Shown one piece after another: positions 1-64,000 of a stretch of DNA of 64,000 nucleotides. The notes beneath the pieces are model-generated. The model saw only the letters and a list, made by a program, of their open reading frames with translations. It was not told where the DNA came from and did no database searches. This stretch comes from an uncultured Methanosarcinales archaeon. GTDB taxonomy: Archaea; Nanobdellota; Nanobdellia; Woesearchaeales; ARS49. Numbering within the stretch: position 1 is the first letter of the stretch; each line of letters starts with the position of its first letter. The stretch spans positions 64,001 through 128,000 of the forward strand of contig CAZWVL010000001.1 of NCBI GenBank assembly GCA_964637115.1, read 5' to 3'. Both the position numbers and the translations under genes were made by a program.

Positions 1-3000
1 ATGAAGACACTGCAGCAGTCAGAGCATTAAACTTAAGAGACTATGTTTCAGACGCAGACACTGCAGATGACAAACTTGTCTTCAGTGTGCTTTCAGTAAC
101 ACCAAGCACTCTCGCAACAGCAAGAATAGATGACGGCCAGTTCCTGACAATTTTGCCAAAACCAAACGAAAATGGATTGGGCAGTGTTGTAATCGTTGTT
201 ACAGACGGCACAAATTTCGTAAATGAAACAGTTGATTTCGACGTATTTCCAGTCAACGATGCTCCAGTAGTTATTTCCGTGCCAAAAATACCAGCAATCA
301 ACGAAAGCACAAGCTACACGCTCAACTTATCACTTGTATTCTTTGATGTAGATAATGACCCATTGATATACAACGTCACGCAACCGGCAAACGTTACTCT
401 TATTCCGAACGCATCAGTGCCAAGCGTTACAATCGTTCCAGACTTTAACGTAAACGGCATAAGAACATTCAACATAACAGCAATTGATCCAGATGGATTA
501 AGTGCAAAAGCAACCTTTACATTATTCTTGAACTTTGTAGACGACAAACCATTCTTCAACATGATCGTGCCAAATATCAACACCTATGAAGAAGTTCCAA
601 ACAATCACGACCTGACACCGTACGAAAATGATCCAGAAGACGGACCAGATGCAAACGGCAATTCACTGACCTGGAAAATGCAGATCGCAAACCAGAGCAA
701 CCTGTCGCCTGTAACATCATTGAGCACTTCATTGTTTGACGCGGTAATTAACACAATCACGGACATGCTGATTGTAACACCAAAAGCAAACCAGTCAGGA
801 ACAATGGACATAACATTGTACTTGTTTGACAGCACAGGCAAGAATGTTTCGCAGAACATCACAATCAATATTACAAACATAAACGACGCACCTGCATTTG
901 TAAACTTAGGCAACAAGGTAGCAGAAGCAGGACAAATATTTGTCTTTGACGTAAACGCAACAGACTCAGACCCAACAAATGATACAATAACGTTTGGCTT
1001 GATCAATGTAACTCCTCCATTAACAGGATTAAGCATTGACAACGCAACAGGAATGATAAACTTCACTCCAATGACGAACGGAGTATTTACAGTAAACTTG
1101 CAAACGTGCGACTTTGCAAACTGCAGCAACGGAAGCTTTGTATTAACGGTAACGGACAGCACAGCGCCTGTTCCAGACGGCCAAGTAATACCGCCAAACC
1201 CAAGCATTTACGCTCCAGGAGCAAACTACACGTTCAGCATCAACTGGACAGACAACGGAAACATAACCAATGTCACATTTGAACTCGGTGGAGTTACTTA
1301 TACAAACGTTTCACAGAGCGGAACTGAATATACTACAACAGTAACAGACCTTGCAGCAGGAAACTACACATTCAAATGGATTGCAAAAGACGGCGCAAAC
1401 AACATGAACATGAGCAACAGCTCAAACTTCATAGTGTTGAAAGCACAAAGCGACTTACAATTGCTCTTGAACGGAACTGCAGGCAACATAACTGTGCCAC
1501 AGGGTACAGTTGTTAACACAACCGCAAACCTGACAAATGCGACAGGAACGGTTTCAATATTCAGAAATGGGACACTTGTTACAAGTGGTGCGTCACCATT
1601 GAGTGCAAACATCACATTCCCGACACAAGGCAGCTTTAACATAACAGCAACCTTCGCAGGTAACCAGAATTACACCGGCAGCAACACAACCTGGTTTGTA
1701 ACAGTGCCAGACACAGTTGCACCAATTTTCACTACTATAACATCTGCAACACCGGGCACACCTGCAATGTTCACTTCATTATACACATTCAGCATTGCAG
1801 TAACAGACAACGTTGGCGTTGCAGCTGTAACACTTTTAGTTGACAACAGCACAATTGCACCAGCAACACAAATAGGCAACAGCAGCTCATACCAAGTCAA
1901 CCTGACATCATTGTCAGTTGGCAACCACAGCATGACTTGGTTTGCAATTGACGCAGCAGACAATGTAAACACAACGTCATTCAATTACACAGTGACGCCA
2001 GGAATTGCAGCCTTGACATTAACAATCAACGGTGTTGCAGGAAACACAACTGCACAAGTAAACGATACTGTTTCATTTGTTGCAAACGTGACAAACCCGG
2101 CAGGCGGTCCAGTTGACTTGTATGTAAACGGTACACTGGCAACCAGCAGTCCAACAACGCCATTAACATTCAACACCAGCTTTGCGAGCTTTGGAACTGT
2201 TCCAATAACAGCAGTGTTCACAGGCGATGCAAACGTTTCAGCAGGAAACATTACAAGATTCCTGACAATCACGCCAATAGTAATGCAGGCAAACATCACG
2301 CCAGCATCAGGAAGCCTGTTGAACTACAGCTCATTCATAATGACGCTCAACACAAACGGTGTTACAAGCTGTAAGTGGAGCTTCTTAGATGAAGCACAAG
2401 GAAGCATGACCAACAGCTTCACAACTTCAAACGGATTGAGCCATTCAGCAAACGTTTCAGGTCTTGGCCTTGGAGTAAATCCAGTATTTGTTGCGTGCAA
2501 CAACCAAAGCGCAGCAACAAACTCAGACTTAGTCTACACTGCAGTAAACATCCTTGACGGCAGCGTATTGATAGGAAGCAACTCAATCAGCGACACGATA
2601 ATGAGAAGCAGCACGCTCAGCGGCAATACAATAACCAACACTACAGGTACGACAAACACGCTCACAAACGTGACTGCATCAGCAAACTCAGTCATAAACA
2701 ACTCAGTATTGACAAACTGCATAATTACAAATGCAATTGTTCTTTCAATAACTGCAAGCGATTGTGTATTAGCTGACGGTATCTATGACCCAAGCAACCT
2801 AACAGGAAGCAACATAGGCGGCAGCAGCTCAGTAACAAACAGCACAGTAACGTTCAGCAACGTGACAAACAGCACGATTTTGAATGCAAACATAAACAAC
2901 ACCACACTCAATGGATGTTCAGTAACGAACAGCAGATTAGGCACGACCACAATTGACTGTGTCAATACCACTGTTCCGCTTAACGACAACTTCGCAAATG

Positions 3001-4565
3001 GACTTACTATCCCTTCAGTTCCGTATGCTCAAATAATCAGCACGGCACTGGCAACTACAGAGGCTGGAGAACCTTCTCCTTGTGGTGGCACTCAGAATAC
3101 AGTATGGTATTACTTCACACCCACTGTCAGCGGAAATTACGATTTCAACACATTCGGCAGTGATTACGACACAGTATTGGCCGTTTATACAGGAGCAACA
3201 CTCGTCAGCCTGACTGATGTCGACTGCAATGATGACACTGTATTCCTTCAATCACAACTCGTACTTCCTCTAACTGCTGGAACTACCTATCGAATTCAAG
3301 TTGGAGGCTTCTTTGGGGACACAGGACTTCTCACAATTAACTTATTGACTGAAGGCGGTGTTCCAGCATCTGCAAGCGCGCAAGGCGGTTCACTAGCAAA
3401 CAGCAACGTAACATTCAGCAACGTGACAAACAGCATAATTGTTGACAGCAACATCAACAACAGCGTAGTCAGCAGCTGTATAATCATAAACAGCAGCTTT
3501 AGCAACGCAGCAGTCAGCAACTGTGTCATTACAAACATGGTTATCAGCTCAGGAAGCATCAGCGTGTCAACACCAAACGGCACTTTTACCTATGATGCAA
3601 ACGTGAGCGGACCAGCAAACCTGTCAGCAGTAATACCAGTACCGCCAGTAGCAAACTTCGTGCCATTAAGCGGTACAACTACACCAGGAACTAACATAAC
3701 ATTTACCAGCACAAGCACTGATGCAAACATCCCAGGACCATTGAACGATTCATTAACGTTCTTCTGGAACTTCGGAGATGGCAGCAACGCAACAAGTGCA
3801 AATGTTTCAAAAGCATACAGTGCAATAGGCACGTATACTATAACCCTTACAGCAACTGACGCATTCGGCTTTACAAGCACAAAAGTTGGCAGCCGCACCA
3901 TAGCAAATCCAGTTGTCCCATCAAGCGGTGGCGGAGGCGGCGGAAGCAGAGGAGGCGGTGGCGGCGGAGGCGGTGGAAGTGGCACGGCACGCATAGCACT
4001 CTCAGACGTTCCAGTAGTCAGAGTAGTCTACCAAGGACAAGCACTTCAATTCACGATCGACGGCAAACTACAGCCATTAAGCGCAACATTGCGCAGAGTT
4101 GACTTTGCAAAAAGCAACACAGAATGGGTAGTCAATGGAGTATTCTACAACGTAGGCAAGAACGGCAGCAGACAATTTGATTTGACAAGAGACAACAAGC
4201 CAGAACTTGACCTGACAATTGTAGAAGTTACAAGAAACAGCGCAACAATCAGCGCAAAACTTGCAGGAGCAGCAAAAGTTGCAACACCACCATTGCCATC
4301 ATTCAACTTCACACCTGTAAAGCAGCCAGAAGTACAAGGACAGCCTGAAGCACCGGTTGTAGACGTACAGCCAGAAGTAGAAACAGTCCCAGTCACTGCA
4401 GACGTTGAACAAAGCAAAATGCAGAAGTTCACGCAGAAACTGAAAGACCTGTTCATCTTCAAATTATCTGCAAAATCAGCAGCTGTCAAAGCAGGCATTG
4501 TGATTGCAGTTATTGTGATCGGCTTGATAGCCTACGCACTCTTCGTGCGATGGGAAAGCTTTTAA
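1..4565 (+). CDS. Giant cell-surface/S-layer-like glycoprotein, 5'-truncated (cadherin-like and Ig-like repeats, beta-helix region, PPC-like domain, PKD domain, Gly linker, C-terminal TM anchor)
   Basis: Frame is open from position 3 (EDTAAVRALNLRDYVSDAD...), so the true start lies upstream of the window. Cadherin-like PVNDAP/NINDAP boundaries, very many N-x-S/T sequons, PKD signature FFWNFGDGS...YSAIGTYTITLTATD, poly-Gly linker at about 3925-3985, hydrophobic C-terminal helix AGIVIAVIVIGLIAYALFV. Confidence 0.85.
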   Translation, partial: EDTAAVRALNLRDYVSDADTADDKLVFSVLSVTPSTLATARIDDGQFLTILPKPNENGLGSVVIVVTDGTNFVNETVDFDVFPVNDAPVVISVPKIPAINESTSYTLNLSLVFFDVDNDPLIYNVTQPANVTLIPNASVPSVTIVPDFNVNGIRTFNITAIDPDGLSAKATFTLFLNFVDDKPFFNMIVPNINTYEEVPNNHDLTPYENDPEDGPDANGNSLTWKMQIANQSNLSPVTSLSTSLFDAVINTITDMLIVTPKANQSGTMDITLYLFDSTGKNVSQNITINITNINDAPAFVNLGNKVAEAGQIFVFDVNATDSDPTNDTITFGLINVTPPLTGLSIDNATGMINFTPMTNGVFTVNLQTCDFANCSNGSFVLTVTDSTAPVPDGQVIPPNPSIYAPGANYTFSINWTDNGNITNVTFELGGVTYTNVSQSGTEYTTTVTDLAAGNYTFKWIAKDGANNMNMSNSSNFIVLKAQSDLQLLLNGTAGNITVPQGTVVNTTANLTNATGTVSIFRNGTLVTSGASPLSANITFPTQGSFNITATFAGNQNYTGSNTTWFVTVPDTVAPIFTTITSATPGTPAMFTSLYTFSIAVTDNVGVAAVTLLVDNSTIAPATQIGNSSSYQVNLTSLSVGNHSMTWFAIDAADNVNTTSFNYTVTPGIAALTLTINGVAGNTTAQVNDTVSFVANVTNPAGGPVDLYVNGTLATSSPTTPLTFNTSFASFGTVPITAVFTGDANVSAGNITRFLTITPIVMQANITPASGSLLNYSSFIMTLNTNGVTSCKWSFLDEAQGSMTNSFTTSNGLSHSANVSGLGLGVNPVFVACNNQSAATNSDLVYTAVNILDGSVLIGSNSISDTIMRSSTLSGNTITNTTGTTNTLTNVTASANSVINNSVLTNCIITNAIVLSITASDCVLADGIYDPSNLTGSNIGGSSSVTNSTVTFSNVTNSTILNANINNTTLNGCSVTNSRLGTTTIDCVNTTVPLNDNFANGLTIPSVPYAQIISTALATTEAGEPSPCGGTQNTVWYYFTPTVSGNYDFNTFGSDYDTVLAVYTGATLVSLTDVDCNDDTVFLQSQLVLPLTAGTTYRIQVGGFFGDTGLLTINLLTEGGVPASASAQGGSLANSNVTFSNVTNSIIVDSNINNSVVSSCIIINSSFSNAAVSNCVITNMVISSGSISVSTPNGTFTYDANVSGPANLSAVIPVPPVANFVPLSGTTTPGTNITFTSTSTDANIPGPLNDSLTFFWNFGDGSNATSANVSKAYSAIGTYTITLTATDAFGFTSTKVGSRTIANPVVPSSGGGGGGSRGGGGGGGGGSGTARIALSDVPVVRVVYQGQALQFTIDGKLQPLSATLRRVDFAKSNTEWVVNGVFYNVGKNGSRQFDLTRDNKPELDLTIVEVTRNSATISAKLAGAAKVATPPLPSFNFTPVKQPEVQGQPEAPVVDVQPEVETVPVTADVEQSKMQKFTQKLKDLFIFKLSAKSAAVKAGIVIAVIVIGLIAYALFVRWESF
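2847..3435 (+). repeat. 28-bp direct repeat pair (2847-2874 and 3408-3435) flanking an inserted domain in the surface protein
   Basis: gtaacgttcagcaacgtgacaaacagca vs gtaacattcagcaacgtgacaaacagca (27/28 identical); both encode VTFSNVTNS. Confidence 0.8.
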
Positions 4566-4590
4566 TTTTTGATTATTTTTCACCATTTTT
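4566..4590 (+). terminator. Probable archaeal oligo-T terminator
   Basis: T-runs (ttttt gattattttt caccattttt) immediately after the stop of the surface-protein gene. Confidence 0.4.
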
Positions 4591-4602
4591 TATAACATAC
4601 AT

Positions 4603-5082
4603 ATGGCAACTATGGAAACTGAAGTAACAAGCGGATGGCATCCTGTACCAAAAAAAGCAGAGCCACTTGAAGTATTGGCTGACTTTGAATCATATGAAGG
4701 TTACAGAATAAAAGTAGTTTCGGGTAGTGAGATGCGCACCTTCACTGCAGATGTTGCAAAAAGTTGGGAAGATGTGCAGGAAGATAGGAACAGGAGGCTT
4801 CCGTATTTCTCAACAAAAGTTTACGTTAACAAAAAACTAGCTGCTGAATATAGCTATGGTGATTTGCCTGAAGCATGGCTTCCTTATGTTGATGTCAAAC
4901 TTCAGGAATTGGCGCATGGAAGAGCCGACGCAGAAGAAGTTATAGGAACTATTGACAACATAATTGCTGAATTGAGTGAGAAGCGCCATCGCGCACTTGA
5001 TTCTGCAGTGTGGCCAGACGAAGGCGAAATATTCGATGATTTCAGCCGGATATCCACCAAATATGACGAGGAAGTGGCGTAG
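4603..5082 (+). CDS. Hypothetical protein (159 aa)
   Basis: Clean ORF filling the gap, TATA-like tttataa just upstream, no recognisable motif. Confidence 0.7.
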   Translation: MATMETEVTSGWHPVPKKAEPLEVLADFESYEGYRIKVVSGSEMRTFTADVAKSWEDVQEDRNRRLPYFSTKVYVNKKLAAEYSYGDLPEAWLPYVDVKLQELAHGRADAEEVIGTIDNIIAELSEKRHRALDSAVWPDEGEIFDDFSRISTKYDEEVA

Positions 5083-5088
5083 AATAGA

Positions 5089-5100
5089 CAAAGTTTATAT
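5089..5100 (+). promoter_or_regulatory. Archaeal BRE-TATA promoter
   Basis: caaagtttatat about 25-35 nt upstream of the ATG at 5125. Confidence 0.55.
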
Positions 5101-5124
5101 GATTATTAGACAATAACTCACGTT

Positions 5125-6699
5125 ATGGCCAATCTGGAGCATGCTTTCAAGGATGCTGCCGGGCGCGCAGCAGAGGAACTAGATTCTATTTGTTTAGATG
5201 AAATACACAAACTTGGCATATCAAAGACCCATACGGATTTGCTCGGCAGCCATACTGTTGTAACTTATCCTCCATTAGACGCACTTGAGCCAATCAATGG
5301 GAACAAGGTGTTTAGTGACATTGATTTCCAGCCTCTAGTTGATGCTTATGTGCACATACCATTTTGCGAATATCCCTGCGAGTTCTGTCCGTATACCACT
5401 TTGAACGTAAATGGTCCAAGCGCTGGCAAAATGCCTGAGTATTTTGCAGCACTGCAGCAGGAAATCAAGACTTGGGCAAAAAAACTGCGGGAACAAAAGG
5501 CAGAAGTGCGCTCACTCTATGTTGGAGGAGGCACGCCATTTATTCTACCAGCAGAAAGTTTAGAAACAATCCTTTCATTTATCCGTTCGGAACTGCCGTT
5601 TATTGAAAATCCTGAAATCTGTGTTGAAACGTCTCCAAAAGCCACAATACAACCTGATGCGAAAGAAAAACTGGCAATGCTGAAAAAATTAGGCGTTTCA
5701 CGGATGAGCATTGGAATACAAACATTTGATTACGAAAGCCTGCGCGATATGGCAAGAACATTCAGAGGACATTCTGCAGACGATGAAGAAAATGCGGCGC
5801 GCACGCTGCTTGAATCCGGCATTTCAAATATCAACATTGACATGATTCAGGATCTTCCTCTCAAATCCAAAGATTACTTGGAGCGATTAAAGAATGACCT
5901 CTTCAAAATCTCGCAACTAAGGCCGCAACATATAACCTGGTATAATATGCGGTTGCGTCCTGAAACTGCTTATGCGGAACGCGATATAAAGATGGTAACC
6001 GAGGAAGAAAGCCTTCACACAAGATTGACGATATGGAACTTCATAGAAGCAATAGGATACAAAGTTCTTGAGGGCGACAGGTTTGTCCTGGACGAAGCTT
6101 TTGAAGACAACTTTAGAAAAACACGAGGTTCGGTGGACACAGATTTGCTTGGCATGGGAGTTTCAGCATATTCGCACGTTTCCATCAGTTCAAGCACTGA
6201 CAAAGCCTCAAGCGTTTTCTTCCAAAATCCAAGAGTAATAGGCAATACAGTGCGTGCAGACTCAAAAGCGGCAACAGATGCGTACATTGCGGCGATGAAG
6301 CAGAACGGCCACGCTATAAGCGCAGCTTTCCTAATCGGACCTGACGAACGTTTGGCAGGAAGACTTGCACTGGGGCTAAAACGAGGAGTAAGCCATGAAC
6401 AAGTGCACGAACTCTATAAATGGCACCCGGAATGCGGGGGATATTTTTCCTTTGTGCTAAATTCTTCTGAAGACCTGCTGCAAGCAGGACTACTGCAAAT
6501 CTCAGATGGAATGATAGAATTTACAAGAAAAGGAAGGCTCTTTGAAAACGAAATATGCGCTCGATTTTACACTCCAACAGTAAGATACCAAGCGAAAAAA
6601 AGACGAGGAATACTTGACAAGGAAACAGAAGAAGCATTTTACGGATATTCAACAAGAGTTCTTATGGACGAAATAGGCGCGGAACAGAAGCCACTGTAA
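5125..6699 (+). CDS. HemN-like (coproporphyrinogen III oxidase family / class C) radical SAM protein
   Basis: YVHIPFCEYPCEFC (CxxxCxxC), YVGGGTP, RMSIGIQTF, NIDMI and C-terminal LTRKGRLFENEI-type HemN_C region. Confidence 0.85.
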   Translation: MANLEHAFKDAAGRAAEELDSICLDEIHKLGISKTHTDLLGSHTVVTYPPLDALEPINGNKVFSDIDFQPLVDAYVHIPFCEYPCEFCPYTTLNVNGPSAGKMPEYFAALQQEIKTWAKKLREQKAEVRSLYVGGGTPFILPAESLETILSFIRSELPFIENPEICVETSPKATIQPDAKEKLAMLKKLGVSRMSIGIQTFDYESLRDMARTFRGHSADDEENAARTLLESGISNINIDMIQDLPLKSKDYLERLKNDLFKISQLRPQHITWYNMRLRPETAYAERDIKMVTEEESLHTRLTIWNFIEAIGYKVLEGDRFVLDEAFEDNFRKTRGSVDTDLLGMGVSAYSHVSISSSTDKASSVFFQNPRVIGNTVRADSKAATDAYIAAMKQNGHAISAAFLIGPDERLAGRLALGLKRGVSHEQVHELYKWHPECGGYFSFVLNSSEDLLQAGLLQISDGMIEFTRKGRLFENEICARFYTPTVRYQAKKRRGILDKETEEAFYGYSTRVLMDEIGAEQKPL

Positions 6700-6706
6700 G
6701 ATTAGC

Positions 6707-6907
6707 CTATTCAGCTGTAACGCGCAGCAAAACTGCCAAGGTTAATGCAAGAACAATCGCGACAGCGCTCGGCCACATAGCAATCGACCAGTTTCCAATT
6801 ATCAACTGCCACCCTTTCAATAAGCGCAGCAAGTGGACAAGTGCTATCAGACAGAAAAGTGCTGCTATGAATATGTGCAACCTTCCGTGCCAGTTTTTCT
6901 TTGCCAT
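6707..6907 (-). CDS. Small two-TM membrane protein (66 aa)
   Basis: MAKKNWHGRLHIFIAALFCLIALVHLLRLLKGWQLIIGNWSIAMWPSAVAIVLALTLAV; two hydrophobic helices. Start moved to the ATG at 6907. Confidence 0.7.
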   Translation of the reverse strand: MAKKNWHGRLHIFIAALFCLIALVHLLRLLKGWQLIIGNWSIAMWPSAVAIVLALTLAVLLRVTAE

Positions 6908-6979
6908 ATAGGCTGAATGTTTCACATACTTAAAAACTTGTGCGTTATATTTCTTAGCTACTATTAAGTAGTGGTTCAA

Positions 6980-6993
6980 GAAAGATTTATAAA
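6980..6993 (+). promoter_or_regulatory. Archaeal BRE-TATA promoter
   Basis: gaaagatttataaa about 22-35 nt upstream of ATG 7015. Confidence 0.6.
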
Positions 6994-7014
6994 CTTACAA
7001 ACAAAAAACTGGTT

Positions 7015-8127
7015 ATGGGAATTAACGAACTTGGAAGGCGCGCATTTCTCAGGCTCACCGGCGGAGCGGCAGGCAGCATTGCACTCGGCCCACTTGGCTG
7101 CACGGTTGTTTATGAGAAAGGTGTTTCAGTCGCGCGCTCCACCGATGGAAAGATTGATGATGGTGTGGCGGAATATTACGTAACTCCACAGTCTATCCAA
7201 AAGTACGATGCAGAAATAGCAGACGTCGTAAATGAAATCTGGGTTAAAGAATTCAACCAAGGCATAAACCGTCACATCACGATTCAATTCGTTGGCGATG
7301 CAGCAGCCGCGTGCGGGTGCGATTCACTCGGATGCTACAAGACAGATGAGCACATTGAATGGTCCAGACTGGAAAAAATAAGAAAAAAAGAAATCATAAT
7401 TGAAAAAGGACTGACTCCATACAGAACGACATTGCTGATCGCACATGAACTCGGCCACCAAATGGATTCTTCTGAACGCATTTCAGAATTGACCGATTTT
7501 CGTTACGGAGTTAAGTCAAACCTTCACTTCCCGCAATTTGGACAGGACACTTCATACAAGCTCCTCGATGCGGCATATTTGGACATCGAAGGAGCAAAAC
7601 AAGCATTCTGGCCGGAAATTGGAGCAACACGCCACGTGATGGGCAAGCTTTCGGCATTATTTGCGCTAAACTTGAACGGCGGCTCATTTGAAACAGCACA
7701 CGTCCAGCTTATTTTGAATGCAGGTTATTACTCAAACCGCGCAAATGAATTCGTCGATAATGCACTGTTTGAATCTGAAGCACGCGGACCTGTATCTGTG
7801 ACACGCACGCTGTTTGATAAAACTACAGAAACAATAAACGTCGAATACTGGAGAATTGCGTTTTCTGACTTAATGGGAGTTGTAACCCACCAGATCATTA
7901 AACAATATCTTCCAAGCGGATCTCTAGAAACTGCTACAACTCTTGAGAAAGAACTTCAAAAAAACGCATTCACGCACAGTTGTAATATTTACAATGCAGA
8001 AATCAAGAATCCTGATATTTCCTATCCACAGGATTACGATTACAGCATCCCTGCAGGAATAGGCCTGCCAGAACCAGAAAGTCCTGGTCATCCAGGACCG
8101 CCAAACGGCCACGGACATGTACATTAG
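7015..8127 (+). CDS. Tat-signal lipoprotein with HExxH zinc-metallopeptidase motif
   Basis: N-terminal GRRAFLRL twin-arginine motif, h-region, lipobox-like PLGC; LLIAHELGHQMD motif followed by ERISE; His-rich C-terminal tail. Confidence 0.7.
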   Translation: MGINELGRRAFLRLTGGAAGSIALGPLGCTVVYEKGVSVARSTDGKIDDGVAEYYVTPQSIQKYDAEIADVVNEIWVKEFNQGINRHITIQFVGDAAAACGCDSLGCYKTDEHIEWSRLEKIRKKEIIIEKGLTPYRTTLLIAHELGHQMDSSERISELTDFRYGVKSNLHFPQFGQDTSYKLLDAAYLDIEGAKQAFWPEIGATRHVMGKLSALFALNLNGGSFETAHVQLILNAGYYSNRANEFVDNALFESEARGPVSVTRTLFDKTTETINVEYWRIAFSDLMGVVTHQIIKQYLPSGSLETATTLEKELQKNAFTHSCNIYNAEIKNPDISYPQDYDYSIPAGIGLPEPESPGHPGPPNGHGHVH

Positions 8128-8138
8128 CCTTAGCTGAA

Positions 8139-8546
8139 TTACAGTTGCAACAACCTGTCCAATTCTTCAGCCGCGTTCTTCATCTCATTCATCGCTCTTT
8201 GCATATCACGCTGCAAGTCGTCTACCAAAAGAGAAAGTTTGTCTCCGCGCATCACGTATTTGTTGCCTTCATGACGGACGATGCCTCTTTCCATCAAGGC
8301 ATTCAAGTGATGAATAACAGTTGCCCTGGTAAGACCAAGCCTTTCAGATAATTCATCACTAGACAAGCCGCCAGCAACTTTTATTGCCTTGATTAATTCA
8401 ATAAAAATACGAAAACAAGATTTATCCCTATCACGTTCGCCAAACAAGCCCAAAGTATGGCCAAACCACTGAAGCTCGTCATTAACAGAAACTTCTTTAG
8501 GGCGCCTTACATTGACAATTGTAATTCGGCGGACGAACATGCTCAA
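8139..8546 (-). CDS. Winged-helix (ArsR/HTH_24-like) transcriptional regulator
   Basis: LSSDELSERLGLTRATVIHHLNALMERGIVRHEGNKY HTH-wing followed by a coiled coil. Confidence 0.8.
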   Translation of the reverse strand: MSMFVRRITIVNVRRPKEVSVNDELQWFGHTLGLFGERDRDKSCFRIFIELIKAIKVAGGLSSDELSERLGLTRATVIHHLNALMERGIVRHEGNKYVMRGDKLSLLVDDLQRDMQRAMNEMKNAAEELDRLLQL

Positions 8547-8896
8547 CCCATGTAAGTAGGAATGTCCGGGTGCTTTTCACCAAGCTCTTTCATAAGCTCT
8601 TTTTGCTTCTTTTCAGCCTTTACAAGAGCTTTTGGTTTCTCAATCTTGCCGAATTCGTCCTCATACTTCTTGACAACGCTTGCCAAAACTTCCATGAATG
8701 CCTTGGCGTGCCAAGGATCCATCATGACAACGTTGTGCTTCAAATGAAAGCTTGGCTTCTTACTTCTAGGATCAGTTCTCGGGGTAATGCATTTCATATC
8801 CAACGTCATTTGAGTTGGAGTAAAGTTTACTGTAACCTCGTGAGCAAAAAACGGCTCTCCTTCGCTAATGTTTAAGTTAATTTGTTCTTGTGCCAT
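8543..8896 (-). CDS. DUF3467-like protein
   Basis: EPFFAHEVTVNFTPTQMTLDMK...VVMMDPWHAKAFMEVL...YEDEFGKI pattern; 4-nt overlap with the downstream regulator. Confidence 0.65.
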   Translation of the reverse strand: MAQEQINLNISEGEPFFAHEVTVNFTPTQMTLDMKCITPRTDPRSKKPSFHLKHNVVMMDPWHAKAFMEVLASVVKKYEDEFGKIEKPKALVKAEKKQKELMKELGEKHPDIPTYMG

Positions 8897-8954
8897 TATA
8901 GTTCACCTCGTACGGTTGGAAAGAGCCAAAGTATATAAATTTTGCTCTTTTAAG

Positions 8955-8970
8955 CGAAAGGTTTATATAT
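8955..8970 (+). promoter_or_regulatory. BRE-TATA promoter of the grpE-dnaK-dnaJ operon
   Basis: cgaaaggtttatatat is a consensus-like BRE plus TATA; a divergent TATA (tatataaa) lies at about 8932-8939. Confidence 0.65.
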
Positions 8971-9012
8971 TAGTATTGTATTCTATCAACTTCGTTGACG
9001 TAAAGTAAACCA

Positions 9013-9573
9013 ATGTGGGTTAGTAAGATGGAAAAGAAAGACACCAAAAACGACAAGAAAGAGCCCTCTGAAATAGAGCAACTCAAAGCAGAGTTGGCTA
9101 AAAATCAGGCAGTCATTGCAGACTACACTGAACATTTGAAAAGACTGCAGGCAGAATTTGAAAACTACTGCAAAAGAGTAGAAAAAGAACGCAAAGAATA
9201 CGCAGGAATGGCATCAGAAAAGCTGATTGTCAAGCTCCTGCTAATCATAGATGACTTTGAACGCGCCCTGGTGACGATAAAAAGCGTACCAGAAGAAGCG
9301 CGAAAAGGCATCGAAATGATTTTCAAAAATTTACACAAGATTTTGGATGAAGAACAAGTTCATAAAATACATGCTCTCGGGCAAAAATTTGACCCGTACA
9401 AGCACGAAGTCCTGCTCAAAGTGGAAAGCGAGCAGCCTGAAGACATTGTTGTTGAAGAGCTCCAAAAAGGCTACACAATGAACGGCAAGGTCATCAGGTA
9501 TGCAAAAGTAAAGGTTAGCAGCGGCAAGCAAAGCTTGCCAGTGGGTGCTGGAAAAGCCAGTGGAGGCAAATAA
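9013..9573 (+). CDS. grpE: Nucleotide exchange factor GrpE
   Basis: [38 protein letters not shown]...[10 protein letters not shown]; true start may be the ATG at 9028. Confidence 0.95.
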
Positions 9574-9575
9574 AC

Positions 9576-11390
9576 ATGTCAAAAGAAAAAATAATCGGAA
9601 TTGACCTAGGAACATCAAACTCTGCAGCATCCGTATTGGAAGCAGGCAGGCCAAAAATAATTCCTTCAGCAGAAGGAGTATCAATGTACGGCAAAGCATT
9701 CCCGTCATTTGTAGCTTTTACAAAAGATGGACAGCTATTAGTAGGAGAGCCGGCAAGACGACAAGCAGTTTCTAACCCGCACGGTACTGTTTACGCTGCA
9801 AAAAGAAAGATGGGCACGAATTTCAAGTACCAGATTCACGGCAAAGAATACACGCCGCAGCAGATTTCTGCATTTATTTTACAGAAAATCAAAAAAGACA
9901 CGGAAGCGTTCTTAGGAGAGCCGGTCAAGAAAGCAGTCATTACAGTGCCAGCATACTTTGATGACAACCAAAGACAGGCAACAAAAGACGCGGGAACAAT
10001 CGCAGGACTGGAAGTTGTTAGAATTGTGAATGAGCCAACAGCAGCCGCGCTCGCATATGGCCTGGACAAAGCAGGCAAACAACAGAAAATTCTCGTCTTT
10101 GACCTTGGTGGAGGCACTTTAGACGTTACCATAATGGACTTCTCAGAAGGAGTGTTTGAAGTTGTTTCAACATCTGGAGACACGCAGCTGGGCGGAACAG
10201 ACATGGACAATTCCGTGATTAATTACATAATCAACGAATTCAAGAAAGAATCAGGCATAGACCTGAACGAAGACGCTGTAGCAATGCAGCGAATTAGGGA
10301 AGCGGCAGAAAAAGCGAAAATTGAACTCAGCACCACGCTTGAGACAGAAATCAACCTGCCATTCATAACAGCGACACAGGCAGGGCCAAAACACTTGCAA
10401 ATGAAATTCACCCGAGCAAAGCTCGATGAACTTGTTGACCCAATAGTCAAGCGTTGCAAGAAATCAGTTGACCAGGCGCACTCAGACTCAAAACTTGGAG
10501 TAAAAGACCTGGACAGAGTTGTTCTTGTTGGAGGACCAACAAGAATGCCAATCGTTCAAAAATACTTGGAACAATGGTTCGGCAATAAGGTAGAAAGAAG
10601 CATAGACCCAATGGAATGTGTAGCTATGGGCGCGGCAATCCAGGCAGGAGTGCTTGCAGGAGAAGTTAAGGATATATTGCTTTTGGACGTAACTCCACTT
10701 AGCCTTGGAATTGAGACACTTGGCGGCGTGTTTACCAAATTAATTGAACGAAACACGACCATTCCAGTAAAGAAAAGCCAGACATTCAGCACTGCAGCAG
10801 ACGATCAGTCAGCTGTTACTATTAGAATCTCACAAGGAGAACGACCAATGTTCGCAGACAACAAGCCCTTGGGACAATTCGACCTTGTTGGAATCCCGCC
10901 TGCACCGCGAGGAATACCGCAGATTGAAGTAGCGTTTGACATAGACGCGAACGGAATCCTGAATGTTTCTGCAAAAGACTTAGGCACTGGAAAAGAACAA
11001 AGCATGAGAATAACCGCTCCAAACAAGCTTGATGCTGCAGAAGTAGAGAAAATGAGAAAACAGGCAGAAGAGTTTGCAGAAGTTGACAAGAAAAAGAAAG
11101 AAGAAATAGAAACAATCAACCACGCAGACACGTTAGTCTACACTGCAGAAAAGCAGATGAAAGACTTTGAAGGCAAAGTAAGCGAAAAGGAAATAAAGGA
11201 CGTCAAGGATAAGGTAGATGAGCTGAAGAAATTGCTTGCAGAGTCACCACGCGACCCGGCAAAAATCAAGAAAAAGCTTGATGAGACAAATCACGCCTTG
11301 CACACAGCTGCAACTGCATTATATCAAAAGGCAGGCGCAAAAGGCAAAGCACGACCGGCAGAAGACGTGGTGGATACGGAAACCGTATAA
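9576..11390 (+). CDS. dnaK: Chaperone DnaK (Hsp70)
   Basis: [51 protein letters not shown]; lacks the N-domain insert of Gram-negative DnaK (archaeal/Gram-positive type). Confidence 0.98.
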
Positions 11391-11549
11391 ATGGACCACA
11401 GAATAATCGGTTATGTCGCTTTAGGACTATTGGTAATCTACTTGGCACTCCGCTTTATGGAGCAGTACGCATTCAAAAAAATAGTCCGCGCAGAAGTTGA
11501 GCACGTGCTCAACAGCGACGAGCACAAAGTCAAGGGTCGGTATGGATGA
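11391..11549 (+). CDS. 52-aa single-TM microprotein between dnaK and dnaJ (not in the ORF track)
   Basis: [52 protein letters not shown]; ATG directly follows the dnaK TAA and its TGA overlaps the dnaJ ATG (ATGA). Confidence 0.75.
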
Positions 11550-12610
11550 GCAAGGACTATTACAAAATTCTTGGTGTAGAAAAAGGGGCGTCAATTGAAG
11601 AAATTAAGTCTGCTTACAAAAAATTAGCCAAGAAGTATCATCCTGACATCAATAAAGAAGCAAGTGCTGGAGATAAGTTCAAGGAAATAAATGAAGCAGC
11701 AGCAGTTCTAGGAGATCCTGACAAAAGGGCACAATACGACCAGTTCGGCACGGCAGGATTTAATAGCCAACAGTTCTCAGGCTTTGATTTCAGAGATTTT
11801 GCTGGCAATATGAACTTTGAAGACATATTTGAAAATTTATTCTCAGGATTTGGATTCAGAGGCGGCAGAAGAGGAAAGCCAGGCAGAGACTTAGTAGCAG
11901 AAGTTGATGTTAAACTTGAAGAAGTAGCCAAAGGCACAACTCGCGAGATAGAAATGCAGCGAATGATACAATGTGAGAAGTGCGACGGCAAAGGCGGCAG
12001 CGATTTTGTTCAATGCAGCACCTGCCAAGGGCAGGGAATGGTAAGACACGCCAGAAGAACACCATTCGGCGTGTTCGCAACAACATCTGCATGCAATAAA
12101 TGCAAAGGAACAGGAGAAATACCTGAAAAAGTCTGCAAAGAATGCGACGGAGAAGGAAGAATCGTAAGCAATGAACCTGTAAAAGTCAAGATTCCAGCAG
12201 GAATACACGACGGAATGCGTTTAAGAGTAGGAGGAGCAGGAGAAGCAGGCGCAGAGGGAGCGCAAGCAGGAGACTTGTACGTTATGGTGCACGTTCTTGA
12301 AGACAAAAGATTTGTCAGAGAAGAAAACGATTTAATTGCAGAACAACCAATAAGCTTTACCACTGCCTGTACGGGCGGCGAAATAATAGTAGAAACACTT
12401 GAAGGCAAGAAAAAAATAGAAATAAAGCCAGGAACACAAAACAATTCAGAAAAAAGATTAGAAGGGGATGGGCTGCCAGACTTAAGAGGCGGACACGGAG
12501 ACTTCGTCATCAAACTATCAGTAGAAGTTCCAAAAAAGATAAGCAAAAAACAGAAAGAATTACTGGAAGAGTTTGAAAAAGAAGGCAAGAAGAAATGGGG
12601 ATTGTTCTAA
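11546..12610 (+). CDS. dnaJ: Chaperone DnaJ
   Basis: J-domain KDYYKILGV...YHPD, G/F region, four CxxCxGxG zinc repeats. Confidence 0.98.
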
Positions 12611-13414
12611 ATGAAAGTTGAGAGCATTTTCGATAAAGGATCAGGCAAAATAAATGAAGACGCACTAGTGCTGAATGCTCCTGTCTTTGGCGTTTTTGAT
12701 GGCGCCACAAGCCTTGTTTCCTACGACGAAGATGGAAAAACCGGTGCGTATCTAGCGGCACATATCGCGTGTGAAGTATTTACGAATACTAAAAAACCAC
12801 TTCTAGACTTGGCTCACGATGCAAACAAAAAACTACTGGGGGAAATGGAGAGCAAAAACATCGACGTATCCAAAAAAGAAAATCTCTGGGGCACCACCGC
12901 ATCCGTCATCAGACTTGGCAAGAATCAGTTTGAGTATTTGCTGATTGGCGACAGCGCGATACTTATCATCTATACAGACAACTCGTACAAACTTGCCGTA
13001 GACTATAATGACCATGATATGGAACTGCTAACAAAGTGGAAAAAATTTGCAGATATGAAGACAAAAAACATTCTGCACGTTCTTGATTCTGAATGCATTG
13101 AATTGAGAAAAATAAGCAACGTTTCATATGGTGTTATGAATGGCGAGAAAGAAGCCGTTAAATTTCTTCACACTGGTACAGAAAGCCTCCATAATGTCAA
13201 ACACGTACTCCTTTTCACCGACGGGCTACTTATTCCAAAAGAAAATCCGCAGAATGCTCCTCAATTTGATGCTTTGGTGAAGCTATATTTGGAAGGTGGA
13301 CTCGCTAAAGTTAAAAATCAAGTCCGTGAATTGGAGAACAATGACCCGAACTGCTGGAAATACCCACGTTTCAAGCAGCATGACGATATAGCTGCTATTG
13401 CAATTTCGCTGTAA
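12611..13414 (+). CDS. PP2C-family (PPM) phosphatase domain protein
   Basis: NEDA, GVFDGAT, GTT, IGDS, LLFTDG, HDDIAAI metal-binding motifs. Confidence 0.8.
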   Translation: MKVESIFDKGSGKINEDALVLNAPVFGVFDGATSLVSYDEDGKTGAYLAAHIACEVFTNTKKPLLDLAHDANKKLLGEMESKNIDVSKKENLWGTTASVIRLGKNQFEYLLIGDSAILIIYTDNSYKLAVDYNDHDMELLTKWKKFADMKTKNILHVLDSECIELRKISNVSYGVMNGEKEAVKFLHTGTESLHNVKHVLLFTDGLLIPKENPQNAPQFDALVKLYLEGGLAKVKNQVRELENNDPNCWKYPRFKQHDDIAAIAISL

Positions 13415-13432
13415 GTTTAACGAGGTGAGAAA

Positions 13433-13576
13433 ATGGGAAAAGATGAAATCAGACATTGCAAATGTGGGGCGAAGATCAAGGTGTACACGAGTTCAGAGGC
13501 GCAGAATGAACTTTGTTCCACGTGCCTTGAGCCTTGGGTAAAGCAGATTTTGCAACTAGTTCCAAAAGTAATTTGA
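13433..13576 (+). CDS. 47-aa putative zinc-ribbon microprotein (not in the ORF track)
   Basis: MGKDEIRHCKCGAKIKVYTSSEAQNELCSTCLEPWVKQILQLVPKVI (CxC...CxxC); SD-like gaggtga 5 nt upstream. Confidence 0.65.
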   Translation: MGKDEIRHCKCGAKIKVYTSSEAQNELCSTCLEPWVKQILQLVPKVI

Positions 13577-13592
13577 AAAAAAGCAAAAAGAA
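13577..13592 (-). terminator. Probable oligo-T terminator for the minus-strand sigma-like gene
   Basis: A-rich run on + strand (aaaaaagcaaaaag) gives T-runs on the minus strand just past the stop at 13605. Confidence 0.35.
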
Positions 13593-13604
13593 GTGAGGGT
13601 TGTT

Positions 13605-14177
13605 TTAAGCACTCGCTAATTGCTCACGCAGTTTCTTGTACGCTCGACGTTCGATGGTCTTCACCGTGCCTTCTGGGAGTTTCAGCATTTTGCCAATGGT
13701 ACGCAAAGTCCGCGGCTCCTTTCCATACAAGCCGTGATGGAACGTGATGACAAACCGTTCATGCAATGGCAACACCTGCACTGATTTGTACAGTTGCGTG
13801 TTAAATGTGCGCTCTTCCTTTTTCACTATCTCATCCAGAGGTGTACTGTTGTATGCAGGATCCTGAGAGTCTGGATCAAATGGACGGAAATGCTGTGCGC
13901 GCCGCCTTTCCATTTTCGCAATATCCATAATTTTGTTGCTAATACACGTGCAGGCATATGTTGAAAAACTTGCTTTTTCCGGATCATGGCGCCTCGCCAC
14001 CTTCCATAACTTAATGGCAGCTTCCTGCGCCGCGTCCTCACGCAGATATGGTTTGCACCGTTTTTTCGCCATAGCATGCGTAAGATTAAGATTTTTAAGA
14101 ACTAATTCTTCATAAACAGCTTCATTGCCTTCCTTCACCTGAGCTGCCGCATCATATTTACCCGCGTCCCCACTCAT
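13605..14177 (-). CDS. Small sigma70-family protein (regions 2 and 4 only)
   Basis: Region 2: EDAAQEAAIKLWKVARRHDPEKASFSTYACTCISNKIMD; region 4: LPLHERFVITFHHGL...RTLRTIGKMLKLPEGTVKTIERRAYKKLR. Confidence 0.85.
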   Translation of the reverse strand: MSGDAGKYDAAAQVKEGNEAVYEELVLKNLNLTHAMAKKRCKPYLREDAAQEAAIKLWKVARRHDPEKASFSTYACTCISNKIMDIAKMERRRAQHFRPFDPDSQDPAYNSTPLDEIVKKEERTFNTQLYKSVQVLPLHERFVITFHHGLYGKEPRTLRTIGKMLKLPEGTVKTIERRAYKKLREQLASA

Positions 14178-14288
14178 GCAACAATGAAAGAGAAAACTGT
14201 TTAAAAGAATATCTGTGCTTCAGAAACGCTGCCCGACAAAGACTTCAAATCCACAAAGCTTAAAAGGACATTTTAGAGAATTTGAACT

Positions 14289-14939
14289 ATGGTCAACGTA
14301 TACTTGCACGGTCCAAAATGGTTTTTCGGGGTGGATGCCAGTTTGGTTGCATTTGCAGCCCTGATAGCCATTTGCGTTGCATTTGCCTCATTAAGACTAT
14401 ATAGAATGACAAAGGAGCGCAAGTACGCATTCTTCACGGCAAGCTTTGTTCTATTAACATTAGGTTTTCTTTCACGGGCGGTTGCTGACATTCTTCTAGA
14501 AGAAATTTTCATGGGCGTGCCAGCAAACATGGCAGGCCTGGTGTTCTTTTATGGCTACGTTTTGCACATTTTACTTGCACTGACTGCATACTTGTTGCTG
14601 ATAATAATTACTTATAAAATAACCGACAAGAGAATAATTGCACTGTTGTTTTTAGTGCTTGTGCCGAGCATGCTTTTGAGCGGCAGCTACTATCTCAGCT
14701 TTTACGGACTAAGCACAATATTCCTTGCATTCATCGCAGCAGCATATTACCAAAACTACAAGAAAGTATGCTCTGCGGCAAGCTGTCTAGTCTTCATATC
14801 TTTTGTTCTGCTTGCGCTTGCACAAGTACAATTCCTGCTCGAAGCAATAAAAGTCACTTTTTATGTTTCAGGGCATATAACCCAGGCAGTTGGATTCCTG
14901 CTAATCCTGGCTGCGCTGATTAAAACATTACTCAAATGA
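14289..14939 (+). CDS. Polytopic (about 7 TM) membrane protein, possible sensor domain
   Basis: Seven hydrophobic segments, no soluble catalytic domain; ATGA overlap with the downstream wHTH gene. Confidence 0.75.
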   Translation: MVNVYLHGPKWFFGVDASLVAFAALIAICVAFASLRLYRMTKERKYAFFTASFVLLTLGFLSRAVADILLEEIFMGVPANMAGLVFFYGYVLHILLALTAYLLLIIITYKITDKRIIALLFLVLVPSMLLSGSYYLSFYGLSTIFLAFIAAAYYQNYKKVCSAASCLVFISFVLLALAQVQFLLEAIKVTFYVSGHITQAVGFLLILAALIKTLLK

Positions 14940-15202
14940 AACGCACTAAAATAGACATTATCTACGACATGCTTCGGGCAATCGAAGACAAAGGAGGAAA
15001 GATAATTCCCACCCATTTACTCTACAAGTCAAACCTTTCTCACCAGAGAATGAAACTGTATCTGGAAGAATTAAAACAGAAACAAATGATTGCGGAAACG
15101 CACGTTAAGGATAAACTGTTCTATGAAATAACAGATGAAGGAAGAAAGTTCCTGCAAAACTTCAAACAGATGAAGCAGTTCACGGAAGCGTTTGGACTGT
15201 AG
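14936..15202 (+). CDS. Archaeal winged-helix transcriptional regulator (HTH_45/DUF4364-like)
   Basis: MKRTKIDIIYDML...IPTHLLYKSNLS...YLEEL...YEITDEGRKFL is typical of small archaeal wHTH proteins. Confidence 0.85.
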   Translation: MKRTKIDIIYDMLRAIEDKGGKIIPTHLLYKSNLSHQRMKLYLEELKQKQMIAETHVKDKLFYEITDEGRKFLQNFKQMKQFTEAFGL

Positions 15203-15734
15203 GCTGAACTGGAGCGTATATTTGGCCGTTCCACAAATATCCTGTGGCTTTTTCTTTTACAACTTGAGGAAAGTCCAAAAACTCGTGGTAATGTGTAATG
15301 TTTTTGCTCAGTCCAGAAATGTAAGCAGTGCTCCTCGCCTGTTGCTTTTCAGTATTTCGGACTAACGCAACTGCAAGAAGCAGCGAATATCTATCTTCTT
15401 CAGATATCTCTTTTTTCCAAACGAGATCCATTGTCTTCCTGCGCAGAGCTTTATGATCCTTGCGACCGATACCTGTGGTGAAATCTGCAAAGGCGTTCTG
15501 AATTATATCTGTAATTCCTCCAGAATAAGGGTTTGGTGAGCCTAACCATTGATACATGTGCTGCGGAATGCGCCTGTTGGGAACACTCTCAATAACTTCG
15601 ACAAATGTTTCAAATCCGTTGTAATAAAGATTGGAGATTTTCTGGCCCGCAAAAGGAGCAAACAACGCAGACATGTCAAAGACAACTAATTCATGCGCTT
15701 TACAGATTCCTTCCAGCCCAAAATCACTCCCCAT
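15180..15734 (-). CDS. Hypothetical protein (184 aa)
   Basis: ORF filling the gap, convergent 23-nt overlap with the wHTH gene; no motif recognised. Confidence 0.55.
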   Translation of the reverse strand: MGSDFGLEGICKAHELVVFDMSALFAPFAGQKISNLYYNGFETFVEVIESVPNRRIPQHMYQWLGSPNPYSGGITDIIQNAFADFTTGIGRKDHKALRRKTMDLVWKKEISEEDRYSLLLAVALVRNTEKQQARSTAYISGLSKNITHYHEFLDFPQVVKEKATGYLWNGQIYAPVQPTVQTLP

Positions 15735-15879
15735 CCCACATGAGAAAAAGCATGCCTTTAAAAATTTTAGCGACTTGCTTTAAAAAGAGAATGATTTATA
15801 AATATGGCCTGCATTATATACATAACTGATACGGGTGGTGCAGGTTTATCCGTGATTTCCATCCGTACCTAGGTATACA

Positions 15880-18800
15880 TTGGAGGTCGGTTTGACGAAA
15901 CTTAACGTTCCATATATACCAAAAAAAGGGGGGCTTGGGGTCCTTGCGCTCTTTGGAATTCTATTTATTACACTGATTTTTGCGTTTTACTTCCGGCCAG
16001 CAGACGAAATTGTTGCAAAACCTACAATTGCTGAACAAACAATAAATGAAGCAGTAACGCAGCTGGCGGACAATGAAGTTGTAATACCAGTGCCAAAAGT
16101 TACAGGCGTTGTTTCACTTGATGACCCGAGACCCAAAATTGATCCACAACTGGTCAAGGAATTAAAAGAACTCAAACGACAGAAAAAACACAAAAGAGTC
16201 ACGGTTCTAGTTGAATTAAAAGATGAACGAGCGCTTGAGGCAATCAGGCAAGCAGGCGGAATAGTACAACAAAATTTTGATATTGGAAATATTGCAGTTG
16301 TAGAAGTGCAATCTGACAATGTAGAAAAAATTTCAGAAGCAACAGGAGTTGAACAAGTAGCATCTGAAAAAGAATACGTTGCATTGTTAGCAGACAGAAT
16401 CCCTGCGTTTTCTATCGATACTGCGGCCTGGGAGAATAATATAACTGGCAAAGGAGTCAAGATTGCGATATTAGATACGGGAGTTGGGCCACACAACAAG
16501 ATTACAGTTGCTGAAGGTGCATCTTTTGTTGACGGAGAAGATACAACAGACCAAAACGGACACGGCACGCACGTGGCAGGCATTGCTTATGGTGTTGCGA
16601 AAGATTCAGCAATTTACAATGCAAAAGTCTTGAACAAAGCAGGAGCAGGAACAACATCGCAAATAATTGCCGGAATTAATTGGGCAGTTGAAAACAATGT
16701 CGACATAATTTCAATGAGTTTCGGAGGAATGTTCACGGAGCTTGACGGGCCACTAGCGTCGGCTGTTAAGGAAGCAATTAACAATGGAGTTATTTTTGTT
16801 GTAGCATCTGGAAACTGCAAAACAGGCTGCGGCGGATTCTACGGAGTAACAACACCAGGAAATGTAAAAGAAGTCATAACCATAGGAGCGGTTGATAACA
16901 ATAATGTTGTTGCGAGCTTTAGTTCAGGAGATACGTTTGGCGAGTACATCAAGCCGGATGTTACTGCTCCCGGAATTGACATTACTTCTACATGGCTGAA
17001 CAACGGCGAGAAAACATCAAGCGGAACGTCAATGAGCACGCCGTTTGTTGCAGGTGTAGCTGCTTTACTGCTGGAGAAAGAACCTGGATTAACGAACGAG
17101 CAGGTGAAGCAGAAGCTGGAAGCGACGGCAACGGATGTAGGGGAAACAGGTAAAGATGTGCTGTATGGACGCGGAATAATCAGCGTCGCCAGCATTCTGT
17201 CCTCAAATTACAGCACCCCAGAAACTCCTCCTCAGATGGATGATACTGATCTTCCACCAAGTGACCTATCCAAATACACTTTGCATGAAATAACAGGAGG
17301 CGCATCACCAGAATACATAACGACTGATTGCCCGGAAAGCCTCGCATACTCCACAGAATTGAATCTATCACGTGAAGAATTTTACATGGCATACGAGTAT
17401 TGCATACTTCAGATCGAGAACAAGGTTCCTGAGTTACCTACTCCAGATCACTATCAAAATATCACAGATACGAGTGAGTATATCAGACAAGCTCCAAGAA
17501 TATATTTTGAAAACTGGCAATCGTACATTCCCGCCGGAGATGTTAACGAAACGCTCATACAAGAGTTAAAGCTAAAAGTCCGAGATCTTCAATCCTTTGA
17601 TTTCAAAACACTGGCAAACCCAGAACCTCTGTTTGATACCCAAAACCACATAGAAGTGGATTATGATGATAATTATAACGTGTTCCTGGGGAGTAATGAT
17701 GATGGAGTAGTGTGGGGAGGTTCAACGCTTTCGGGTCGCTTGCAGGAAGGAAGCAGCAGTCCAACTAATGCTCAAGTAATTTGTTACGATTGGTGTTCTG
17801 AATTTGATTCAGCATGGGATCATTGTTTCTCCACGAGCTCGACGGGCGCAAGCAGATCCGCTGATTTTTCAGCCTGCAGAGCAAGAAACTCAATCATCAA
17901 TTCAGTTTGCTCTGCAAACAATTGCGCGATGGGTCAAGCAGAAGGAGAGCACTCAATAGGCACAGGAAGTTCCGGCTCTCGTGAAAAATGCACAGTACGC
18001 TCATTTTATGTTACTGGTTGTTCCTCCGCATACACCTTAAGTGGCACTTTCAGTGCCACACATTACACGATTTCACCACGACAATTCTGGTGTGCGAATA
18101 GCGACACGGCATATGATGATGTGGGAAGATTTGGGAACAATCTTGAATGGATACTAATGCACACAATCTCCTGTGGAACAGGAAATAAGTGTGACGCAAC
18201 CATAGATGCTGACAATTCAGACTTTGGAACATCGGGAACAAGCGTGCCTAGCTCTCTTTGCAGGATAGACAATGGGCAATCCGGCTGTTCTCAGAACAGC
18301 CAATGCCTTGCAGGATCGCATTGTACGAGTAGCCATTGTTGCCTGAACGGACAAGAATGGGACGGTACGGGGTGCAGCATTCCAGGTACATGCACAGCTG
18401 GATTCAACGGCAATAAGCGATGCAGCGGCAATACACCACAATGGCAATATCAAAATTCTGACTGCTCGACAACCTGGCAAAACCAAGCGGCTTGCTCAAC
18501 AGGAACAACCTGCCAAAATGGAGATTGCGTGTCCACATGTAACAGTAATGGTCTCTGTGAATCTGGAGAAACCAAGCCTGGGTGTCCAAGTGATTGTAAC
18601 AAATCCATAGGTGCTATTTGCACTGCAAACAACCAGTGCAGTACGAACTTCTGCGATGGCAACACAGGCACGTGTCAAGCACCAACTACCTGCACTGATG
18701 GAGATCAAGATGGTTACGGAAATCCAGGAAGCGCAACGTGCTCAGCTGGGTCCACCTTGCTAGATTGCGATGACATTGATCCATTCATAAATCCTGGTGC

Positions 18801-21800
18801 AATAGAGCAATGTAACGGAAAAGATGACAATTGTAACGGTCAAACAGATGAAGGAGGAGTATGCACGCCACAACCGACATGCAATGACCAAGACCAAGAC
18901 GGATACGGAAGCCCGGCAACAGGATGCCCACAAACACTCCCAGATTGCGATGATTCAAAGTCAAATATACATCCAAACGCTCCGGAAATATGCGATGGAT
19001 TTGACAATGACTGCGACGGATCAATTGATGAAGCAAATGTTTGTTGCGGAAACCAACAATGCGACACTGGACTTGGAGAAAATCTGCAAAGCTGTGCGCA
19101 GGACTGCTATTCAAGCTACCAAATTACAGGAATACAATCACCAAGCAGTGTGAATCAAGGACAAACTGTGCAAGTAACAGCCAGCATCAAAAATACGGGC
19201 ACCTGGCCAGGAACAACAAATGTGGAAGGAGGAATAATACCCGACGGCTGGTTGCCATTTAGCAGTTCAAAATGCTGCGGCAACAACAACTTTTTCGGCA
19301 CGCAACAAACAACAATACAGCCAGGGCAAACAAACAACATACAGTTTACGTTAACAGCTCCCGGTGTAACAACAAAAGACAGTTGCGGAGGACAATCGGC
19401 GTGGGATACAAGCCACGAAATAACAATTGGACTCTACGATAATTGCGGAAACACTTACCAGCTAAAATCAAATCAAGATATAAAGATACAAGATAAGCCT
19501 TGCTCAAAGCCAAGCGATTGTGCTCTGCCTGCTGAAAAATGCGTCATCCTAAGCACAACCGGAACTTGCCAGGCAAATACTTGCACGAACCTATGCACAA
19601 GCGGGCAATATGCGTGTAGCGGAGAAACCGTTAGGCACTGTGAAGACACAAACAGTGACGGATGCTACGAATGGAAAGACACGACCGTATGCGCACCTGG
19701 ACAAACATGCGTACCAGGGCAGAGCTCATGTACGGCCGTTCAGATATCGACGGAACCATTTATTGAAGAATCAGCAGGTGGACAAGTCTACAAGCAAATT
19801 GGCGACACTGTTATACTAAACCTGAAATTTTTCCAACAAGAGCAAATCTCATTATATTACGATTCAAACCAATTTGAACTGGACGCGACAACCTGCCAGC
19901 AGACATTTACGATAGACAAAGACACGGCCTGCAAGTTTAAAGTAAAAATAGGACTGCAAGGAGCAGAACTTGGAGTGCGAAAGCAAAATACGATCAAACC
20001 TGCAAAGGCTACAGTTGTTACAATAAACAATCATAATGGAATAATAATAACTAATAAGAAAAAGCTAAAGGAAAGATTTGCAGGGCAGGAAATAAGCGTT
20101 CAAAATCTTCTAAATGACGCATATAACTTTGCTGATGACAACAATCTAATCATCTATGACTTGCAGGAACTGCCAGTCATACATCCATGGGCAAACTTCC
20201 CAACATACCAGGAAACAATAGCAAACCCATTCATGGTGGACAACACTTTAGCTGTAGAAATAGGAAAATTCATACGCAAGAAATGCATTCCTCCACAATG
20301 CCAGAGCACGCTAATACTTGGCGACGATTATGTCGTTCCACACTATAGGCGTTATACACAATTCTTGAATTCATATTTCTTCTCTCCAGCTATTAATACA
20401 CAGCTGCTCTACTCAGAGATACCGTATGTGGAAAGAACCACAAAAGAATTCTCACAACTGGATGAAGTGCTAAGCGATGACAATATTGCAAAGCAAGTGG
20501 TTATCATTAAGCCTGATTCTCTGTCAACAGAAATGCGAACTGCTGTTAACCGGCTAAAGGCAACTCTGCAAGCAAACTTTAGCTCAAGCATAACAGAAAA
20601 AGATTCAAGCAATGTGACTTGCAATGATCCTCAGCTCTTCAACAATCTAAATGGCGTGACGATAATAATACTCGGAACAGAACAAAACAACAGAGCTTAC
20701 AACTGCATGCCATTCGTCGCAGGATTAGAGAATAGGGACTCCGCATTCCTGGAAGTCAACCCGTGGGACGGAGGCGAGTATTCCATTGTCATCAACACAG
20801 AAAATCCCAAAATTATTGAAACCTTCAGCGATGTACTTCGCACAGGAGTATACAAAAAGATAATTGGCAGGCACTGGTATTTCATAGAGATGGCAGTGAC
20901 AGCGGCAAGTTTTGTCGCCATGGCCTGCGGTCCAATCCCCTGTGATTACGTTGTGGACTCTATTGATGCGGGAATACAATGCGGTGTTAAAGAAGATGCC
21001 CTAATGTGCGGTGTCAGCACTGGAGTCGCAATCTTGCCAATTATACCAAGTGGGCCGGTAAAATTGGTAATAAAGGCATTTATCCACTATGTTGGACCTG
21101 CTGGAGAAGCGTTTATACTGAAATATGGGCCTGGAGCTGTTACGTTCTTTGCAGGTATTGGAGGAAAATTCGATGATTTCAAAGCGTATCTTAAGAAAGC
21201 AGTAGATTACTTTGATGTTGAATGGAATGTAATTATCAAAAATTTCAACACACCGGCAGATGAAGAAGCTCTTGCGTTTGGCATAAAGAACATTGAGGCA
21301 GAGGGCAAAACTTTACAAGCATTTGAATCTGCCTTAAGCAAGCAGCAAAAAGCTCGCATCCTTCACTCAATTGGAAAATACTCCTCAGAATTCTTTGCGC
21401 AAAAAGGTTGGAAACAATTTGACAAGCTTGATAAGAGACTGTATAGAGTTGATTTACATACGCCTGATTTCATCAAAAATGCAGGCGGATGGACAAGAAC
21501 GGGCGGAGATGATTACGTCGGTTATGTAAAACAATTGAAAAATGGAAGATTCGTAGCGACAAGCAGATACGTTTCTGGAGCATTCCATGGAGCGAAAAGC
21601 GCTGGAAGCGTTGCTGACGGAGGAACGGCTTACGTATACATAATAGATCCGCGCACGCGTAATTATATCGATGCCCTTGAAACCGTGCCAAATCCTGGAT
21701 CCAATATGTTTATCGAAAGTGAAGTAACTGCTGTCGACAACATAGACTGGAATGATGTTGTAGGAACAGCGGTCTGGAAAGATGGTGATGATCTTCCACG

Positions 21801-21870
21801 GTCTGTATCACCAAATCCATCTTACAAAGGTAGCATGAGCCTGAATAACCTTGGCTGGGAGGTTGACTAA
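15880..21870 (+). CDS. Giant membrane-anchored multidomain toxin carrier: TM anchor, I9 propeptide, S8 subtilisin, Cys-rich/MopE-like repeats, CARDB/Ig, C25-like subdomain, pre-toxin hairpin, C-terminal R-S-E ADP-ribosyltransferase
   Basis: S8 triad IAILDTG (D, 16474), HGTHVAG (H, 16561), GTSMSTP (S, 17029); two DCDD...NPxAxExCxGxDDxCxG repeats; toxin tip LYR (21439-47)...FVATS (21556)...YVYII...ESEV (21715-23)...NPSY. Likely start is TTG 15892, 4 nt after GGAGGT (15882-15887). Confidence 0.85.
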   Translation: MEVGLTKLNVPYIPKKGGLGVLALFGILFITLIFAFYFRPADEIVAKPTIAEQTINEAVTQLADNEVVIPVPKVTGVVSLDDPRPKIDPQLVKELKELKRQKKHKRVTVLVELKDERALEAIRQAGGIVQQNFDIGNIAVVEVQSDNVEKISEATGVEQVASEKEYVALLADRIPAFSIDTAAWENNITGKGVKIAILDTGVGPHNKITVAEGASFVDGEDTTDQNGHGTHVAGIAYGVAKDSAIYNAKVLNKAGAGTTSQIIAGINWAVENNVDIISMSFGGMFTELDGPLASAVKEAINNGVIFVVASGNCKTGCGGFYGVTTPGNVKEVITIGAVDNNNVVASFSSGDTFGEYIKPDVTAPGIDITSTWLNNGEKTSSGTSMSTPFVAGVAALLLEKEPGLTNEQVKQKLEATATDVGETGKDVLYGRGIISVASILSSNYSTPETPPQMDDTDLPPSDLSKYTLHEITGGASPEYITTDCPESLAYSTELNLSREEFYMAYEYCILQIENKVPELPTPDHYQNITDTSEYIRQAPRIYFENWQSYIPAGDVNETLIQELKLKVRDLQSFDFKTLANPEPLFDTQNHIEVDYDDNYNVFLGSNDDGVVWGGSTLSGRLQEGSSSPTNAQVICYDWCSEFDSAWDHCFSTSSTGASRSADFSACRARNSIINSVCSANNCAMGQAEGEHSIGTGSSGSREKCTVRSFYVTGCSSAYTLSGTFSATHYTISPRQFWCANSDTAYDDVGRFGNNLEWILMHTISCGTGNKCDATIDADNSDFGTSGTSVPSSLCRIDNGQSGCSQNSQCLAGSHCTSSHCCLNGQEWDGTGCSIPGTCTAGFNGNKRCSGNTPQWQYQNSDCSTTWQNQAACSTGTTCQNGDCVSTCNSNGLCESGETKPGCPSDCNKSIGAICTANNQCSTNFCDGNTGTCQAPTTCTDGDQDGYGNPGSATCSAGSTLLDCDDIDPFINPGAIEQCNGKDDNCNGQTDEGGVCTPQPTCNDQDQDGYGSPATGCPQTLPDCDDSKSNIHPNAPEICDGFDNDCDGSIDEANVCCGNQQCDTGLGENLQSCAQDCYSSYQITGIQSPSSVNQGQTVQVTASIKNTGTWPGTTNVEGGIIPDGWLPFSSSKCCGNNNFFGTQQTTIQPGQTNNIQFTLTAPGVTTKDSCGGQSAWDTSHEITIGLYDNCGNTYQLKSNQDIKIQDKPCSKPSDCALPAEKCVILSTTGTCQANTCTNLCTSGQYACSGETVRHCEDTNSDGCYEWKDTTVCAPGQTCVPGQSSCTAVQISTEPFIEESAGGQVYKQIGDTVILNLKFFQQEQISLYYDSNQFELDATTCQQTFTIDKDTACKFKVKIGLQGAELGVRKQNTIKPAKATVVTINNHNGIIITNKKKLKERFAGQEISVQNLLNDAYNFADDNNLIIYDLQELPVIHPWANFPTYQETIANPFMVDNTLAVEIGKFIRKKCIPPQCQSTLILGDDYVVPHYRRYTQFLNSYFFSPAINTQLLYSEIPYVERTTKEFSQLDEVLSDDNIAKQVVIIKPDSLSTEMRTAVNRLKATLQANFSSSITEKDSSNVTCNDPQLFNNLNGVTIIILGTEQNNRAYNCMPFVAGLENRDSAFLEVNPWDGGEYSIVINTENPKIIETFSDVLRTGVYKKIIGRHWYFIEMAVTAASFVAMACGPIPCDYVVDSIDAGIQCGVKEDALMCGVSTGVAILPIIPSGPVKLVIKAFIHYVGPAGEAFILKYGPGAVTFFAGIGGKFDDFKAYLKKAVDYFDVEWNVIIKNFNTPADEEALAFGIKNIEAEGKTLQAFESALSKQQKARILHSIGKYSSEFFAQKGWKQFDKLDKRLYRVDLHTPDFIKNAGGWTRTGGDDYVGYVKQLKNGRFVATSRYVSGAFHGAKSAGSVADGGTAYVYIIDPRTRNYIDALETVPNPGSNMFIESEVTAVDNIDWNDVVGTAVWKDGDDLPRSVSPNPSYKGSMSLNNLGWEVD

Positions 21871-22661
21871 TGACTTACATCTCAATAACGAAGTGGACAA
21901 ATAAAGCGCTGGACTTCTTTAAAGAAATCGCTTCACGTGCAAACAAGCACTTCGGTACTCAGTTTGCTGTCCAGCGCGAAATAGAAATCCCTGATAGAGA
22001 CAGATATTCTGTTTTTGAGAAGAATAATTCAAATGTTTCAATTAATGTTGACGTGCTTCCTGCTTACCCGCCGAAGTTTCCTCTATCGTCGGTGAACGTC
22101 AGAATTTCTGTAACAGGAATGGATGAGCGATTCGCGCTTCAAACAATAACCGAATTTTGCAGGAAAATTGCAATTGATTACGGAGACTCCATCGTGTGGG
22201 TGGGAGCCGAAATAAGTATTGAGCCACCTACTTATTACACAATTAATTACACTCGCGACCTTAATGAAAGAGCTTTCTTTGACAGACTTCAAGTTTATCA
22301 TAAAGAACTCATCCATGGCGAGCCGTTTGTAATTTACGCCTACACGTTGCCTCACATCAAAGATGCGATTGAAGTCATCTGGGATAATGCTGAGTTAGAA
22401 GAACTTGGCGCACACAAAAAGATTTCTGTTGGATTCAAGCTGTTTGTAGTCCCCAAAAAACCAGAAATGGGCTGCATTGGATTGGTTGGAAAAGCACTGA
22501 ATCCACCCCATGGACTTATGATTAAAGCTGATACCTATGATGAATTGCAAGCGAAAATTCGCGAGAATCTTGAAAAGCGCGGACTGCGGCTTATTACAGA
22601 CCTCGTAGCGCTTATTGCGGCCAGCAAAAGCGTCAACGAATACGGTGTAGAATGGAAATGA
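21870..22661 (+). CDS. Cytoplasmic orphan protein, candidate immunity protein
   Basis: TAATG overlap with the toxin stop, no signal peptide or TM, no recognisable family; overlaps the next gene by 10 nt. Confidence 0.65.
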   Translation: MTYISITKWTNKALDFFKEIASRANKHFGTQFAVQREIEIPDRDRYSVFEKNNSNVSINVDVLPAYPPKFPLSSVNVRISVTGMDERFALQTITEFCRKIAIDYGDSIVWVGAEISIEPPTYYTINYTRDLNERAFFDRLQVYHKELIHGEPFVIYAYTLPHIKDAIEVIWDNAELEELGAHKKISVGFKLFVVPKKPEMGCIGLVGKALNPPHGLMIKADTYDELQAKIRENLEKRGLRLITDLVALIAASKSVNEYGVEWK

Positions 22662-25600
22662 AGAATACGCTTTGGATACTTGCACTGATTTTAATAATTG
22701 CAATTCCAGTAGCTGCCATTCCCTCAGTCTACGAGTCAACATCTGTCTCGCGCATAGTGGGAGATACTCCGCTTGAAATGCAAAATCAGCTGAAGAGAGA
22801 CGACCTTGACCTTGAGTCAGCAGGACTGTTTGACGACTCACTCTCGCCCCTAATACAATCAAACATGTTCAACAGCTTCCCACAAGCATTCCAACAATCG
22901 CCAGATGATTCCTGGCTTCAAAACAGCGGAAAAACCCTGCTAGTCTATAATTCTCAATGGTATACAAACACTCATACGAGCAACAATTACATCACCACCG
23001 GCTCACTGCCAAAATTATCAAGCCCAGAATCACTCGTTATTGCCAATACGCACTATGCGGGAATCGCACTGCCTAAAATAGATGCTTTTGGAGATAGGCT
23101 TTCATCAAAAACAACACTAATAGCGCCTCTCTCACGCAGCAGCACTCGTTTCCTTGAATCTGTTATCTGCAACTTAGGCAGAAACGACGGACTGCCAATA
23201 GGAGAAACATTCAGACTAGCACGAAACAATTATCACTGGAACACTAAAGACGATCAAGATATAATCGGGCTTTCATTACTGTCATACGCTCTTTACGGAA
23301 ACCCGTTCGCAAAAGCAGAAGTTCCTGAATTTGACACATCTGCAAGAGACTATCACTGCGAGAACCGATTAGCAGATTATACTGTAAGTGCATTATCAAG
23401 CAGCCCGATAACCAGCACAACTGATGGATTCCAGCAAACGCACACATATACCATCCAGGACTATGATATCGAACAAACAGGCACATTTGAAATAATAAAT
23501 TCAGCAGACTTCGAACTCGGATACGAGCCAGGAGAATTAGTGCTGCCATACAAATCATTGATATTCCAATTCCCGCATAAAACAATTATCACAGGATACG
23601 ACATAGAGTTTTCCAATCCAGTCGATATTACTGCAAACATACCAGAATGGAATGGCGAAAATTACACCAATAGAATTTGCTCAGTTTCCTCTCAAAATGA
23701 AAGCGCGACAATAAACCAAGTCAACTCTCCAGACTCACAAATCGTAATCGCTAAATTAAACCCAATTGAAATCACAGATTGTGAACAAGGCTCGTTCACT
23801 CTCTACCGGACCGCGTCAATAACACTTAGTTATTATCCATACTCGCCGATCAGAATTACGAGCGTAGAAGCGCCACAAGAATCACTCCCATCAGAATTTA
23901 AAACAATAAAAGTCAACATTGAAAATACGCAGAACACGCCAACAACCGGCACACTTATACTGAAAAACGAGCAAGGAATAGTTAGCGTTAATACGATCAG
24001 CACAACACAATCACAACACAATCTGGAAATTTATACTCCTGCAGAAGAAGGAACATACACTTATACTGTGGAGTTCGTACAAAACGGCGACGTGAAGACC
24101 AGTACAACATTCACAACTGAAGTAAGCATATTGGACGCAAGCCTCGAAATTCCAGATGTCGTCCAGGATGAGGCAGACATAGACGTGCACATTACAAATA
24201 AGAAAACAACAAGCATGCAGAGCGACATAACAGCATATCTAAGCAAAGACGGACAGACAATCAGTCAACAAACGCAAAGCATTCAATTACAACCAGGAGA
24301 AAATACTGCAACATTTACCTTTACAGACTTACAAAAAGACGATCAACAGTACGATGTTCTCGTAGCTATACCTTATGAGAACAAGATAAAGACGCTAACC
24401 GGTAAAATTGTCACAAATCATGATCCATCAATTCTCAATACTAATGTAATCTACCAAGAAGGCGACACGGTCTTGATTACACCAAACGTGGCAGATGCAG
24501 ATGGAGACACAATAATCGCCAGTATAACTGACCAGCCATTTGAATTAGACGGTAGCCATACACTTGATTATGAAAGCAGCGGCGAATACACGTACACTGT
24601 AGAAGCAACAGACGGTACAACAACCGTGCAACAAACATTCGGCGTCCTTGTTCAAAACACTAACAGACCACCAGTCATCAGCACGCCTGAAAATGTCACA
24701 GGAAAAGAAGACCAACAAATCACCATACAAGCATCTGCAACAGATCCTGACAATGAAAACTCTGTTGATAATGATGATAACCAGCTCACAATAACTTACG
24801 ATTATCCATTTGATCAAAATGGAGCATATACGCCAACATATGAAGAATCAGGCGAAATATATGTCACGGTTACAGCAAGCGATGGAGAACTTTCTGATGC
24901 CGTGCTAGTCAAAGTTGTTATTGCCAACGTCAACAGGCCACCACAACTAGACGATCTAGCAAATATCACCATCAATGAAGGCGAATTTGTAGACTTATGG
25001 AAAGGAAGAGACCCAGATAATGAGAATAATGTGACAAACGACGATAACACTCTCTGGATGTACTTTGCAGGCGGACCAGATGGAGGGCCGATAAACCATT
25101 ACGGCAAGTGGCAGACTGATAATGAAGACAGCGGAGTGTATCCGATGACTGTGCAAGTGGAAGATGGAGAACTGAAAGCAGGCAAGCTGATTACGCTGAC
25201 TGTGCAGAACGTGAACAGGCCGCCAATAATAACAGCTCCAGATGTAGTGTATGCTTCAGGTTCTGTTGATTTATCACAATATATTACTGATCCTGATAAT
25301 ACAAACAGCGTGGCGAACGATGACAATACTCTGAGCGTTACTTATGGCTCTCCATTTGATGGAAATGGCAGATGGACGCCAGCACAGCCAGACAGCGCAG
25401 CACAAGTAACAATAACAGTTTCAGACGGAGAATTCAGCGTAACAAAGACGATAATGGTAATGGTAGATGTTGTAGGAGTACAGCCGGTACAAAGCCCGCC
25501 AGTTCCAACAGAAGAGCCAGAAGCGCCGGAACCAACTCAGACTCAAGAAAGTACAACCGATACAAGCGATCCAAGCCCGCCAATACAATCAACGCCGCCT

Positions 25601-26665
25601 GCAAGTACACCTGTATCAGATCCAGCACCTGCGCCGGGCTCAACACCAGTACAGCCAACAAATACTCCGGCAGGACAAACAATATCGTCAAGCACACAAC
25701 AAATTCCTCAGCAGGAAAGTCAGCCACAGCCAACTCCTCAACCAACAAGCCCGCCACCAGCACAACAAACCACTCCAACACCGCAGCAACAGACACAACA
25801 AACCCAACAGCAGCAGACAGCACAGCAACAGCAGACAACACCCACTCCAGGAACACTTGAAATCAAAGTCATTGTGGACAGCAAGGAAGTTGATGACGGC
25901 GATTCAGTAAAAGTAAAACCAGACGATGAATTCAAAGTCAAAGTGGAACTGGAGAATAACGCGGCAGAAGCCAAAGATGTAGATGTTGATGTGAAACTAA
26001 GCGACTTTGACCAGGAAGAAAGTGACAGCATAACTTTGAAAGCAGGCGAGAGCGAGCAATTCAAGTATACATTCGACATACCGAAGCTAACAGATGATGA
26101 CGAGTATCTTCTTGAGATAAGAGTGAATGAAAAAAAATGGGAAATAACGCTGAAAATAGACAAGCCATCACACGAAATTAATGTGAAAGCAAATGTGGAG
26201 CCGGAAATCGTGCTGTGCGAAGAAACTTCAGCCAAACTTAAAGTCAGAATTGAGAATACTGGCAGGGATGACGAAGAAGGAACAATAAAAGTAGAAAGCA
26301 GCACGCTGAAGTTGTTGGACGAATGGCCGTTTGACCTGCCGGAAGGGGAATCACAATTGTTTGAGAAAATTATTAATGCGCTAGTTCCCGGAGAACACGG
26401 TATTTCAGTAAAAGCGCTTTACGGAAGCAAAAACGCAAAAGCAGACGCGAAATTAACGGTAGAATCCTGCAAGAAAGAAGAAACACAAAACACGCAATTG
26501 GCGCCGGAGGAAAGAATGGCATCGGCACTTGCAAACAAGAAATCTGCGACACCAGTTAATGCAGACGCAATGCCGTTTGAAGACACAATCAGCATAATAT
26601 TTGTAGTGCTGAGTAGCATATTTGCAATTACACTACTAATAGCAATACCTAGAATATTCAGGTAG
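22652..26665 (+). CDS. Large secreted, C-terminally anchored surface protein: C25-like subdomain, Propeptide_C25-like domain, Ig/CARDB, cadherin-like repeats, P/Q/T linker, CARDB-like, TM
   Basis: Signal peptide MKNTLWILALILIIAIPVAA; LPIGETFRLARNNY...YALYGNPF; PGELVLPYKSLIFQFP...LNPIEI...TLYRTASITLSY; three NxNRPP boundaries with DPDNxN...NDDNxL Ca-binding-like loops; C-terminal hydrophobic helix. Confidence 0.8.
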   Translation: MEMKNTLWILALILIIAIPVAAIPSVYESTSVSRIVGDTPLEMQNQLKRDDLDLESAGLFDDSLSPLIQSNMFNSFPQAFQQSPDDSWLQNSGKTLLVYNSQWYTNTHTSNNYITTGSLPKLSSPESLVIANTHYAGIALPKIDAFGDRLSSKTTLIAPLSRSSTRFLESVICNLGRNDGLPIGETFRLARNNYHWNTKDDQDIIGLSLLSYALYGNPFAKAEVPEFDTSARDYHCENRLADYTVSALSSSPITSTTDGFQQTHTYTIQDYDIEQTGTFEIINSADFELGYEPGELVLPYKSLIFQFPHKTIITGYDIEFSNPVDITANIPEWNGENYTNRICSVSSQNESATINQVNSPDSQIVIAKLNPIEITDCEQGSFTLYRTASITLSYYPYSPIRITSVEAPQESLPSEFKTIKVNIENTQNTPTTGTLILKNEQGIVSVNTISTTQSQHNLEIYTPAEEGTYTYTVEFVQNGDVKTSTTFTTEVSILDASLEIPDVVQDEADIDVHITNKKTTSMQSDITAYLSKDGQTISQQTQSIQLQPGENTATFTFTDLQKDDQQYDVLVAIPYENKIKTLTGKIVTNHDPSILNTNVIYQEGDTVLITPNVADADGDTIIASITDQPFELDGSHTLDYESSGEYTYTVEATDGTTTVQQTFGVLVQNTNRPPVISTPENVTGKEDQQITIQASATDPDNENSVDNDDNQLTITYDYPFDQNGAYTPTYEESGEIYVTVTASDGELSDAVLVKVVIANVNRPPQLDDLANITINEGEFVDLWKGRDPDNENNVTNDDNTLWMYFAGGPDGGPINHYGKWQTDNEDSGVYPMTVQVEDGELKAGKLITLTVQNVNRPPIITAPDVVYASGSVDLSQYITDPDNTNSVANDDNTLSVTYGSPFDGNGRWTPAQPDSAAQVTITVSDGEFSVTKTIMVMVDVVGVQPVQSPPVPTEEPEAPEPTQTQESTTDTSDPSPPIQSTPPASTPVSDPAPAPGSTPVQPTNTPAGQTISSSTQQIPQQESQPQPTPQPTSPPPAQQTTPTPQQQTQQTQQQQTAQQQQTTPTPGTLEIKVIVDSKEVDDGDSVKVKPDDEFKVKVELENNAAEAKDVDVDVKLSDFDQEESDSITLKAGESEQFKYTFDIPKLTDDDEYLLEIRVNEKKWEITLKIDKPSHEINVKANVEPEIVLCEETSAKLKVRIENTGRDDEEGTIKVESSTLKLLDEWPFDLPEGESQLFEKIINALVPGEHGISVKALYGSKNAKADAKLTVESCKKEETQNTQLAPEERMASALANKKSATPVNADAMPFEDTISIIFVVLSSIFAITLLIAIPRIFR
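25490..25850 (+). repeat. Pro/Gln/Thr/Ser low-complexity linker (QQQT-type repeats)
   Basis: QPQPTPQPTSPPPAQQTTPTPQQQTQQTQQQQTAQQQQTTPTP; coding low-complexity sequence. Confidence 0.75.
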
Positions 26666-26708
26666 AATTTTAGACAGCTTTTTATACTAAAATAATACAG
26701 GCATCGAT

Positions 26709-27350
26709 ATGAAAAAAGAGATATTGATGATACTAGTGATATTAGGCCTGCCAACATTCTTCATAATGAGCTTTGGGCCAGCATATTCCGGGGCATTAGT
26801 AAATGAAGTATCACAGATGAGAGTAGACAGGATAAACATGGCATTACAGTTTCCACAATACCTAATACCGATGCTAAAGCAGCCGACATATGATGCACGA
26901 AATTATTTGATACAAGGCGCAAACGAACATTATTACGGGCCAACAGGCCTCATAGACGGCTCAGGATTCTTCTTCCAGGAAATGCAATTAATTCCAGCAC
27001 TACTGCAATTAATGTGTTTAGTGCAGATTGACCAGCCAAATCAGGGATTGTATATCAGCGGACAAGGATTGCAAATACATTTGATTAACAATTTATGGTA
27101 CAACAAGCAGCTGCCCTATCTTGGAAAAGTGTTATGCGATGGAACTGCACGAGACGCAGCACACGCAACACTGGCAAAAGTAATAGAAAACGATTTCAAC
27201 CTGGTGGAATACACGGTAGAACAGAGCAACTGCCCTGAAGCAGGACGGGCAAGCCTGCAGAAAGCGCAGGAAAACTTTGCAATCGGAGAATACGAGATAA
27301 TGCTTGATTATCTGAAAGCTGCAGTAATGCAGGCAAGTGCGTGCGCATGA
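26709..27350 (+). CDS. Hypothetical secreted/membrane-anchored protein (213 aa)
   Basis: N-terminal hydrophobic segment followed by YSGALV; own TATA-like tttttata upstream. Confidence 0.7.
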   Translation: MKKEILMILVILGLPTFFIMSFGPAYSGALVNEVSQMRVDRINMALQFPQYLIPMLKQPTYDARNYLIQGANEHYYGPTGLIDGSGFFFQEMQLIPALLQLMCLVQIDQPNQGLYISGQGLQIHLINNLWYNKQLPYLGKVLCDGTARDAAHATLAKVIENDFNLVEYTVEQSNCPEAGRASLQKAQENFAIGEYEIMLDYLKAAVMQASACA

Positions 27351-27913
27351 AATTCTCGAAGTTTGAAATAAAAGAAATAGTGAAAGCCTGGATAGGAGTA
27401 TCTTTAGTGTTTGCCATAGCGATGGCCGGCTTGAAGGGGCTGGTTGTTGCGCTGCCAATTGCTTTAGTAACAGGCGGAATAGGATTTCTGCTTCACGAAT
27501 TAGCACACAAATATGTCGCACAAAAATACAAGTGCTGGGCAGAATTCAGAGCGAATAATTCAGCATTGCTCATTGGATTATTGCTGAGTTTCTTTGGATT
27601 TATTTTACTGGCGCCAGGCGGAGTGTACATCCACGGAGCAAACAGAAACCAGCACGGAAAGATAGCGCTTGCAGGGCCGTTGACGAATGTTATACTTGCG
27701 CTGCTCTTTTTTGGACTAACAACAATAGTTTCAACACCGTTGATGACTGCAACTGCAAAATACGGATTTCAGATAAATGCATTCTTAGGAGTCTTTAATT
27801 TAATACCGGTTTTGCCATTTGACGGTAGAGCTGTTTGGCAGTGGAATCGCGCGGTGTATCTGCTAACAGTTGCGGCGGCGGGGATTCTGACATTTTTTTC
27901 ATTAGCAGCTTAG
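27347..27913 (+). CDS. Site-2 protease / peptidase M50 family intramembrane metalloprotease
   Basis: LLHELAHK, IALAGP, FNLIPVLPFDG motifs; start moved to ATG 27347 (ATGA overlap). Confidence 0.9.
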   Translation: MKFSKFEIKEIVKAWIGVSLVFAIAMAGLKGLVVALPIALVTGGIGFLLHELAHKYVAQKYKCWAEFRANNSALLIGLLLSFFGFILLAPGGVYIHGANRNQHGKIALAGPLTNVILALLFFGLTTIVSTPLMTATAKYGFQINAFLGVFNLIPVLPFDGRAVWQWNRAVYLLTVAAAGILTFFSLAA

Positions 27914-28241
27914 CAATTCTCGCTTCGTATGCTTTAAGCTTCTCCCGGTCAGTATTGAACAACTGAATCCACTGTTGAATATTGCGCTCGCCCTTATCCT
28001 GAACCTTCACTGCAGCATACCTTAATGCGTCATACGCTTCACCGATATCCTTGATCAAATCTTCACTAGTACGAAAATCAACAAGCACGTATAATTCAAC
28101 AGTCTTGTTTGTCCTGATTTCAAGATTGATGCAGGGTAGACCATTTGGAAGAGAATAATCCGGATTCTGGTCAACGTACTCGGCATGATCATTATGTTGT
28201 GCAATAATTTTGTCAATACAGTCCAGCTTATTCATCTTCAC
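27795..28241 (-). CDS. Hypothetical protein (up to 148 aa)
   Basis: Abuts the TPR gene; its 3' end overlaps the M50 gene by 119 nt, so the C-terminal third is doubtful. Confidence 0.5.
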   Translation of the reverse strand: MKMNKLDCIDKIIAQHNDHAEYVDQNPDYSLPNGLPCINLEIRTNKTVELYVLVDFRTSEDLIKDIGEAYDALRYAAVKVQDKGERNIQQWIQLFNTDREKLKAYEARIAKLLMKKMSESPPPQLLADTPRDSTAKQLYRQMAKPVLN

Positions 28242-29324
28242 TCACTTCTTGCGTAATTCCTTAAGCATTTCGTAAACTTTTTCTCCGTCATCAATTCCAA
28301 TAAGCTTCTTCTTAATTACAGAAAAATGATAGACATTCTCAAGTTTGCCAAGACCATCGTTTAATCCCCTGTTAATTTCTTCAAAAGCGGAATCAAACCT
28401 TTTAAACGCCTTCAAGCGCTGTTCATCATTTTCTGCAGCAAGTAAATCAAAACTACCCGCAAAGAAACATTCATATTGAGCCAAAAACCAATCGCGTTCC
28501 AAATATTTTTCCTTCGTCATTTCCTTGGCCCACCGATACTTGGAAATTTCATATAAGAAATCAGCTGCTTTCAGTTTGTCCTCTCTTGTGGTGGCTTCTA
28601 TCTTCAATCTAGTATTCACTGCACGCGCCTCTTTGTATGACAATTCCATTCCAGCAGCAATCAGTTCCAGCTTTTTATCGGCATTTCCGGGAAGCTTATT
28701 CAGTTCTTCCATCGCTCTTCCAGGCTGTTTACCTCCAGCACATGCACCCCAAAGACTCAAGTAAGAACGAGTATCATCTGGTTTTAATGTCACGCATTGG
28801 CGAAAGGCAGGCAACGCCTTGTCGTATTCTTTGAAGCGGCAATGAGTTGTTCCGAGGTAAAGCCACAATTCTGCATCATCTTGCTTGGCTGTAGTCGCAG
28901 CCTCCAAATGAGAAATGGCATCCTTGTACATTTGCATGGACAATTTTGATGCTTGTTCAGCTGATTCAATGCCATATGCATCTGTCAAAAGTTTCTTGCC
29001 TAAAGGAGGCAGCAACTCATAAGCGTGCAGTCCCTGAGCGGCTTTAAAAGTTTCGCGAGCAAGCTTGTCCTGCATTCTTAACAGGACTTCCTTGTGCTTA
29101 TTGTCATTTGAAAGCTTGACTACCTGCTTGTATAGTTCAGTTGCTTTCTCCCTGCTGCTCGGCTGATCGATCTTGTACTGCTGATTTTCACTCCACAACT
29201 TTTTTGATTTCTCAACAAGCGCTTCAATGTCTTCCTGAAAAATCACGTGCCGGTCTATCGGCAAATTGGTATAATTATGAGGAAGAAAAGCAAGCGACGC
29301 CGCAATAAGTTCCTTAAGTCCCAT
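28242..29324 (-). CDS. TPR-repeat protein
   Basis: YKDAISHLEAA...DAELWLYLGTTHCRFKEYDKALPAFRQCVTLKPDDTRSYLSL TPR pattern. Confidence 0.75.
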   Translation of the reverse strand: MGLKELIAASLAFLPHNYTNLPIDRHVIFQEDIEALVEKSKKLWSENQQYKIDQPSSREKATELYKQVVKLSNDNKHKEVLLRMQDKLARETFKAAQGLHAYELLPPLGKKLLTDAYGIESAEQASKLSMQMYKDAISHLEAATTAKQDDAELWLYLGTTHCRFKEYDKALPAFRQCVTLKPDDTRSYLSLWGACAGGKQPGRAMEELNKLPGNADKKLELIAAGMELSYKEARAVNTRLKIEATTREDKLKAADFLYEISKYRWAKEMTKEKYLERDWFLAQYECFFAGSFDLLAAENDEQRLKAFKRFDSAFEEINRGLNDGLGKLENVYHFSVIKKKLIGIDDGEKVYEMLKELRKK

Positions 29325-29423
29325 TTGCACCCACTAATAGACGAGGAAATAGGTCTGTTTTTAAAGCTTTTGACCAATTTGTCAGAAAGTATTAATAGAC
29401 GTGTGTGTAGTAGTGGCTGGGGT

Positions 29424-29882
29424 GTGAAAGTGACGACATACTGGTTTCCGTTGCCGCAAAAAAGAGCTTCCGATGACAAGTTTGCAAAACTCCGAAAACA
29501 GGGAGAAATCTATGTGCTCCGGCGAAAAATTCTTCAGGTTTTGTCGTCAGACTGCGACGTGCCTGTAAGCTTTGACCCAACAACAAAATCACTAACTGCA
29601 CTCCTGCGCGGAAAAGACGGGAAAGACAATCTTTACATATCAACAGATGGACGAGAACTTGAACATTTGCAACGATTAGAATTAGCTGATGGAAAGAAAA
29701 GAAGCCATATTGAATACATGCGCGCACTAAAGGCAATTGTCATCGAGCGGCTGAATGCACGCGGGCTGACCTACCGTGATTTGCTGTTTGCAGATACCTG
29801 CAATATTCCTAAGGTCTACCGAGGCGTATTTGAACTATCAATTGACAGAATAGTGGACAAGTACTTTCTTTCACCAGAATAA
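29424..29882 (+). CDS. Hypothetical protein (about 152 aa)
   Basis: The track ORF from 29247 overlaps the TPR gene head-on; GTG 29424 after ggggtg is the more plausible start. Confidence 0.5.
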   Translation: MKVTTYWFPLPQKRASDDKFAKLRKQGEIYVLRRKILQVLSSDCDVPVSFDPTTKSLTALLRGKDGKDNLYISTDGRELEHLQRLELADGKKRSHIEYMRALKAIVIERLNARGLTYRDLLFADTCNIPKVYRGVFELSIDRIVDKYFLSPE

Positions 29883-29968
29883 TGTCCACTGGACAAGTTC
29901 TCGCATAAGCTTTTTATAGCGTCTGTAAGATTAGAGTGGTAGAACAACAGCTATTAATTATTTTCAAT

Positions 29969-32900
29969 ATGGAAAATAATAAAACATTGACGTGGAAAGA
30001 GAAACCAAATACGGCAGCAGAAGTAGATACAATACTCACACCAACAGTCAAAAAATGGTTTTATTCCAGATTTCCAAACTATTCTTTGCCACAGCTGTAT
30101 GGCGTTCTTGAGATACATTCACGCAACAACATCATTGTTTCAGCGCCTACAGGTGCAACAAAGACACTAACTGGATTTCTTTCTATTTTAAACGAGCTTG
30201 TTGACTCAGCAGAAAAAGGAGTTTTGCAAGACAAAGTTTATGCGGTCTATATTTCACCTTTGAAAGCACTGTCAAACGACATTTCCAAGAACTTGAAAGA
30301 ACCGCTTGAACAAATAGAACAAATTGCCGGCAAAAGTTTAGGCATTCGAGTTGGTGTTCGCACAGGCGATACAACTGCCACAGAGAAAAGCAAGATGCTC
30401 AAGCATCCGCCGCACATTTTAATCACTACGCCAGAAAGTTTGTGCATAATGATGACCTCTATGAAGTTCAGAGAGCATCTGAAAGGAGTAGAATGGTGCA
30501 TTGTAGACGAAATACACGCGCTTGCAGAAAACAAAAGAGGAGTAGACCTTTCTTTATCACTCGAACGCCTGCAGCACTTGTCTGCTGGAATGTGCAGGAT
30601 AGGTCTTTCAGCAACAGTAGCGCCAATAGACCAAATTGCGCAGTACCTTGTCGGCAATGGAAGATCATGCAAGATAATAGAAATTCAGTTCTTGAAGAAT
30701 TTAGACTTGAAAGTGCTTTCTCCTGTTGACAATTTAATTGACACGCCCCACGGTATTGCCCACCACGCGATGTACACGCTCATTGACGAATTAATCCAGC
30801 AGCACAAGACAACACTGGTGTTTACTAACACACGTGCAGCAACTGAGCGCGTTGTAGATCACCTGAAAACACGATTTCCGAGCAAATATGTAGGAAACAT
30901 TGGAGCGCATCACGGCAGCATGAGCAAAAGAATGCGTCTTGAAATCGAGGATAAACTACGAAAAGGAGAATTGAAAGCAGTTGTCTGCTCAACATCACTC
31001 GAACTGGGCATTGACATTGGTTACATTGACTTAGTTATTTGCCTTGGCTCTCCAAAATCAGTTGCAAGATTCCTTCAAAGAGCCGGCAGAAGCGGGCACA
31101 AACTCCACGAAACAGTCAAAGCACGCATAATCGTAATGGACCGAGATGATTTAGTTGAATGTGCAGTATTATTGAAAAGCGCCATAGAGAAGAAAATAGA
31201 CAAAGTACACATTCCTTGTAATGCACTTGACGTTCTTGCGCAACAATTATTGGGAATGGCGCTGGAAGAGGTCTGGGAAGAAAAAGAGCTCTACAAAGTC
31301 GTAAAACAAAGCTACTGCTACAAAGACCTGAAACTGAACGATTTCAACCAAATTCTCAGCTATCTTGCAGGAGAGTTTGTAGATCTTGAAGACAGACACA
31401 TCTATGCAAAGATTTGGCGCCAAGACGGCAAAATAGGAAAGAAAGGCAAGATGACAAGAGTCATCTACATGATGAATATCGGCACGATTCCAGACGAATC
31501 GTTCATCACCGTAAAAGTAGGCACGGAAACAGTCGGCATGCTCGACGAAGGATTTGTAGAACGAATGAAACCAGGCGATGTGTTTGTACTTGGTGGAGAC
31601 ACGTACATGTTCAAGTTCACCCGCGGAATGGTGGCGCAAGTCTCAACTTCCGTGAATAGGCCCCCGACAGTACCCCGCTGGGCTTCAGAAATGCTGCCAT
31701 TAAGCTTTGACCTGGCAAATGAAATTGGCAGATTCAGACGATTAATGATGGAGAAGTTCACATCCGGCGAGAATAAAGCAGCCATTCTGAAATTCATCAA
31801 TGAACATTTGTATGTCGATGACAAAGCAGCAAATGCCATCTATGAATATTTCAAAGAACAATACGATTACTGCAAGAAGATACCCAGCGACAAAACAATT
31901 CTGATCGAATATTATGTTGATGAGCGCGATCAAAAAATAATCTTTCATTCCCTGTTTGGCAGGCGAGTCAATGATTGTTTGAGCAGAGCAGTCGCGTTCG
32001 CGCTTTCAAGAACAGAACACAAAGATGTTGAGTTAGGAATGAACGACAACGGCTTTTACATTAATGGAACCAGGAAACTGAACCCGATAAAAGCAATCAA
32101 ACTACTCAAAGCAGACAAGTTAAACATGGTGATGAGCACTGCTATAGAAAAAAGCGAAGTTTTCAAAAGGCGCTTCAGGCACTGCGCGACACGTTCACTA
32201 ATGATATTGCGCAATTACATGGGACATCAGAAAAGAGTAGGAAGGCAGCAGGTAAGCTCGATGATATTGATGAGCGCATTAAAACAACTTGATCCGGAAT
32301 TTGCAATTCTCAATGAAGCAAAAAGAGAATGTTTGGAAGACGTGATGGACATCGAGAATACAAAAAAAATATTGCACGGCATTGAAGACGGCACAATCAA
32401 ACTTGTTGAGATAGAAACAAAGATTCCATCTCCATTCGCTTTGAATTTGGCGCTTATGGGTTATATGGACGTGTTGCGTATAGAAGACAAATATGAATTC
32501 CTGCGCAGGATGCACGAGCAGATTCTGGCGAAAATCTCCGGCAAGGAAGCAAAAGCAGTCAGCGGAAGCTCATTTGTAGAAAAATCACGTGGAGAACGCA
32601 ATGAATTCAAAGAAATCTTGAAACGAGAAGCATGGAATTTGAAAAAAGTTCCAAAATTCGCCAAAGCAGAGCTCGTGCGCGTTATTGACGGCGAACGAAG
32701 CAACATAGACCCGCGATTTATTGAGGGCATCAACACATACCGCGCCGAAATTGAAGCGAACTGGCCTGAAGAGCTGAAAAAGTTTTTATTTACTGTTTTG
32801 AACGACCTGAAAACAGGAGATTTCTCCTACCAAGACTTTTGGAATGAAGAAAGCGCAAAAGAAGAAGAAAAAGTAGAGTTAGAGAAGCAGGAACTATTTG

Positions 32901-33103
32901 AGCAGTTCAACGAAGCAGCGAAAAGAGCAAAATTAGACCCGCAAATACGCTATGACGTCTACAAGATGATTGCAGGAGACAAGGAAGGCTTCAGAGATGA
33001 TACTTTAAAATGGCTCAAACAGCTGTTCTCCAAAACAGTTTCGTCAATGTGGAAGGACGATATAGCCAAGTTTTTACAGAAAAAATTAAAAGAGCTGGCA
33101 TAA
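29969..33103 (+). CDS. lhr: Lhr-core ATP-dependent SF2 helicase with extended C-terminus
   Basis: YISPLKAL, ITTPESL, IVDEIH, IGLSAT, AHHGSMS, STSLELGIDIG, QRAGRSGH, IGTIPDE, GDVFVLGG, FHSLFGRRVND. Confidence 0.9.
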   Translation: MENNKTLTWKEKPNTAAEVDTILTPTVKKWFYSRFPNYSLPQLYGVLEIHSRNNIIVSAPTGATKTLTGFLSILNELVDSAEKGVLQDKVYAVYISPLKALSNDISKNLKEPLEQIEQIAGKSLGIRVGVRTGDTTATEKSKMLKHPPHILITTPESLCIMMTSMKFREHLKGVEWCIVDEIHALAENKRGVDLSLSLERLQHLSAGMCRIGLSATVAPIDQIAQYLVGNGRSCKIIEIQFLKNLDLKVLSPVDNLIDTPHGIAHHAMYTLIDELIQQHKTTLVFTNTRAATERVVDHLKTRFPSKYVGNIGAHHGSMSKRMRLEIEDKLRKGELKAVVCSTSLELGIDIGYIDLVICLGSPKSVARFLQRAGRSGHKLHETVKARIIVMDRDDLVECAVLLKSAIEKKIDKVHIPCNALDVLAQQLLGMALEEVWEEKELYKVVKQSYCYKDLKLNDFNQILSYLAGEFVDLEDRHIYAKIWRQDGKIGKKGKMTRVIYMMNIGTIPDESFITVKVGTETVGMLDEGFVERMKPGDVFVLGGDTYMFKFTRGMVAQVSTSVNRPPTVPRWASEMLPLSFDLANEIGRFRRLMMEKFTSGENKAAILKFINEHLYVDDKAANAIYEYFKEQYDYCKKIPSDKTILIEYYVDERDQKIIFHSLFGRRVNDCLSRAVAFALSRTEHKDVELGMNDNGFYINGTRKLNPIKAIKLLKADKLNMVMSTAIEKSEVFKRRFRHCATRSLMILRNYMGHQKRVGRQQVSSMILMSALKQLDPEFAILNEAKRECLEDVMDIENTKKILHGIEDGTIKLVEIETKIPSPFALNLALMGYMDVLRIEDKYEFLRRMHEQILAKISGKEAKAVSGSSFVEKSRGERNEFKEILKREAWNLKKVPKFAKAELVRVIDGERSNIDPRFIEGINTYRAEIEANWPEELKKFLFTVLNDLKTGDFSYQDFWNEESAKEEEKVELEKQELFEQFNEAAKRAKLDPQIRYDVYKMIAGDKEGFRDDTLKWLKQLFSKTVSSMWKDDIAKFLQKKLKELA

Positions 33104-33111
33104 AATCATAT

Positions 33112-33987
33112 ATGATGATCACTGTAGTGGGTGCAGGCAAGTTCGGGCAGGCTATTTCCAAATTACTTGGCCAGAACAAGCACCAAATGGTAGACGTAGA
33201 GAAAGACGGTACGTATTCTTCTGATACTGTTGAAAAAATCAAGAAATCAGACAAATTAATCATATGCGTGCCAAGTCCCTTTTTGCAGGATTGCACAAAC
33301 ATGCTCTCAGGCATAATCAAGCCGGACGCAAAAATACTTTCCTGCACAAAAGGCATTTATGACAATTTGAAAACACCATCAGAAATTATCAAAGAACAAC
33401 TTGCAAACCCGGTTGCGGCATTAATGGGGCCAAATCTTGCAGCCGAAATAATGCAAAACAAGCCGGCAATAGCAGTCATTGCAGGAGACAATTCACACGA
33501 ATGGGCAAGCTACTTTAACAGCACAACATTCAAAGCAATTGCTGAAACAGACATTGTCGGAATAGAATTCGGTGGAGCAATCAAGAACGTTGTTGCTTTA
33601 GGAGCAGGATTGCTTGACGGATATTATGAAAAGGACACTTGCAACTCAATGGGAAGTTTTGTGGCATTTGCATTGCGCGAAATACAGCATTTGTATGAAC
33701 ACAAATCAAGCTCAACAATACCAGAATTAAGTTTTATCGGCGATTTATTTGCAACCTGCATGTCAGAAAATTCCAGAAACCACCAGTTTGGACACCAATT
33801 CGGCAGTGTTTTGCGGGAAGGAAAGCCAACACCAAAGCCGGAGCAGACAGTTGAAGGATATAGGACGTTGCAAATTGTGCAAACATATGCTGAGAAAAAC
33901 AAGATAACAATGCCGACGATAACTGCACTATACAATGTATTCTTCAGAAATGGAAAAATTGAGAATATCATAGAGAGTTGGAGATAA
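33112..33987 (+). CDS. gpsA: NAD(P)H-dependent glycerol-3-phosphate dehydrogenase
   Basis: VVGAGKFG Rossmann motif, SCTKG, GPNLAAE, GGAIKNVVALGAG, GDLFATC...SRN, EGYRT; start moved to ATG 33112. Confidence 0.9.
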   Translation: MMITVVGAGKFGQAISKLLGQNKHQMVDVEKDGTYSSDTVEKIKKSDKLIICVPSPFLQDCTNMLSGIIKPDAKILSCTKGIYDNLKTPSEIIKEQLANPVAALMGPNLAAEIMQNKPAIAVIAGDNSHEWASYFNSTTFKAIAETDIVGIEFGGAIKNVVALGAGLLDGYYEKDTCNSMGSFVAFALREIQHLYEHKSSSTIPELSFIGDLFATCMSENSRNHQFGHQFGSVLREGKPTPKPEQTVEGYRTLQIVQTYAEKNKITMPTITALYNVFFRNGKIENIIESWR

Positions 33988-33989
33988 AA

Positions 33990-35153
33990 ATGTATACGAA
34001 AATATTAGCAACGGCAAGTTACGTTCCTGAAACCAGACGCACAAATGCAGATTTGGAAAAAATGGTTGATACAACAGATGAATGGATAATGGACCGTGTT
34101 GGCATAAAAGAAAGACGAATATCCAAACCACACGAAAGCCATGCGTTCATGGCAACACAATCGGTAATGAAAGTTGTTGAAAAAGCAGGCATACATCCAA
34201 GACAAGCAAGCATAATTCTAACAGGAAACACGCACGTACAAGGACTAATACCGCCAAAATCGCCCCAATGGGCGCTGGGGCCAAACATGGCAGCATATGA
34301 TGTCGTTGCGGACAACACGAGCGGTATTGTTGAGTCAGCAAGAAACCTTTTCAGAACACTTTCAATACGAGGGGACACCAGCTATACAGGAGAAGTAAGC
34401 GGACAGCTTGGACAAGGAGTAATTTATCATCACCAGCAAACAGGCCTTTCACAAGTCATAGCCAAAGAACTTGGAATGAACTCAAAATTCTCATTCGACG
34501 TAATAACGGGCTGCGCCTCATTCAATTATGGATTAGCCCTCGCAGACACTCTTGTAAAAAAAACATATCCAGAATACGTTGTAGTAGCGGCTGTTGACAA
34601 ATTGCTTGGCATCACAAATCCGAAAGACAGGTCAACAATCATATTATTTGGAGAGCTGGCAGGAGCAGCACTGATTGGACCAAGCAAGCAGGAAGGATTC
34701 ATATCACACCACTTAGAAACAGAAGGCAAGCTAAAAGACACGATAGCGATAAAACAAGAGCCGGGATGGGACAAGCCATACTTCTGGCAGGACGGCAAGG
34801 CAGTTTACAAGTGGGCAGTGCCAAAAATAGTTGAACTGACACGAAAAGCTGTTGAAGAAACACGCGACATTGGCGGCAACAGATTGTTTATAGTTCCCCA
34901 CCAGGCAAACCCGCGAATGGTTGAAACGGCAAAAAAGAATACTGTTTTCAAAAATGTCTATGCAACCATTGTAACAGGAGACATGTTCGGAAACAGCTCG
35001 ACAGCCTCCATAGCACACGCGCTTGATGTGTTATTGACAGAAGGCGTGCAGGTCAACGGCCACAAAGCAAAACCAGAAAAAGGCGACTACATCGGCATAC
35101 TTGGATTTGGAGCGGGATTGTCGTCAGCTGTCAATGTGTACCGCTGCGCTTAA
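33990..35153 (+). CDS. fabH: 3-oxoacyl-ACP synthase III-like (FabH) condensing enzyme with an internal insertion
   Basis: RTNADLEKMVDTTDEWI..RVGIKERR, catalytic FDVITGC (Cys 34512), LFGELAG, DGKAVY, VPHQAN, GNSSTAS, GFGAGL. Confidence 0.88.
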   Translation: MYTKILATASYVPETRRTNADLEKMVDTTDEWIMDRVGIKERRISKPHESHAFMATQSVMKVVEKAGIHPRQASIILTGNTHVQGLIPPKSPQWALGPNMAAYDVVADNTSGIVESARNLFRTLSIRGDTSYTGEVSGQLGQGVIYHHQQTGLSQVIAKELGMNSKFSFDVITGCASFNYGLALADTLVKKTYPEYVVVAAVDKLLGITNPKDRSTIILFGELAGAALIGPSKQEGFISHHLETEGKLKDTIAIKQEPGWDKPYFWQDGKAVYKWAVPKIVELTRKAVEETRDIGGNRLFIVPHQANPRMVETAKKNTVFKNVYATIVTGDMFGNSSTASIAHALDVLLTEGVQVNGHKAKPEKGDYIGILGFGAGLSSAVNVYRCA

Positions 35154-35183
35154 TTTATAAACTGTTAATTGTCAATTCAATAA

Positions 35184-36377
35184 ATGAATATTAAGTTCAA
35201 TATTCCTTTAATGTATGCAATTGCGTCTTTGATGTGGGCGCGATTCTTCCTTCCCGTGCTTGCATTATTCTATATTGCATCTCAAGTGTCCATTGAACAA
35301 TTCACTATCATCATGGGCGCGTTTGCGCTCGCGAACTTCATTCTTGAAATTCCAACCGGCGTTATTGCTGACTTGATTGGAAAGAAAAAGACACTTTTGA
35401 TAGGACGCTCCATGTATGTTATTGAAATTTTGATAATTGCATTTATGAATGGCTTCTGGCCTTTTCTTATTGCAAAAGTTATCAGTGGTATTGCCGTTAG
35501 TTTTGTCTCCGGAGCAAATGAAGCGATGCTCTATGACACTCTGAAAAAGCAGGGGAGAGTCCACGAACACAAGAAAGTCACGGGCATTATGTTCACGCTC
35601 ACCAACATATCAATGGCATTTGTGTTCATTATTGGCGCTTATTTGTTCTCAATCAACAATAAATTGCCTGCGTTCGTGTCGTTGCCTTTTATCGTCGTTG
35701 GCGTCATACTCACCTGCTTTTTGCAGGAACCTTACAAAAGCAAAAAGAAGGCGACGTTTACAAATGCCTGGCTCCACTTCAAAGAAGGATTGGCGTGTGT
35801 CCGGCACAACCCTGTCCTGAAATACCTCATCGCGTTCTCCATGGTTATCGTAGCACTTATTGACATTAACACGTCCGTCTCATCGGCTTATTTCGAGAAG
35901 ATTCTCATTCCAGTAGCATATATCGGCGCGGTTGCATTTGCCGCAAGTATGCTCATTGCATTAGTAAGCAGAAAAGTTCACACGCTCGAACACCGAATCG
36001 GAGACAAGCGCAGCCTTCAATTGATACTCGCGCTCATGATACTCGGTATGCTGCTCATGTCGTTGCTTATTCAATATTATGGCGTTTTGTTTTATTTCAT
36101 TATCTCAATATCTGTTGGCTTCTATTTCGTCCTTGTCAATCATTATGTCAATGTGCACGTTGACACGGCACATCGCGCAACAATAATTTCTATAAAGCAC
36201 ATGGCGGTCCAACTGGCCGCATTTCTTCTGTTTCCGATGTTCGGACATGTTACGAAGAAATATTCGATGGGAACCGCATACTGGGCATTCGGCATATTTT
36301 TAGTTGCATATTCAGTATTCTTGTATTTGTATTCACGTAATATAAAAATAGGTGGATTAAACGAGAAAACTGCTTAA
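35184..36377 (+). CDS. MFS transporter
   Basis: About 12 TM helices; motif A EIPTGVIADLIGKKKTL; SGANEAMLYD. Confidence 0.9.
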   Translation: MNIKFNIPLMYAIASLMWARFFLPVLALFYIASQVSIEQFTIIMGAFALANFILEIPTGVIADLIGKKKTLLIGRSMYVIEILIIAFMNGFWPFLIAKVISGIAVSFVSGANEAMLYDTLKKQGRVHEHKKVTGIMFTLTNISMAFVFIIGAYLFSINNKLPAFVSLPFIVVGVILTCFLQEPYKSKKKATFTNAWLHFKEGLACVRHNPVLKYLIAFSMVIVALIDINTSVSSAYFEKILIPVAYIGAVAFAASMLIALVSRKVHTLEHRIGDKRSLQLILALMILGMLLMSLLIQYYGVLFYFIISISVGFYFVLVNHYVNVHVDTAHRATIISIKHMAVQLAAFLLFPMFGHVTKKYSMGTAYWAFGIFLVAYSVFLYLYSRNIKIGGLNEKTA

Positions 36378-36397
36378 AACAAAATACTGCAAAGAAA

Positions 36398-36841
36398 TCA
36401 GCGATTATCAGGCCGAGATGATTCTGCGTTTATTTTATCATCAATCGTGACAGACTCTCCTGTAATTTCCTGCGCCTTTTGTTCTACCACGTTTTTATAT
36501 TTCATCATATAATCCAAAACATTTTTTTTGCGCTTCTTGACAGGAGCTGTTTGAACAAAATTGTCAGAACTAGGAATCATTTCTACCGCAGTCCTAAGTG
36601 TTGCGTTAATTCCAAATCCAAGAGCGATTACAAAAGGCACTGCAACCATATACCAGCGCTTGCCAATGGCTGTCTCGTACACAAAATTCGCTGTTGCTTT
36701 GTACGCACGCGCAACTGAATCAACCGTAACGTTGGCATATCTTGTTACATCATTATGAAATTTCTCAGCATCAACACCTAAGAATATCGACTCTTCGTGA
36801 GGTTTCCACTCTCTGCCTCCTGTGTAAATCCCTGTCTTCAC
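36398..36841 (-). CDS. Hypothetical single-TM protein
   Basis: One hydrophobic segment WYMVAVPFVIALGFGI; divergent TATA-like promoter region. Confidence 0.6.
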   Translation of the reverse strand: MKTGIYTGGREWKPHEESIFLGVDAEKFHNDVTRYANVTVDSVARAYKATANFVYETAIGKRWYMVAVPFVIALGFGINATLRTAVEMIPSSDNFVQTAPVKKRKKNVLDYMMKYKNVVEQKAQEITGESVTIDDKINAESSRPDNR

Positions 36842-36894
36842 ACCCTTCTTTAAAACAACAGGCTTTTTAAATATGATGACCTAAATATGTCAAC

Positions 36895-37740
36895 ATGCGC
36901 TACCTGTTATTGTTCATTCTTCTTGCATCAATTGTACAGGCACTCCCGCAGCCATCAGGCTGGGTGAATGACTATGCAAACATACTTTCTCTTGATGAAA
37001 AAATGCAGTTAAATTCGCTCATTGACTCGATTGAGAAGAATACGACAGCAGAAATTGCAATCGTAACAGTGTTGAGCCTTGAAGGCAAGCCAGTAGAAGA
37101 AGTTGCGCTCAATTACATGTCAGAATGGGGTATTGGGAAAGAGAAAAATGACAATGGAATTGTAATCCTGGTATCGCCCACAGAACGCCTATATAGAATA
37201 GAGGTCGGCTATGGAGCAGAAGGCGTCATTACAGACGCGCGGGCAGGAAGAATAGGAAGAGAAATACTTGCGCTCTATTTCAAGGAAGGAAAGTACGGCG
37301 ATGGATTATACATTGCAGTGGAAGAGATAGGAGGATTATTGCGGCAGGATCCGAGCATAATGGCAGAATACACTCCGCGAAAGGAGTTTTTCAACATACT
37401 TGCGCCGTGGATATTTTTCCTTGGGTTTTTCATCACAATGGTCATCGCGCGTATCTCAGCACACCAGAAGAAAAAGCAATTCAGGACTTACTGCATATCT
37501 GAAGGAATATTTGTACTAATACTCATCATTATCGGCATCTGGGTGCCGCACATAGCGTTTATTCTTGCAGCGCCATTCTTTCTAATTATAGGACTTATCG
37601 CATACGCTGCGGCAATAGCGCGCGGCAAACAATTCCACGGCTGGATACCGATTGGAGGGCATTTAGGAGGGCGCCCAGGAGGCTTTGGAGGATTTGGAGG
37701 AGGAACAGGAGGAGGCGGCGGGGCGAGTGGAGGATGGTAG
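36895..37740 (+). CDS. TPM-domain (YgcG-like) membrane protein
   Basis: WVNDYANIL, AEIAIVTV, WGIGKEKNDNGIVILV, RIEVGYGAEG; C-terminal GFGGFGGG.GGGGASGGW. Confidence 0.9.
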   Translation: MRYLLLFILLASIVQALPQPSGWVNDYANILSLDEKMQLNSLIDSIEKNTTAEIAIVTVLSLEGKPVEEVALNYMSEWGIGKEKNDNGIVILVSPTERLYRIEVGYGAEGVITDARAGRIGREILALYFKEGKYGDGLYIAVEEIGGLLRQDPSIMAEYTPRKEFFNILAPWIFFLGFFITMVIARISAHQKKKQFRTYCISEGIFVLILIIIGIWVPHIAFILAAPFFLIIGLIAYAAAIARGKQFHGWIPIGGHLGGRPGGFGGFGGGTGGGGGASGGW

Positions 37741-37797
37741 CATTGTTAAGTGGTAACATCAGCAAGCTTTAAAAGGGCGACTTATTCTTTAGAATTT

Positions 37798-39966
37798 ATG
37801 GGCGGCGATGAAATCATAGTCAAAACCTTGGAAGAACTTCTTCTTCAGCTCACTCCGGAAGAAAGAGCAAAGGCCCTGCCAGAACTCAGGAAACTTGTTG
37901 ACAGAAGCATTGCGAAAGGAGAAACAGTGGTGCTTAAGGGCATAAGAACTGTTGATGTAAACTCAGAAAAAGAGAACCCTGCTGCCACCAATTATTACGT
38001 CATCAAGAGGGAAATAGGTAGAGGCGGAATGGGAATAGTTTACAAGGCTTATGATGCTGAACTCGAGCGCGAAGTTGCACTAAAAATTTTGAGAGGCAAA
38101 GACGAAGAAAGCATTAAACGTTTTGAAAAGGAGCGCAAGATAACTGCGCAACTCGACCACCCAAACTTTGCGCGCGTTCTAACGATCGGCGAAATGGACA
38201 CGCCTGATGGAAAAATGCCTTTCTACACAATGCCTTATATCGTAGGAGACAATCTTGCAGACTTCATCAAGTGGCGCGGAGCGCCTGGAGATAAAGGACA
38301 AAAATTGCGCAGCGAGTTCACGTTAGTTCGTTTGCTGGGAATGCAACAGCTGATTTGTCAGGCGATACAAAGCGCCCACGGCAAAGGCATAATGCACAGG
38401 GACCTAAAGCCAGCAAACATACTTGTTGGCCCATACGGCGAAGTTTATGTAGTTGATTTTGGCCTGACAAAAAGAATCAAGGAAGTCGAGAATGATTCAC
38501 GGTCCTTGGAAGCAAAGGTTGGAAGGGAACTTAAAGACGAACAGGACCTCACAGGTGACGCTGGAATGGGAACCCAGAATTACATGTCTCCGGAGCAGAT
38601 TCTGGAACCAAGAAAAGTAGACCATCGCGCAGACATTTTCGGACTTGGAGGAATACTATATTACATCTTGGCCGGAGAAATACCAAAATACATCGAGCCA
38701 AGCAAAAAAGAGGTTGAGGAATCTGGAGCAACTGGAGGATTTCTTTTGGCTCTATCTTCCTACAGAATCAGATTTACACTGGATAAATGCAAAATAATCC
38801 CTCCGAGTCAGGTTGTTGCAGAAAGACGCGAGAAACTGAAGGTAATCCAAGAAAGCGGTATTGGCGTCATAATGCCAGAACCGGTAGATCCGGCGCTTGA
38901 AGCAATTTGCATGAAAGCACTGAGAAAAAATCCAGAAGAAAGATACCAATCCTGCAGGGAGATGTGGGAGGCGCTGCAACAATTCATCGAAGGCAAACCA
39001 GAAATGATTCTTGAGAACGAAGCCAAAGAACTGACAAAGGTCATGTCCAAGCAAAACCTGGACAAAACACTTGAGAATCTGGAAATGGCAGAAGTAAAAG
39101 TCCAAGAAGCAATCAACAAGCTGGAAAGAATAAAACGTATGGCGCTGGAAGAAAAGCTGAAAATGATAGATCTGCAGATCCTAAAAGCACGAGTTTACGA
39201 CCAGCGCGGACTAAGCGGCCTGATTGTCGAAACCATAGAAAAAGCAAAAACCCTGATAGAAGCGCCACTTAACATTACACAACGGCAATACATACGATTG
39301 CTGATCATGGAAGGGCTCGCAAAATTCAACCAGAAAACCTATGATGAAGCAAAGGAAATACAATTGAAAGCCATAGAGTTGTGCAAATCGCACCCGGAGA
39401 AAAAACTTTTGGTATCAGCGTACCACAATTACGCCATGGCGTGCCTGTATGATTTCAGCAGGAGACAGGATATGGCTGATTTCAACAATGCAAAGCATGC
39501 ATTTGGTGAGTGTTACAAACTCGCAGACCAGCTTACAGATGTTTTTAATGCAGTACACGCACGAACTATGCTGGCCAATTTGCTTCTTGAAAAAAATGAA
39601 TATCGGGAAGAAGTAAAGTCAACCTTGGAAACAGCCTTAAAGATTGCTGCGGGCGATAATTCGCTTACCGCAGAAGTTCATACGTTGCTGAGCTGGTATT
39701 ATTTCAAACAAAACAGCTATCACGAAACGATAACACATGGCGAATTGGCAGTTTCCCTTGCTGATAAGACAGACAACCAGATAAACCTGAACGAATCACG
39801 GCTCGCACTCGGGCAGGCATACCATCACCTTGGCAATGCTGAGAAGCGCATCCAAAACTTGAAGCCGGTGCTATCCTTCAAGTATGCCCGCGAGCCCTTG
39901 TCGTACGAAGATGCCATAAAGGAATTCTACGCGAAGAACAATTTGGATATAACGGAGCTTGATTAG
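37798..39966 (+). CDS. Hanks-type Ser/Thr protein kinase with C-terminal TPR repeats
   Basis: IGRGGMGIVY, VALK, HRDLKPANI, DFG, GTQNYMSPEQ, DIFGLG, ERY; TPR-like helices after residue about 420. ATG 37798 preferred over GTG 37750 because tttaaaag lies about 25 nt upstream. Confidence 0.9.
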   Translation: MGGDEIIVKTLEELLLQLTPEERAKALPELRKLVDRSIAKGETVVLKGIRTVDVNSEKENPAATNYYVIKREIGRGGMGIVYKAYDAELEREVALKILRGKDEESIKRFEKERKITAQLDHPNFARVLTIGEMDTPDGKMPFYTMPYIVGDNLADFIKWRGAPGDKGQKLRSEFTLVRLLGMQQLICQAIQSAHGKGIMHRDLKPANILVGPYGEVYVVDFGLTKRIKEVENDSRSLEAKVGRELKDEQDLTGDAGMGTQNYMSPEQILEPRKVDHRADIFGLGGILYYILAGEIPKYIEPSKKEVEESGATGGFLLALSSYRIRFTLDKCKIIPPSQVVAERREKLKVIQESGIGVIMPEPVDPALEAICMKALRKNPEERYQSCREMWEALQQFIEGKPEMILENEAKELTKVMSKQNLDKTLENLEMAEVKVQEAINKLERIKRMALEEKLKMIDLQILKARVYDQRGLSGLIVETIEKAKTLIEAPLNITQRQYIRLLIMEGLAKFNQKTYDEAKEIQLKAIELCKSHPEKKLLVSAYHNYAMACLYDFSRRQDMADFNNAKHAFGECYKLADQLTDVFNAVHARTMLANLLLEKNEYREEVKSTLETALKIAAGDNSLTAEVHTLLSWYYFKQNSYHETITHGELAVSLADKTDNQINLNESRLALGQAYHHLGNAEKRIQNLKPVLSFKYAREPLSYEDAIKEFYAKNNLDITELD

Positions 39967-39973
39967 TACATAC

Positions 39974-39987
39974 AAAAGATTTATATA
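39974..39987 (+). promoter_or_regulatory. Archaeal BRE-TATA promoter
   Basis: aaaagatttatata upstream of an SD (gaggtg, 40028-33) and ATG 40040. Confidence 0.55.
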
Positions 39988-40039
39988 GGAGTAGGATACC
40001 TTTTTGTATACTAGTGTAGAGATAAAAGAGGTGCTTACT

Positions 40040-40594
40040 ATGAGAAAAGGAAGTGCATTGATTCTGACTATCGTTTTGGCGGTTGCCGTTGTCGGCCTGG
40101 CGTTTATTTTTGCAAATAAAATGGAAACGCCAACCGGGTATACTATAGGAGGCGGCGGCAGCATTCCAGCGCTCTATTTAGATCCGAACTTAAAGGCAGG
40201 CGGTGGACAAGCTATTGGTTACAACCCTTCTGCTCAGGGCGCACTTGCTAACGCCATAAAGCAGTGCTGCGAATTGCTCTGCATGCAAGTCCAGATACCC
40301 ATGGGCAACTGCATTGGAAGTTGTATGAGTGTAAAAGCAGACTTTGACATGAACGGTGTTATCGACTGTGCAGAGGGAACTCCTGAGCCAACAGAAACGC
40401 CCGCACCTACGGAAACGCCTACAACTGTTCCAACTCAGGTGCCAACGCCTACAACAGTTCCGACTCAAGTACCAACGCCTACAACAGTTCCGACTCCATG
40501 CGCTGGAGGATTCGAAAGTTGCAATGAGTTTGCGGATCCCCCGGTCCTGTGTTGCGCCGGCTTTACATGCATTGAAGGACAGTGCTTCACGTAA
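40040..40594 (+). CDS. Small secreted/anchored Cys-rich protein with Pro/Thr stalk and C-terminal knottin-like module
   Basis: MRKG followed by a hydrophobic segment; CC...C...C...C bundle; DFDMNGVIDC Ca-loop-like motif; (TPTTVPTQVP)n; C-x6-C-x9-CC-x4-C-x4-C tip. Confidence 0.75.
   Translation: MRKGSALILTIVLAVAVVGLAFIFANKMETPTGYTIGGGGSIPALYLDPNLKAGGGQAIGYNPSAQGALANAIKQCCELLCMQVQIPMGNCIGSCMSVKADFDMNGVIDCAEGTPEPTETPAPTETPTTVPTQVPTPTTVPTQVPTPTTVPTPCAGGFESCNEFADPPVLCCAGFTCIEGQCFT
40415..40498 (+). repeat. 30-bp tandem repeat, about 2.8 copies (TPTTVPTQVP)
   Basis: acgcctacaactgttccaactcaggtgcca / acgcctacaacagttccgactcaagtacca / acgcctacaacagttccgactcca. Confidence 0.85.
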
Positions 40595-40616
40595 GATTAC
40601 ATTAAGTCTTCGTGAG

Positions 40617-40636
40617 TTTTTTCTTTTTTCTTTCTT
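40617..40636 (+). terminator. Probable oligo-T terminator
   Basis: ttttttcttttttctttctt between convergent genes. Confidence 0.45.
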
Positions 40637-40652
40637 GTGGTCCAAAGATTTT

Positions 40653-41771
40653 TCAGTCCTTAAAATACAGAGTTAGATTTGCTTCCATATTGTATAATTT
40701 GTGCCTTGCGGCTGAAAAACAGACCTCTTTCTTTTCTTCTTCAAGCTGATCGCACACTGCTGCTGTTTTGTCTGAGGCGTATTTTCCCATGTACTGCATG
40801 GCTCCCTCGATGCACATGATTTGTTCTTCTTCAGAACCGTGCGAGCAAACTTTCTGAATGCTTATGGTATTTGAAGAAATAAAGCCAGAGTAAGCATTTC
40901 CAATCCCATGAAAACAGCCATGCCTGAATTTCCCATTCAGCTGTTCGCATTCCTGGGCCAGAGCTTGGAGTACACCTTCCAAATCTTTACCTTGGAGATA
41001 GTACCGTGTAGCCACAAGACCTACTTTGCCACGGGCGCATGCGGCAGGATGGTCAAAGGTATCGCACGGATAGAAAAGACTCTTTGTTTTCGCATCCTCT
41101 TTGTCATGCTCTACAGTATACTCCATATAGCCTCCACTTGCACAATAGTATTCCATTTTTTTGTCATCAAACTCAGCACATCCTTTAAGCGCTTCTGCAA
41201 TGTCATAACCCGATAAAAACATAATCGCATGACCAACTCCATGGGCGCATTCTCCAGGGCCATATGAAGTCGTCATTTCTGAATTATTAAAGCAGATTTC
41301 TTTCATCAGCGGTTTTAGCTTATCTAAATCAATGTGGCCTTCTTCATCGGACTGTGCGCCTGTAAATGCTTCCATGAGAACGCCGTGCATGCATCCTGTA
41401 AGACATTTGTTGCTGCAAATACGCAGGCTTTGTTCGATGTTCTGTTTTTTTGCAAAAATTATCTTGCCAAGATCATGCGCTTCTATGTGGCATTTTGGCC
41501 AAAGCGTTTCGATTCCTGACAAAATACCATTCGCACCAATAACGTCGATGTATTCTTCGTACAATGAGCGCTGGTTTTTAGTCATATTTTTCAGCTTTTC
41601 CACAAACTCTGCCTGTTGCTTTTGCATCGTGCTTGGCTCAACGAAAAACGGCAGTTTATCGGTTTGCTCCAATAGCTGTGTGCTCTGATTTTCCAAAGCA
41701 ATACTGCCGGTTGGACTACGACAGGCGATAAGAAACAGAATAACAACCCACCCTTTGCACATGAAGCCCAT
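40653..41771 (-). CDS. Putative lipoprotein with repeated C-x-H-G / C-H-x3-H motifs
   Basis: Lipobox-like LFLIAC; CHIEAH, GCMHG, CAHGVGH, CASGGYME, CFHGIG, CIEG repeats. Confidence 0.7.
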   Translation of the reverse strand: MGFMCKGWVVILFLIACRSPTGSIALENQSTQLLEQTDKLPFFVEPSTMQKQQAEFVEKLKNMTKNQRSLYEEYIDVIGANGILSGIETLWPKCHIEAHDLGKIIFAKKQNIEQSLRICSNKCLTGCMHGVLMEAFTGAQSDEEGHIDLDKLKPLMKEICFNNSEMTTSYGPGECAHGVGHAIMFLSGYDIAEALKGCAEFDDKKMEYYCASGGYMEYTVEHDKEDAKTKSLFYPCDTFDHPAACARGKVGLVATRYYLQGKDLEGVLQALAQECEQLNGKFRHGCFHGIGNAYSGFISSNTISIQKVCSHGSEEEQIMCIEGAMQYMGKYASDKTAAVCDQLEEEKKEVCFSAARHKLYNMEANLTLYFKD

Positions 41772-41850
41772 TTGGATAGCTTTTGCTTGTTACCTTAAAA
41801 AATTTGCTTTAGGAGTAAGCTTTTTAAGCACGCGATACAGAACAGACGCT

Positions 41851-42423
41851 ATGGCATTCAAAATGAAAGCATGGATGTGGATTTTATTAATAATCATTAT
41901 TCTCGGCATCTGGTTCTTTTCAAGCTACAACGGACTAGTAAAAAGAGAAATAGCAGTTGACAAAGCGTGGTCAGACATTGAAGTCCAGTATCAAAGAAGA
42001 TTTGACTTGATTCCTAATTTGGTTAATACAGTGAAAGGCTACGCAGGATTTGAAGAACGCGTTATTACTGCAGTTACTGAAGCACGAAGTAGATGGCAAG
42101 GAGCGGTATCTGCAGGCAATACCAATGAGGCAGTTGCAGCAGCAGGACAATTTGAAGGCGCATTATCAAGATTAATTGCAGTTGCAGAGAACTATCCAGA
42201 CTTGAAAGCTTCACAAACATACCTTTCCTTAATGGATGAATTAGCCGGCACTGAAAATAGGGTGGCTGTAGCAAGAACAAGATACAATGAAGCATCAGCA
42301 GACTACAACTATGCAATTAGAAGAATTCCAACAAGCATCGTTGCAGGTATGTTCGGCTTTGAAAAGAAAACACTATTTGAAGCAAAACAAGGCGCAGAAG
42401 AAGTGCCAGTAGTAAAAGTATAA
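41851..42423 (+). CDS. lemA: LemA family protein
   Basis: SYNGLV...AWSDIEVQYQRRFDLIPNLVNTVKGY...AVAENYPDLKA...ENRVAVAR..YN; start moved to ATG 41851/41863. Confidence 0.93.
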   Translation: MAFKMKAWMWILLIIIILGIWFFSSYNGLVKREIAVDKAWSDIEVQYQRRFDLIPNLVNTVKGYAGFEERVITAVTEARSRWQGAVSAGNTNEAVAAAGQFEGALSRLIAVAENYPDLKASQTYLSLMDELAGTENRVAVARTRYNEASADYNYAIRRIPTSIVAGMFGFEKKTLFEAKQGAEEVPVVKV

Positions 42424-42448
42424 ATACGAGTTCTTTTTTGCTTCCAAT

Positions 42449-42970
42449 ATGAGTGAAAGACAAGGATTACTTCCGTGGCCAAGCGATGGCATTTGTGATA
42501 AAGTTTCTGCTGCAATGCCACATTCTGAGTACATCCGTGAACAGTTTATTTTCATGGCACAACACAATCGTGTCGTTGCAAGCGAATTGGAACTAACATC
42601 CCGCTTTTTCGAAGAATTCGGAGACTATTGTGGCGAGATGCACTTGTTTGCAGGCCTGCAAACGCACCTTATGCTATACCTTGCATCACAAGAAAACAAG
42701 CAAAAGCTTCCATTCGCAAACCGATCAATCGTTGAAGTTATTGAACACAGCCTTGAAGAAGCTGACGATTATGTCAAGGAAACGTTCGAACGCCTCAAAG
42801 AAGACAACCCTCCTGTTCACGGCTATCTTCACGAGTTATGCAAGTCAAGAGATGCGATAAAAAACGGGCCGGCTGCCATGAAAGCAATCAAAAGCGGAGG
42901 AATATTCGTTTATTCAATGCTTGAATTGCAGGCAGAAGCAGACAAGCTAGGAAAACAGTTAAAGCAGTAA
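42449..42970 (+). CDS. Hypothetical protein (173 aa)
   Basis: Gap-filling ORF with genome-typical codon bias. Confidence 0.6.
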   Translation: MSERQGLLPWPSDGICDKVSAAMPHSEYIREQFIFMAQHNRVVASELELTSRFFEEFGDYCGEMHLFAGLQTHLMLYLASQENKQKLPFANRSIVEVIEHSLEEADDYVKETFERLKEDNPPVHGYLHELCKSRDAIKNGPAAMKAIKSGGIFVYSMLELQAEADKLGKQLKQ

Positions 42971-43002
42971 ATTTTATATCTTGCACACGCTTTCTAGCCT
43001 TC

Positions 43003-43335
43003 ATGAACGTCAGAGTATTAACCTGGAACAAACCGCGCGTGCCGACAGAAGAAGAACTGCGCGTGCAAATGGTAAAAGAAGGCATGAATCCGGTTGTTGA
43101 AGTCATGGACAAAAATGAGTTTACGGAAGTCCACTCGCACAAAACAGACGAAACACGCATATTAGTCAAAGGAAGCGTAGAATTCTGCGCAGAAGGAAGA
43201 AGCTATGTTTTGAAACCAGGAGACAGGATAGACTTGGAAGCAAATACGGCACATACAGCAAAGAATCTGGAAAGAGGGCAGTCAGTGATGCTTTGTTCTA
43301 CCAAAGGAAAGACGGTTGCGATAGAAATTTACTGA
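43003..43335 (+). CDS. Cupin-domain protein
   Basis: HSHKTDETRILVKG...LKPGDRIDLEANTAH cupin motifs. Confidence 0.85.
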   Translation: MNVRVLTWNKPRVPTEEELRVQMVKEGMNPVVEVMDKNEFTEVHSHKTDETRILVKGSVEFCAEGRSYVLKPGDRIDLEANTAHTAKNLERGQSVMLCSTKGKTVAIEIY

Positions 43336-44441
43336 TACGTTTCTCTGAGCGCCTTTAAAACAAACTCATCGGGAACTTCGGTTGCATACCCTCCTTTAAA
43401 ATCACACATTTCCCCAATATGTTTTGCCAGCGCGTATCGAGCTTTTCCCTGACGCGCCTTTTTGTCAAGTATTGTTGCCTTTTTAAGTTCGTCAATAGAA
43501 ATTTCTGAATGAATTGTTGTCGGCTGACCAAAACGCTTCAACAACACTTCCTCGCGTGCCAATTCTTCCAGCGAGAAAAAGCCCATTTCAATAGCCATCC
43601 TGCCCTCGGCCTGCAGTCCAATGGAAACCGCTTCACCGTGCATCAGATTTCCATATTTCCTTTGTTCCAGCACGTGCCCCACAGTGTGCCCATGATTCAG
43701 TATTTGTCGCAACGCCGTTTCTTCTGGATCAAGCTCGACAACTGTTCCCTTAATGATCGCATTCTCCTTTGCACAATAGATTAAAGTTTCACGATCTTTT
43801 GCAAGAATCTTGTCAACATTCTGTTCCAAAAAGCCAAAAAAGTCAGCACTCCTGATAACTCCGTGCTTAACCCATTCCGCAATACCTTCACGATAGGAGC
43901 GCTCAGGCAGTGTTTCAAGCGTTGCAACATCAACGTAAATTCTTTTCGGCTGCTGAATCTGGCCATACCTGTTTTTTGCCTTTTTCGAATTGACTCCGGT
44001 CTTGCCCCCAATGGCTGCATCAGCCTGCGCAGCAGTTGATGTTGGGAACAATACGCAAGGCACTCCACGCGCATATGTAGCTGCCAGAAAACCGCCTAGG
44101 TCAGTAACCACACCTCCACCAACGCAGCAAACAACAGAATCTCTTCCAAAGCCCTCAGCGTCCATCTGATCGCCGATAGTCTCGTATGTCGCCAGCTGCT
44201 TATTTTCTTCTCCTGCAGGAAAATCAAAAATGTGCGCTTTAATACCCTCATTTCTCAAAGCAGAAGCCAACTTCTCGGCATACGGCTTTACATTTGAATC
44301 GGTTATGATAGCGTGCTTAAACCCATATTTCAGTTCTGCCAGCTCACGCGCGGCCCGCTCGAAAAGATTAACTCCAACAACAATGTCATAAGAATCCTTG
44401 CCCAGCTCCAGTCGCATGACGTCATCTTTGATTGTGACCAT
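43329..44441 (-). CDS. aroB: 3-dehydroquinate synthase (sugar-phosphate cyclase family)
   Basis: GGGVVTDLGGF, PTS..AQADAAIGGKTGVN, KN..G, LNHGHTVGH, HGEAV; start moved to ATG 44441. Confidence 0.88.
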   Translation of the reverse strand: MVTIKDDVMRLELGKDSYDIVVGVNLFERAARELAELKYGFKHAIITDSNVKPYAEKLASALRNEGIKAHIFDFPAGEENKQLATYETIGDQMDAEGFGRDSVVCCVGGGVVTDLGGFLAATYARGVPCVLFPTSTAAQADAAIGGKTGVNSKKAKNRYGQIQQPKRIYVDVATLETLPERSYREGIAEWVKHGVIRSADFFGFLEQNVDKILAKDRETLIYCAKENAIIKGTVVELDPEETALRQILNHGHTVGHVLEQRKYGNLMHGEAVSIGLQAEGRMAIEMGFFSLEELAREEVLLKRFGQPTTIHSEISIDELKKATILDKKARQGKARYALAKHIGEMCDFKGGYATEVPDEFVLKALRETYQ

Positions 44442-44511
44442 TCTGCTGACGATTTGAGCAACATTTATAAACATTTATCGACTTCAACGTAATGATTAAT
44501 GGGGTGAAAAT

Positions 44512-45105
44512 ATGATATACGAAGCAAAAAATTTTGACCATCTAATTGGAATTAAAGGTCTTTCTGACCAATTGATGAAAAACCATTTTACTTTGTATCA
44601 AGGGTACGTTACCAACACAAATAAGCTTGCAGATGCACTTTCTGCAATGGTTAAAGCAGGAAACGTTGCAACACCGGAATTTGCGGAATTAAAAAGAAGA
44701 TTTGGATGGGAGTTTAATGGAATGCGGTTGCACGAATTGTTCTTCAGATGCCTTTCAAAAGAACCCAAAGCAATTTCAGAAGGCAACCTCAAGAAAGCGC
44801 TTGTGCGTGAATTCGGTTCAGCAGAAAACTGGGAAAAAGAAATGAAAGCGATTTGCACAATGCGCGGTATAGGTTGGGGCGTATTGTATTATGATATTTC
44901 AACAGGAAGATTGTTTAATTGCTGGATAAACGAACACGATGTCGGGCATTTGGCAAGCTGTGCGCCGATACTTGTTATCGATGTGTTTGAACACGCATTC
45001 ATGATAGACTACGGCCTAAAGCGAGCAGATTACGTGGAGGCAGTATTCAAGGATGTCAACTGGGCAGAAGTGGAAAAACTCTTTGCGTTAGTCGGCGGCA
45101 AATGA
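44512..45105 (+). CDS. Fe/Mn superoxide dismutase family protein
   Basis: Ligands NHFTLY, LHELFF, DVFEHAF; GIGWGVL. Confidence 0.9.
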   Translation: MIYEAKNFDHLIGIKGLSDQLMKNHFTLYQGYVTNTNKLADALSAMVKAGNVATPEFAELKRRFGWEFNGMRLHELFFRCLSKEPKAISEGNLKKALVREFGSAENWEKEMKAICTMRGIGWGVLYYDISTGRLFNCWINEHDVGHLASCAPILVIDVFEHAFMIDYGLKRADYVEAVFKDVNWAEVEKLFALVGGK

Positions 45106-45623
45106 GAATAGCTGTTGGCAGCAAGAATCCCGTAAAAATAGCGGCAGTAGCGAATGTTGTTAAGAAAATATGGCCGGATGCGGAAGTAATTGGAATTGAG
45201 GTTGACCACGGCATGGGCATACAACCAAACTCAACAGAAGAAGGCATTTCCGGTGCTACAAAAAGAGCTGAACTGGCATTAAAAGAAGGAAATGCCGATA
45301 TCGGATTTGGGCTTGAAGGAAACACGCGTAATATTGAGTACGGCACGCTACTCGACGGCTGGGTGGTTGCAATCGGCAAACAAGGCAACAGGGGCATTGC
45401 CAACTCGGGAAGTATTTTACTGCCGGAAAAAGTAGCGGCAGAAGTCAGAAAGGGAAAAGAACTCGGTCCGGTCATGGACGAACTTATTGGCGAACATAAC
45501 ACAAAACAAAAAGAGGGAACAGTGGGAATATTGACAAAAGGAATGTTAACACGCACACAAGCGTTTGAGAACGGAGTAACGTGCGCATTAGCGCCATTCC
45601 TTAGCCCACAATATTATCAATGA
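45102..45623 (+). CDS. yjjX: Inosine/xanthosine triphosphatase (YjjX family)
   Basis: AVGSKNPVKI, QP...EE...GA..RA, GLEG, GKELGPVMD, QKEGTVGILT.G.LTR. Confidence 0.9.
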   Translation: MRIAVGSKNPVKIAAVANVVKKIWPDAEVIGIEVDHGMGIQPNSTEEGISGATKRAELALKEGNADIGFGLEGNTRNIEYGTLLDGWVVAIGKQGNRGIANSGSILLPEKVAAEVRKGKELGPVMDELIGEHNTKQKEGTVGILTKGMLTRTQAFENGVTCALAPFLSPQYYQ

Positions 45624-46114
45624 AACATAATCAAAAGCGAAATATTCTTTTTATTATGATGATATTGTGCGCGCTACTTGTAGCAGTTGCACTTTATACT
45701 TATTTTGCTTACGAAAAAGTAACGGCTTTGAAAAATCTGGACGTAAAGCTTGTCAGCATCCGCGCAGAAGAATTCAAGATAAATAGGTTCACTCTTGTAA
45801 TTGACTTGGATATTTACAATCCAAACGAAAAAGAAGTTTCTGTAGGAGATTTCACGGCACAGGCATATTCCAATGACGTTCTGCTGGCAACAGTTGACTT
45901 GCCGGCATTCAAAATTCCTTCACAACGCTCACACCCAACAGAATACCATCTTGGCATAAATTATATCGATGTAGGCTTTGCTTTACTGCAGGCACTCAAA
46001 GAAAAAAAGGTAACATGGCAAGTCAATGGAACATATTTTATACAACTGCCGCTTGGCGTAGCGTATCCATACACTTTTGACATAAAACGAGAATGGAACC
46101 CAAGCTCTTCATAG
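45620..46114 (+). CDS. LEA type 2 (WHy-like) domain protein with N-terminal TM
   Basis: TM followed by a beta-sandwich with the YNPN motif. Confidence 0.7.
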   Translation: MKHNQKRNILFIMMILCALLVAVALYTYFAYEKVTALKNLDVKLVSIRAEEFKINRFTLVIDLDIYNPNEKEVSVGDFTAQAYSNDVLLATVDLPAFKIPSQRSHPTEYHLGINYIDVGFALLQALKEKKVTWQVNGTYFIQLPLGVAYPYTFDIKREWNPSSS

Positions 46115-46509
46115 CACCAAAAGCATTCATCGTGCACAACGGAAAAGTGCTCATTCTTCGCGAATCTCCAAAATATGGCGCTGGGACGAATATCGGCAGG
46201 TATGATGTTGTTGGCGGCAGACTCAACCCTGGAGAAAAATGGGATGAAGGATTGTTGAGAGAAATCAAGGAAGAAACGGGATTATCTGTAAAGGTTGGAA
46301 AACCATTTGCGGTAGGCGAATGGCGGCCTGTGGTTAAGGGTGAGCAGTGGCATATTGTTGGCGTGTTCTTTGAATGCCATACAGAATCGCCAAATGTAAT
46401 TATGGACACGGAACACGATGAGCACCAGTGGATAAACCCAAAAGAATATCGGAAATACAACTTAATACCAAACTTGCACCCCATATTTGAGACTTTCTTA
46501 CACAAATAG
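46093..46509 (+). CDS. Nudix hydrolase
   Basis: Nudix box GGRLNPGEKWDEGLLREIKEETGL. Confidence 0.92.
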   Translation: MEPKLFIAPKAFIVHNGKVLILRESPKYGAGTNIGRYDVVGGRLNPGEKWDEGLLREIKEETGLSVKVGKPFAVGEWRPVVKGEQWHIVGVFFECHTESPNVIMDTEHDEHQWINPKEYRKYNLIPNLHPIFETFLHK

Positions 46510-46595
46510 CATCTTATTCTTCACTACTCTACAATACATATTTGTCACAAAGTTTAAAAGATGAACTCATAAAGTGATATAGAAATCGTGGTGGG

Positions 46596-47306
46596 ATGAT
46601 GCGGGAAACTAATGATTCGTTATCTGGATTGATAAACGATTTATTAGGTATAGAATTAAACATTACAGGAGCTAAACTGGCAGCAAGAGCTTCAACTTTG
46701 AAACGCAGAGTTCTAGACGACCAAGATGTTTTTGGTCCTTTCTTAAAAAAAGCAGGAACCGGAAGAGCCACAAGATATGAAATTGTTGATGTTCCCAATT
46801 TCAAAGAAAAACTGAAGAAAGTTCTGGAGGAAGAGAATGAAGATCCTGAGGCAGGAAAATACTCTTTCAGAGAGCTCGTAGGAGAGGCTGTAGTTCAAGT
46901 GGCTGGAGAACTCACAAAACCAGAACTTAACAGTTTGATAACAATGTACATGTCAATGTACAAAACAGACTCACAAGTTGCGGAATGTATGACAAAAGGC
47001 CGAGTAGATTTCAGATATACAGTTCATCATCCTAAACAACTCAAAGAAAGATTAGTGGAGCTCATAAACCAGCACAGACATGGAGATATACACCCACAGT
47101 TGGAAAAAACAAAAGCAGAAGTATACACGATTAATGAGATAAGAAAAACAGCGGGATTAACCTTTGAACGAATGGCCGCATACATGGCAGAACCAAAATA
47201 TGCAAAACTGCTAGGCGATGTTTCTAAAAACAAAGCAGGAGAAATAGGCTATCCCAAGAGAAATGCGGATGACTTCATAAAGGCGGTGCAAAGAAATGAC
47301 GCATAA
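46596..47306 (+). CDS. Hypothetical protein with three putative MerR/Xis-like winged-helix repeats
   Basis: Three segments of the form (Y)S/T-x-x-E-L/I...wing...R/G-Y...x-L/F-K; overlaps the sigma-like gene by 11 nt. Confidence 0.55.
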   Translation: MMRETNDSLSGLINDLLGIELNITGAKLAARASTLKRRVLDDQDVFGPFLKKAGTGRATRYEIVDVPNFKEKLKKVLEEENEDPEAGKYSFRELVGEAVVQVAGELTKPELNSLITMYMSMYKTDSQVAECMTKGRVDFRYTVHHPKQLKERLVELINQHRHGDIHPQLEKTKAEVYTINEIRKTAGLTFERMAAYMAEPKYAKLLGDVSKNKAGEIGYPKRNADDFIKAVQRNDA

Positions 47307-49629
47307 AGGAGAGGAAGTGGGCCTTTCAGCATACAGAAAAGACTACGTCCACCCGATGGAAGCGCCAGAAGTCTTCAGAAGCGTAAGAGCGCTGGACATT
47401 TATGAGGGATTCTCAAGGCATCCAAACCTGCGCAAGACAATCCGCGTTGAAGGAGTAATCCGCGAGGATATGGTGCAAGTGGATGATATAGGATTATTTC
47501 AAAGAGTAAGTTTTGACAAGCTTGCACAAGCATTTGGGCTGAAGGATTTACATTGCCTTCGGCAATTTTTCTTTGAAACCTGGGGAGAAAAAGTAGGCGC
47601 GGCATCAAACGTGCTTGTGGCGGACTTCCTAGCGTACGTCACGCGCGCGCAGAGCAGGCTGTTCCGCGTGTTCCCTGAAAATAATGGACAAATCACGACA
47701 TACCCATTTATGGAAATGCACAATGTCGCACTGCCAGAATATTACAGGGAAAGAGGAAAAATTCCTGTAAGCGTGTTAAAAGACTACCTTGCGGCTGTGC
47801 TTGATGATTTGAAAGAAACAGGAGCGCTACCCAGAAAAAAACTAAGCGGAGTAGTAAACGCGCACTATCAAAACATTGCATTTGTTGAAGGACACGTACA
47901 AGCAGGAGATGAGTTCATTCCAACAAGGCAAGCATTCAGAGCGCTCAGCCCATATTTTACTGGAAAAGAAATCAAACATTACTTGGGCAATGGAAAGATA
48001 ACATCTGAAAAAAGGGGAGTGACAAAATTATTCAAAGTAGCGGATCTGCAGAGCCTAATAAAAGAACACTTAACTACGGGAGACGACATTTCACGACGTG
48101 CACTTGAAAGAGAACTTGCACGGGACGTAACTTTACCGGTATTAAAAGTAGGAATAAAAAACAGCGCGATTCACTATGCCACACTTTTGTTGCAGCCAGG
48201 ACTAAGAAATGCAGACTACGGAAAAATTCAGAGTGTTGTAGAAAAGCTGAACAAACTCGGTATCATGGTTCTAGAACCTGATGCAGAAAAGGTATTCAAA
48301 AATTTCACTTACAACTACAAATTAGACAGTCCGCCGGACGCTTCACAAAACCCGCTCCAGTATTACTTGTGGGATATAGGAAAAATAGAGATTCTTGATA
48401 AAGACTCGCAAAAAGACATTGGAAAAATAATGATACAACAGAGAGAAAAATTCACGTACAAATTACTGCGCAACCCTCACGCGGCAAGAAAAATTGCTGC
48501 AACACTTGCAGATATAATAGAAAAAGGACACGGATTGAAGTCCGCAAGCATATTCACAGGAGAAGACAGCCTGAATAAAGCACTAAAATGGCACGAAGTC
48601 GTTGAAGAACTGGAAAAACTGGAAAGCAAGGCAACAAGACTTGAAAAAGAACTTTCATCCGTACAGGAACGAGGCAAACTTGTAAAAGAGTACCGTTCGC
48701 TTCAAGACAAAATTGAGAACAGAATACGCGGATACGGCCTGCAAACAAGATGGCTGGCAAAAGTTGCAGAAAAATACATAACAGAAGAAATGCCTGTTGA
48801 AGAATTTGACAATAAAACAGAAATTCTAACCAGCCACCAATTATACAAAGATACGAGAGACTGTTTAATCAAGCAGATACTAAAACTGGTAGTGTCGTGC
48901 GCAAAACGCTATGTTTCCAAAAGCCCGTATGGAAGCTTTGCAGACAGAATGCTCAACCTAATCTCGCTCGGCAACATTGGAGCAATAAGTGCAGTTGAAA
49001 GATGGAATCCGGACTTAAGCTCAATCACCACATACGGATACTGGTGGATGAGACAGAGCATTACCAGACACATGTATGAAACAAGAGGAATGCAAGCCGG
49101 CGATTCACACGCAATGAGAGAAGCGGTACGTGTATATGCGAAAGAAAGACGGCGATTCTTCCAAACACACTTCCGAGAGCCAGGCCTGGATGAACTTTCA
49201 AAAAGACTAAACGTGTCAATAGAAAGATTAGCAGAAATAAGACTGTGGTCAAAACGCACCGTATCGCTTGACCAAGCAATAAATGATGATGAAGAATCAC
49301 GAATGGGCGACTTAATAGGCAAAAAAGACCCAGATCTTGAAAAGCCAAAGTACGACGAAGTTGCATTGCAAATGTTGATTCAAAAAATAGTTACGCCCAA
49401 GCAATGGAAAGTTCTGTACGGAAGATTCTATGAGGACAAAACGCTTGAGGAAGTCGCACAAAGAACTGATTTGAGAAAAAACAAGATCGGCGCCACCGGG
49501 CCCATGACACGAGAACGCATACGCCAAATTGAAGCAAAAGCACTTGCCAAACTCCGAGATCCTATCCATCTCAAAAAAATTGAAGGACTAACTGGGGAAG
49601 TTCCTGGCGTTGAAATCCCGCTTGATTAG
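47296..49629 (+). CDS. Large group 1/2 sigma70-like protein with novel N-terminal extension including an Xis/HTH_17-like domain
   Basis: Region 1.2 NPLQYYLWDIG (48349), 2.1 LIKQILKLVVSCAKRY, 2.2 NLISLGNIG, 2.3/2.4 TTYGYWWMRQSITR, 3 REPGLDELSKRL...SLDQAI, 4.2 TLEEVA...TRERIRQIEAKALAKLR. Confidence 0.88.
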   Translation: MTHKGEEVGLSAYRKDYVHPMEAPEVFRSVRALDIYEGFSRHPNLRKTIRVEGVIREDMVQVDDIGLFQRVSFDKLAQAFGLKDLHCLRQFFFETWGEKVGAASNVLVADFLAYVTRAQSRLFRVFPENNGQITTYPFMEMHNVALPEYYRERGKIPVSVLKDYLAAVLDDLKETGALPRKKLSGVVNAHYQNIAFVEGHVQAGDEFIPTRQAFRALSPYFTGKEIKHYLGNGKITSEKRGVTKLFKVADLQSLIKEHLTTGDDISRRALERELARDVTLPVLKVGIKNSAIHYATLLLQPGLRNADYGKIQSVVEKLNKLGIMVLEPDAEKVFKNFTYNYKLDSPPDASQNPLQYYLWDIGKIEILDKDSQKDIGKIMIQQREKFTYKLLRNPHAARKIAATLADIIEKGHGLKSASIFTGEDSLNKALKWHEVVEELEKLESKATRLEKELSSVQERGKLVKEYRSLQDKIENRIRGYGLQTRWLAKVAEKYITEEMPVEEFDNKTEILTSHQLYKDTRDCLIKQILKLVVSCAKRYVSKSPYGSFADRMLNLISLGNIGAISAVERWNPDLSSITTYGYWWMRQSITRHMYETRGMQAGDSHAMREAVRVYAKERRRFFQTHFREPGLDELSKRLNVSIERLAEIRLWSKRTVSLDQAINDDEESRMGDLIGKKDPDLEKPKYDEVALQMLIQKIVTPKQWKVLYGRFYEDKTLEEVAQRTDLRKNKIGATGPMTRERIRQIEAKALAKLRDPIHLKKIEGLTGEVPGVEIPLD

Positions 49630-49724
49630 TCATAACAGAAACGTATCCAAGCGGTAGTGAATTTTGAATACTGCCTTCCGAAAACTTTAAAAGCGAGAGG
49701 GCTATATACTGTTAAGGGAGAAAC

Positions 49725-50546
49725 ATGAGTGAAACACTATTCGATTTATTGGTTGTAGAGACAGAAATTTCAGGTCCAACAAACTCGGTTCTAGAGAAAG
49801 CTCTGGCCAACATTGAAAAACAAAGAGAAACACAAATCTTCGACAAATTCGGGCGCGACATCAAATCAGCTTCAATTGATTACACGGTCATAATACAGCC
49901 AAAAGCAGAAGGCAAGAAACCAGAAGCAATCACTTCTACAAGCACAAAATCATACGAAGATGCAGTTGCAAAAGCAAGCAAGGATGGCAAGGTAGAATAC
50001 GAAGAAACAGTAACACTAAAACTGGTCGAAAAGTTCAAAGTTCCATACATTCTTGAAAAAGCAAGGGCATCAGCGCCAAGCAAAAGAAGACTGCTTTCGG
50101 CACTCGAACGCGAAGAAAGAACACTGCGCGAACGCTACGGAAACGACATGACAAAAGAGCCAAACGATGTTCACTATTCTGTAGCATTCCATACAGGTGT
50201 GTGGAATGAAGACAAAGGAAGGCCAAACGGTGCTGTTGCAGGAGTAGGAATCAGCAGAACATCACTGGTTGAAGCGATGGATAAAGCTGCAGAGGACACA
50301 GGCAAAGCAAAGCACAGGGGAGAATTATACGCAGGAACACACACGTTCAAAATTTACATGACTGCCCAGGTTAAGGACTTGGTAGAAGCAGAAGCAAGGG
50401 CAAGAGAAGAAGCAAAAGAAGCTAAAGCTTCAAGCGGAGCGCTTGTCGGTGCTGGAGCATCAAGTCGTTCATCGGGTCGTACTTACGGAGGCGGCGGCAC
50501 AATGTCATATGCTGCAAGCGCTCCTACAAAAACAGACCTATTCTAA
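49725..50546 (+). CDS. Hypothetical protein with an apparent internal duplication
   Basis: DYTVII...KSYEDAVAKASKD vs HYSVAF...TSLVEAMDKAAED; Gly/Ser-rich tail; SD-like aagggag upstream. Confidence 0.65.
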   Translation: MSETLFDLLVVETEISGPTNSVLEKALANIEKQRETQIFDKFGRDIKSASIDYTVIIQPKAEGKKPEAITSTSTKSYEDAVAKASKDGKVEYEETVTLKLVEKFKVPYILEKARASAPSKRRLLSALEREERTLRERYGNDMTKEPNDVHYSVAFHTGVWNEDKGRPNGAVAGVGISRTSLVEAMDKAAEDTGKAKHRGELYAGTHTFKIYMTAQVKDLVEAEARAREEAKEAKASSGALVGAGASSRSSGRTYGGGGTMSYAASAPTKTDLF

Positions 50547-52231
50547 ATTTTAGATTTTCTTAACTTATCAAGAACTCTATCGCGATAGCCGTCTAAGCGC
50601 AGCTGGTTGTAACAATTAGAGGCCATGCCAAGCAATTCTGTGAAAATTCGCGCATAACTGGCAGACATCCAAGCATCAAACTTCTCTCCAAGTTTTCCAC
50701 GCGCATAAGCTTCAAAAGCCTCCATGGAAGAAGTATGAGGAGCGAGAACTTCTTTAGCAAAACAAACCCTATCTGCTGCTTCATAACAAAAGTTTGCCTT
50801 CTTTTCCAAAAGATACAACGCTTTCTCATCACCGTTGCGCAAAGCCCTGAAACGCTGCATGTGCTCATCATCAATCTGTTCGGGAGCCAGCACTCCTAAA
50901 GTGCCTGAACCAAAGCTCATTCCCCCGATGTGAAAATTACCGCTAATGCGCTGATCTATCATTCTTTGCAATCTTTTCATCCGTTTTTCTACATTTCTTT
51001 GCGCGTCAAGTCTTGAAAGTTCGTCTCCGCCATCCTCATTTCTCAAATCAAACTCCACAGAGTGCTCTGACATGGAAAAAAGAAGATCCTTTCTCGCTTC
51101 TTTGCGAGCATTCTGGTAGAGTGCCTCAGCCATAGAAAACTTTCTGACAGAATCATTATTCTTAACTTTGCTGTGAGAATAAATGACGGCTTCCAAGAAC
51201 TCAGGTCTTAGCTGGCTATAATCTCCTTCCAAGTATGAATTCTGAATCTTGTCCTCTAATTTGCATTGCTCTTCAACGGTCAGGCCAAGAAAATCTTCAC
51301 GAAGGGAGCTTATGGTTGCCATCGGCAAGACCATGACTGGAATATTGTCAAGAAATTCTGCCCAGCCGGACTCCCTGAAGAAATAACCAGTGACCTCTTC
51401 CCGTATAATTTTATTGCCGTCAAAAAATATCTTGTTCTCTAAACCGCGCTTTTGCACCAGAAGGCGGTCAAGCGTTACTCCGCTTACAAGCGCCTGCTCT
51501 TTAGGATAATATCTTACAAACCATTCTGCAGGCAAGGGAGTTCTGGTTTTCCAAAAATCAACAGTAGAATAGCCGGCGCGCTGGCCTTTCACGAGCATCT
51601 TGGCAGCACCTTCGTCTGAACGCAAGTATTTGATGCGCTCAAGATATTCTGCTTCAGTAAAAGTGTCAACATAAGTGAATTCAAACTCATCAACCTGGCC
51701 GTGCTCCTCATTCTTAATGGAGAATGTTTTATCATCGTAATTCCAAGTAACTGCGCCAAGAGGCAGCATTTCCTGGCACAAAACCCATAAATTCTCCTCG
51801 CCAACATCAACTTCAACGATTGCGTGAGCAGAAACAAAAGAACTGCCAGCGCGCCTGCAGCCCTCGATTTCTCTGATTACTGGACGCAAGCCGCATTCCT
51901 TTGCAACCACATAATTAGCGACCATCTGCGTGGAGCATATCGCCTCAGACATTTCATGCGGAAGCTGAAAATAAGTACCTTTGCGCAAGGCATCCCCAAA
52001 GCCATACTTGTGGCCGAGGTGTTTTTTAATAACTTGTGCGATAAGCTTCTTGTCATTCAAGATATCTGGACGTTTAGGATGAGAAGGATTGTCAAGAATT
52101 TTTTCAAGATCACGAATCTGGCTTTTAGCGCCTTTTTCTTCCAGCTGTTTAATCTTCATCACGTAAGCAGCGTCGATAATCAACGCACGCTTTTTCACAG
52201 CCCACTCTAAAGTTTCAGGAGGAAAACTCAT
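50543..52231 (-). CDS. Hypothetical protein with a transglutaminase-like (papain-fold) N-terminal domain
   Basis: ICSTQMVANYVVAKECGL...SAHAIVEVDVG...LWVL resembles the C...H-x-W/I-x-E-V...W pattern. Confidence 0.5.
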   Translation of the reverse strand: MSFPPETLEWAVKKRALIIDAAYVMKIKQLEEKGAKSQIRDLEKILDNPSHPKRPDILNDKKLIAQVIKKHLGHKYGFGDALRKGTYFQLPHEMSEAICSTQMVANYVVAKECGLRPVIREIEGCRRAGSSFVSAHAIVEVDVGEENLWVLCQEMLPLGAVTWNYDDKTFSIKNEEHGQVDEFEFTYVDTFTEAEYLERIKYLRSDEGAAKMLVKGQRAGYSTVDFWKTRTPLPAEWFVRYYPKEQALVSGVTLDRLLVQKRGLENKIFFDGNKIIREEVTGYFFRESGWAEFLDNIPVMVLPMATISSLREDFLGLTVEEQCKLEDKIQNSYLEGDYSQLRPEFLEAVIYSHSKVKNNDSVRKFSMAEALYQNARKEARKDLLFSMSEHSVEFDLRNEDGGDELSRLDAQRNVEKRMKRLQRMIDQRISGNFHIGGMSFGSGTLGVLAPEQIDDEHMQRFRALRNGDEKALYLLEKKANFCYEAADRVCFAKEVLAPHTSSMEAFEAYARGKLGEKFDAWMSASYARIFTELLGMASNCYNQLRLDGYRDRVLDKLRKSKI

Positions 52232-52236
52232 TTTGG

Positions 52237-53757
52237 CTAAAATACTTTGCCCATATCAGTGCCTGCCACTTTCTTTTGCGTTTCAGCGCTTGGAGGCCTT
52301 TCAATTTTCTGATATGTAGGTATAGGAGTTACAGTGACAAGCTGCATGCCAAAGCGCTCTTTCTCAGTATTAAGTGCATAGACAAGAGCGCGCTCGTGAA
52401 TGTGCACTCCGCTTTCAGTCCTTATCTGATTCCTCAAATCATTAACGCTAAATGAACCATAACCGAATGTCGGCAAGGCTTTCTGGATTGCCACTCTATA
52501 CTCATCTGTGACAGTTATTTCTGCAAACTCATAAACCCACTTCAAACCGTCTTTTCTCTTTTGCCTGATGCCAAAATCTTCCATGGAAAGAGACATGTTC
52601 CTGCCAACGCTGATAAAATCCAGTGAAATTCCAAGCTCTTTAACACTTTCACCTACGCGTTCAGAAGTGAATTCGTCATAGCCAATGTCCGCTCTAACTA
52701 TTTCCAAAGCCCTTTTAATGTAAAACTTATTAACAGAGGCTCGTTCGATTGGACGCAGGCACGAAATAATTTTCTTGATGAACTCGTCTTCTGGGATCGG
52801 CCGTTGGCCTGTTTTGGAAAACTTGTGTCGTTCTTCTTTGCTGATGCCGAACAAAGCAGGCTCAGAACGAAGGTAACTTCCAATCAAGCCGGCGGTTAAA
52901 ATACAGCCTGCTGGCAAGTCTTTCTTGACACGTCCTGAAAGAAACCGCTGGCCGGTAGCGTAACTGTCAATAACTCTCTTCATTTCCAAAAGTGCGAGCA
53001 ATTCAGGCGGTCTTTCTGTAGGGCCACTGCCAAGAATACCGCTTCTGGCGGGAATTATTTCGGACGTTGGACTGGACTGTGCATACCTTGGAAGCGAGAC
53101 TGCCACTGGATGGACCCTGAAAAGTTCAATTGGAATGCTAAGGTACTCATTTTTCTGCAATTTGTCAAGAATTTCATCAGCGCACGGGATAACGTAATGA
53201 ATCCTGTCAAGGGCAGATAGTTCTGAAATGAAATTAAGCTCTTTAACAGCGCCTTCGAAAGTAGACAATGAGAGCTTCATCTTTGTTGCGTTCTCACGGT
53301 GATTTTCCAAAGGCAGGATTTTGTCCTGCAGGTCTGCAAGCTCAACCAGTTTATCAGAAGTCGGAGCAGCGCCGGGCTTCCTTAAAGCGGTCCATTCTGC
53401 ATCAACTTTTCTTTTAATTTCCTCAAGTTCACCTATTGTCTTTTCACCGGCACTTAGTTCTGAAGCTATTTTTCTCTGCCTTTGGCCTATGGCACCGATT
53501 ACACGGCCAAGATAAGCGCCCTGAACCTCGTTCCATCTGGTAATGATTGGCATTCTGGCTTCGTGGTCGCAGATTGTTGCAAGGCTAGCAGTCCTGTAGT
53601 ACTTGTCACGAGTCTTTTTGTAAAGAACAGGATCAGTATTTTCCAAATCGCGGTTTGAATTCTGGCGCAACTCTTCCCACGATTCCTCAACCCATTTTGA
53701 GAGCTTGCTCTTTGCTTCTGGACTGAGACCTTGAGCAGTTTGATTATCTTCTGGCAT
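52237..53757 (-). CDS. Hypothetical coiled-coil protein (506 aa)
   Basis: Long ORF, N-terminal coiled coil, possible C-terminal wHTH; co-oriented 5 nt from the next gene. Confidence 0.7.
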   Translation of the reverse strand: MPEDNQTAQGLSPEAKSKLSKWVEESWEELRQNSNRDLENTDPVLYKKTRDKYYRTASLATICDHEARMPIITRWNEVQGAYLGRVIGAIGQRQRKIASELSAGEKTIGELEEIKRKVDAEWTALRKPGAAPTSDKLVELADLQDKILPLENHRENATKMKLSLSTFEGAVKELNFISELSALDRIHYVIPCADEILDKLQKNEYLSIPIELFRVHPVAVSLPRYAQSSPTSEIIPARSGILGSGPTERPPELLALLEMKRVIDSYATGQRFLSGRVKKDLPAGCILTAGLIGSYLRSEPALFGISKEERHKFSKTGQRPIPEDEFIKKIISCLRPIERASVNKFYIKRALEIVRADIGYDEFTSERVGESVKELGISLDFISVGRNMSLSMEDFGIRQKRKDGLKWVYEFAEITVTDEYRVAIQKALPTFGYGSFSVNDLRNQIRTESGVHIHERALVYALNTEKERFGMQLVTVTPIPTYQKIERPPSAETQKKVAGTDMGKVF

Positions 53758-53845
53758 AATTCCCCCAATATTTCATCACTCAACAATAGTCATTTAAGTG
53801 TCATTTATAAGCTTTTCTGTCTAAATGTATGCCGTAATAGACGAG

Positions 53846-54967
53846 CTAATCCTTATGTTCACGATGCTGTACGCCAAGCGCATCTATGTAGAATTCTCTT
53901 CGCTGATTTTCCATTGATGAATAATCAGCAGGTTTTTTCTTTTCCCAGGTCTGCAAGTCGTTAAGAACTATGTTACAAACGTGCTTGAGAGAATCAAGAG
54001 ACTCCTTGCCCTGGTAGACAAATGTGCCCTTTCCACGCATTACAAGGACTGCGAAAGATTGATCGTGCCAGCGGTAGAATAATGCTGCCTTGTTATTTTC
54101 AAGGCTTTTTCTGTCAACGTGAATGTGCTGGAGAAGCTGCGCCAGAACTCTGAGCGATTCCTTTCTTTCAAGAGCTATTTTTAATCCTTTTTTGATTTCC
54201 CGTTCTCCCTTGTAGCCGAGCTCTTTGAGCATGGAGATTGCTTTTCCATAATTTTTTTCTTCCAAGTGTTGTGTTGCAGTGTCAAGGTCCTGATCGAATG
54301 CACTTTCTAAGTTGTCGAGCTGCACTTCATATGGCGCTTTGAGCTCTCGACGCTTTAGTGCAAGCACATCTGCATAGTTGGCCGCATCTCCTAATTTATC
54401 CTTCACAGCATCCAATGCCTGCTGTTCAGTCTCCCTTATTTTGTGCCGAATATCATCTGTTCTGCGCCTGACGTAAGCATCCCTTATTCCGTTCTCTTCA
54501 ATGAAATCACGTAAATTTTGTACAGCATCAATAATGCCGTCTTTCGTAAGACGCGGCTCGCGGATTCCTGCCACTTTATCATAAACTACAGGATCATCAA
54601 AGCCCCTGTCGCTCAAATCATCTGCAACGCGCGTTAATCCATGCTCATAAGCAAGCTCTTCAAATCCTATTCCGAACAAATCACGCTGCAATTGTTCGCT
54701 CAGCTTGCTTGGATCTTTTGGAGGATCTATTCTTGTCATTACGGCAGTTTCCAGGACGCCTATATCCTTTCCCCTGAAGTCAAGAAGCCGGTCGTATTTT
54801 CCCGGCTCGCCCTTGAGAACGTCAAGAATTTCCCTGAATGTTTGAACAGAGTCATAGCCGCATTGGAATAATAATTCGGCGTAATGCCCTCTGCGCGAAA
54901 GCCTGTGCACCTCTCTTTTGCGCGGGCTTCTCAACAAATCTAACAATACCTCTAGCGGCTCCCACAT
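53846..54967 (-). CDS. Hypothetical helical protein (373 aa)
   Basis: Long charged helical ORF; no motif recognised. Confidence 0.7.
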   Translation of the reverse strand: MWEPLEVLLDLLRSPRKREVHRLSRRGHYAELLFQCGYDSVQTFREILDVLKGEPGKYDRLLDFRGKDIGVLETAVMTRIDPPKDPSKLSEQLQRDLFGIGFEELAYEHGLTRVADDLSDRGFDDPVVYDKVAGIREPRLTKDGIIDAVQNLRDFIEENGIRDAYVRRRTDDIRHKIRETEQQALDAVKDKLGDAANYADVLALKRRELKAPYEVQLDNLESAFDQDLDTATQHLEEKNYGKAISMLKELGYKGEREIKKGLKIALERKESLRVLAQLLQHIHVDRKSLENNKAALFYRWHDQSFAVLVMRGKGTFVYQGKESLDSLKHVCNIVLNDLQTWEKKKPADYSSMENQRREFYIDALGVQHREHKD

Positions 54968-55085
54968 GTCATATCAAATAGTTTTGCAGCTTAAAAAGTT
55001 TGCGCCTATTTTTTACTGGATTTTGGTGAAACTAATCCAATTTGTCATAATATTTATAAATACAGAGTAGGGGCTGTGATGGTGG

Positions 55086-56471
55086 GTGCGGGAAGTGAAC
55101 TGTAGACAAGTATACGGGATTCTTGAAACACTGAAACAGGGAAAAAACCCTGCTTTTGATGAAAAGGCAATAGATTACCTGCAAAACCGCCCGTTAATTT
55201 TGCTGATGTCAGAAGAGGACTATTCTGCAGCAAAGCAGAAAGAAGCGGAATTAGAACGATTGAGAGAACAACTAGACAGCCAGGGAAAGGCAGTCCTTTT
55301 TACTAGCGGAAAACTTGGAGAGCACAGAAAAGTAAAACCAAACGGCATTTTTTCAAGCAAAGCAAAGGAATCATACGACAAGATTGAGTTCGCACTTGAA
55401 AAACGGCTTAAAGATGAAAGGGACAAGTTTGAGCTGGCGCAAATAGAGCACAACCGCGTAAAAGAAGTATGCGATGAAATTATTGGGTATGCCGGAACTG
55501 CTCATGGCTATGTTAAGGTAACCTCTCTGGGTGAAAGAAGAATAGTGGAACTAAAAGCAAGACTGTACAGGCTTGCAGACCAGGAATTTGAACTGCTGGA
55601 AAAAGAAATGAAAGAGACAAACACCCGTCTTGAACAAAGGTTTAATCGATGGCAGACACTTTATGCTATGGTGCGCGCAAACAAAAGCTGTCTTGATGGT
55701 GAAAATCTGCGCGCAGCATTTGCAACTTTATCGCAGCGGGAAGCAGACGGTGAACAAAATCTTGTAAGATTCAAATCAATGCAGCGAGAATTTGACCGGC
55801 AGGGCTTTTATAGCGAAAATGGAGGACTTGGTTACAAAACATATGCGCTTATGGCGCTGGAAGAAGGCAGTCCGGAAGAAATAGTGTCAAGAGTAGACAT
55901 GGCACACAAGATAGCCCTCAAAAATTTCAATCCAGGTCCTGGAACCACAGATCTTGCAGCAATGATTGCCAGAAATACCACAGTGCAGACACTGCCGACA
56001 AAACTTGACAGGTTTTCAGAATTATATTACCGGCTTCCAAACATTGAAAATATTCACTCACGCGGAACTGCGGCTGCAATAATGGCAGAATCAGAAGAGA
56101 CAGAAGCAAGATTGGTCGAGAAATTCGATTCAGTACATCAAAGATTGTGCATCATCGCACAATCGTCAACGTTGCTGCCTTCATTAGTTGAGGCAGCTGC
56201 TCGCTTTTCAAGGTTTGGAGAAGAAGAATTCAAGAAACTGGTGCCAGCATACATCCACACAAAGGACAGAGTGGCTGGGCTATACGGCTACAGCATAGCT
56301 GTAGAACTTGCGCTCAAGCCAGGAAACATTAACGAAATATGCGATATTTTCGACCTGACTGTTGAAAAGGCATGGCAATGCGCAGAAATACCTGCTGTTG
56401 AAAAATACTCCATTTCTGCGCAATTGATGAGCAGCGCGTGGAAACTCGCAGAACTGCAAATGGCAAAATAA
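55086..56471 (+). CDS. Hypothetical protein with coiled coil and C-terminal helical repeats (DUF4003-like)
   Basis: Repeats YALMAL / LAAMIA / AAAIMA / EAAARF / AVELAL about 33 aa apart; SD-like ggtgg and a TATA upstream. Confidence 0.6.
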   Translation: MREVNCRQVYGILETLKQGKNPAFDEKAIDYLQNRPLILLMSEEDYSAAKQKEAELERLREQLDSQGKAVLFTSGKLGEHRKVKPNGIFSSKAKESYDKIEFALEKRLKDERDKFELAQIEHNRVKEVCDEIIGYAGTAHGYVKVTSLGERRIVELKARLYRLADQEFELLEKEMKETNTRLEQRFNRWQTLYAMVRANKSCLDGENLRAAFATLSQREADGEQNLVRFKSMQREFDRQGFYSENGGLGYKTYALMALEEGSPEEIVSRVDMAHKIALKNFNPGPGTTDLAAMIARNTTVQTLPTKLDRFSELYYRLPNIENIHSRGTAAAIMAESEETEARLVEKFDSVHQRLCIIAQSSTLLPSLVEAAARFSRFGEEEFKKLVPAYIHTKDRVAGLYGYSIAVELALKPGNINEICDIFDLTVEKAWQCAEIPAVEKYSISAQLMSSAWKLAELQMAK

Positions 56472-56557
56472 TGCTTCTTTCGTAACTACTCCAGAATAGA
56501 AATTCATATAAAAGGGATTTTGAAAGAGTTTGTTAGGTATTAAACGGGGTGGAAACT

Positions 56558-57091
56558 ATGGAAATATCTGATGCAGTACAAGAAGCCATAGAGGCAAATA
56601 AAGGTTTTGTAGTCATTCTTGCTGGCTCGAACAGCGACCAAGGCCATATAGACAAAGTTGCTGCTGCACTAACGAAATATCAACTTCCTCATCAAGTCAG
56701 AATATGCTCGGCCCACAAGCAACCTGAAGCTCTGCAGGGGCTGATAGAAGATTATGACTTTATTGAAGGTGCGCTTGCATATGTCGCGATTGCTGGAGGC
56801 ACTGATGCATTATCTGGCGGAAGTTCATTCAACTCAATACGCCCTGTCATCAGCAACCCGCCAGACGCTCCAAACGACAGCTGTCTCACAAACCCGCCCG
56901 GAAGTTCGAACAGTTATGTCACACGAGCGGATAACGCGGCACGATTCATTGCACAAATGTTCTCACACCTTCCAGGTACCCCTTATGCAGATATTCTTCG
57001 TGAAGAAATCAAAGACAAAATCAAAAAGCTGGAAGACGCAGACAGAAAATTCAGCGTTTTTCCATACGTACCACCAGAGGTGAAAAAATGA
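56558..57091 (+). CDS. purE: AIR carboxylase PurE, class II-like
   Basis: VILAGSNSD, CSAHKQPE, IAGGTDAL, PVISNPP; ATG 56558 follows SD ggggtgg. Confidence 0.85.
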   Translation: MEISDAVQEAIEANKGFVVILAGSNSDQGHIDKVAAALTKYQLPHQVRICSAHKQPEALQGLIEDYDFIEGALAYVAIAGGTDALSGGSSFNSIRPVISNPPDAPNDSCLTNPPGSSNSYVTRADNAARFIAQMFSHLPGTPYADILREEIKDKIKKLEDADRKFSVFPYVPPEVKK

Positions 57092-58215
57092 ACTACCTGC
57101 GAGTTGTTGAAAACGAAACAAGTGTAAAATCGCTCGGAGTTATTAAAGAGCCAACTGATACAGAAACCGGCGTCTTTGATTTCATATACCGCGACGATTT
57201 CTACAGCATACAAGATTGGGGAAAAATGCCCATACCAGAAGGCGCTACATTAGACAATCGGCCTGTGGCGGTTGTGGCTGCCTTCAATTTTGAAATGATT
57301 CGAGACCTTGGATTTCCAGTTGCATATCTCGGAACTGTTGGAAACGATGGGGAAGCACGCAGTTTTAACGAATTTAAGGCAATGGGAGAAATTCCAAACA
57401 AGCTCCGCCTCAAAATGGTTCACAGAATAAAGCCAGACTACAAGGAAGGAGTCTATGATTATGGCAAATTCAAAAATCCCGGAGTCCAGCACTACGTCAT
57501 TCCATTAGAATTCATCTGGAGAGCAGAAGCAGGACCTGACAGCAGTTTTTGGACACACATAAAGGACAACGATTACAAATTATCAGACTTCGGGCTTCCT
57601 GAGGATTTGAAACCCGGAGATAGGCTCCCCTTTCCAGTCCTAGACCATTCGAGCAAGTATGAAGACCACGACAGATATTTCTCAGGAGCTGTGGCAAAAG
57701 AATTGGCCGGGTTAAGCGCTGGCCAATGGGGATACCTGAACGACATGCGCTTGATAATCAATCACAGGCTAAGCCATCACGCATCACAAATAGGCATCAA
57801 AAGGCCAGACGGAAAACAAGAATTCCTGAGCAATCTGGAACTCGGAGACGTTGCAGGCACTTGGCACGAAGACAGATTTGAATACCAAACAAAAAGCGGA
57901 ATAATGGTAAAGGTCAGCAAACAAACTCCAAGAGATTACAACGCACTGCGCAACCCAGAATGGGCAAAACAATGCAAAGAACTGAAAAAACAAGCGGAAA
58001 GAGAAGGATTCACAGACTGGAGGCAAAGAGTAACTGTAAAACCGGAACCACTTGAGCCAGAATTCTTCAAACAATACAACAACTTGATGTATGCTGCAAC
58101 AAACGCGTGGGTTGGCTGGAGCATTTTCCCAGGCGCGTCAAACTTGGAAGAAGCCTGTGTTGAAGCTGACAAGTACCTGAAAGATTATAAGATGAGGCTG
58201 CAGAAACCTGCATAA
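57088..58215 (+). CDS. purC: SAICAR synthetase PurC (long Vibrio-like type)
   Basis: YSIQDWGKMP, IPLEFIWR, SSKYEDHDRY, DGKQEF, DVAGTWHEDRF, SKQ..RDY; ATGA overlap with purE. Confidence 0.88.
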   Translation: MNYLRVVENETSVKSLGVIKEPTDTETGVFDFIYRDDFYSIQDWGKMPIPEGATLDNRPVAVVAAFNFEMIRDLGFPVAYLGTVGNDGEARSFNEFKAMGEIPNKLRLKMVHRIKPDYKEGVYDYGKFKNPGVQHYVIPLEFIWRAEAGPDSSFWTHIKDNDYKLSDFGLPEDLKPGDRLPFPVLDHSSKYEDHDRYFSGAVAKELAGLSAGQWGYLNDMRLIINHRLSHHASQIGIKRPDGKQEFLSNLELGDVAGTWHEDRFEYQTKSGIMVKVSKQTPRDYNALRNPEWAKQCKELKKQAEREGFTDWRQRVTVKPEPLEPEFFKQYNNLMYAATNAWVGWSIFPGASNLEEACVEADKYLKDYKMRLQKPA

Positions 58216-58302
58216 ATGGCAAAACAAATAATTCTGGAACCAGACAGAACATTTCAAACGGAAAAAAGCGAGACAAATTGATAACATATTACGGGTGAGA
58301 AT

Positions 58303-59766
58303 ATGAGCGATCCATACGAAGAAAGATACACGAGCAAGGAAATGCAAGAGTTGCATTCTGACAAAGTGAAGTATGGCACGTGGAGGCGGCTCTGGGTATC
58401 TGTTGCTAAAGTACAAAAAGAAATGGGGCTCGCAGACAAAGCAACTGGAAAACCAATAATTACTGATGAGATGATTTCTGAACTTGAAGCAAATGTCAGT
58501 AATCTCAATGTTGAACGTGCCAAAGAGATAGAGAAGAAAACAAAACACGACGTTATGGCTCATATCAAGGCGTTCAAAGAGCAATGTCCTACAGCAGGCG
58601 GCATACTTCATCTTGCCTTAACGAGCAGGGCAATAACGGACAACCAAGAACTGTATATGATTCGTGAGTCTATGAATCTTGTGCGCAAAAAACTTGTCAA
58701 CGCAATTGACTATATGGCGAAAAGTGCAACGGAGTATTCCGGCATAATGACGCTTGCCTTTACACACTTTCAGCCAGCCCAAGCAACAGTTGTGGGAAGA
58801 AGATTAGCAATGCATGGAGAAGAACTGCTGCTGGCCCTTGATGATCTTGAATACAGAATTGACAATCTTCCGCTCAGAGGCGTTGCAGGAACCGTCGGAA
58901 CTCATACTGATATGCTCTCATTATTTGACGGTGATTATGAAAAAGTCAAGAAACTAGAGGAAAAATTCGCGAAAGACCTCGGTTTCAACAAAGTTTTGCA
59001 GTGCACAGGGCAAACTTATCACCGAATGATAGACTACCAAGTCGGAAGCACTCTATTCAACATAGGCATAGCCGCGCGCAGGTTTGCAACAACCATACGG
59101 CTGTTGCAAGGACTCGAGGAGATGGAAGAACCATTCGCAGAGACGCAGGTTGGCTCAACAGCAATGCCGTGGAAACGAAATCCGAAAAATGCAGAACGGA
59201 TGTCAGGACTTGTATATTGTCTTGACAGCGCCGTGAATGCATTAGGACAAGTGGCCGCAAACCAATGGCTAGAAGGCAGTGTAGAAGACTCCTCTCCGCG
59301 ACGAATCAAGATTCGAGAAGAATTCTATGCCGTAGATGGGATACTTGATCTTTACATCGATATTGCCAGAGGCGTGAAAGTATATAATGAAATGATTTCT
59401 GCGCATGTAAGAGATAAGCTTCCACTGATAGCAACGAATACTTTCATGATGGAAGCCGTAAAAAAAGGAGGCGACAGTCAACAGTTACACGGAGTCGACC
59501 GTCAACAGTTACACGAGTTTTTCAGAGAACACGCGCACGCATCCACCACACAGTATCGTGCAGGAGGAAAAAATGACTTCCTTGAACGCATTGCAAACGA
59601 CCAGCGAATCAACCTCACTAAAGATGAAATTGAGTCAATGCTCAAGAATCCGGCATTGTTTGTTGGAGATGCAATCGAACAGACAAACGATTTCGTTAAT
59701 GCTGCTGCCAAACGAACTCAGCCGTACAAATCAATGCTTGGTTACGTGCCAAACGTAGAGGTGTAA
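58303..59766 (+). CDS. purB: Adenylosuccinate lyase
   Basis: HDVMAH, LTSRAITDN, FTHFQPAQ, GSTAMPWKRNP signature. Confidence 0.95.
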   Translation: MSDPYEERYTSKEMQELHSDKVKYGTWRRLWVSVAKVQKEMGLADKATGKPIITDEMISELEANVSNLNVERAKEIEKKTKHDVMAHIKAFKEQCPTAGGILHLALTSRAITDNQELYMIRESMNLVRKKLVNAIDYMAKSATEYSGIMTLAFTHFQPAQATVVGRRLAMHGEELLLALDDLEYRIDNLPLRGVAGTVGTHTDMLSLFDGDYEKVKKLEEKFAKDLGFNKVLQCTGQTYHRMIDYQVGSTLFNIGIAARRFATTIRLLQGLEEMEEPFAETQVGSTAMPWKRNPKNAERMSGLVYCLDSAVNALGQVAANQWLEGSVEDSSPRRIKIREEFYAVDGILDLYIDIARGVKVYNEMISAHVRDKLPLIATNTFMMEAVKKGGDSQQLHGVDRQQLHEFFREHAHASTTQYRAGGKNDFLERIANDQRINLTKDEIESMLKNPALFVGDAIEQTNDFVNAAAKRTQPYKSMLGYVPNVEV

Positions 59767-59767
59767 C

Positions 59768-60949
59768 GTGTCAGACAAACCAAACGTGCTTGTGCTGTTT
59801 TACGACAAGAAGGACAAGGAAAGAATCATAACAGTAAATAGAGAGGGAACTCTGGTTGACGAACAGGCAGCAAAAAAAGCAGGCATAGATGTATTCCATA
59901 CAACGCTTGGATCTGAAATTGAAAGAGGCTTCAGCTACAGCGGAGTAAAGCCTACCATTCGTACAGCTTCGCCAAGCCATGAGCCGGCGCTCGTCAAAAT
60001 GATATTTAACAGGTACAAAGAAAATGATGGTGTAAGATATGACGGCATAATGGTTGTCGCGGGATTATCGTGCACGTTAGATATGCCAAAAATGATTCTT
60101 GATGAACTTTACAATTACGAAACAGTAAAAGCAGAGTCTGTAGATTTCAATCTGAAAGTCGAAATGAAATCCAATTACTACGGACAGCCGAAAAGGATTC
60201 CATTTATCGGCGTGCCAACAAAAGATGCAAGCTCGAATGGACACAGAGCTTTTTTCTCAATGATTGAAGCAAGCGGTCCAAGAGACACGGTATGCACAGG
60301 AGTTGAGCACGGATATGCTGCAGCAAAGCTCATGACAGGAATGCTCACCAACAAATGGGACTATGTTTCCATAATAGTTCCGAATATGACGGGAGGCTTA
60401 GGATATGATACCGGGCTTATTTTGAAGGCAGAGCTTGACAAATGGCTGAAGGATTTTTACCAGCCGCTTCAGGACCCTGTTGTGCAATTTGGTCTAACGT
60501 CATTCGATGACTTTGTAAGAGGACCAAAAAGAGAAGACTTAAGTGACTGGAAACCACCATCAAACATCCTGCCAGTGTGTATATACAGTGATATTTATGA
60601 ATTAAGAAAAATTAACGAGATGGCAAACTTCGTAGTTGGTGTTTCAGCTCTTGAAAGAAAGGTAAGCGACGAAGAATTCGTGAAAGAAACAACAGGATTG
60701 GATCGTGTTTTACACTCGCGAACACGGCACGGAGTAAATCCGGCGAATTTTATCGCAAAAATTTTGTCAATGCAGCCTTACGCTGTCCAGAGGTATGAGA
60801 TTAAACACAACGAGGTTACGGGAAAAACCGAAAAAATGCCCAAAGCGCCAGAAATATTATTGCTGAATCCAAACACATTCAGCAAAGCGCGCGCAGAAAA
60901 ATCAAGGCCGAACTTTGTGGAATATTTGGGAGACGAATTGGTGGCTTAA
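59768..60949 (+). CDS. Hypothetical protein with a degenerate PurE-like fold and C-terminal extension
   Basis: SPSHEP, GIMVVAGL, IPFIGVPT, FFSMIE, GYAAAKL..GML resemble class I PurE; a second NPANFIAKIL segment occurs near the C-terminus. Confidence 0.55.
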   Translation: MSDKPNVLVLFYDKKDKERIITVNREGTLVDEQAAKKAGIDVFHTTLGSEIERGFSYSGVKPTIRTASPSHEPALVKMIFNRYKENDGVRYDGIMVVAGLSCTLDMPKMILDELYNYETVKAESVDFNLKVEMKSNYYGQPKRIPFIGVPTKDASSNGHRAFFSMIEASGPRDTVCTGVEHGYAAAKLMTGMLTNKWDYVSIIVPNMTGGLGYDTGLILKAELDKWLKDFYQPLQDPVVQFGLTSFDDFVRGPKREDLSDWKPPSNILPVCIYSDIYELRKINEMANFVVGVSALERKVSDEEFVKETTGLDRVLHSRTRHGVNPANFIAKILSMQPYAVQRYEIKHNEVTGKTEKMPKAPEILLLNPNTFSKARAEKSRPNFVEYLGDELVA

Positions 60950-60950
60950 A

Positions 60951-62171
60951 ATGGCTGAACGCGGAACAGATATTTCAAAATTCAAGCGAGTGTATAGCAA
61001 ACGCAATGAAGGCGCATTTCCAAATGTCATGGCACTTATGCTTCAGAAAGAATGGGATTTGAAATATGGAGAAAATCCCAACCAGCACGCTGCCATTTAT
61101 TTCATGCAAAACGCCCGCACGATTGCTGAATTAACCAACTTGCAATATGTCCGCTCGGATGGCAAGGGCAAAGGCGGATTGTCATTAACTAATACGATGG
61201 ACATAACGCGCGCGATGGACAACCTGAAATGGTTTTCAGACCCTGCCTGCGTCATAATGAAGCACAATGTTGATGCAGCCTTCAAGAAAAAGAAGAAAGG
61301 AAGCAATGAAACACAAGACCAACTTTACAGAATTGTGCGCGACGTGGATAGAAGAAGCTGTTTTGGAGGAACTGCCGTTTTCAATAGTCCATTAGAAATG
61401 AGAACAGCGGATGCATTGTTTGAATTGTATAAACCAGAAGAAGGCAGCAGATACCGAATGGACGTCATCGCCGCTCCAGGATTTGAGGAAGGCGTTGTTG
61501 GCAAGATTGAGAAATATTCTAATGTCGTCCGCATAGCAGAATTTTCCGGCTGTGACAAACTTCCCAAATTTATCGGCGATGAAACTTACGGCCTTGTTTC
61601 AGTCAAGGAAATGCCAACAGGCAGAATTGGGGTTCAGGACATTTACTTAACCAGCATCAAAGGCGTTGAAAACCTTGTTTTAGACGCGATGATTGTAGAT
61701 AAAGATGGGAAAAAGCACGTTATTGAGCGCGACCCAACAAAACAAGAGCTTGACGACATGCTGACTGCCTGGTGGCTCAATATCACAGGCGCACGAAGCA
61801 ACGGCATTGTAATCGTGAAAGACGGAGTTACTGTTTCAGTTGGGTCAGGACAAGTTGAAAGAGTAGGCGCTGTTGAACAAGCCATTGTCAAAGGCATACA
61901 AAAAGCAATGGATCGAGAAGGTATTGAATACGACCCGTTATATGGAATACAAGGGTATGAGAAGCTCAATGAAAACCCATTAAAAGGAGCAGTGTGCTCT
62001 TCAGACGCATTCTTCCCCTTCCCTGATGCGGTTAAACTGCTCGGCAGAATGGGGATAACTGCAGTAATTCAGCCATTTGGCGCGGAAAATGATGCTTTAG
62101 TCATTGACGAAGCAAACAAATACAAAATGGCGATGACGGCGACAGGAGAACGATGCTTTGGGCACTGGTGA
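60951..62171 (+). CDS. purH: AICAR transformylase domain of PurH (stand-alone)
   Basis: LKYGENPNQHAA, IMKH, SNGIV, GSGQVERV, SDAFFPF, VIQP.G, ERCFGH; no N-terminal IMP cyclohydrolase domain; start moved to ATG 60951. Confidence 0.9.
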   Translation: MAERGTDISKFKRVYSKRNEGAFPNVMALMLQKEWDLKYGENPNQHAAIYFMQNARTIAELTNLQYVRSDGKGKGGLSLTNTMDITRAMDNLKWFSDPACVIMKHNVDAAFKKKKKGSNETQDQLYRIVRDVDRRSCFGGTAVFNSPLEMRTADALFELYKPEEGSRYRMDVIAAPGFEEGVVGKIEKYSNVVRIAEFSGCDKLPKFIGDETYGLVSVKEMPTGRIGVQDIYLTSIKGVENLVLDAMIVDKDGKKHVIERDPTKQELDDMLTAWWLNITGARSNGIVIVKDGVTVSVGSGQVERVGAVEQAIVKGIQKAMDREGIEYDPLYGIQGYEKLNENPLKGAVCSSDAFFPFPDAVKLLGRMGITAVIQPFGAENDALVIDEANKYKMAMTATGERCFGHW

Positions 62172-62175
62172 TTAA

Positions 62176-63756
62176 GTGAGAGACGAAATACTTGTTGTTG
62201 ATTATGGCGGACAGTATACGCAAAACATAGCCAGAAGAATACGCGAGCTTGGCGTTTATTCTCGTATTGTAAGCTGCAATAAGGTAACACCGCGCGACAT
62301 TCAACGGGCAAACGGCATCATCAACTCAGGAGGGCCAAAAAGCTGTATTGATCCAGATGCGCCGCACTATAACCCGCTACTGTTCTCAACAGACACGCCC
62401 TCTCTTGACATATGCTACGGCATGCAACTCAGGGCAAACATACTTCCCGGAGGAGAAGTTGTTCACGGAAAAAAACGTGAGTACGGCAGAAACCTGGTTA
62501 CAATTGTTGAGCGAAATGACCTGCTCTATAAAGGCCTTGAAAAAAGAATCCAAGCCTGGATGAGCCACGGAGACAAGGTAACCAAAGTGCCAGACGGATA
62601 TAGAGTAACGGCAAAAACAGAAAACGACATCATTGCAGCAATGTCTAACCCTGCGCTAAACAGTTACAGTGTGCAATTCCATCCAGAAGTCACGCACACG
62701 CCAGACGGCATGGACATTCTTGCAAACTTTGTGTATCGCATTGCCAAATGCAAAAAAGGAAGCTGGGATCTTGAAAAATATGTTAATAATATCCTGAATG
62801 ACATTGGAAAGAGTGTTAGAGGCAGAGATGTTATCATGTTTGCATCAGGCGGAGTTGACAGCACTGTTGCAGCAGCACTGCTTGCAAAAGCAAAAGAAAA
62901 AGGCAAAGATGTTGGCAGAGTATATGTCGTGCATATTGACAACGGACTAATGCGAACCAATGAAAGCAAGCGAGTTGTAGAATATTTGTCAAAATTAAAA
63001 GGAATGGAAAAAATAATCTTTGAAGATGAGTCTGATTATTTCCTAAATAAACTAAAGGGAGTAGTAAATCCAATCAGAAAGAGAGAGATCATAGGCGATG
63101 CTTTCATCGACGTTCAGCAAAAGATCATAAAAAGACTCAAGTTGTCAAAAAACACAATGCTATGCCAGGGAACGCTTTACACAGACCTAATCGAAAGCGG
63201 AAAAGGTGTTGGAACGCACGCATCAGTCATCAAAATACACCACAACGTAGCCTCTCCCTATGTACTCGCGAAGCGAAAACAGGGATTAATCGTAGAACCT
63301 CTCCGAGAACTCTTCAAAGACGAATCAAGACGCATTGGAAAATATCTTGGCATTCCTGAAGAAATTGTCTGGAGGCAACCATTCCCCGGACCTGGATTAG
63401 GCATCAGGGCTATTGGAAGACCGCTAACCAAAAAACGGCTTGATTCGCTCAGACACGCCACAGACATCCTTGAAGAAGAAATCAAAAAAGCGGGCCTTGA
63501 CAGGAAAATATGGCAATACTTCCCGGCGTTGCTGGGCACGAAAGCAGTTGGAGTTAAGGGAGATGCGGGCACTCATCAGGAAATCTGCGCCATAAGAGCA
63601 GTTACAAGCATAGACGGCATGACTGCAGACTGGTTCAGAATGCCACACCGAGTAATGGACGCAATTTCACGCAGAATCATGAATGAAGTTTCCGGCATTG
63701 GCAGGGTGTTATACGACGTTGGTTCAAAACCGCCGGAAACAATTGAGTTTGAATGA
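62176..63756 (+). CDS. guaA: GMP synthase (glutamine-hydrolysing)
   Basis: DYGGQYTQ, ICYGMQ, QFHPEV, SGGVDS, QGTLYTDLIES, IKIHHNV, PFPGPGL, KPPETIEFE. Confidence 0.97.
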   Translation: MRDEILVVDYGGQYTQNIARRIRELGVYSRIVSCNKVTPRDIQRANGIINSGGPKSCIDPDAPHYNPLLFSTDTPSLDICYGMQLRANILPGGEVVHGKKREYGRNLVTIVERNDLLYKGLEKRIQAWMSHGDKVTKVPDGYRVTAKTENDIIAAMSNPALNSYSVQFHPEVTHTPDGMDILANFVYRIAKCKKGSWDLEKYVNNILNDIGKSVRGRDVIMFASGGVDSTVAAALLAKAKEKGKDVGRVYVVHIDNGLMRTNESKRVVEYLSKLKGMEKIIFEDESDYFLNKLKGVVNPIRKREIIGDAFIDVQQKIIKRLKLSKNTMLCQGTLYTDLIESGKGVGTHASVIKIHHNVASPYVLAKRKQGLIVEPLRELFKDESRRIGKYLGIPEEIVWRQPFPGPGLGIRAIGRPLTKKRLDSLRHATDILEEEIKKAGLDRKIWQYFPALLGTKAVGVKGDAGTHQEICAIRAVTSIDGMTADWFRMPHRVMDAISRRIMNEVSGIGRVLYDVGSKPPETIEFE

Positions 63757-63765
63757 GGTGAAACA

Positions 63766-64000
63766 ATGGTACAAGACCAAATTGAAATCAAAAGAGCATT
63801 AATCAGCGTCAGCGATAAAAGCGGACTTGCAGATTTGTTGAAGAAATTAGATCCGCAGCGAAGAGGAATTGAGATTATTTCAAGCGGCGGCACGGCTGGT
63901 GCCATACGAAAACTCGGCTATACGGCAATCGATGTTGAAATTTACACCGGCTATCCGGAATCACCGGGTGGATATGTAAAAACGCTACAACCAAAAATCC
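63766..64000 (+). CDS. purH: IMP cyclohydrolase (MGS-like) domain of PurH, 3'-truncated (not in the ORF track)
   Basis: [21 protein letters not shown]...IISSGGTA...[19 protein letters not shown]; SD gaggtga upstream; open to the end of the window. Confidence 0.9.

Follow-up and report, generated by a model that had tools for sequence, protein, structure and literature searches.

A probable polymorphic toxin/immunity locus with a predicted ADP-ribosyltransferase tip in Woesearchaeota-type DPANN archaea

Introduction

CdiA/CdiI systems consist of a conserved carrier, a short junction motif, an exchangeable tip and a downstream immunity gene, and are accompanied by orphan modules. A second group of bacterial systems, the Sec-exported 'stalked' polymorphic toxins, was described by Zhang, de Souza, Anantharaman, Iyer & Aravind (2012; Biol Direct 7:18, PMC3482391), whose Table 1 lists subtilisin among the processing proteases; the same work calls polymorphic toxin systems rare in archaea. 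A full-text literature search turned up no paper that connects ADP-ribosyltransferase (ART) toxins with DPANN or Woesearchaeota.

The locus described here lies within a 64,000 nt stretch of archaeal DNA (the window) and is probably a polymorphic (swappable-tip) toxin/immunity system specific to Woesearchaeota-type DPANN archaea. Support for this comes from tip swapping, co-variation of the downstream gene, cassette replacement and cassette arrays, and the co-occurrence of the carrier with a second surface protein.

Locus layout

Three co-directional, overlapping genes (A, B and C) occupy positions 15880–26665, all on the + strand, according to ORF calls and translations. Their features are as follows.

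15880..21870, + strand: gene A, 1996 aa from TTG 15880 (ORF and translation); predicted giant exported carrier-toxin
15928..15993, + strand: N-terminal hydrophobic anchor of A, aa 17–38; Kyte-Doolittle maximum 2.61, from hydropathy alone
16447..17175, + strand: Peptidase S8 (subtilase) domain of A, aa 190–432; Pfam PF00082, E 1e-52
17557..19746, + strand: Cys-rich stalk of A with MopE-type repeats; PF11617, E 3.5e-18, plus a third repeat
19747..20919, + strand: conserved 'body' domain of A, aa 1290–1680; family-defining
20920..21351, + strand: pre-toxin module of A, aa 1681–1824; common to all tip classes (alignment, 15 loci)
21352..21867, + strand: exchangeable putative toxin tip of A, aa 1825–1996; predicted cholera/LT-type ADP-ribosyltransferase
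21870..22661, + strand: gene B, 263 aa; candidate cytoplasmic immunity (antidote) protein
22652..26665, + strand: gene C, 1337 aa; predicted surface partner

A check of the sequence reproduced the three overlapping genes of the initial annotation together with both junctions, TAATG at 21868–21872 between A and B and a 10-nt overlap at 22652–22661 between B and C. The TAATG arrangement suggests that gene B is translationally coupled to gene A. An alternative start for gene C at ATG 22658 would give an ATGA overlap with gene B. Gene A probably begins at TTG 15892 instead, yielding a product of 1992 aa, as an SD-like GGAGGT lies 5 nt before it and the database gene call P0004 (1992 aa) begins there.

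The gene A carrier

Gene A had been described as an N-anchored subtilisin/Cys-rich protein, and each of these parts was recovered. The S8 domain scores 179.7 bits against a cut-off of 21.8 and covers profile positions 1–288 of 288 (Pfam); the triad motifs D199, H228 and S384 are all present, so that the protease is intact. Within aa 560–1300 fall 64 of the 78 Cys residues of the protein. The anchor and this Cys-rich, extracellular-type stalk point to export of A to the cell surface.

The body domain is 33–76 % identical across 14 relatives and matches no Pfam family. Its second half (from approximately aa 1510 onward) is kept by short, signal-peptide-bearing mini-carriers of one relative, G329. 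The pre-toxin module, likewise without a Pfam family, combines segments of weak hydrophobicity with a linker and the conserved motifs D..D....C...C and PSG..K; it extends up to an IGKYxxEFF-type junction motif at aa 1831–1839, just inside the tip part. Hydropathy reaches 1.6–1.65 at aa 1668–1735, a stretch that extends back into the end of the body.

The C-terminal tip of gene A

The tip was modelled with AF2 at pLDDT 79.2 and pTM 0.79. Foldseek comparison of the model gave 69 matches at E ≤ 0.001, the top ones all being ART toxins. Cholera toxin A1 (E 4.9e-7, TM 0.55) and LT-A are the best structural matches, followed further on by pertussis S1, Scabin, pierisin and the Rhs toxin TreX. Profile comparison of the sequence with the PDB returned LT-A at E 0.005 and CARDS at 0.009. 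The Pfam family Enterotoxin_a (PF01375) is matched at 19.4 bits (E 8.9e-4), below its gathering cut-off of 21 bits; thus the tip is filed in the ART fold group and not in that family. The earlier identification of the C-terminus as an ADP-ribosyltransferase therefore holds on fold and Foldseek matches, despite the sub-threshold Pfam score.

In the HMM alignment R1856 corresponds to R7 of LT-A, and E1946-S-E1948 to E110-Q-E112. At the middle S-T-S motif the sequence is degenerate (A-T-S or V-S-G), which, like the sub-threshold Pfam score, counts against the reading: HMMER pairs YVSG (S1899) with YVST of LT, and the family alignment sets A1893-T-S1895 under the STT of Scabin-like tips. Taken from the model, the tip is predicted to have a cholera/LT-type mono-ADP-ribosyltransferase fold with the catalytic Arg and E-x-E motifs. 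Such a tip would be toxic, and its targets may be related archaea, hosts or both.

Gene B, a candidate antidote

The product of gene B is a signal-less orphan, as first proposed: hydropathy reveals no hydrophobic segment, no Pfam or NCBIfam family and no recognisable fold were matched, and among 1.84 billion representative proteins there are only 3 distant relatives. The window's gene B (P0002) is remotely homologous to B genes located beside Scabin-like ART tips (hhalign 97 %, E 5.5e-11; further evidence comes from L025). The correspondence between B family and tip class is thus not one-to-one, the cholera-toxin-like tip of the window being paired with a B family that otherwise follows Scabin-like tips. 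This mismatch and the lack of a recognisable fold or family in B both count against the toxin/immunity reading. B may bind and block the tip as its cognate antidote.

Tip exchange and cassettes in relatives

A search for the carrier in relatives had been set beforehand as a test, and it returned a conserved body with swapped tips and swapped downstream genes. The comparison set comprises 15 related loci, and because these are kin, the counts across them are not independent. At least nine tip classes are found on the 15 conserved carriers. On a tree of the body domain the tip classes require 11 changes, against a mean of 11.1 when shuffled, showing that tips are exchanged independently of carrier-body phylogeny. 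Between the window's A (G000) and that of G006, of the same genus, identity is ~80 % up to aa 1640 and 12–25 % in the tip, the fall spanning the pre-toxin module; the G006 tip is a Scabin-like ART that exceeds the Pfam threshold. Other tips in relatives are PI3/4-kinase-like, HExxH-bearing or of unknown type.

A small signal-less gene directly follows A in every complete locus. B genes are related to one another only where the adjacent tips are related too (pairs G006/G015, G011/G003 and P0009/P0012), and non-ART tips are accompanied by unrelated B genes. The body of L027 is 76 % identical to that of G015, yet its tip is of the other ART class. The B gene after this tip is 71 % identical to B of the P0009 locus, matching the new tip, and an intact G015-type B is kept further downstream. 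L027 is thus a case of cassette replacement, in which tip and antidote were exchanged together and the old antidote was retained. In G329 there are two additional short carriers; both have a signal peptide of their own, and each is followed by a separate small gene. G378 has orphan carrier fragments plus 3 and 5–6 tandem small-gene paralogues. The swapped tips, the co-varying B genes and these cassettes bear out the toxin/immunity reading given in the initial annotation. Counted against it are the window's own genome, in which neither orphan cassettes nor a second copy of the locus were found, and the composition of the tip and gene B, which is not foreign.

DPANN archaea with genomes of 1.27 Mb are regarded as host-dependent, and A and C are both large adhesin-like surface proteins. 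The two could be an episymbiont attachment or injection device, with the tip manipulating or killing the host and B serving as a pre-export chaperone or for self-protection; the PI3/4-kinase-like tips are indeed more effector-like than bacteriocin-like. Such a host-directed effector is nonetheless unlikely. An intact B kept in L027 for a tip that is no longer encoded, and tandem arrays of B-like paralogues in G378, are better explained by protection from the toxins of neighbours, i.e. conflict among kin. Host-directed and competitor-directed readings do not exclude each other.

The hydrophobic segments ahead of the tip also count against the toxin/immunity reading, since they could span the membrane as true helices and so keep the tip within the producing cell. 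Gene A might in that case encode a transmembrane receptor, with aa 1668–1735 as membrane helices, the tip as a cytoplasmic signalling or regulatory output and B as substrate or regulator. A receptor would fit the two to three hydrophobic stretches ahead of the tip, the K/R-rich stretch found behind them in several relatives and the predicted cytoplasmic location of B. However, the hydropathy is borderline, and the number of pre-tip helices differs among relatives, so that the topology would flip from one to another. The outputs are of toxin type (cholera-toxin-like and Scabin-like ARTs, HExxH), tips are exchanged irrespective of carrier phylogeny, and relatives contain orphan cassettes and short secreted carriers. 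A receptor is thus very unlikely.

Gene C and distribution of the locus

Gene C encodes a signal-like N-terminus and a C-terminal transmembrane segment (~aa 1313–1333), consistent with its original description as a C-anchored surface protein. A conserved N-terminal domain (aa 25–460) is followed by Ig/cadherin-like repeats, a Pro/Thr/Gln-rich stalk, a CARDB-like domain and the membrane anchor; identity among relatives is 35–63 %. A 'split C25' architecture, divided between A and C, had been suggested and was not confirmed. Peptidase_C25 (PF01364) gave no Pfam match at E ≤ 1 in nine A bodies or 11 C N-domains, no gingipain was among the profile matches to PDB sequences from either half, and, from a reading of the family alignment, the positions expected for C25 show no evident conservation of a His/Cys dyad. 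The ESM-Atlas clusters nearest to aa 25–460 of C carry Peptidase_C25 (score 0.90, 168 of 256 features shared), a weak language-model lead for the N-domain of C only.

A phylum sample of 401 genomes was searched for the A body and the C N-domain. The A body was matched in 23 genomes, all of one order. Both domains occur in 22, the A body alone in one, the C N-domain alone in one and neither in 377, and where they co-occur they are adjacent on the same contigs. In 22 of the 24 genomes with either domain the two stand together, which makes C a near-obligate neighbour of A. The three genes are syntenic across the order, as had been anticipated; the sequence A-B-C holds in all 15 loci examined, and the family spans at least 16 families of the order. 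C may be the protein on which the carrier body docks or by which it is presented.

The pairing of an S8 protease with an ART effector restrained by B might also be taken for an anti-virus (abortive-infection) module. ARTs occur in some defence systems, and there is a weak NCBIfam match to the anti-phage S8 peptidase IteS, at 23.7 bits far under the cut-off of 900. The predicted membrane anchoring of A, the concentration of its Cys residues in an extracellular-type stalk, the near-obligate surface partner and the existence of a carrier without any S8 domain (P0012) all argue against defence, which is extremely improbable.

Proposed mechanism

Under the toxin/immunity reading, A would leave the cytoplasm but stay tethered to the membrane through its N-terminal anchor, displaying the S8 protease, the disulfide-rich stalk and the body, with the hydrophobic pre-toxin module preceding the exchangeable C-terminal toxin. 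With NAD+ as its substrate, the tip would modify a target inside an adjacent cell. B would be made in the cytoplasm off the same transcript as A, and would bind and block the tip, protecting the producer and its kin. C, anchored C-terminally, may serve the carrier body as a docking or presentation partner. The S8 domain may release the tip, and the hydrophobic module may move it through a membrane.

A more specific proposal, possible though rather doubtful, is that delivery is achieved by A and C jointly, as an apparatus restricted to Woesearchaeales and independent of any secretion system. It would rely on docking to C, self-release by S8 and translocation by the hydrophobic module. Docking would take place between the N-terminal domain of C and the second half of the body, which the G329 mini-carriers keep, and might bring a gingipain-like fold without catalytic activity to completion. 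The carrier would be cut loose from its own anchor by the S8 domain, and the pre-toxin module would take the tip across the membrane of the target cell. If true, the apparatus would represent a novel mode of contact-dependent toxin delivery for Archaea, and the ART immunity proteins would form a new family.

Significance

The locus takes up ~10.8 kb of a 1.27-Mb genome, an investment made by ultra-small, host-dependent archaea. Together with the spread of the family, this suggests that direct conflict between cells, be it with kin or hosts, exerts major selection on them. The locus family may be a source of unknown toxin and antidote folds and of a new delivery route through archaeal envelopes, and each tip with its B gene is a concrete, testable pair.

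Comparison with known systems

The architecture was at first considered unrecognised. The novelty of the S8 part was overstated, as S8-bearing, Sec-exported bacterial polymorphic toxins have been catalogued (Zhang et al. 2012, PMC3482391, Table 1). Like those stalked toxins, the locus combines a multidomain exported carrier bearing a protease domain with a C-terminal toxin exchanged by recombination and an immunity gene directly downstream; orphan toxin/immunity cassettes are also shared, here in relatives. Unlike them it is archaeal (Woesearchaeota-type DPANN), its stalk is made of MopE/Cys-rich repeats instead of RHS, FilH or similar repeats, its body and pre-toxin module are without a Pfam family, and a second surface protein, C, is a near-obligate partner.

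The tip shares with cholera toxin A1 and E. coli LT-A (PDB 1s5b, 1xtc, 1lta, 1ltb) the ART fold, the Arg and E-x-E motifs and a C-proximal NPxY-like motif. Identity, however, is only ~20–23 %, the S-T-S site is degenerate, there is neither an A2 chain nor a B pentamer, and the tip is fused to an 1800-aa carrier. TreX-TriX of Xenorhabdus bovienii (Rhs/T6SS, PDB 9gco) likewise combines a large carrier that bears an ART tip with the immunity gene belonging to it, and TreX matches the tip at E 1.2e-4 and TM 0.53–0.68 (Foldseek). In contrast to TreX-TriX, the locus lacks PAAR, RHS repeats and T6SS parts, no similarity was detected between B and known proteins, and the tip is nearer to cholera toxin/LT-A than to TreX.

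With CdiA/CdiI the locus has in common a conserved carrier, an immunity gene downstream, orphan modules and the position of its junction motif, the IGKYxxEFF-like motif sitting before the exchangeable tip as VENN does. It differs in that there is no TPS domain, CdiB transporter or FHA repeats, the envelope is an archaeal single membrane, and C is present as a partner instead. Searches of Pfam and NCBIfam detected no RHS, HINT, T5SS or T7SS domains in A, in line with the initial annotation, and no TPS/FHA, RHS repeat/PAAR or LXG/WXG domains in A, B or C. The locus thus resembles a bacterial-style swappable-toxin system set on a different, archaeal chassis.

Locus organization

The three-gene locus is quite probably a polymorphic toxin system, in which gene A would encode an exported carrier presenting an exchangeable ADP-ribosyltransferase (ART) toxin, gene B its cognate antidote in the cytoplasm and gene C a surface partner of the carrier.

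15880–21870, + strand: gene A, ORF of 1996 aa, carrier with C-terminal tip
21870–22661, + strand: gene B, ORF of 263 aa (product P0002), candidate antidote
22652–26665, + strand: gene C, ORF of 1337 aa, candidate surface partner

The junctions are as initially annotated, with TAATG at 21868–21872 (A/B) and a 10 nt overlap at 22652–22661 (B/C); a second in-frame ATG for gene C is present at 22658. The true start of gene A is most likely the TTG at 15892, as it lies 5 nt after a GGAGGT and is where the database gene call (P0004, 1992 aa) begins. The locus is single copy: the genome of the window (1.27 Mb, 27 contigs, 98 % complete) yielded no second copy, paralogues or orphan cassettes. The composition of the tip and gene B is not foreign, which lends no support to recent acquisition from a distant donor.

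Upstream of the locus, DnaJ and a PP2C-type phosphatase are encoded at 11546–13414 (+ strand), and GrpE-DnaK-DnaJ likewise precede the carrier in the related locus L023 (JGI 3300010938), which places the system in a conserved chromosomal context with no obvious mobile island. In this archaeal genome, a 190 aa ORF at 13605–14177 (− strand) has matches to regions 2 (E 1.4e-11) and 4 (E 6.9e-10) of bacterial Sigma-70. Just upstream of gene A, at 14289–15202 (+ strand), a 216 aa membrane protein with a weak MASE3-like match is coupled to an 88 aa HTH_45 winged-helix protein; the two possibly regulate the locus. In L023, in L024 and on the contig of the related carrier P0008, the carrier is preceded by a comparable pair (~215–228 aa plus HTH_45). 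Directly 3′ of gene C, at 26709–27913 (+ strand), are genes for a 213 aa unknown protein and a 190 aa Peptidase_M50-like protein. Similar pairs follow gene C in the related genomes G006 and G013 and in L024, and are absent from several other loci.

Architecture of the carrier

Domains of the gene A product
aa 17–38: hydrophobic anchor
aa 190–432: complete Peptidase_S8 domain (E 1e-52; D199, H228, S384)
After the S8 domain: stalk with 64/78 Cys and three MopE-type repeats
aa 1290–1680: conserved body, without Pfam family
~aa 1660–1840: pre-toxin module, with weakly hydrophobic stretches, conserved Asp/Cys motifs and an IGKYxxEFF-like junction motif
Final ~170 residues (aa 1825–1996): tip

No RHS, HINT, TPS, PAAR or LXG domains were found in the gene A product. 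The hydrophobic stretches before the tip reach a hydropathy score of only 1.6–1.65 and vary in number among relatives; a latent translocation module therefore fits better than fixed membrane helices, albeit not decisively. Topology is the main uncertainty of the toxin-system reading. The carrier family does not require the protease, as the carrier P0012 (loci L020/L028; Candidatus Woesearchaeota archaeon RIFOXYB1_FULL_29_12; 1587–1598 aa) has MopE repeats and a cholera toxin (CT)-like tip and is devoid of an S8 domain. The P0012 locus also encodes an additional 130 aa multi-pass membrane protein between genes B and C, and its gene C product has a Dockerin_1 match.

Tip exchange among related carriers

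A six-frame search with A aa 1290–1996 located the carrier in 7 of 60 related genomes, and a search of 5.8 billion proteins matched only 10, all of them Woesearchaeota-type S8/MopE giants. Close homologues are listed in public records under the names Candidatus Woesearchaeota archaeon or Nanoarchaeia archaeon. A conserved carrier with swapped tips and swapped downstream genes, as the initial annotation had proposed, was found in these relatives' loci. The carrier of G006, from the same genus as the window, is ~80 % identical to gene A up to aa 1640, 50–65 % identical in the hydrophobic module and 12–25 % identical in the tip.

Tip classes and the carriers in which they occur
CT-like ART: window, P0009, P0012, locus L027
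Scabin-like ART: G006 (34.7 bits, cut-off 27); G015 and L025 (homologous to the G006 tip by BLAST and motif); L026 (weak precomputed PF22596 match)
Two more divergent ART types: G013; G011/G003
PI3/4-kinase-like, sub-threshold: G023, P0008
HExxH-bearing: G008; one G329 mini-carrier
Unknown: P0006, P0007, others

In a maximum-likelihood tree built from the body domains of 15 loci, distributing the 9 tip classes takes 11 changes, against a mean of 11.1 when shuffled. Well-supported sister loci carry unlike tips; for example, the window's genome (CT-like) pairs with G006 (Scabin-like) at a support of 99, and G015 (Scabin-like) and L027 (CT-like) differ in tip class within one clade with a support of 100. 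G023, an unpublished genome that is one row of the tree, supplies the PI3/4-kinase-like tip with the highest score, together with the helical gene B product of that tip; dropping G023 leaves the tree conclusion unaffected, since this rests on public genomes. The putative PI3/4-kinase assignment is sub-threshold (23 bits for G023 and 12.4 bits for P0008; PDB E 0.22) and derives mainly from a GxxDRHxxNILI...IDYG-like motif. Pfam returned no match for the tips of P0006 and P0007, the G008 and G013 tails or the orphan tips of G329 and G378, nor did phmmer for the G008 tail against PDB sequences.

The window's tip as an ADP-ribosyltransferase

A profile of the window's tip type, built from four sequences, best matched heat-labile enterotoxin A (LT-A; E 0.005), CARDS toxin (0.009) and cholera toxin (0.024) among PDB sequences. 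R1856 of the tip aligns with R7 of LT-A and E1946-x-E1948 with E110-x-E112; the middle S-T-S motif is degenerate and ambiguously placed. With an 11-row alignment of tips from the family as input, AF2 modelled the tip at a pLDDT of 79.2 and a pTM of 0.79; from the single sequence of A aa 1640–1996, it reached a pLDDT of only 34. Foldseek of the tip model against the PDB gave 69 matches at E ≤ 0.001, the best being cholera toxin A1 and LT-A (E 5e-7, TM about 0.55), with pertussis S1, Scabin, pierisin, MTX and the Rhs toxin TreX among the others. The tip is filed as belonging to the CT-group ART fold.

Membership of the tip in Pfam Enterotoxin_a (PF01375) was rejected, as its score of 19.4 bits (E 8.9e-4) is under the 21-bit cut-off. 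A word-based search for fused or longer tip relatives recovered nothing beyond the protein itself.

Gene B and its pairing with the tip

In all complete loci, gene A is directly followed by a signal-less small gene (155–357 aa). BLAST relates B genes to one another only if they lie beside related tips (G006/G015, G011/G003 and the P0009/P0012 loci), and those next to non-ART tips are without similarity. A search of 1.84 billion representatives turned up just three relatives of P0002; one, P0018, is encoded in an A-B-C triad whose tip is Scabin-like. When profiles are compared, the P0002 and G006/G015 B groups are linked (97 %, E 5.5e-11). The mapping of B groups to tip classes is consequently not strictly one-to-one, because the window's CT-like tip is paired with a B group that otherwise accompanies Scabin-like tips. 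Alignment by hhalign of the P0002 family with the G011/G003 and P0009/P0012 B groups is collinear and not significant (E 0.03–0.04), so a single ART-immunity superfamily of B genes is only a possibility. An ESM-Atlas feature search with the gene B product gave no usable match, and complex predictions of tip and gene B product, which scored 0.75, 0.00 and 0.00, count neither for nor against their pairing.

In G008 the B position (L017:6253–6513, − strand) is occupied by a zinc-ribbon-like ORF of ~90 aa with four CxxC pairs, and the tip of the adjoining carrier contains HEIAH.

Apparent cassette replacement and arrays

The L027 carrier (GCA_900175145.1) is 76 % identical to that of G015 until ~180 residues from its end, where a P0009-type CT-like tip begins. 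Carrier and partner are separated by four genes (L027:5593–8822, FWWM01008022.1):

First gene: 357 aa B, 71 % identical to the B of the P0009 locus and partly repeating its own C-terminus internally
Second gene: 240 aa, the first 27 residues being a remnant of a G015-type B
Third gene: 178 aa, unknown
Fourth gene: intact G015-type B, 77 % identical, followed by gene C

This arrangement looks like replacement of both tip and antidote with the old antidote kept. In G378 (L031, G378:C1:912000–931999), gene C is preceded by two orphan carrier fragments and by tandem paralogous small genes in 3 copies (196 aa) and 5–6 copies (232–249 aa), 70–90 % identical. The retained orphan antidote of L027 and the antidote-like arrays of G378 point to conflict among related cells; a role against hosts, compatible with such conflict, is less likely.

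In G329 (L030, G329:C9:24000–43999), a full carrier and B gene are followed by ORFs of 575 and 536 aa and then gene C. Both ORFs are mini-carriers, with their own signal-like N-terminus, homology to A ~aa 1510–1840 and their own downstream small gene; they keep the second half of the body and the pre-toxin module and bear new, differing tips, one with HEYAH. Within L023 (L023:11627–13413), tip and B are duplicated in tandem: in a 271 aa gene, the first 69 codons of gene C are fused to a second copy of the final 202 aa of A (98 % identical), after which the 155 aa B gene is repeated exactly (100 % identical). This duplication could be a real recombination or an assembly artefact.

Gene C as a likely partner of the carrier

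Gene C products are 35–63 % identical across relatives over most of their length. Profile searches of 401 genomes sampled across the phylum, which are kin so that the counts are descriptive and carry no statistical test, matched the A body in 23/401 and the C N-domain in 23/401. Both were present in 22 genomes, A alone in 1 (G187, with the match at a contig end), C alone in 1 (G277, unpublished and fragmented) and neither in 377. All positive genomes belong to the order of the window and span at least 16 families, and A and C lie 1.5–3 kb apart on the same contigs. Gene C thus appears to be a near-obligate partner of gene A. The second half of the A body may dock on C, because the mini-carriers keep exactly this half.

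A C25 fold split across A and C had also been claimed. Among 9 A bodies and 11 C N-domains, profiles gave no Peptidase_C25 match at E ≤ 1, and no gingipain was among the matches to PDB sequences. The claim retains one lead, so rated by the tool itself: by protein-language-model features, the nearest clusters to C aa 25–460 carry Peptidase_C25 (score 0.90). The split fold is an interesting possibility, and the alignment suggests that a C25-like fold, if present, would lack the catalytic dyad.

Comparison with known systems

No literature linking DPANN or Woesearchaeota with ART toxins was found; the archaeal polymorphic toxins of Makarova et al. 2019 were outside the scope of this search and may include family members. 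Pore-forming toxins in Woesearchaeota are referred to in PMC12352652, citing Vigneron et al. 2022. Polymorphic toxins that bacteria export via Sec and that have subtilisin-type processing proteases were described by Zhang et al. 2012 (PMC3482391), together with how tip exchange and orphan cassettes work in general. The authors noted that such systems are rare in archaea, citing Methanosarcina and haloarchaea. The S8 protease, tip exchange and orphan cassettes are common to those bacterial systems and the Woesearchaeota family of loci. The present analysis contributes the L027 replacement, the tree incongruence, the order-wide co-occurrence of A and C, the mini-carriers and the link between B groups.

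Follow-up and report, generated by a model that had tools for sequence, protein, structure and literature searches.

Sigma-70 genes have been described before in DPANN archaea. Castelle et al. (2021, Front Microbiol, PMC8204110) reported them especially from Woesearchaeota, as family fam00359, and the sigma passage of that paper excludes mis-binning as their origin. We reach the same conclusion of archaeal residence for a gene found in the window (the whole 64,000-nucleotide stretch of DNA that was analysed), whose product, P0001, is a sigma-70-class protein on a genuinely archaeal DPANN contig. Like the fam00359 proteins as that passage presents them, P0001 has sigma-70 regions 2–4, comes from a Woesearchaeota genome in which TBP and TFB are encoded, and has no recognisable anti-sigma. 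The presence of a sigma70 in an archaeon, the headline of the preliminary description, was already published (PMC8204110). The same passage is silent on a ~350-aa N-terminal domain bearing an excisionase-like winged helix, on an obligatory upstream partner, on erosion of regions 2.1, 2.2 and 3.0, and on the rarity of the subfamily. What is new here is therefore the long-form variant: its N-terminal domain, its partner gene and its conservation pattern.

Bacterial group-1 sigma factors (RpoD/SigA; PDB 5tw1_F, 4jk1_X) have the same domain order as P0001 (1.2, putative in P0001; non-conserved region; 2, 3, 4), an identical TRERIRQIE helix and the same aromatic and polar -10 residues. In contrast to RpoD/SigA, P0001 has D403, Q406 and E407 replaced, has lost region 3.0, carries inserts in 2.1 and 4.2 and resides in a genome without bacterial core; it scores below both group-1 equivalogs (NF004208, 131.8 bits against a cut-off of 555; TIGR02393, 119 against 354). 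P0001 has its ancestry in a bacterial sigma factor of group-1 type, and its gene falls among the sigma-70 genes previously described from DPANN archaea. The short-form Woesearchaeales sigmas (400–540 aa) come from the same lineage but lack the N-terminal domain and retain far more of 2.1 and 2.2, including D..QEG-type 2.2 motifs, in genomes where no bacterial core is known. A quickly built tree makes them probably the sister group of the long form (support 88, subject to possible long-branch effects), and they are absent from this genome. MzaA of the MZA anti-phage system is likewise a long member of the sigma-70 family, extended at its N-terminus, and gives weak profile matches to P0001 (104 bits against a cut-off of 800; PADLOC MzaA, 56.8 bits, sigma part only), but the extension is unmatched and there are no MzaB-E neighbours.

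The locus consists of the following features, all on the forward strand:
46510..46595, +, conserved upstream region, with a BRE/TATA-like box AAAGTTTAAAAG ~40 nt before the partner start codon, plus GGTGG, which resembles a ribosome-binding site
46596..47306, +, partner gene P0121, 236 aa, with an 11-nt overlap between its stop and the start of the sigma gene
47296..49629, +, long-form sigma-70-family gene P0001, 777 aa, assigned by its intact ORF, Pfam/NCBIfam matches and motifs
47296..48345, +, N-terminal extension, residues 1–350, which defines the family and is under the strongest constraint
47908..48087, +, excisionase/MerR-type winged helix-turn-helix, residues 205–264, at fold level
48358..48495, +, region 1.2-like helices, residues 355–400, followed by a long helical non-conserved region (~425–479)
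48865..49074, +, sigma region 2, residues 524–593 (Pfam Sigma70_r2, 30.4 bits, gathering cut-off 24), with a 2.1 insert, a degenerate 2.2 (NLISLG) and an intact 2.3/2.4
49120..49326, +, sigma region 3, residues 609–677 (Pfam Sigma70_r3, 41.4 bits, gathering cut-off 25.3); the preceding region 3.0 motif is lost and the acidic 3.2 linker partly kept
49393..49557, +, sigma region 4, residues 700–754 (Pfam Sigma70_r4, 47.2 bits, gathering cut-off 24.1), with an 11-aa loop insert in the HTH turn and an intact TRERIRQIE helix

The intact frame, the Pfam matches above their cut-offs and the archaeal contig bear out a sigma70-type protein of 777 aa in archaeal context. All sigma regions from 1.2 to 4.2 had been claimed as well. 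This holds for regions 2, 3 and 4 by Pfam; a putative region 1.2 is seen by alignment, the Pfam r1_2 profile giving no match to P0001 whereas it does match the relative G279. NCBIfam alignments, including TIGR02997, begin at residues 350–355, and region 1.2 is recognisable by alignment from ~355; the structure model has helices at 353–362 and 369–391 in this stretch, and R383, F386, P394 and A397 are invariant across the long-form family. Pfam matches to CLZ and MTD were under their cut-offs and were disregarded.

Is the gene archaeal, and is it alive? The genome encodes TBP, TFB and a single archaeal Rpo1N adjoining Rpo2, and neither a bacterial alpha-CTD nor a bacterial RNAP core is present in it. 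An 11.6-kb query is matched by 13 of 14 same-genus genomes at 64–80% nucleotide identity; every substantial match is to the housekeeping block 5′ of the gene, and protein comparison of six loci confirmed the orthologues. Tetranucleotide use of the contig agrees with that of the genome (r = 0.99), and its lone tRNA fills a gap in the genome's tRNA set. Other family members lie on a 216-kb contig, where a PolX-like gene and an ATP-dependent DNA ligase are also encoded, and on a 249-kb contig of a near-complete, 4-contig archaeal genome. A bacterial or chimeric origin of the contig is contradicted by these orthologues and this composition. Decay under relaxed selection is contradicted too: dN/dS is 0.12 over P0001 against the 82%-identical P0002, which argues that the gene is not decaying, and 0.09–0.23 in the sigma part, with neighbouring genes at 0.06–0.24. 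The P0001 gene is chromosomal, and functional in the Woesearchaeota archaeon that carries it.

The sigma part preserves what reads DNA and has lost much of what binds bacterial core. The 2.3/2.4 motif TTYGYWWMRQSITR (49027–49068), with TTYGYWWMRQ at residues 578–587, is intact and keeps the positions for -10 melting and reading that are equivalent to E. coli Y430, W433, W434, Q437, T440 and R441. T579, Y580, W584, Q587 and R591 are invariant in all eight long-form family sequences (8/8), and so are T738, R739, E740, R741, R743 and Q744 of the -35 recognition helix, where TRERIRQIE (residues 738–746; 49507–49533) is the same as in bacterial sigmas; this region 4.2 helix has the equivalents of E. 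coli R584, E585, R586, R588 and Q589. In region 2.2, NLISLG (residues 554–559; 48955–48972) replaces the core-binding motif DLIQEGN (here NLISLGN), so that the equivalents of D403, Q406 and E407 are all changed. All three motifs lie where the preliminary description had placed them. Of the bacterially invariant positions, the long form retains 0.47 (2.1), 0.45 (2.2), 0.27 (3.0) and 0.39 (3.2), against 0.81, 0.66, 0.51 and 0.63 in the short-form Woesearchaeal sigmas and 0.69–1.0 in G279, a relative that combines the N-terminal extension with a canonical sigma. Thus, the contrast between kept DNA-reading residues and eroded core contacts extends over the whole long-form family (invariant residues in eight sequences; retention 0.27–0.47). 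The individual 2.2 substitutions are not conserved in the same way: across the family the motif reads [D/N/W]xx[S/G]x[A/G][N/S], D403 has become N only in P0001 and its close relative, and the position equivalent to E407 varies (L/I/E/A/H/D/A). The 11-aa insert in region 4 (residues 725–735; 49468–49500) is indeed present at the HTH turn, between helices 717–723 and 739–753, where it is modelled as a low-confidence loop, but it is a species-level trait: it is confined to P0001 and its 82%-identical relative and absent from the other six family members. Two features had escaped earlier notice, a 5–6-aa insert in region 2.1 (~543–548) and the loss of the region 3.0 motif RTIRIPVH.

P0001 defines a rare long-form sigma-70 subfamily with an extra N-terminal domain. 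The extension has seven cluster representatives among 1.84 billion proteins (its own cluster included), six of which are 742–784 aa long; it is modelled with a pLDDT of 81, and dN/dS against P0002 falls to 0.05 over residues 1–200. Structure comparison searches returned no convincing fold match for residues 1–200, Foldseek against the PDB returned nothing at E up to 0.001 for the N-terminal domain, and the ESM Atlas, searched by shape and features, gave just weak HTH_17-type leads under trust levels. The Xis/HTH_17-like unit of the preliminary description is upheld as a fold and not as a sequence family: residues 205–264 form a beta-alpha-alpha-beta-beta winged helix that matches the GIsul2 excisionase 8c3t_A (Z 6.8, rmsd 2.3 Å, 55/57 aligned) and the Pukovnik Xis 4j2n_A (Z 6.5) over the whole domain, with many MerR DNA-binding domains next in the list (VIA-align, middling Z), and neither HTH_17 nor any other Pfam family matches this stretch at E up to 0.1. 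Unlike the excisionase/MerR domains with which it shares this fold, the unit is internal to a larger, otherwise unmatched domain. Residues 272–330 resembled region 1.1 of a B. subtilis sigma (Z 5.1), tied with unrelated rows, and this is a lead only.

Immediately upstream, P0121 has a conserved C-terminal module and, at its N-terminus, a single ~70-aa unit that is probably a winged helix; it has neither a Pfam nor a PADLOC match and evolves at dN/dS 0.19. Homologous partners of 235–1293 aa lie upstream in 7/7 clear loci and overlap the sigma start by 4–14 nt, while the flanking genes differ at each locus. The C-terminal module is common to them, with E down to 1e-18, and their N-terminal unit is repeated. 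The distant partners were located by synteny, a word-index search having recovered just the close orthologue, and some of the lineage counts draw on G010 and G023, two unpublished genomes. Beside short-form sigmas, short flanks of ~1–1.5 kb showed no partner-like ORF. Co-translation in 7/7 loci fits a putative bound partner for the sigma. A 68-nt core of the upstream region is ~98% identical to that of the relative L026, although synonymous sites of the flanking genes are ~50% different between the two, and TATA-like boxes stand ~30–50 nt 5′ of the start codon in 6/7 cassette lineages, so the cassette promoter is of archaeal type. A search for a shared operator upstream of the seven cassettes found that only TATA-like boxes recur. 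Downstream, a 273-aa ORF considered as a partner paralogue on account of a 33-nt repeat was rejected (E 0.24, not significant).

What does P0001 do? Our tentative preference, held somewhat short of conviction, is that P0001 is no longer a classical sigma and, together with its partner, may regulate transcription in the archaeal cytoplasm by binding, and possibly opening, DNA at specific sequences. Its sigma-2 and sigma-4 modules would read -10-like and -35-like DNA through the kept residues, the excisionase/MerR-like winged helix and the winged-helix-like repeats of the partners would add further DNA contacts, and the surfaces that clamp bacterial core RNAP (2.1, 2.2, 3.0 and 3.2) would have been freed from bacterial constraint, P0001 acting jointly with the co-translated partner. 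The locus offers an internal evolutionary contrast of frozen DNA-reading residues and drifting core contacts, with G279 pairing the extension with a canonical sigma, and a small testable system: one sigma-derived protein, one obligatory partner, one conserved upstream element. The role of a sigma beside a TBP/TFB-dependent RNAP has been in question since the 2021 DPANN report, and the locus narrows that question. Several observations run against the regulator reading. We found no excess of sigma-70-type -35/-10 pairs in 600 upstream regions (17 observed, 17.4 ± 3.8 shuffled, up to 2 mismatches), in a test that is weak against a small regulon, and no operator beyond the TATA box is shared by the cassettes. 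Free bacterial group-1 sigmas bind promoter DNA poorly without core. That selection preserves the complete sigma layout, acidic 3.2 linker included, makes more sense if an RNAP scaffold is still in use.

Finally, modelling of the complex favours a canonical placement of region 2 on the coiled-coil of the archaeal clamp. Such docking on the archaeon's own RNAP is the main alternative, one that we consider less likely: region 2 would sit on the Rpo1N clamp coiled-coil, which is homologous to the beta-prime clamp helices of bacteria, and P0001 would direct or modulate initiation at a few promoters, its 2.1 and 2.2 re-tuned and not eroded. Modelled together, sigma residues 350–605 and Rpo1N residues 50–420 scored 0.69, the best of three controls 0.00; that mark was reached by 58/80 solved complexes and 2/110 mismatched pairs, a rough calibration whose counts are only roughly applicable because the alignments were self-made. 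At least 90% of contacts recur between runs, partner pLDDT is at least 85, and the interface is canonical, with sigma 546–565 (2.2) and 522–529 (2.1) against the coiled-coil and N554 near R253/R257 of the fragment. The RNAP-independence proposed in the preliminary description is thus called into question, with the caveat that the pass may reflect memory of sigma/beta-prime clamp-helix complexes, whose structures have been solved many times, and would then denote likeness and not binding. The short-form sigmas, with their D..QEG-type 2.2 and no known bacterial core, also favour docking, as does purifying selection on the entire sigma layout. On the other side, the long-form clade no longer has the majority of residues that are invariant in bacterial 2.1, 2.2 and 3.0, sigma-70-type promoters are not in excess, and the equivalent RNAP sites are already used by TFB, TFE and Spt4/5. 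The Rpo1N coiled-coil is moreover invariant in 16 relatives with and without this sigma, and thus shows no sign of co-adaptation. A fuller version, in which the sigma module and a dedicated partner help to select or open promoters from the clamp coiled-coil, as a hybrid bacterial/archaeal initiation beside TBP/TFB, seems to us more doubtful again. If P0001 does bind the archaeal clamp, the sigma/clamp-helix interface would be able to cross domains of life; if it fails to, P0001 would be a clear case of a sigma turned ordinary DNA-binding regulator.

An artefact or relic, in which the contig would be bacterial and mis-binned or chimeric, or the captured gene in decay, is already largely refuted and has the smallest chance of all. 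All three sigma-family genes of the genome do lie on one contig, in a bin of 4.25% estimated contamination, but the contig's composition and tRNA, the upstream orthologues in the genus, the relatives on long archaeal contigs, the dN/dS and the intact frame all speak against it. Scarcely more credible is an effector sent into a bacterial host or neighbour to redirect bacterial RNAP, as had been suggested earlier. P0001 keeps the residues with which primary sigmas of bacteria read the -10 and -35 elements, and DPANN archaea are credited with a symbiotic habit (PMC8204110); both would suit such a role. We found, however, no predicted signal peptide or membrane segment in P0001 and no adjacent secretion genes; the promoter is archaeal in type, the context is housekeeping, and the eroded part is precisely the bacterial-core-binding surface. 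Finally, the cassette could be a component of some mobile element, of a virus or of a defence system, as MzaA is of MZA, and control the genes of that element and not those of its host. We regard this as improbable: the MzaA match is confined to the sigma part and far below its cut-off, PADLOC found no defence match among the cassette neighbours and no other Mza component is nearby, no integrase, tRNA or convincing flanking repeats that might mark an insertion were found around the cassette, composition agrees with the genome, and the flanking genes are housekeeping ones. The excisionase-like fold and the weak MzaA matches lend it some weight, as do the patchy distribution (3/401 genomes of the order), the different neighbourhood at every locus, the indel behaviour in the genus and the 5.3 kb of orphan genes 3′ of the cassette in this genome. 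Within the genus, partner and sigma behave as a two-gene indel cassette: in G005 the NUDIX gene is directly followed by an AIRC-like gene, L026 has the order NUDIX, partner, sigma, AIRC, and the intergenic region of the empty site in G005 loosely aligns with both filled-site junctions.

The sigma gene occupies a single open frame, and its ORF, domains and motif alignment bore out every coordinate of the preliminary description:

47296-49629 (+): long-form sigma gene, uninterrupted ORF, 777 aa

Pfam sigma-70 regions 2, 3 and 4 all exceed their gathering scores, and RpoD/SigA models are the top NCBIfam matches, at no more than 132 bits against cut-offs of several hundred. Thus, the protein is a divergent group-1-like sigma and no RpoD orthologue. 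Its presence in an archaeon, first taken as the headline novelty, is not new: sigma-70-class genes were published in 2021 from DPANN genomes, as "particularly prevalent in Woesearchaeota" (Castelle et al. 2021, PMC8204110, section 7). That paper's treatment of them rules out mis-binning, finds no anti-sigma factors and leaves the mechanism unclear. We found a sigma-like match in 15 of 41 sampled relatives, a count that takes in the unpublished genomes G010 and G023. What is new at this locus is a long-form subfamily with an N-terminal extension, paired with a partner gene.

The source genome (1.27 Mb in 27 contigs; completeness 98%, contamination 4.25%) encodes both TBP and TFB and a single RNA polymerase largest subunit, which is of the archaeal Rpo1N type and adjoins the archaeal Rpo2 C-terminus; no bacterial alpha-CTD was found in it. 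Because its sigma-family genes, three in total (the 777-aa gene and two of 190 aa), all lie on contig C1, we checked the assignment of that contig to the genome. The window spans C1:64001-128000. C1 correlates with the whole genome at 0.99 in tetranucleotide composition, and its sole tRNA, Leu-CAG, completes a gap in the tRNA set. An 11.6-kb query around the sigma gene found matches in 13 of 14 same-genus genomes (64–80% nucleotide identity). The substantial matches all fall within the block directly upstream, whose proteins share identities of up to 84–89% among same-genus loci:

Block upstream of the sigma gene: 110-aa ORF, DHQ synthase, SOD, NTPase, LEA_2, NUDIX

Together, the tetranucleotide fit, the tRNA and the same-genus matches exclude mis-binning, and the contig, which might have been bacterial or chimeric, is archaeal. 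At the contig end (C1:160001-191339), the correlation with the genome falls to 0.75–0.82.

We aligned the protein with solved SigA and RpoD chains and with its relatives. In region 2.2, NLISLGNIG takes the place of bacterial DLIQEGNIG; the sequence of regions 2.3/2.4 is TTYGYWWMRQSITR, and TRERIRQIE of region 4.2 is identical in bacterial sigmas. Region 2.1 carries a 5–6-aa insert, RTIRIPVH of region 3.0 is lost, and the HTH of region 4.2 has an 11-aa insert between its helices, appearing as a low-confidence loop (residues 725–735) in an AlphaFold model of mean pLDDT 76. Eleven DNA-contact residues are invariant across eight long-form sequences (T579, Y580, W584, Q587, R591, T738, R739, E740, R741, R743 and Q744), while regions 2.1, 2.2, 3.0 and 3.2 retain only 0.27–0.47 of the bacterially invariant positions, which puts numbers on the initial impression that DNA-reading residues are kept and core contacts eroded. 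The particular region 2.2 substitutions are not themselves conserved, as the residues vary among long forms (NLISLG, NLISIG, DAVSEA, DAYGAA, DLISHA, WAISDA, DRMSAA).

Fraction of bacterially invariant positions kept in long-form and short-form Woesearchaeal sigmas (G010 and G023 are among the short forms; region limits, drawn approximately, follow the E. coli map)
Region 2.1: long form 0.47, short form 0.81
Region 2.2: long form 0.45, short form 0.66
Region 3.0: long form 0.27, short form 0.51
Region 3.2: long form 0.39, short form 0.63
Region 4.2: long form ~0.65–0.71, short form ~0.66–0.71

Measured against P0002, the 82%-identical long-form sigma of a same-genus relative (locus L026), dN/dS comes to 0.12 over the gene's full length, 0.05 over residues 1–200 and 0.09–0.23 in the sigma regions; housekeeping neighbours give 0.06–0.24. 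By these ratios, the gene is not decaying.

The extension is rare. An exhaustive search of 1.84 billion proteins with residues 1–350 returned seven cluster representatives, the query's own cluster counted, six of them 742–784 aa long; among 401 genomes of the order, the domain occurs only in the source genome, G017 and, weakly, G279. This N-terminal half is modelled with a confident fold (pLDDT 81). Residues 205–264, described earlier as an Xis/HTH_17-like unit, resemble the excisionase winged helix 8c3t_A (Z 6.8, rmsd 2.3 A, 55/57 aligned) and 4j2n_A (Z 6.5), and MerR winged helices match too; that assignment holds at the level of fold and no further. Fold searches with residues 1–200 gave no convincing match. 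In a quick sigma tree that takes in G010 and G023, long forms are monophyletic on a long stem (SH-aLRT 99), and most short-form Woesearchaeal sigmas are their sister group (support 88, subject to possible long-branch effects). Two sigma genes of Woesearchaeal bins, L016 (G038:C67) and L025 (G022:C25), were placed among bacterial sequences; that of G038 (bin contamination ~6%) looks wholly bacterial, with DLIQEGNLG and RTIRIPVH. The G038 gene may stem from contamination or from a recent transfer of its own.

The G279 protein, from a 249-kb contig in a genome of four contigs, has an N-terminal domain weakly homologous to the extension (E 1e-4) and a fully canonical sigma part (FLDLIQEGN, RTVRIPIH; Pfam r1_2, r2, r3 and r4 all strong). 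A large gene upstream of it shows motifs like those of the partners (E 0.011). This combination suggests that extension and partner were in place before the core-contact surfaces drifted.

At all seven clear loci, a same-strand upstream gene overlaps the sigma start by 4–14 nt, and the genes flanking this cassette differ at each. No partner-like ORF was detected beside short-form sigmas in flanks of ~1–1.5 kb. Partners range from 235 to 1293 aa and share a C-terminal module of ~100–130 aa (pairwise E down to 1e-18), preceded by one to several copies of a ~70-aa unit, for which the 1293-aa partner gives weak, sub-threshold Pfam hints of winged-helix families such as FtsK_gamma and WH_RGF3. The length of the partners varies with unit copy number, in an expandable repeat architecture. 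The unit bears a wing-like G-x-R-x-RYE-I/V motif, and its copy number varies (L072:1130-5011 (+), L070:3401-5008 (+)). In the relative G005, NUDIX is directly followed by an AIRC-like gene, and L026 reads NUDIX, partner, sigma, AIRC; judged by gene order, the pair behaves as an indel within the genus. Downstream of the sigma, four orphan genes (273, 562, 506 and 373 aa; 49725-54967), none assigned to a Pfam or PADLOC family, precede the next genes. This block is missing from L026, where AIRC (purE-like) and further purine-synthesis genes directly follow the sigma, and may be a second insertion.

The DNA ahead of the cassette resembles an archaeal promoter, with TATA/BRE-like boxes ~30–50 nt ahead of the partner start codon in six of seven lineages. 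An intergenic element upstream of the partner gene, at 46510-46595, has a 68-nt core ~98% identical between the source genome and the L026 species, a pair in which ~50% of synonymous sites differ, and may be an operator. By eye, it contains an imperfect inverted pair, CTTTCTTACA ... TGTCACAAAG, ~40 nt apart.

What does the protein do? The analysis establishes a functional, archaeal-resident, sigma-derived gene within a conserved cassette. The most likely reading, which we hold tentatively, is that the protein would act as a sequence-specific DNA-binding or DNA-opening regulator, assisted by its partner and released from the classical core-binding constraint; RNAP-independent action is plausible. 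The main rival, possible though less likely, is residual or re-tuned docking onto the archaeal clamp. We modelled sigma residues 350–605 with residues 50–420 of the genome's own Rpo1N, both as alignments (that of Rpo1N leaving out G010), and obtained a score of 0.69 against 0.00 for the best of three controls. Of 80 solved complexes, 58 attain this mark, as do 2 among 110 mismatched pairs, though with self-supplied alignments these counts are rough. Runs agreed in at least 90% of contacts (partner pLDDT at least 85), and the interface is canonical, with regions 2.2 and 2.1 against the clamp coiled-coil. The model shows a compatible geometry; binding itself is predicted only. Sigma/beta-prime clamp-helix complexes have been solved abundantly, so the model may be reproducing these known structures. 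The Rpo1N coiled-coil is invariant in 16 relatives with and without a long-form sigma and thus gives no sign of co-adaptation.

Regulation of a mobile element or defence system is unlikely, as no defence-system context was found around the cassette. An effector directed at a host, raised in the preliminary description, finds no support in either protein, since sigma and partner both lack a signal peptide and a membrane segment, and we consider it very improbable. Slightly less probable still is an artefact or relic, given the exclusion of mis-binning and the lack of decay. Sigma-70-type promoter pairs showed no excess upstream of genes.

Several other genes of this genome were noticed:

13605-14177 (-): 190-aa sigma-family gene, between PP2C phosphatase and membrane-protein genes
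C1:20250-20822 (-) (L011:1201-1773:-): the other 190-aa sigma-family gene
15880-21870 (+): 1996-aa subtilase-domain protein
9576-13414: bacterial-type DnaK and DnaJ pair, then PP2C phosphatase
37750-39966: Hanks-type Ser/Thr kinase with TPR repeats

Both 190-aa sigmas are ECF-like, with regions 2 and 4 only (Pfam r2 44–45 bits, r4 or r4_2 37–39 bits). The C-terminus of the subtilase-domain protein weakly resembles heat-labile enterotoxin A, an ADP-ribosyltransferase (E 9e-4, below cut-off). The DnaK/DnaJ pair, the PP2C phosphatase and the Hanks-type kinase add chaperone and signalling functions to the bacterial-style genes of this genome.
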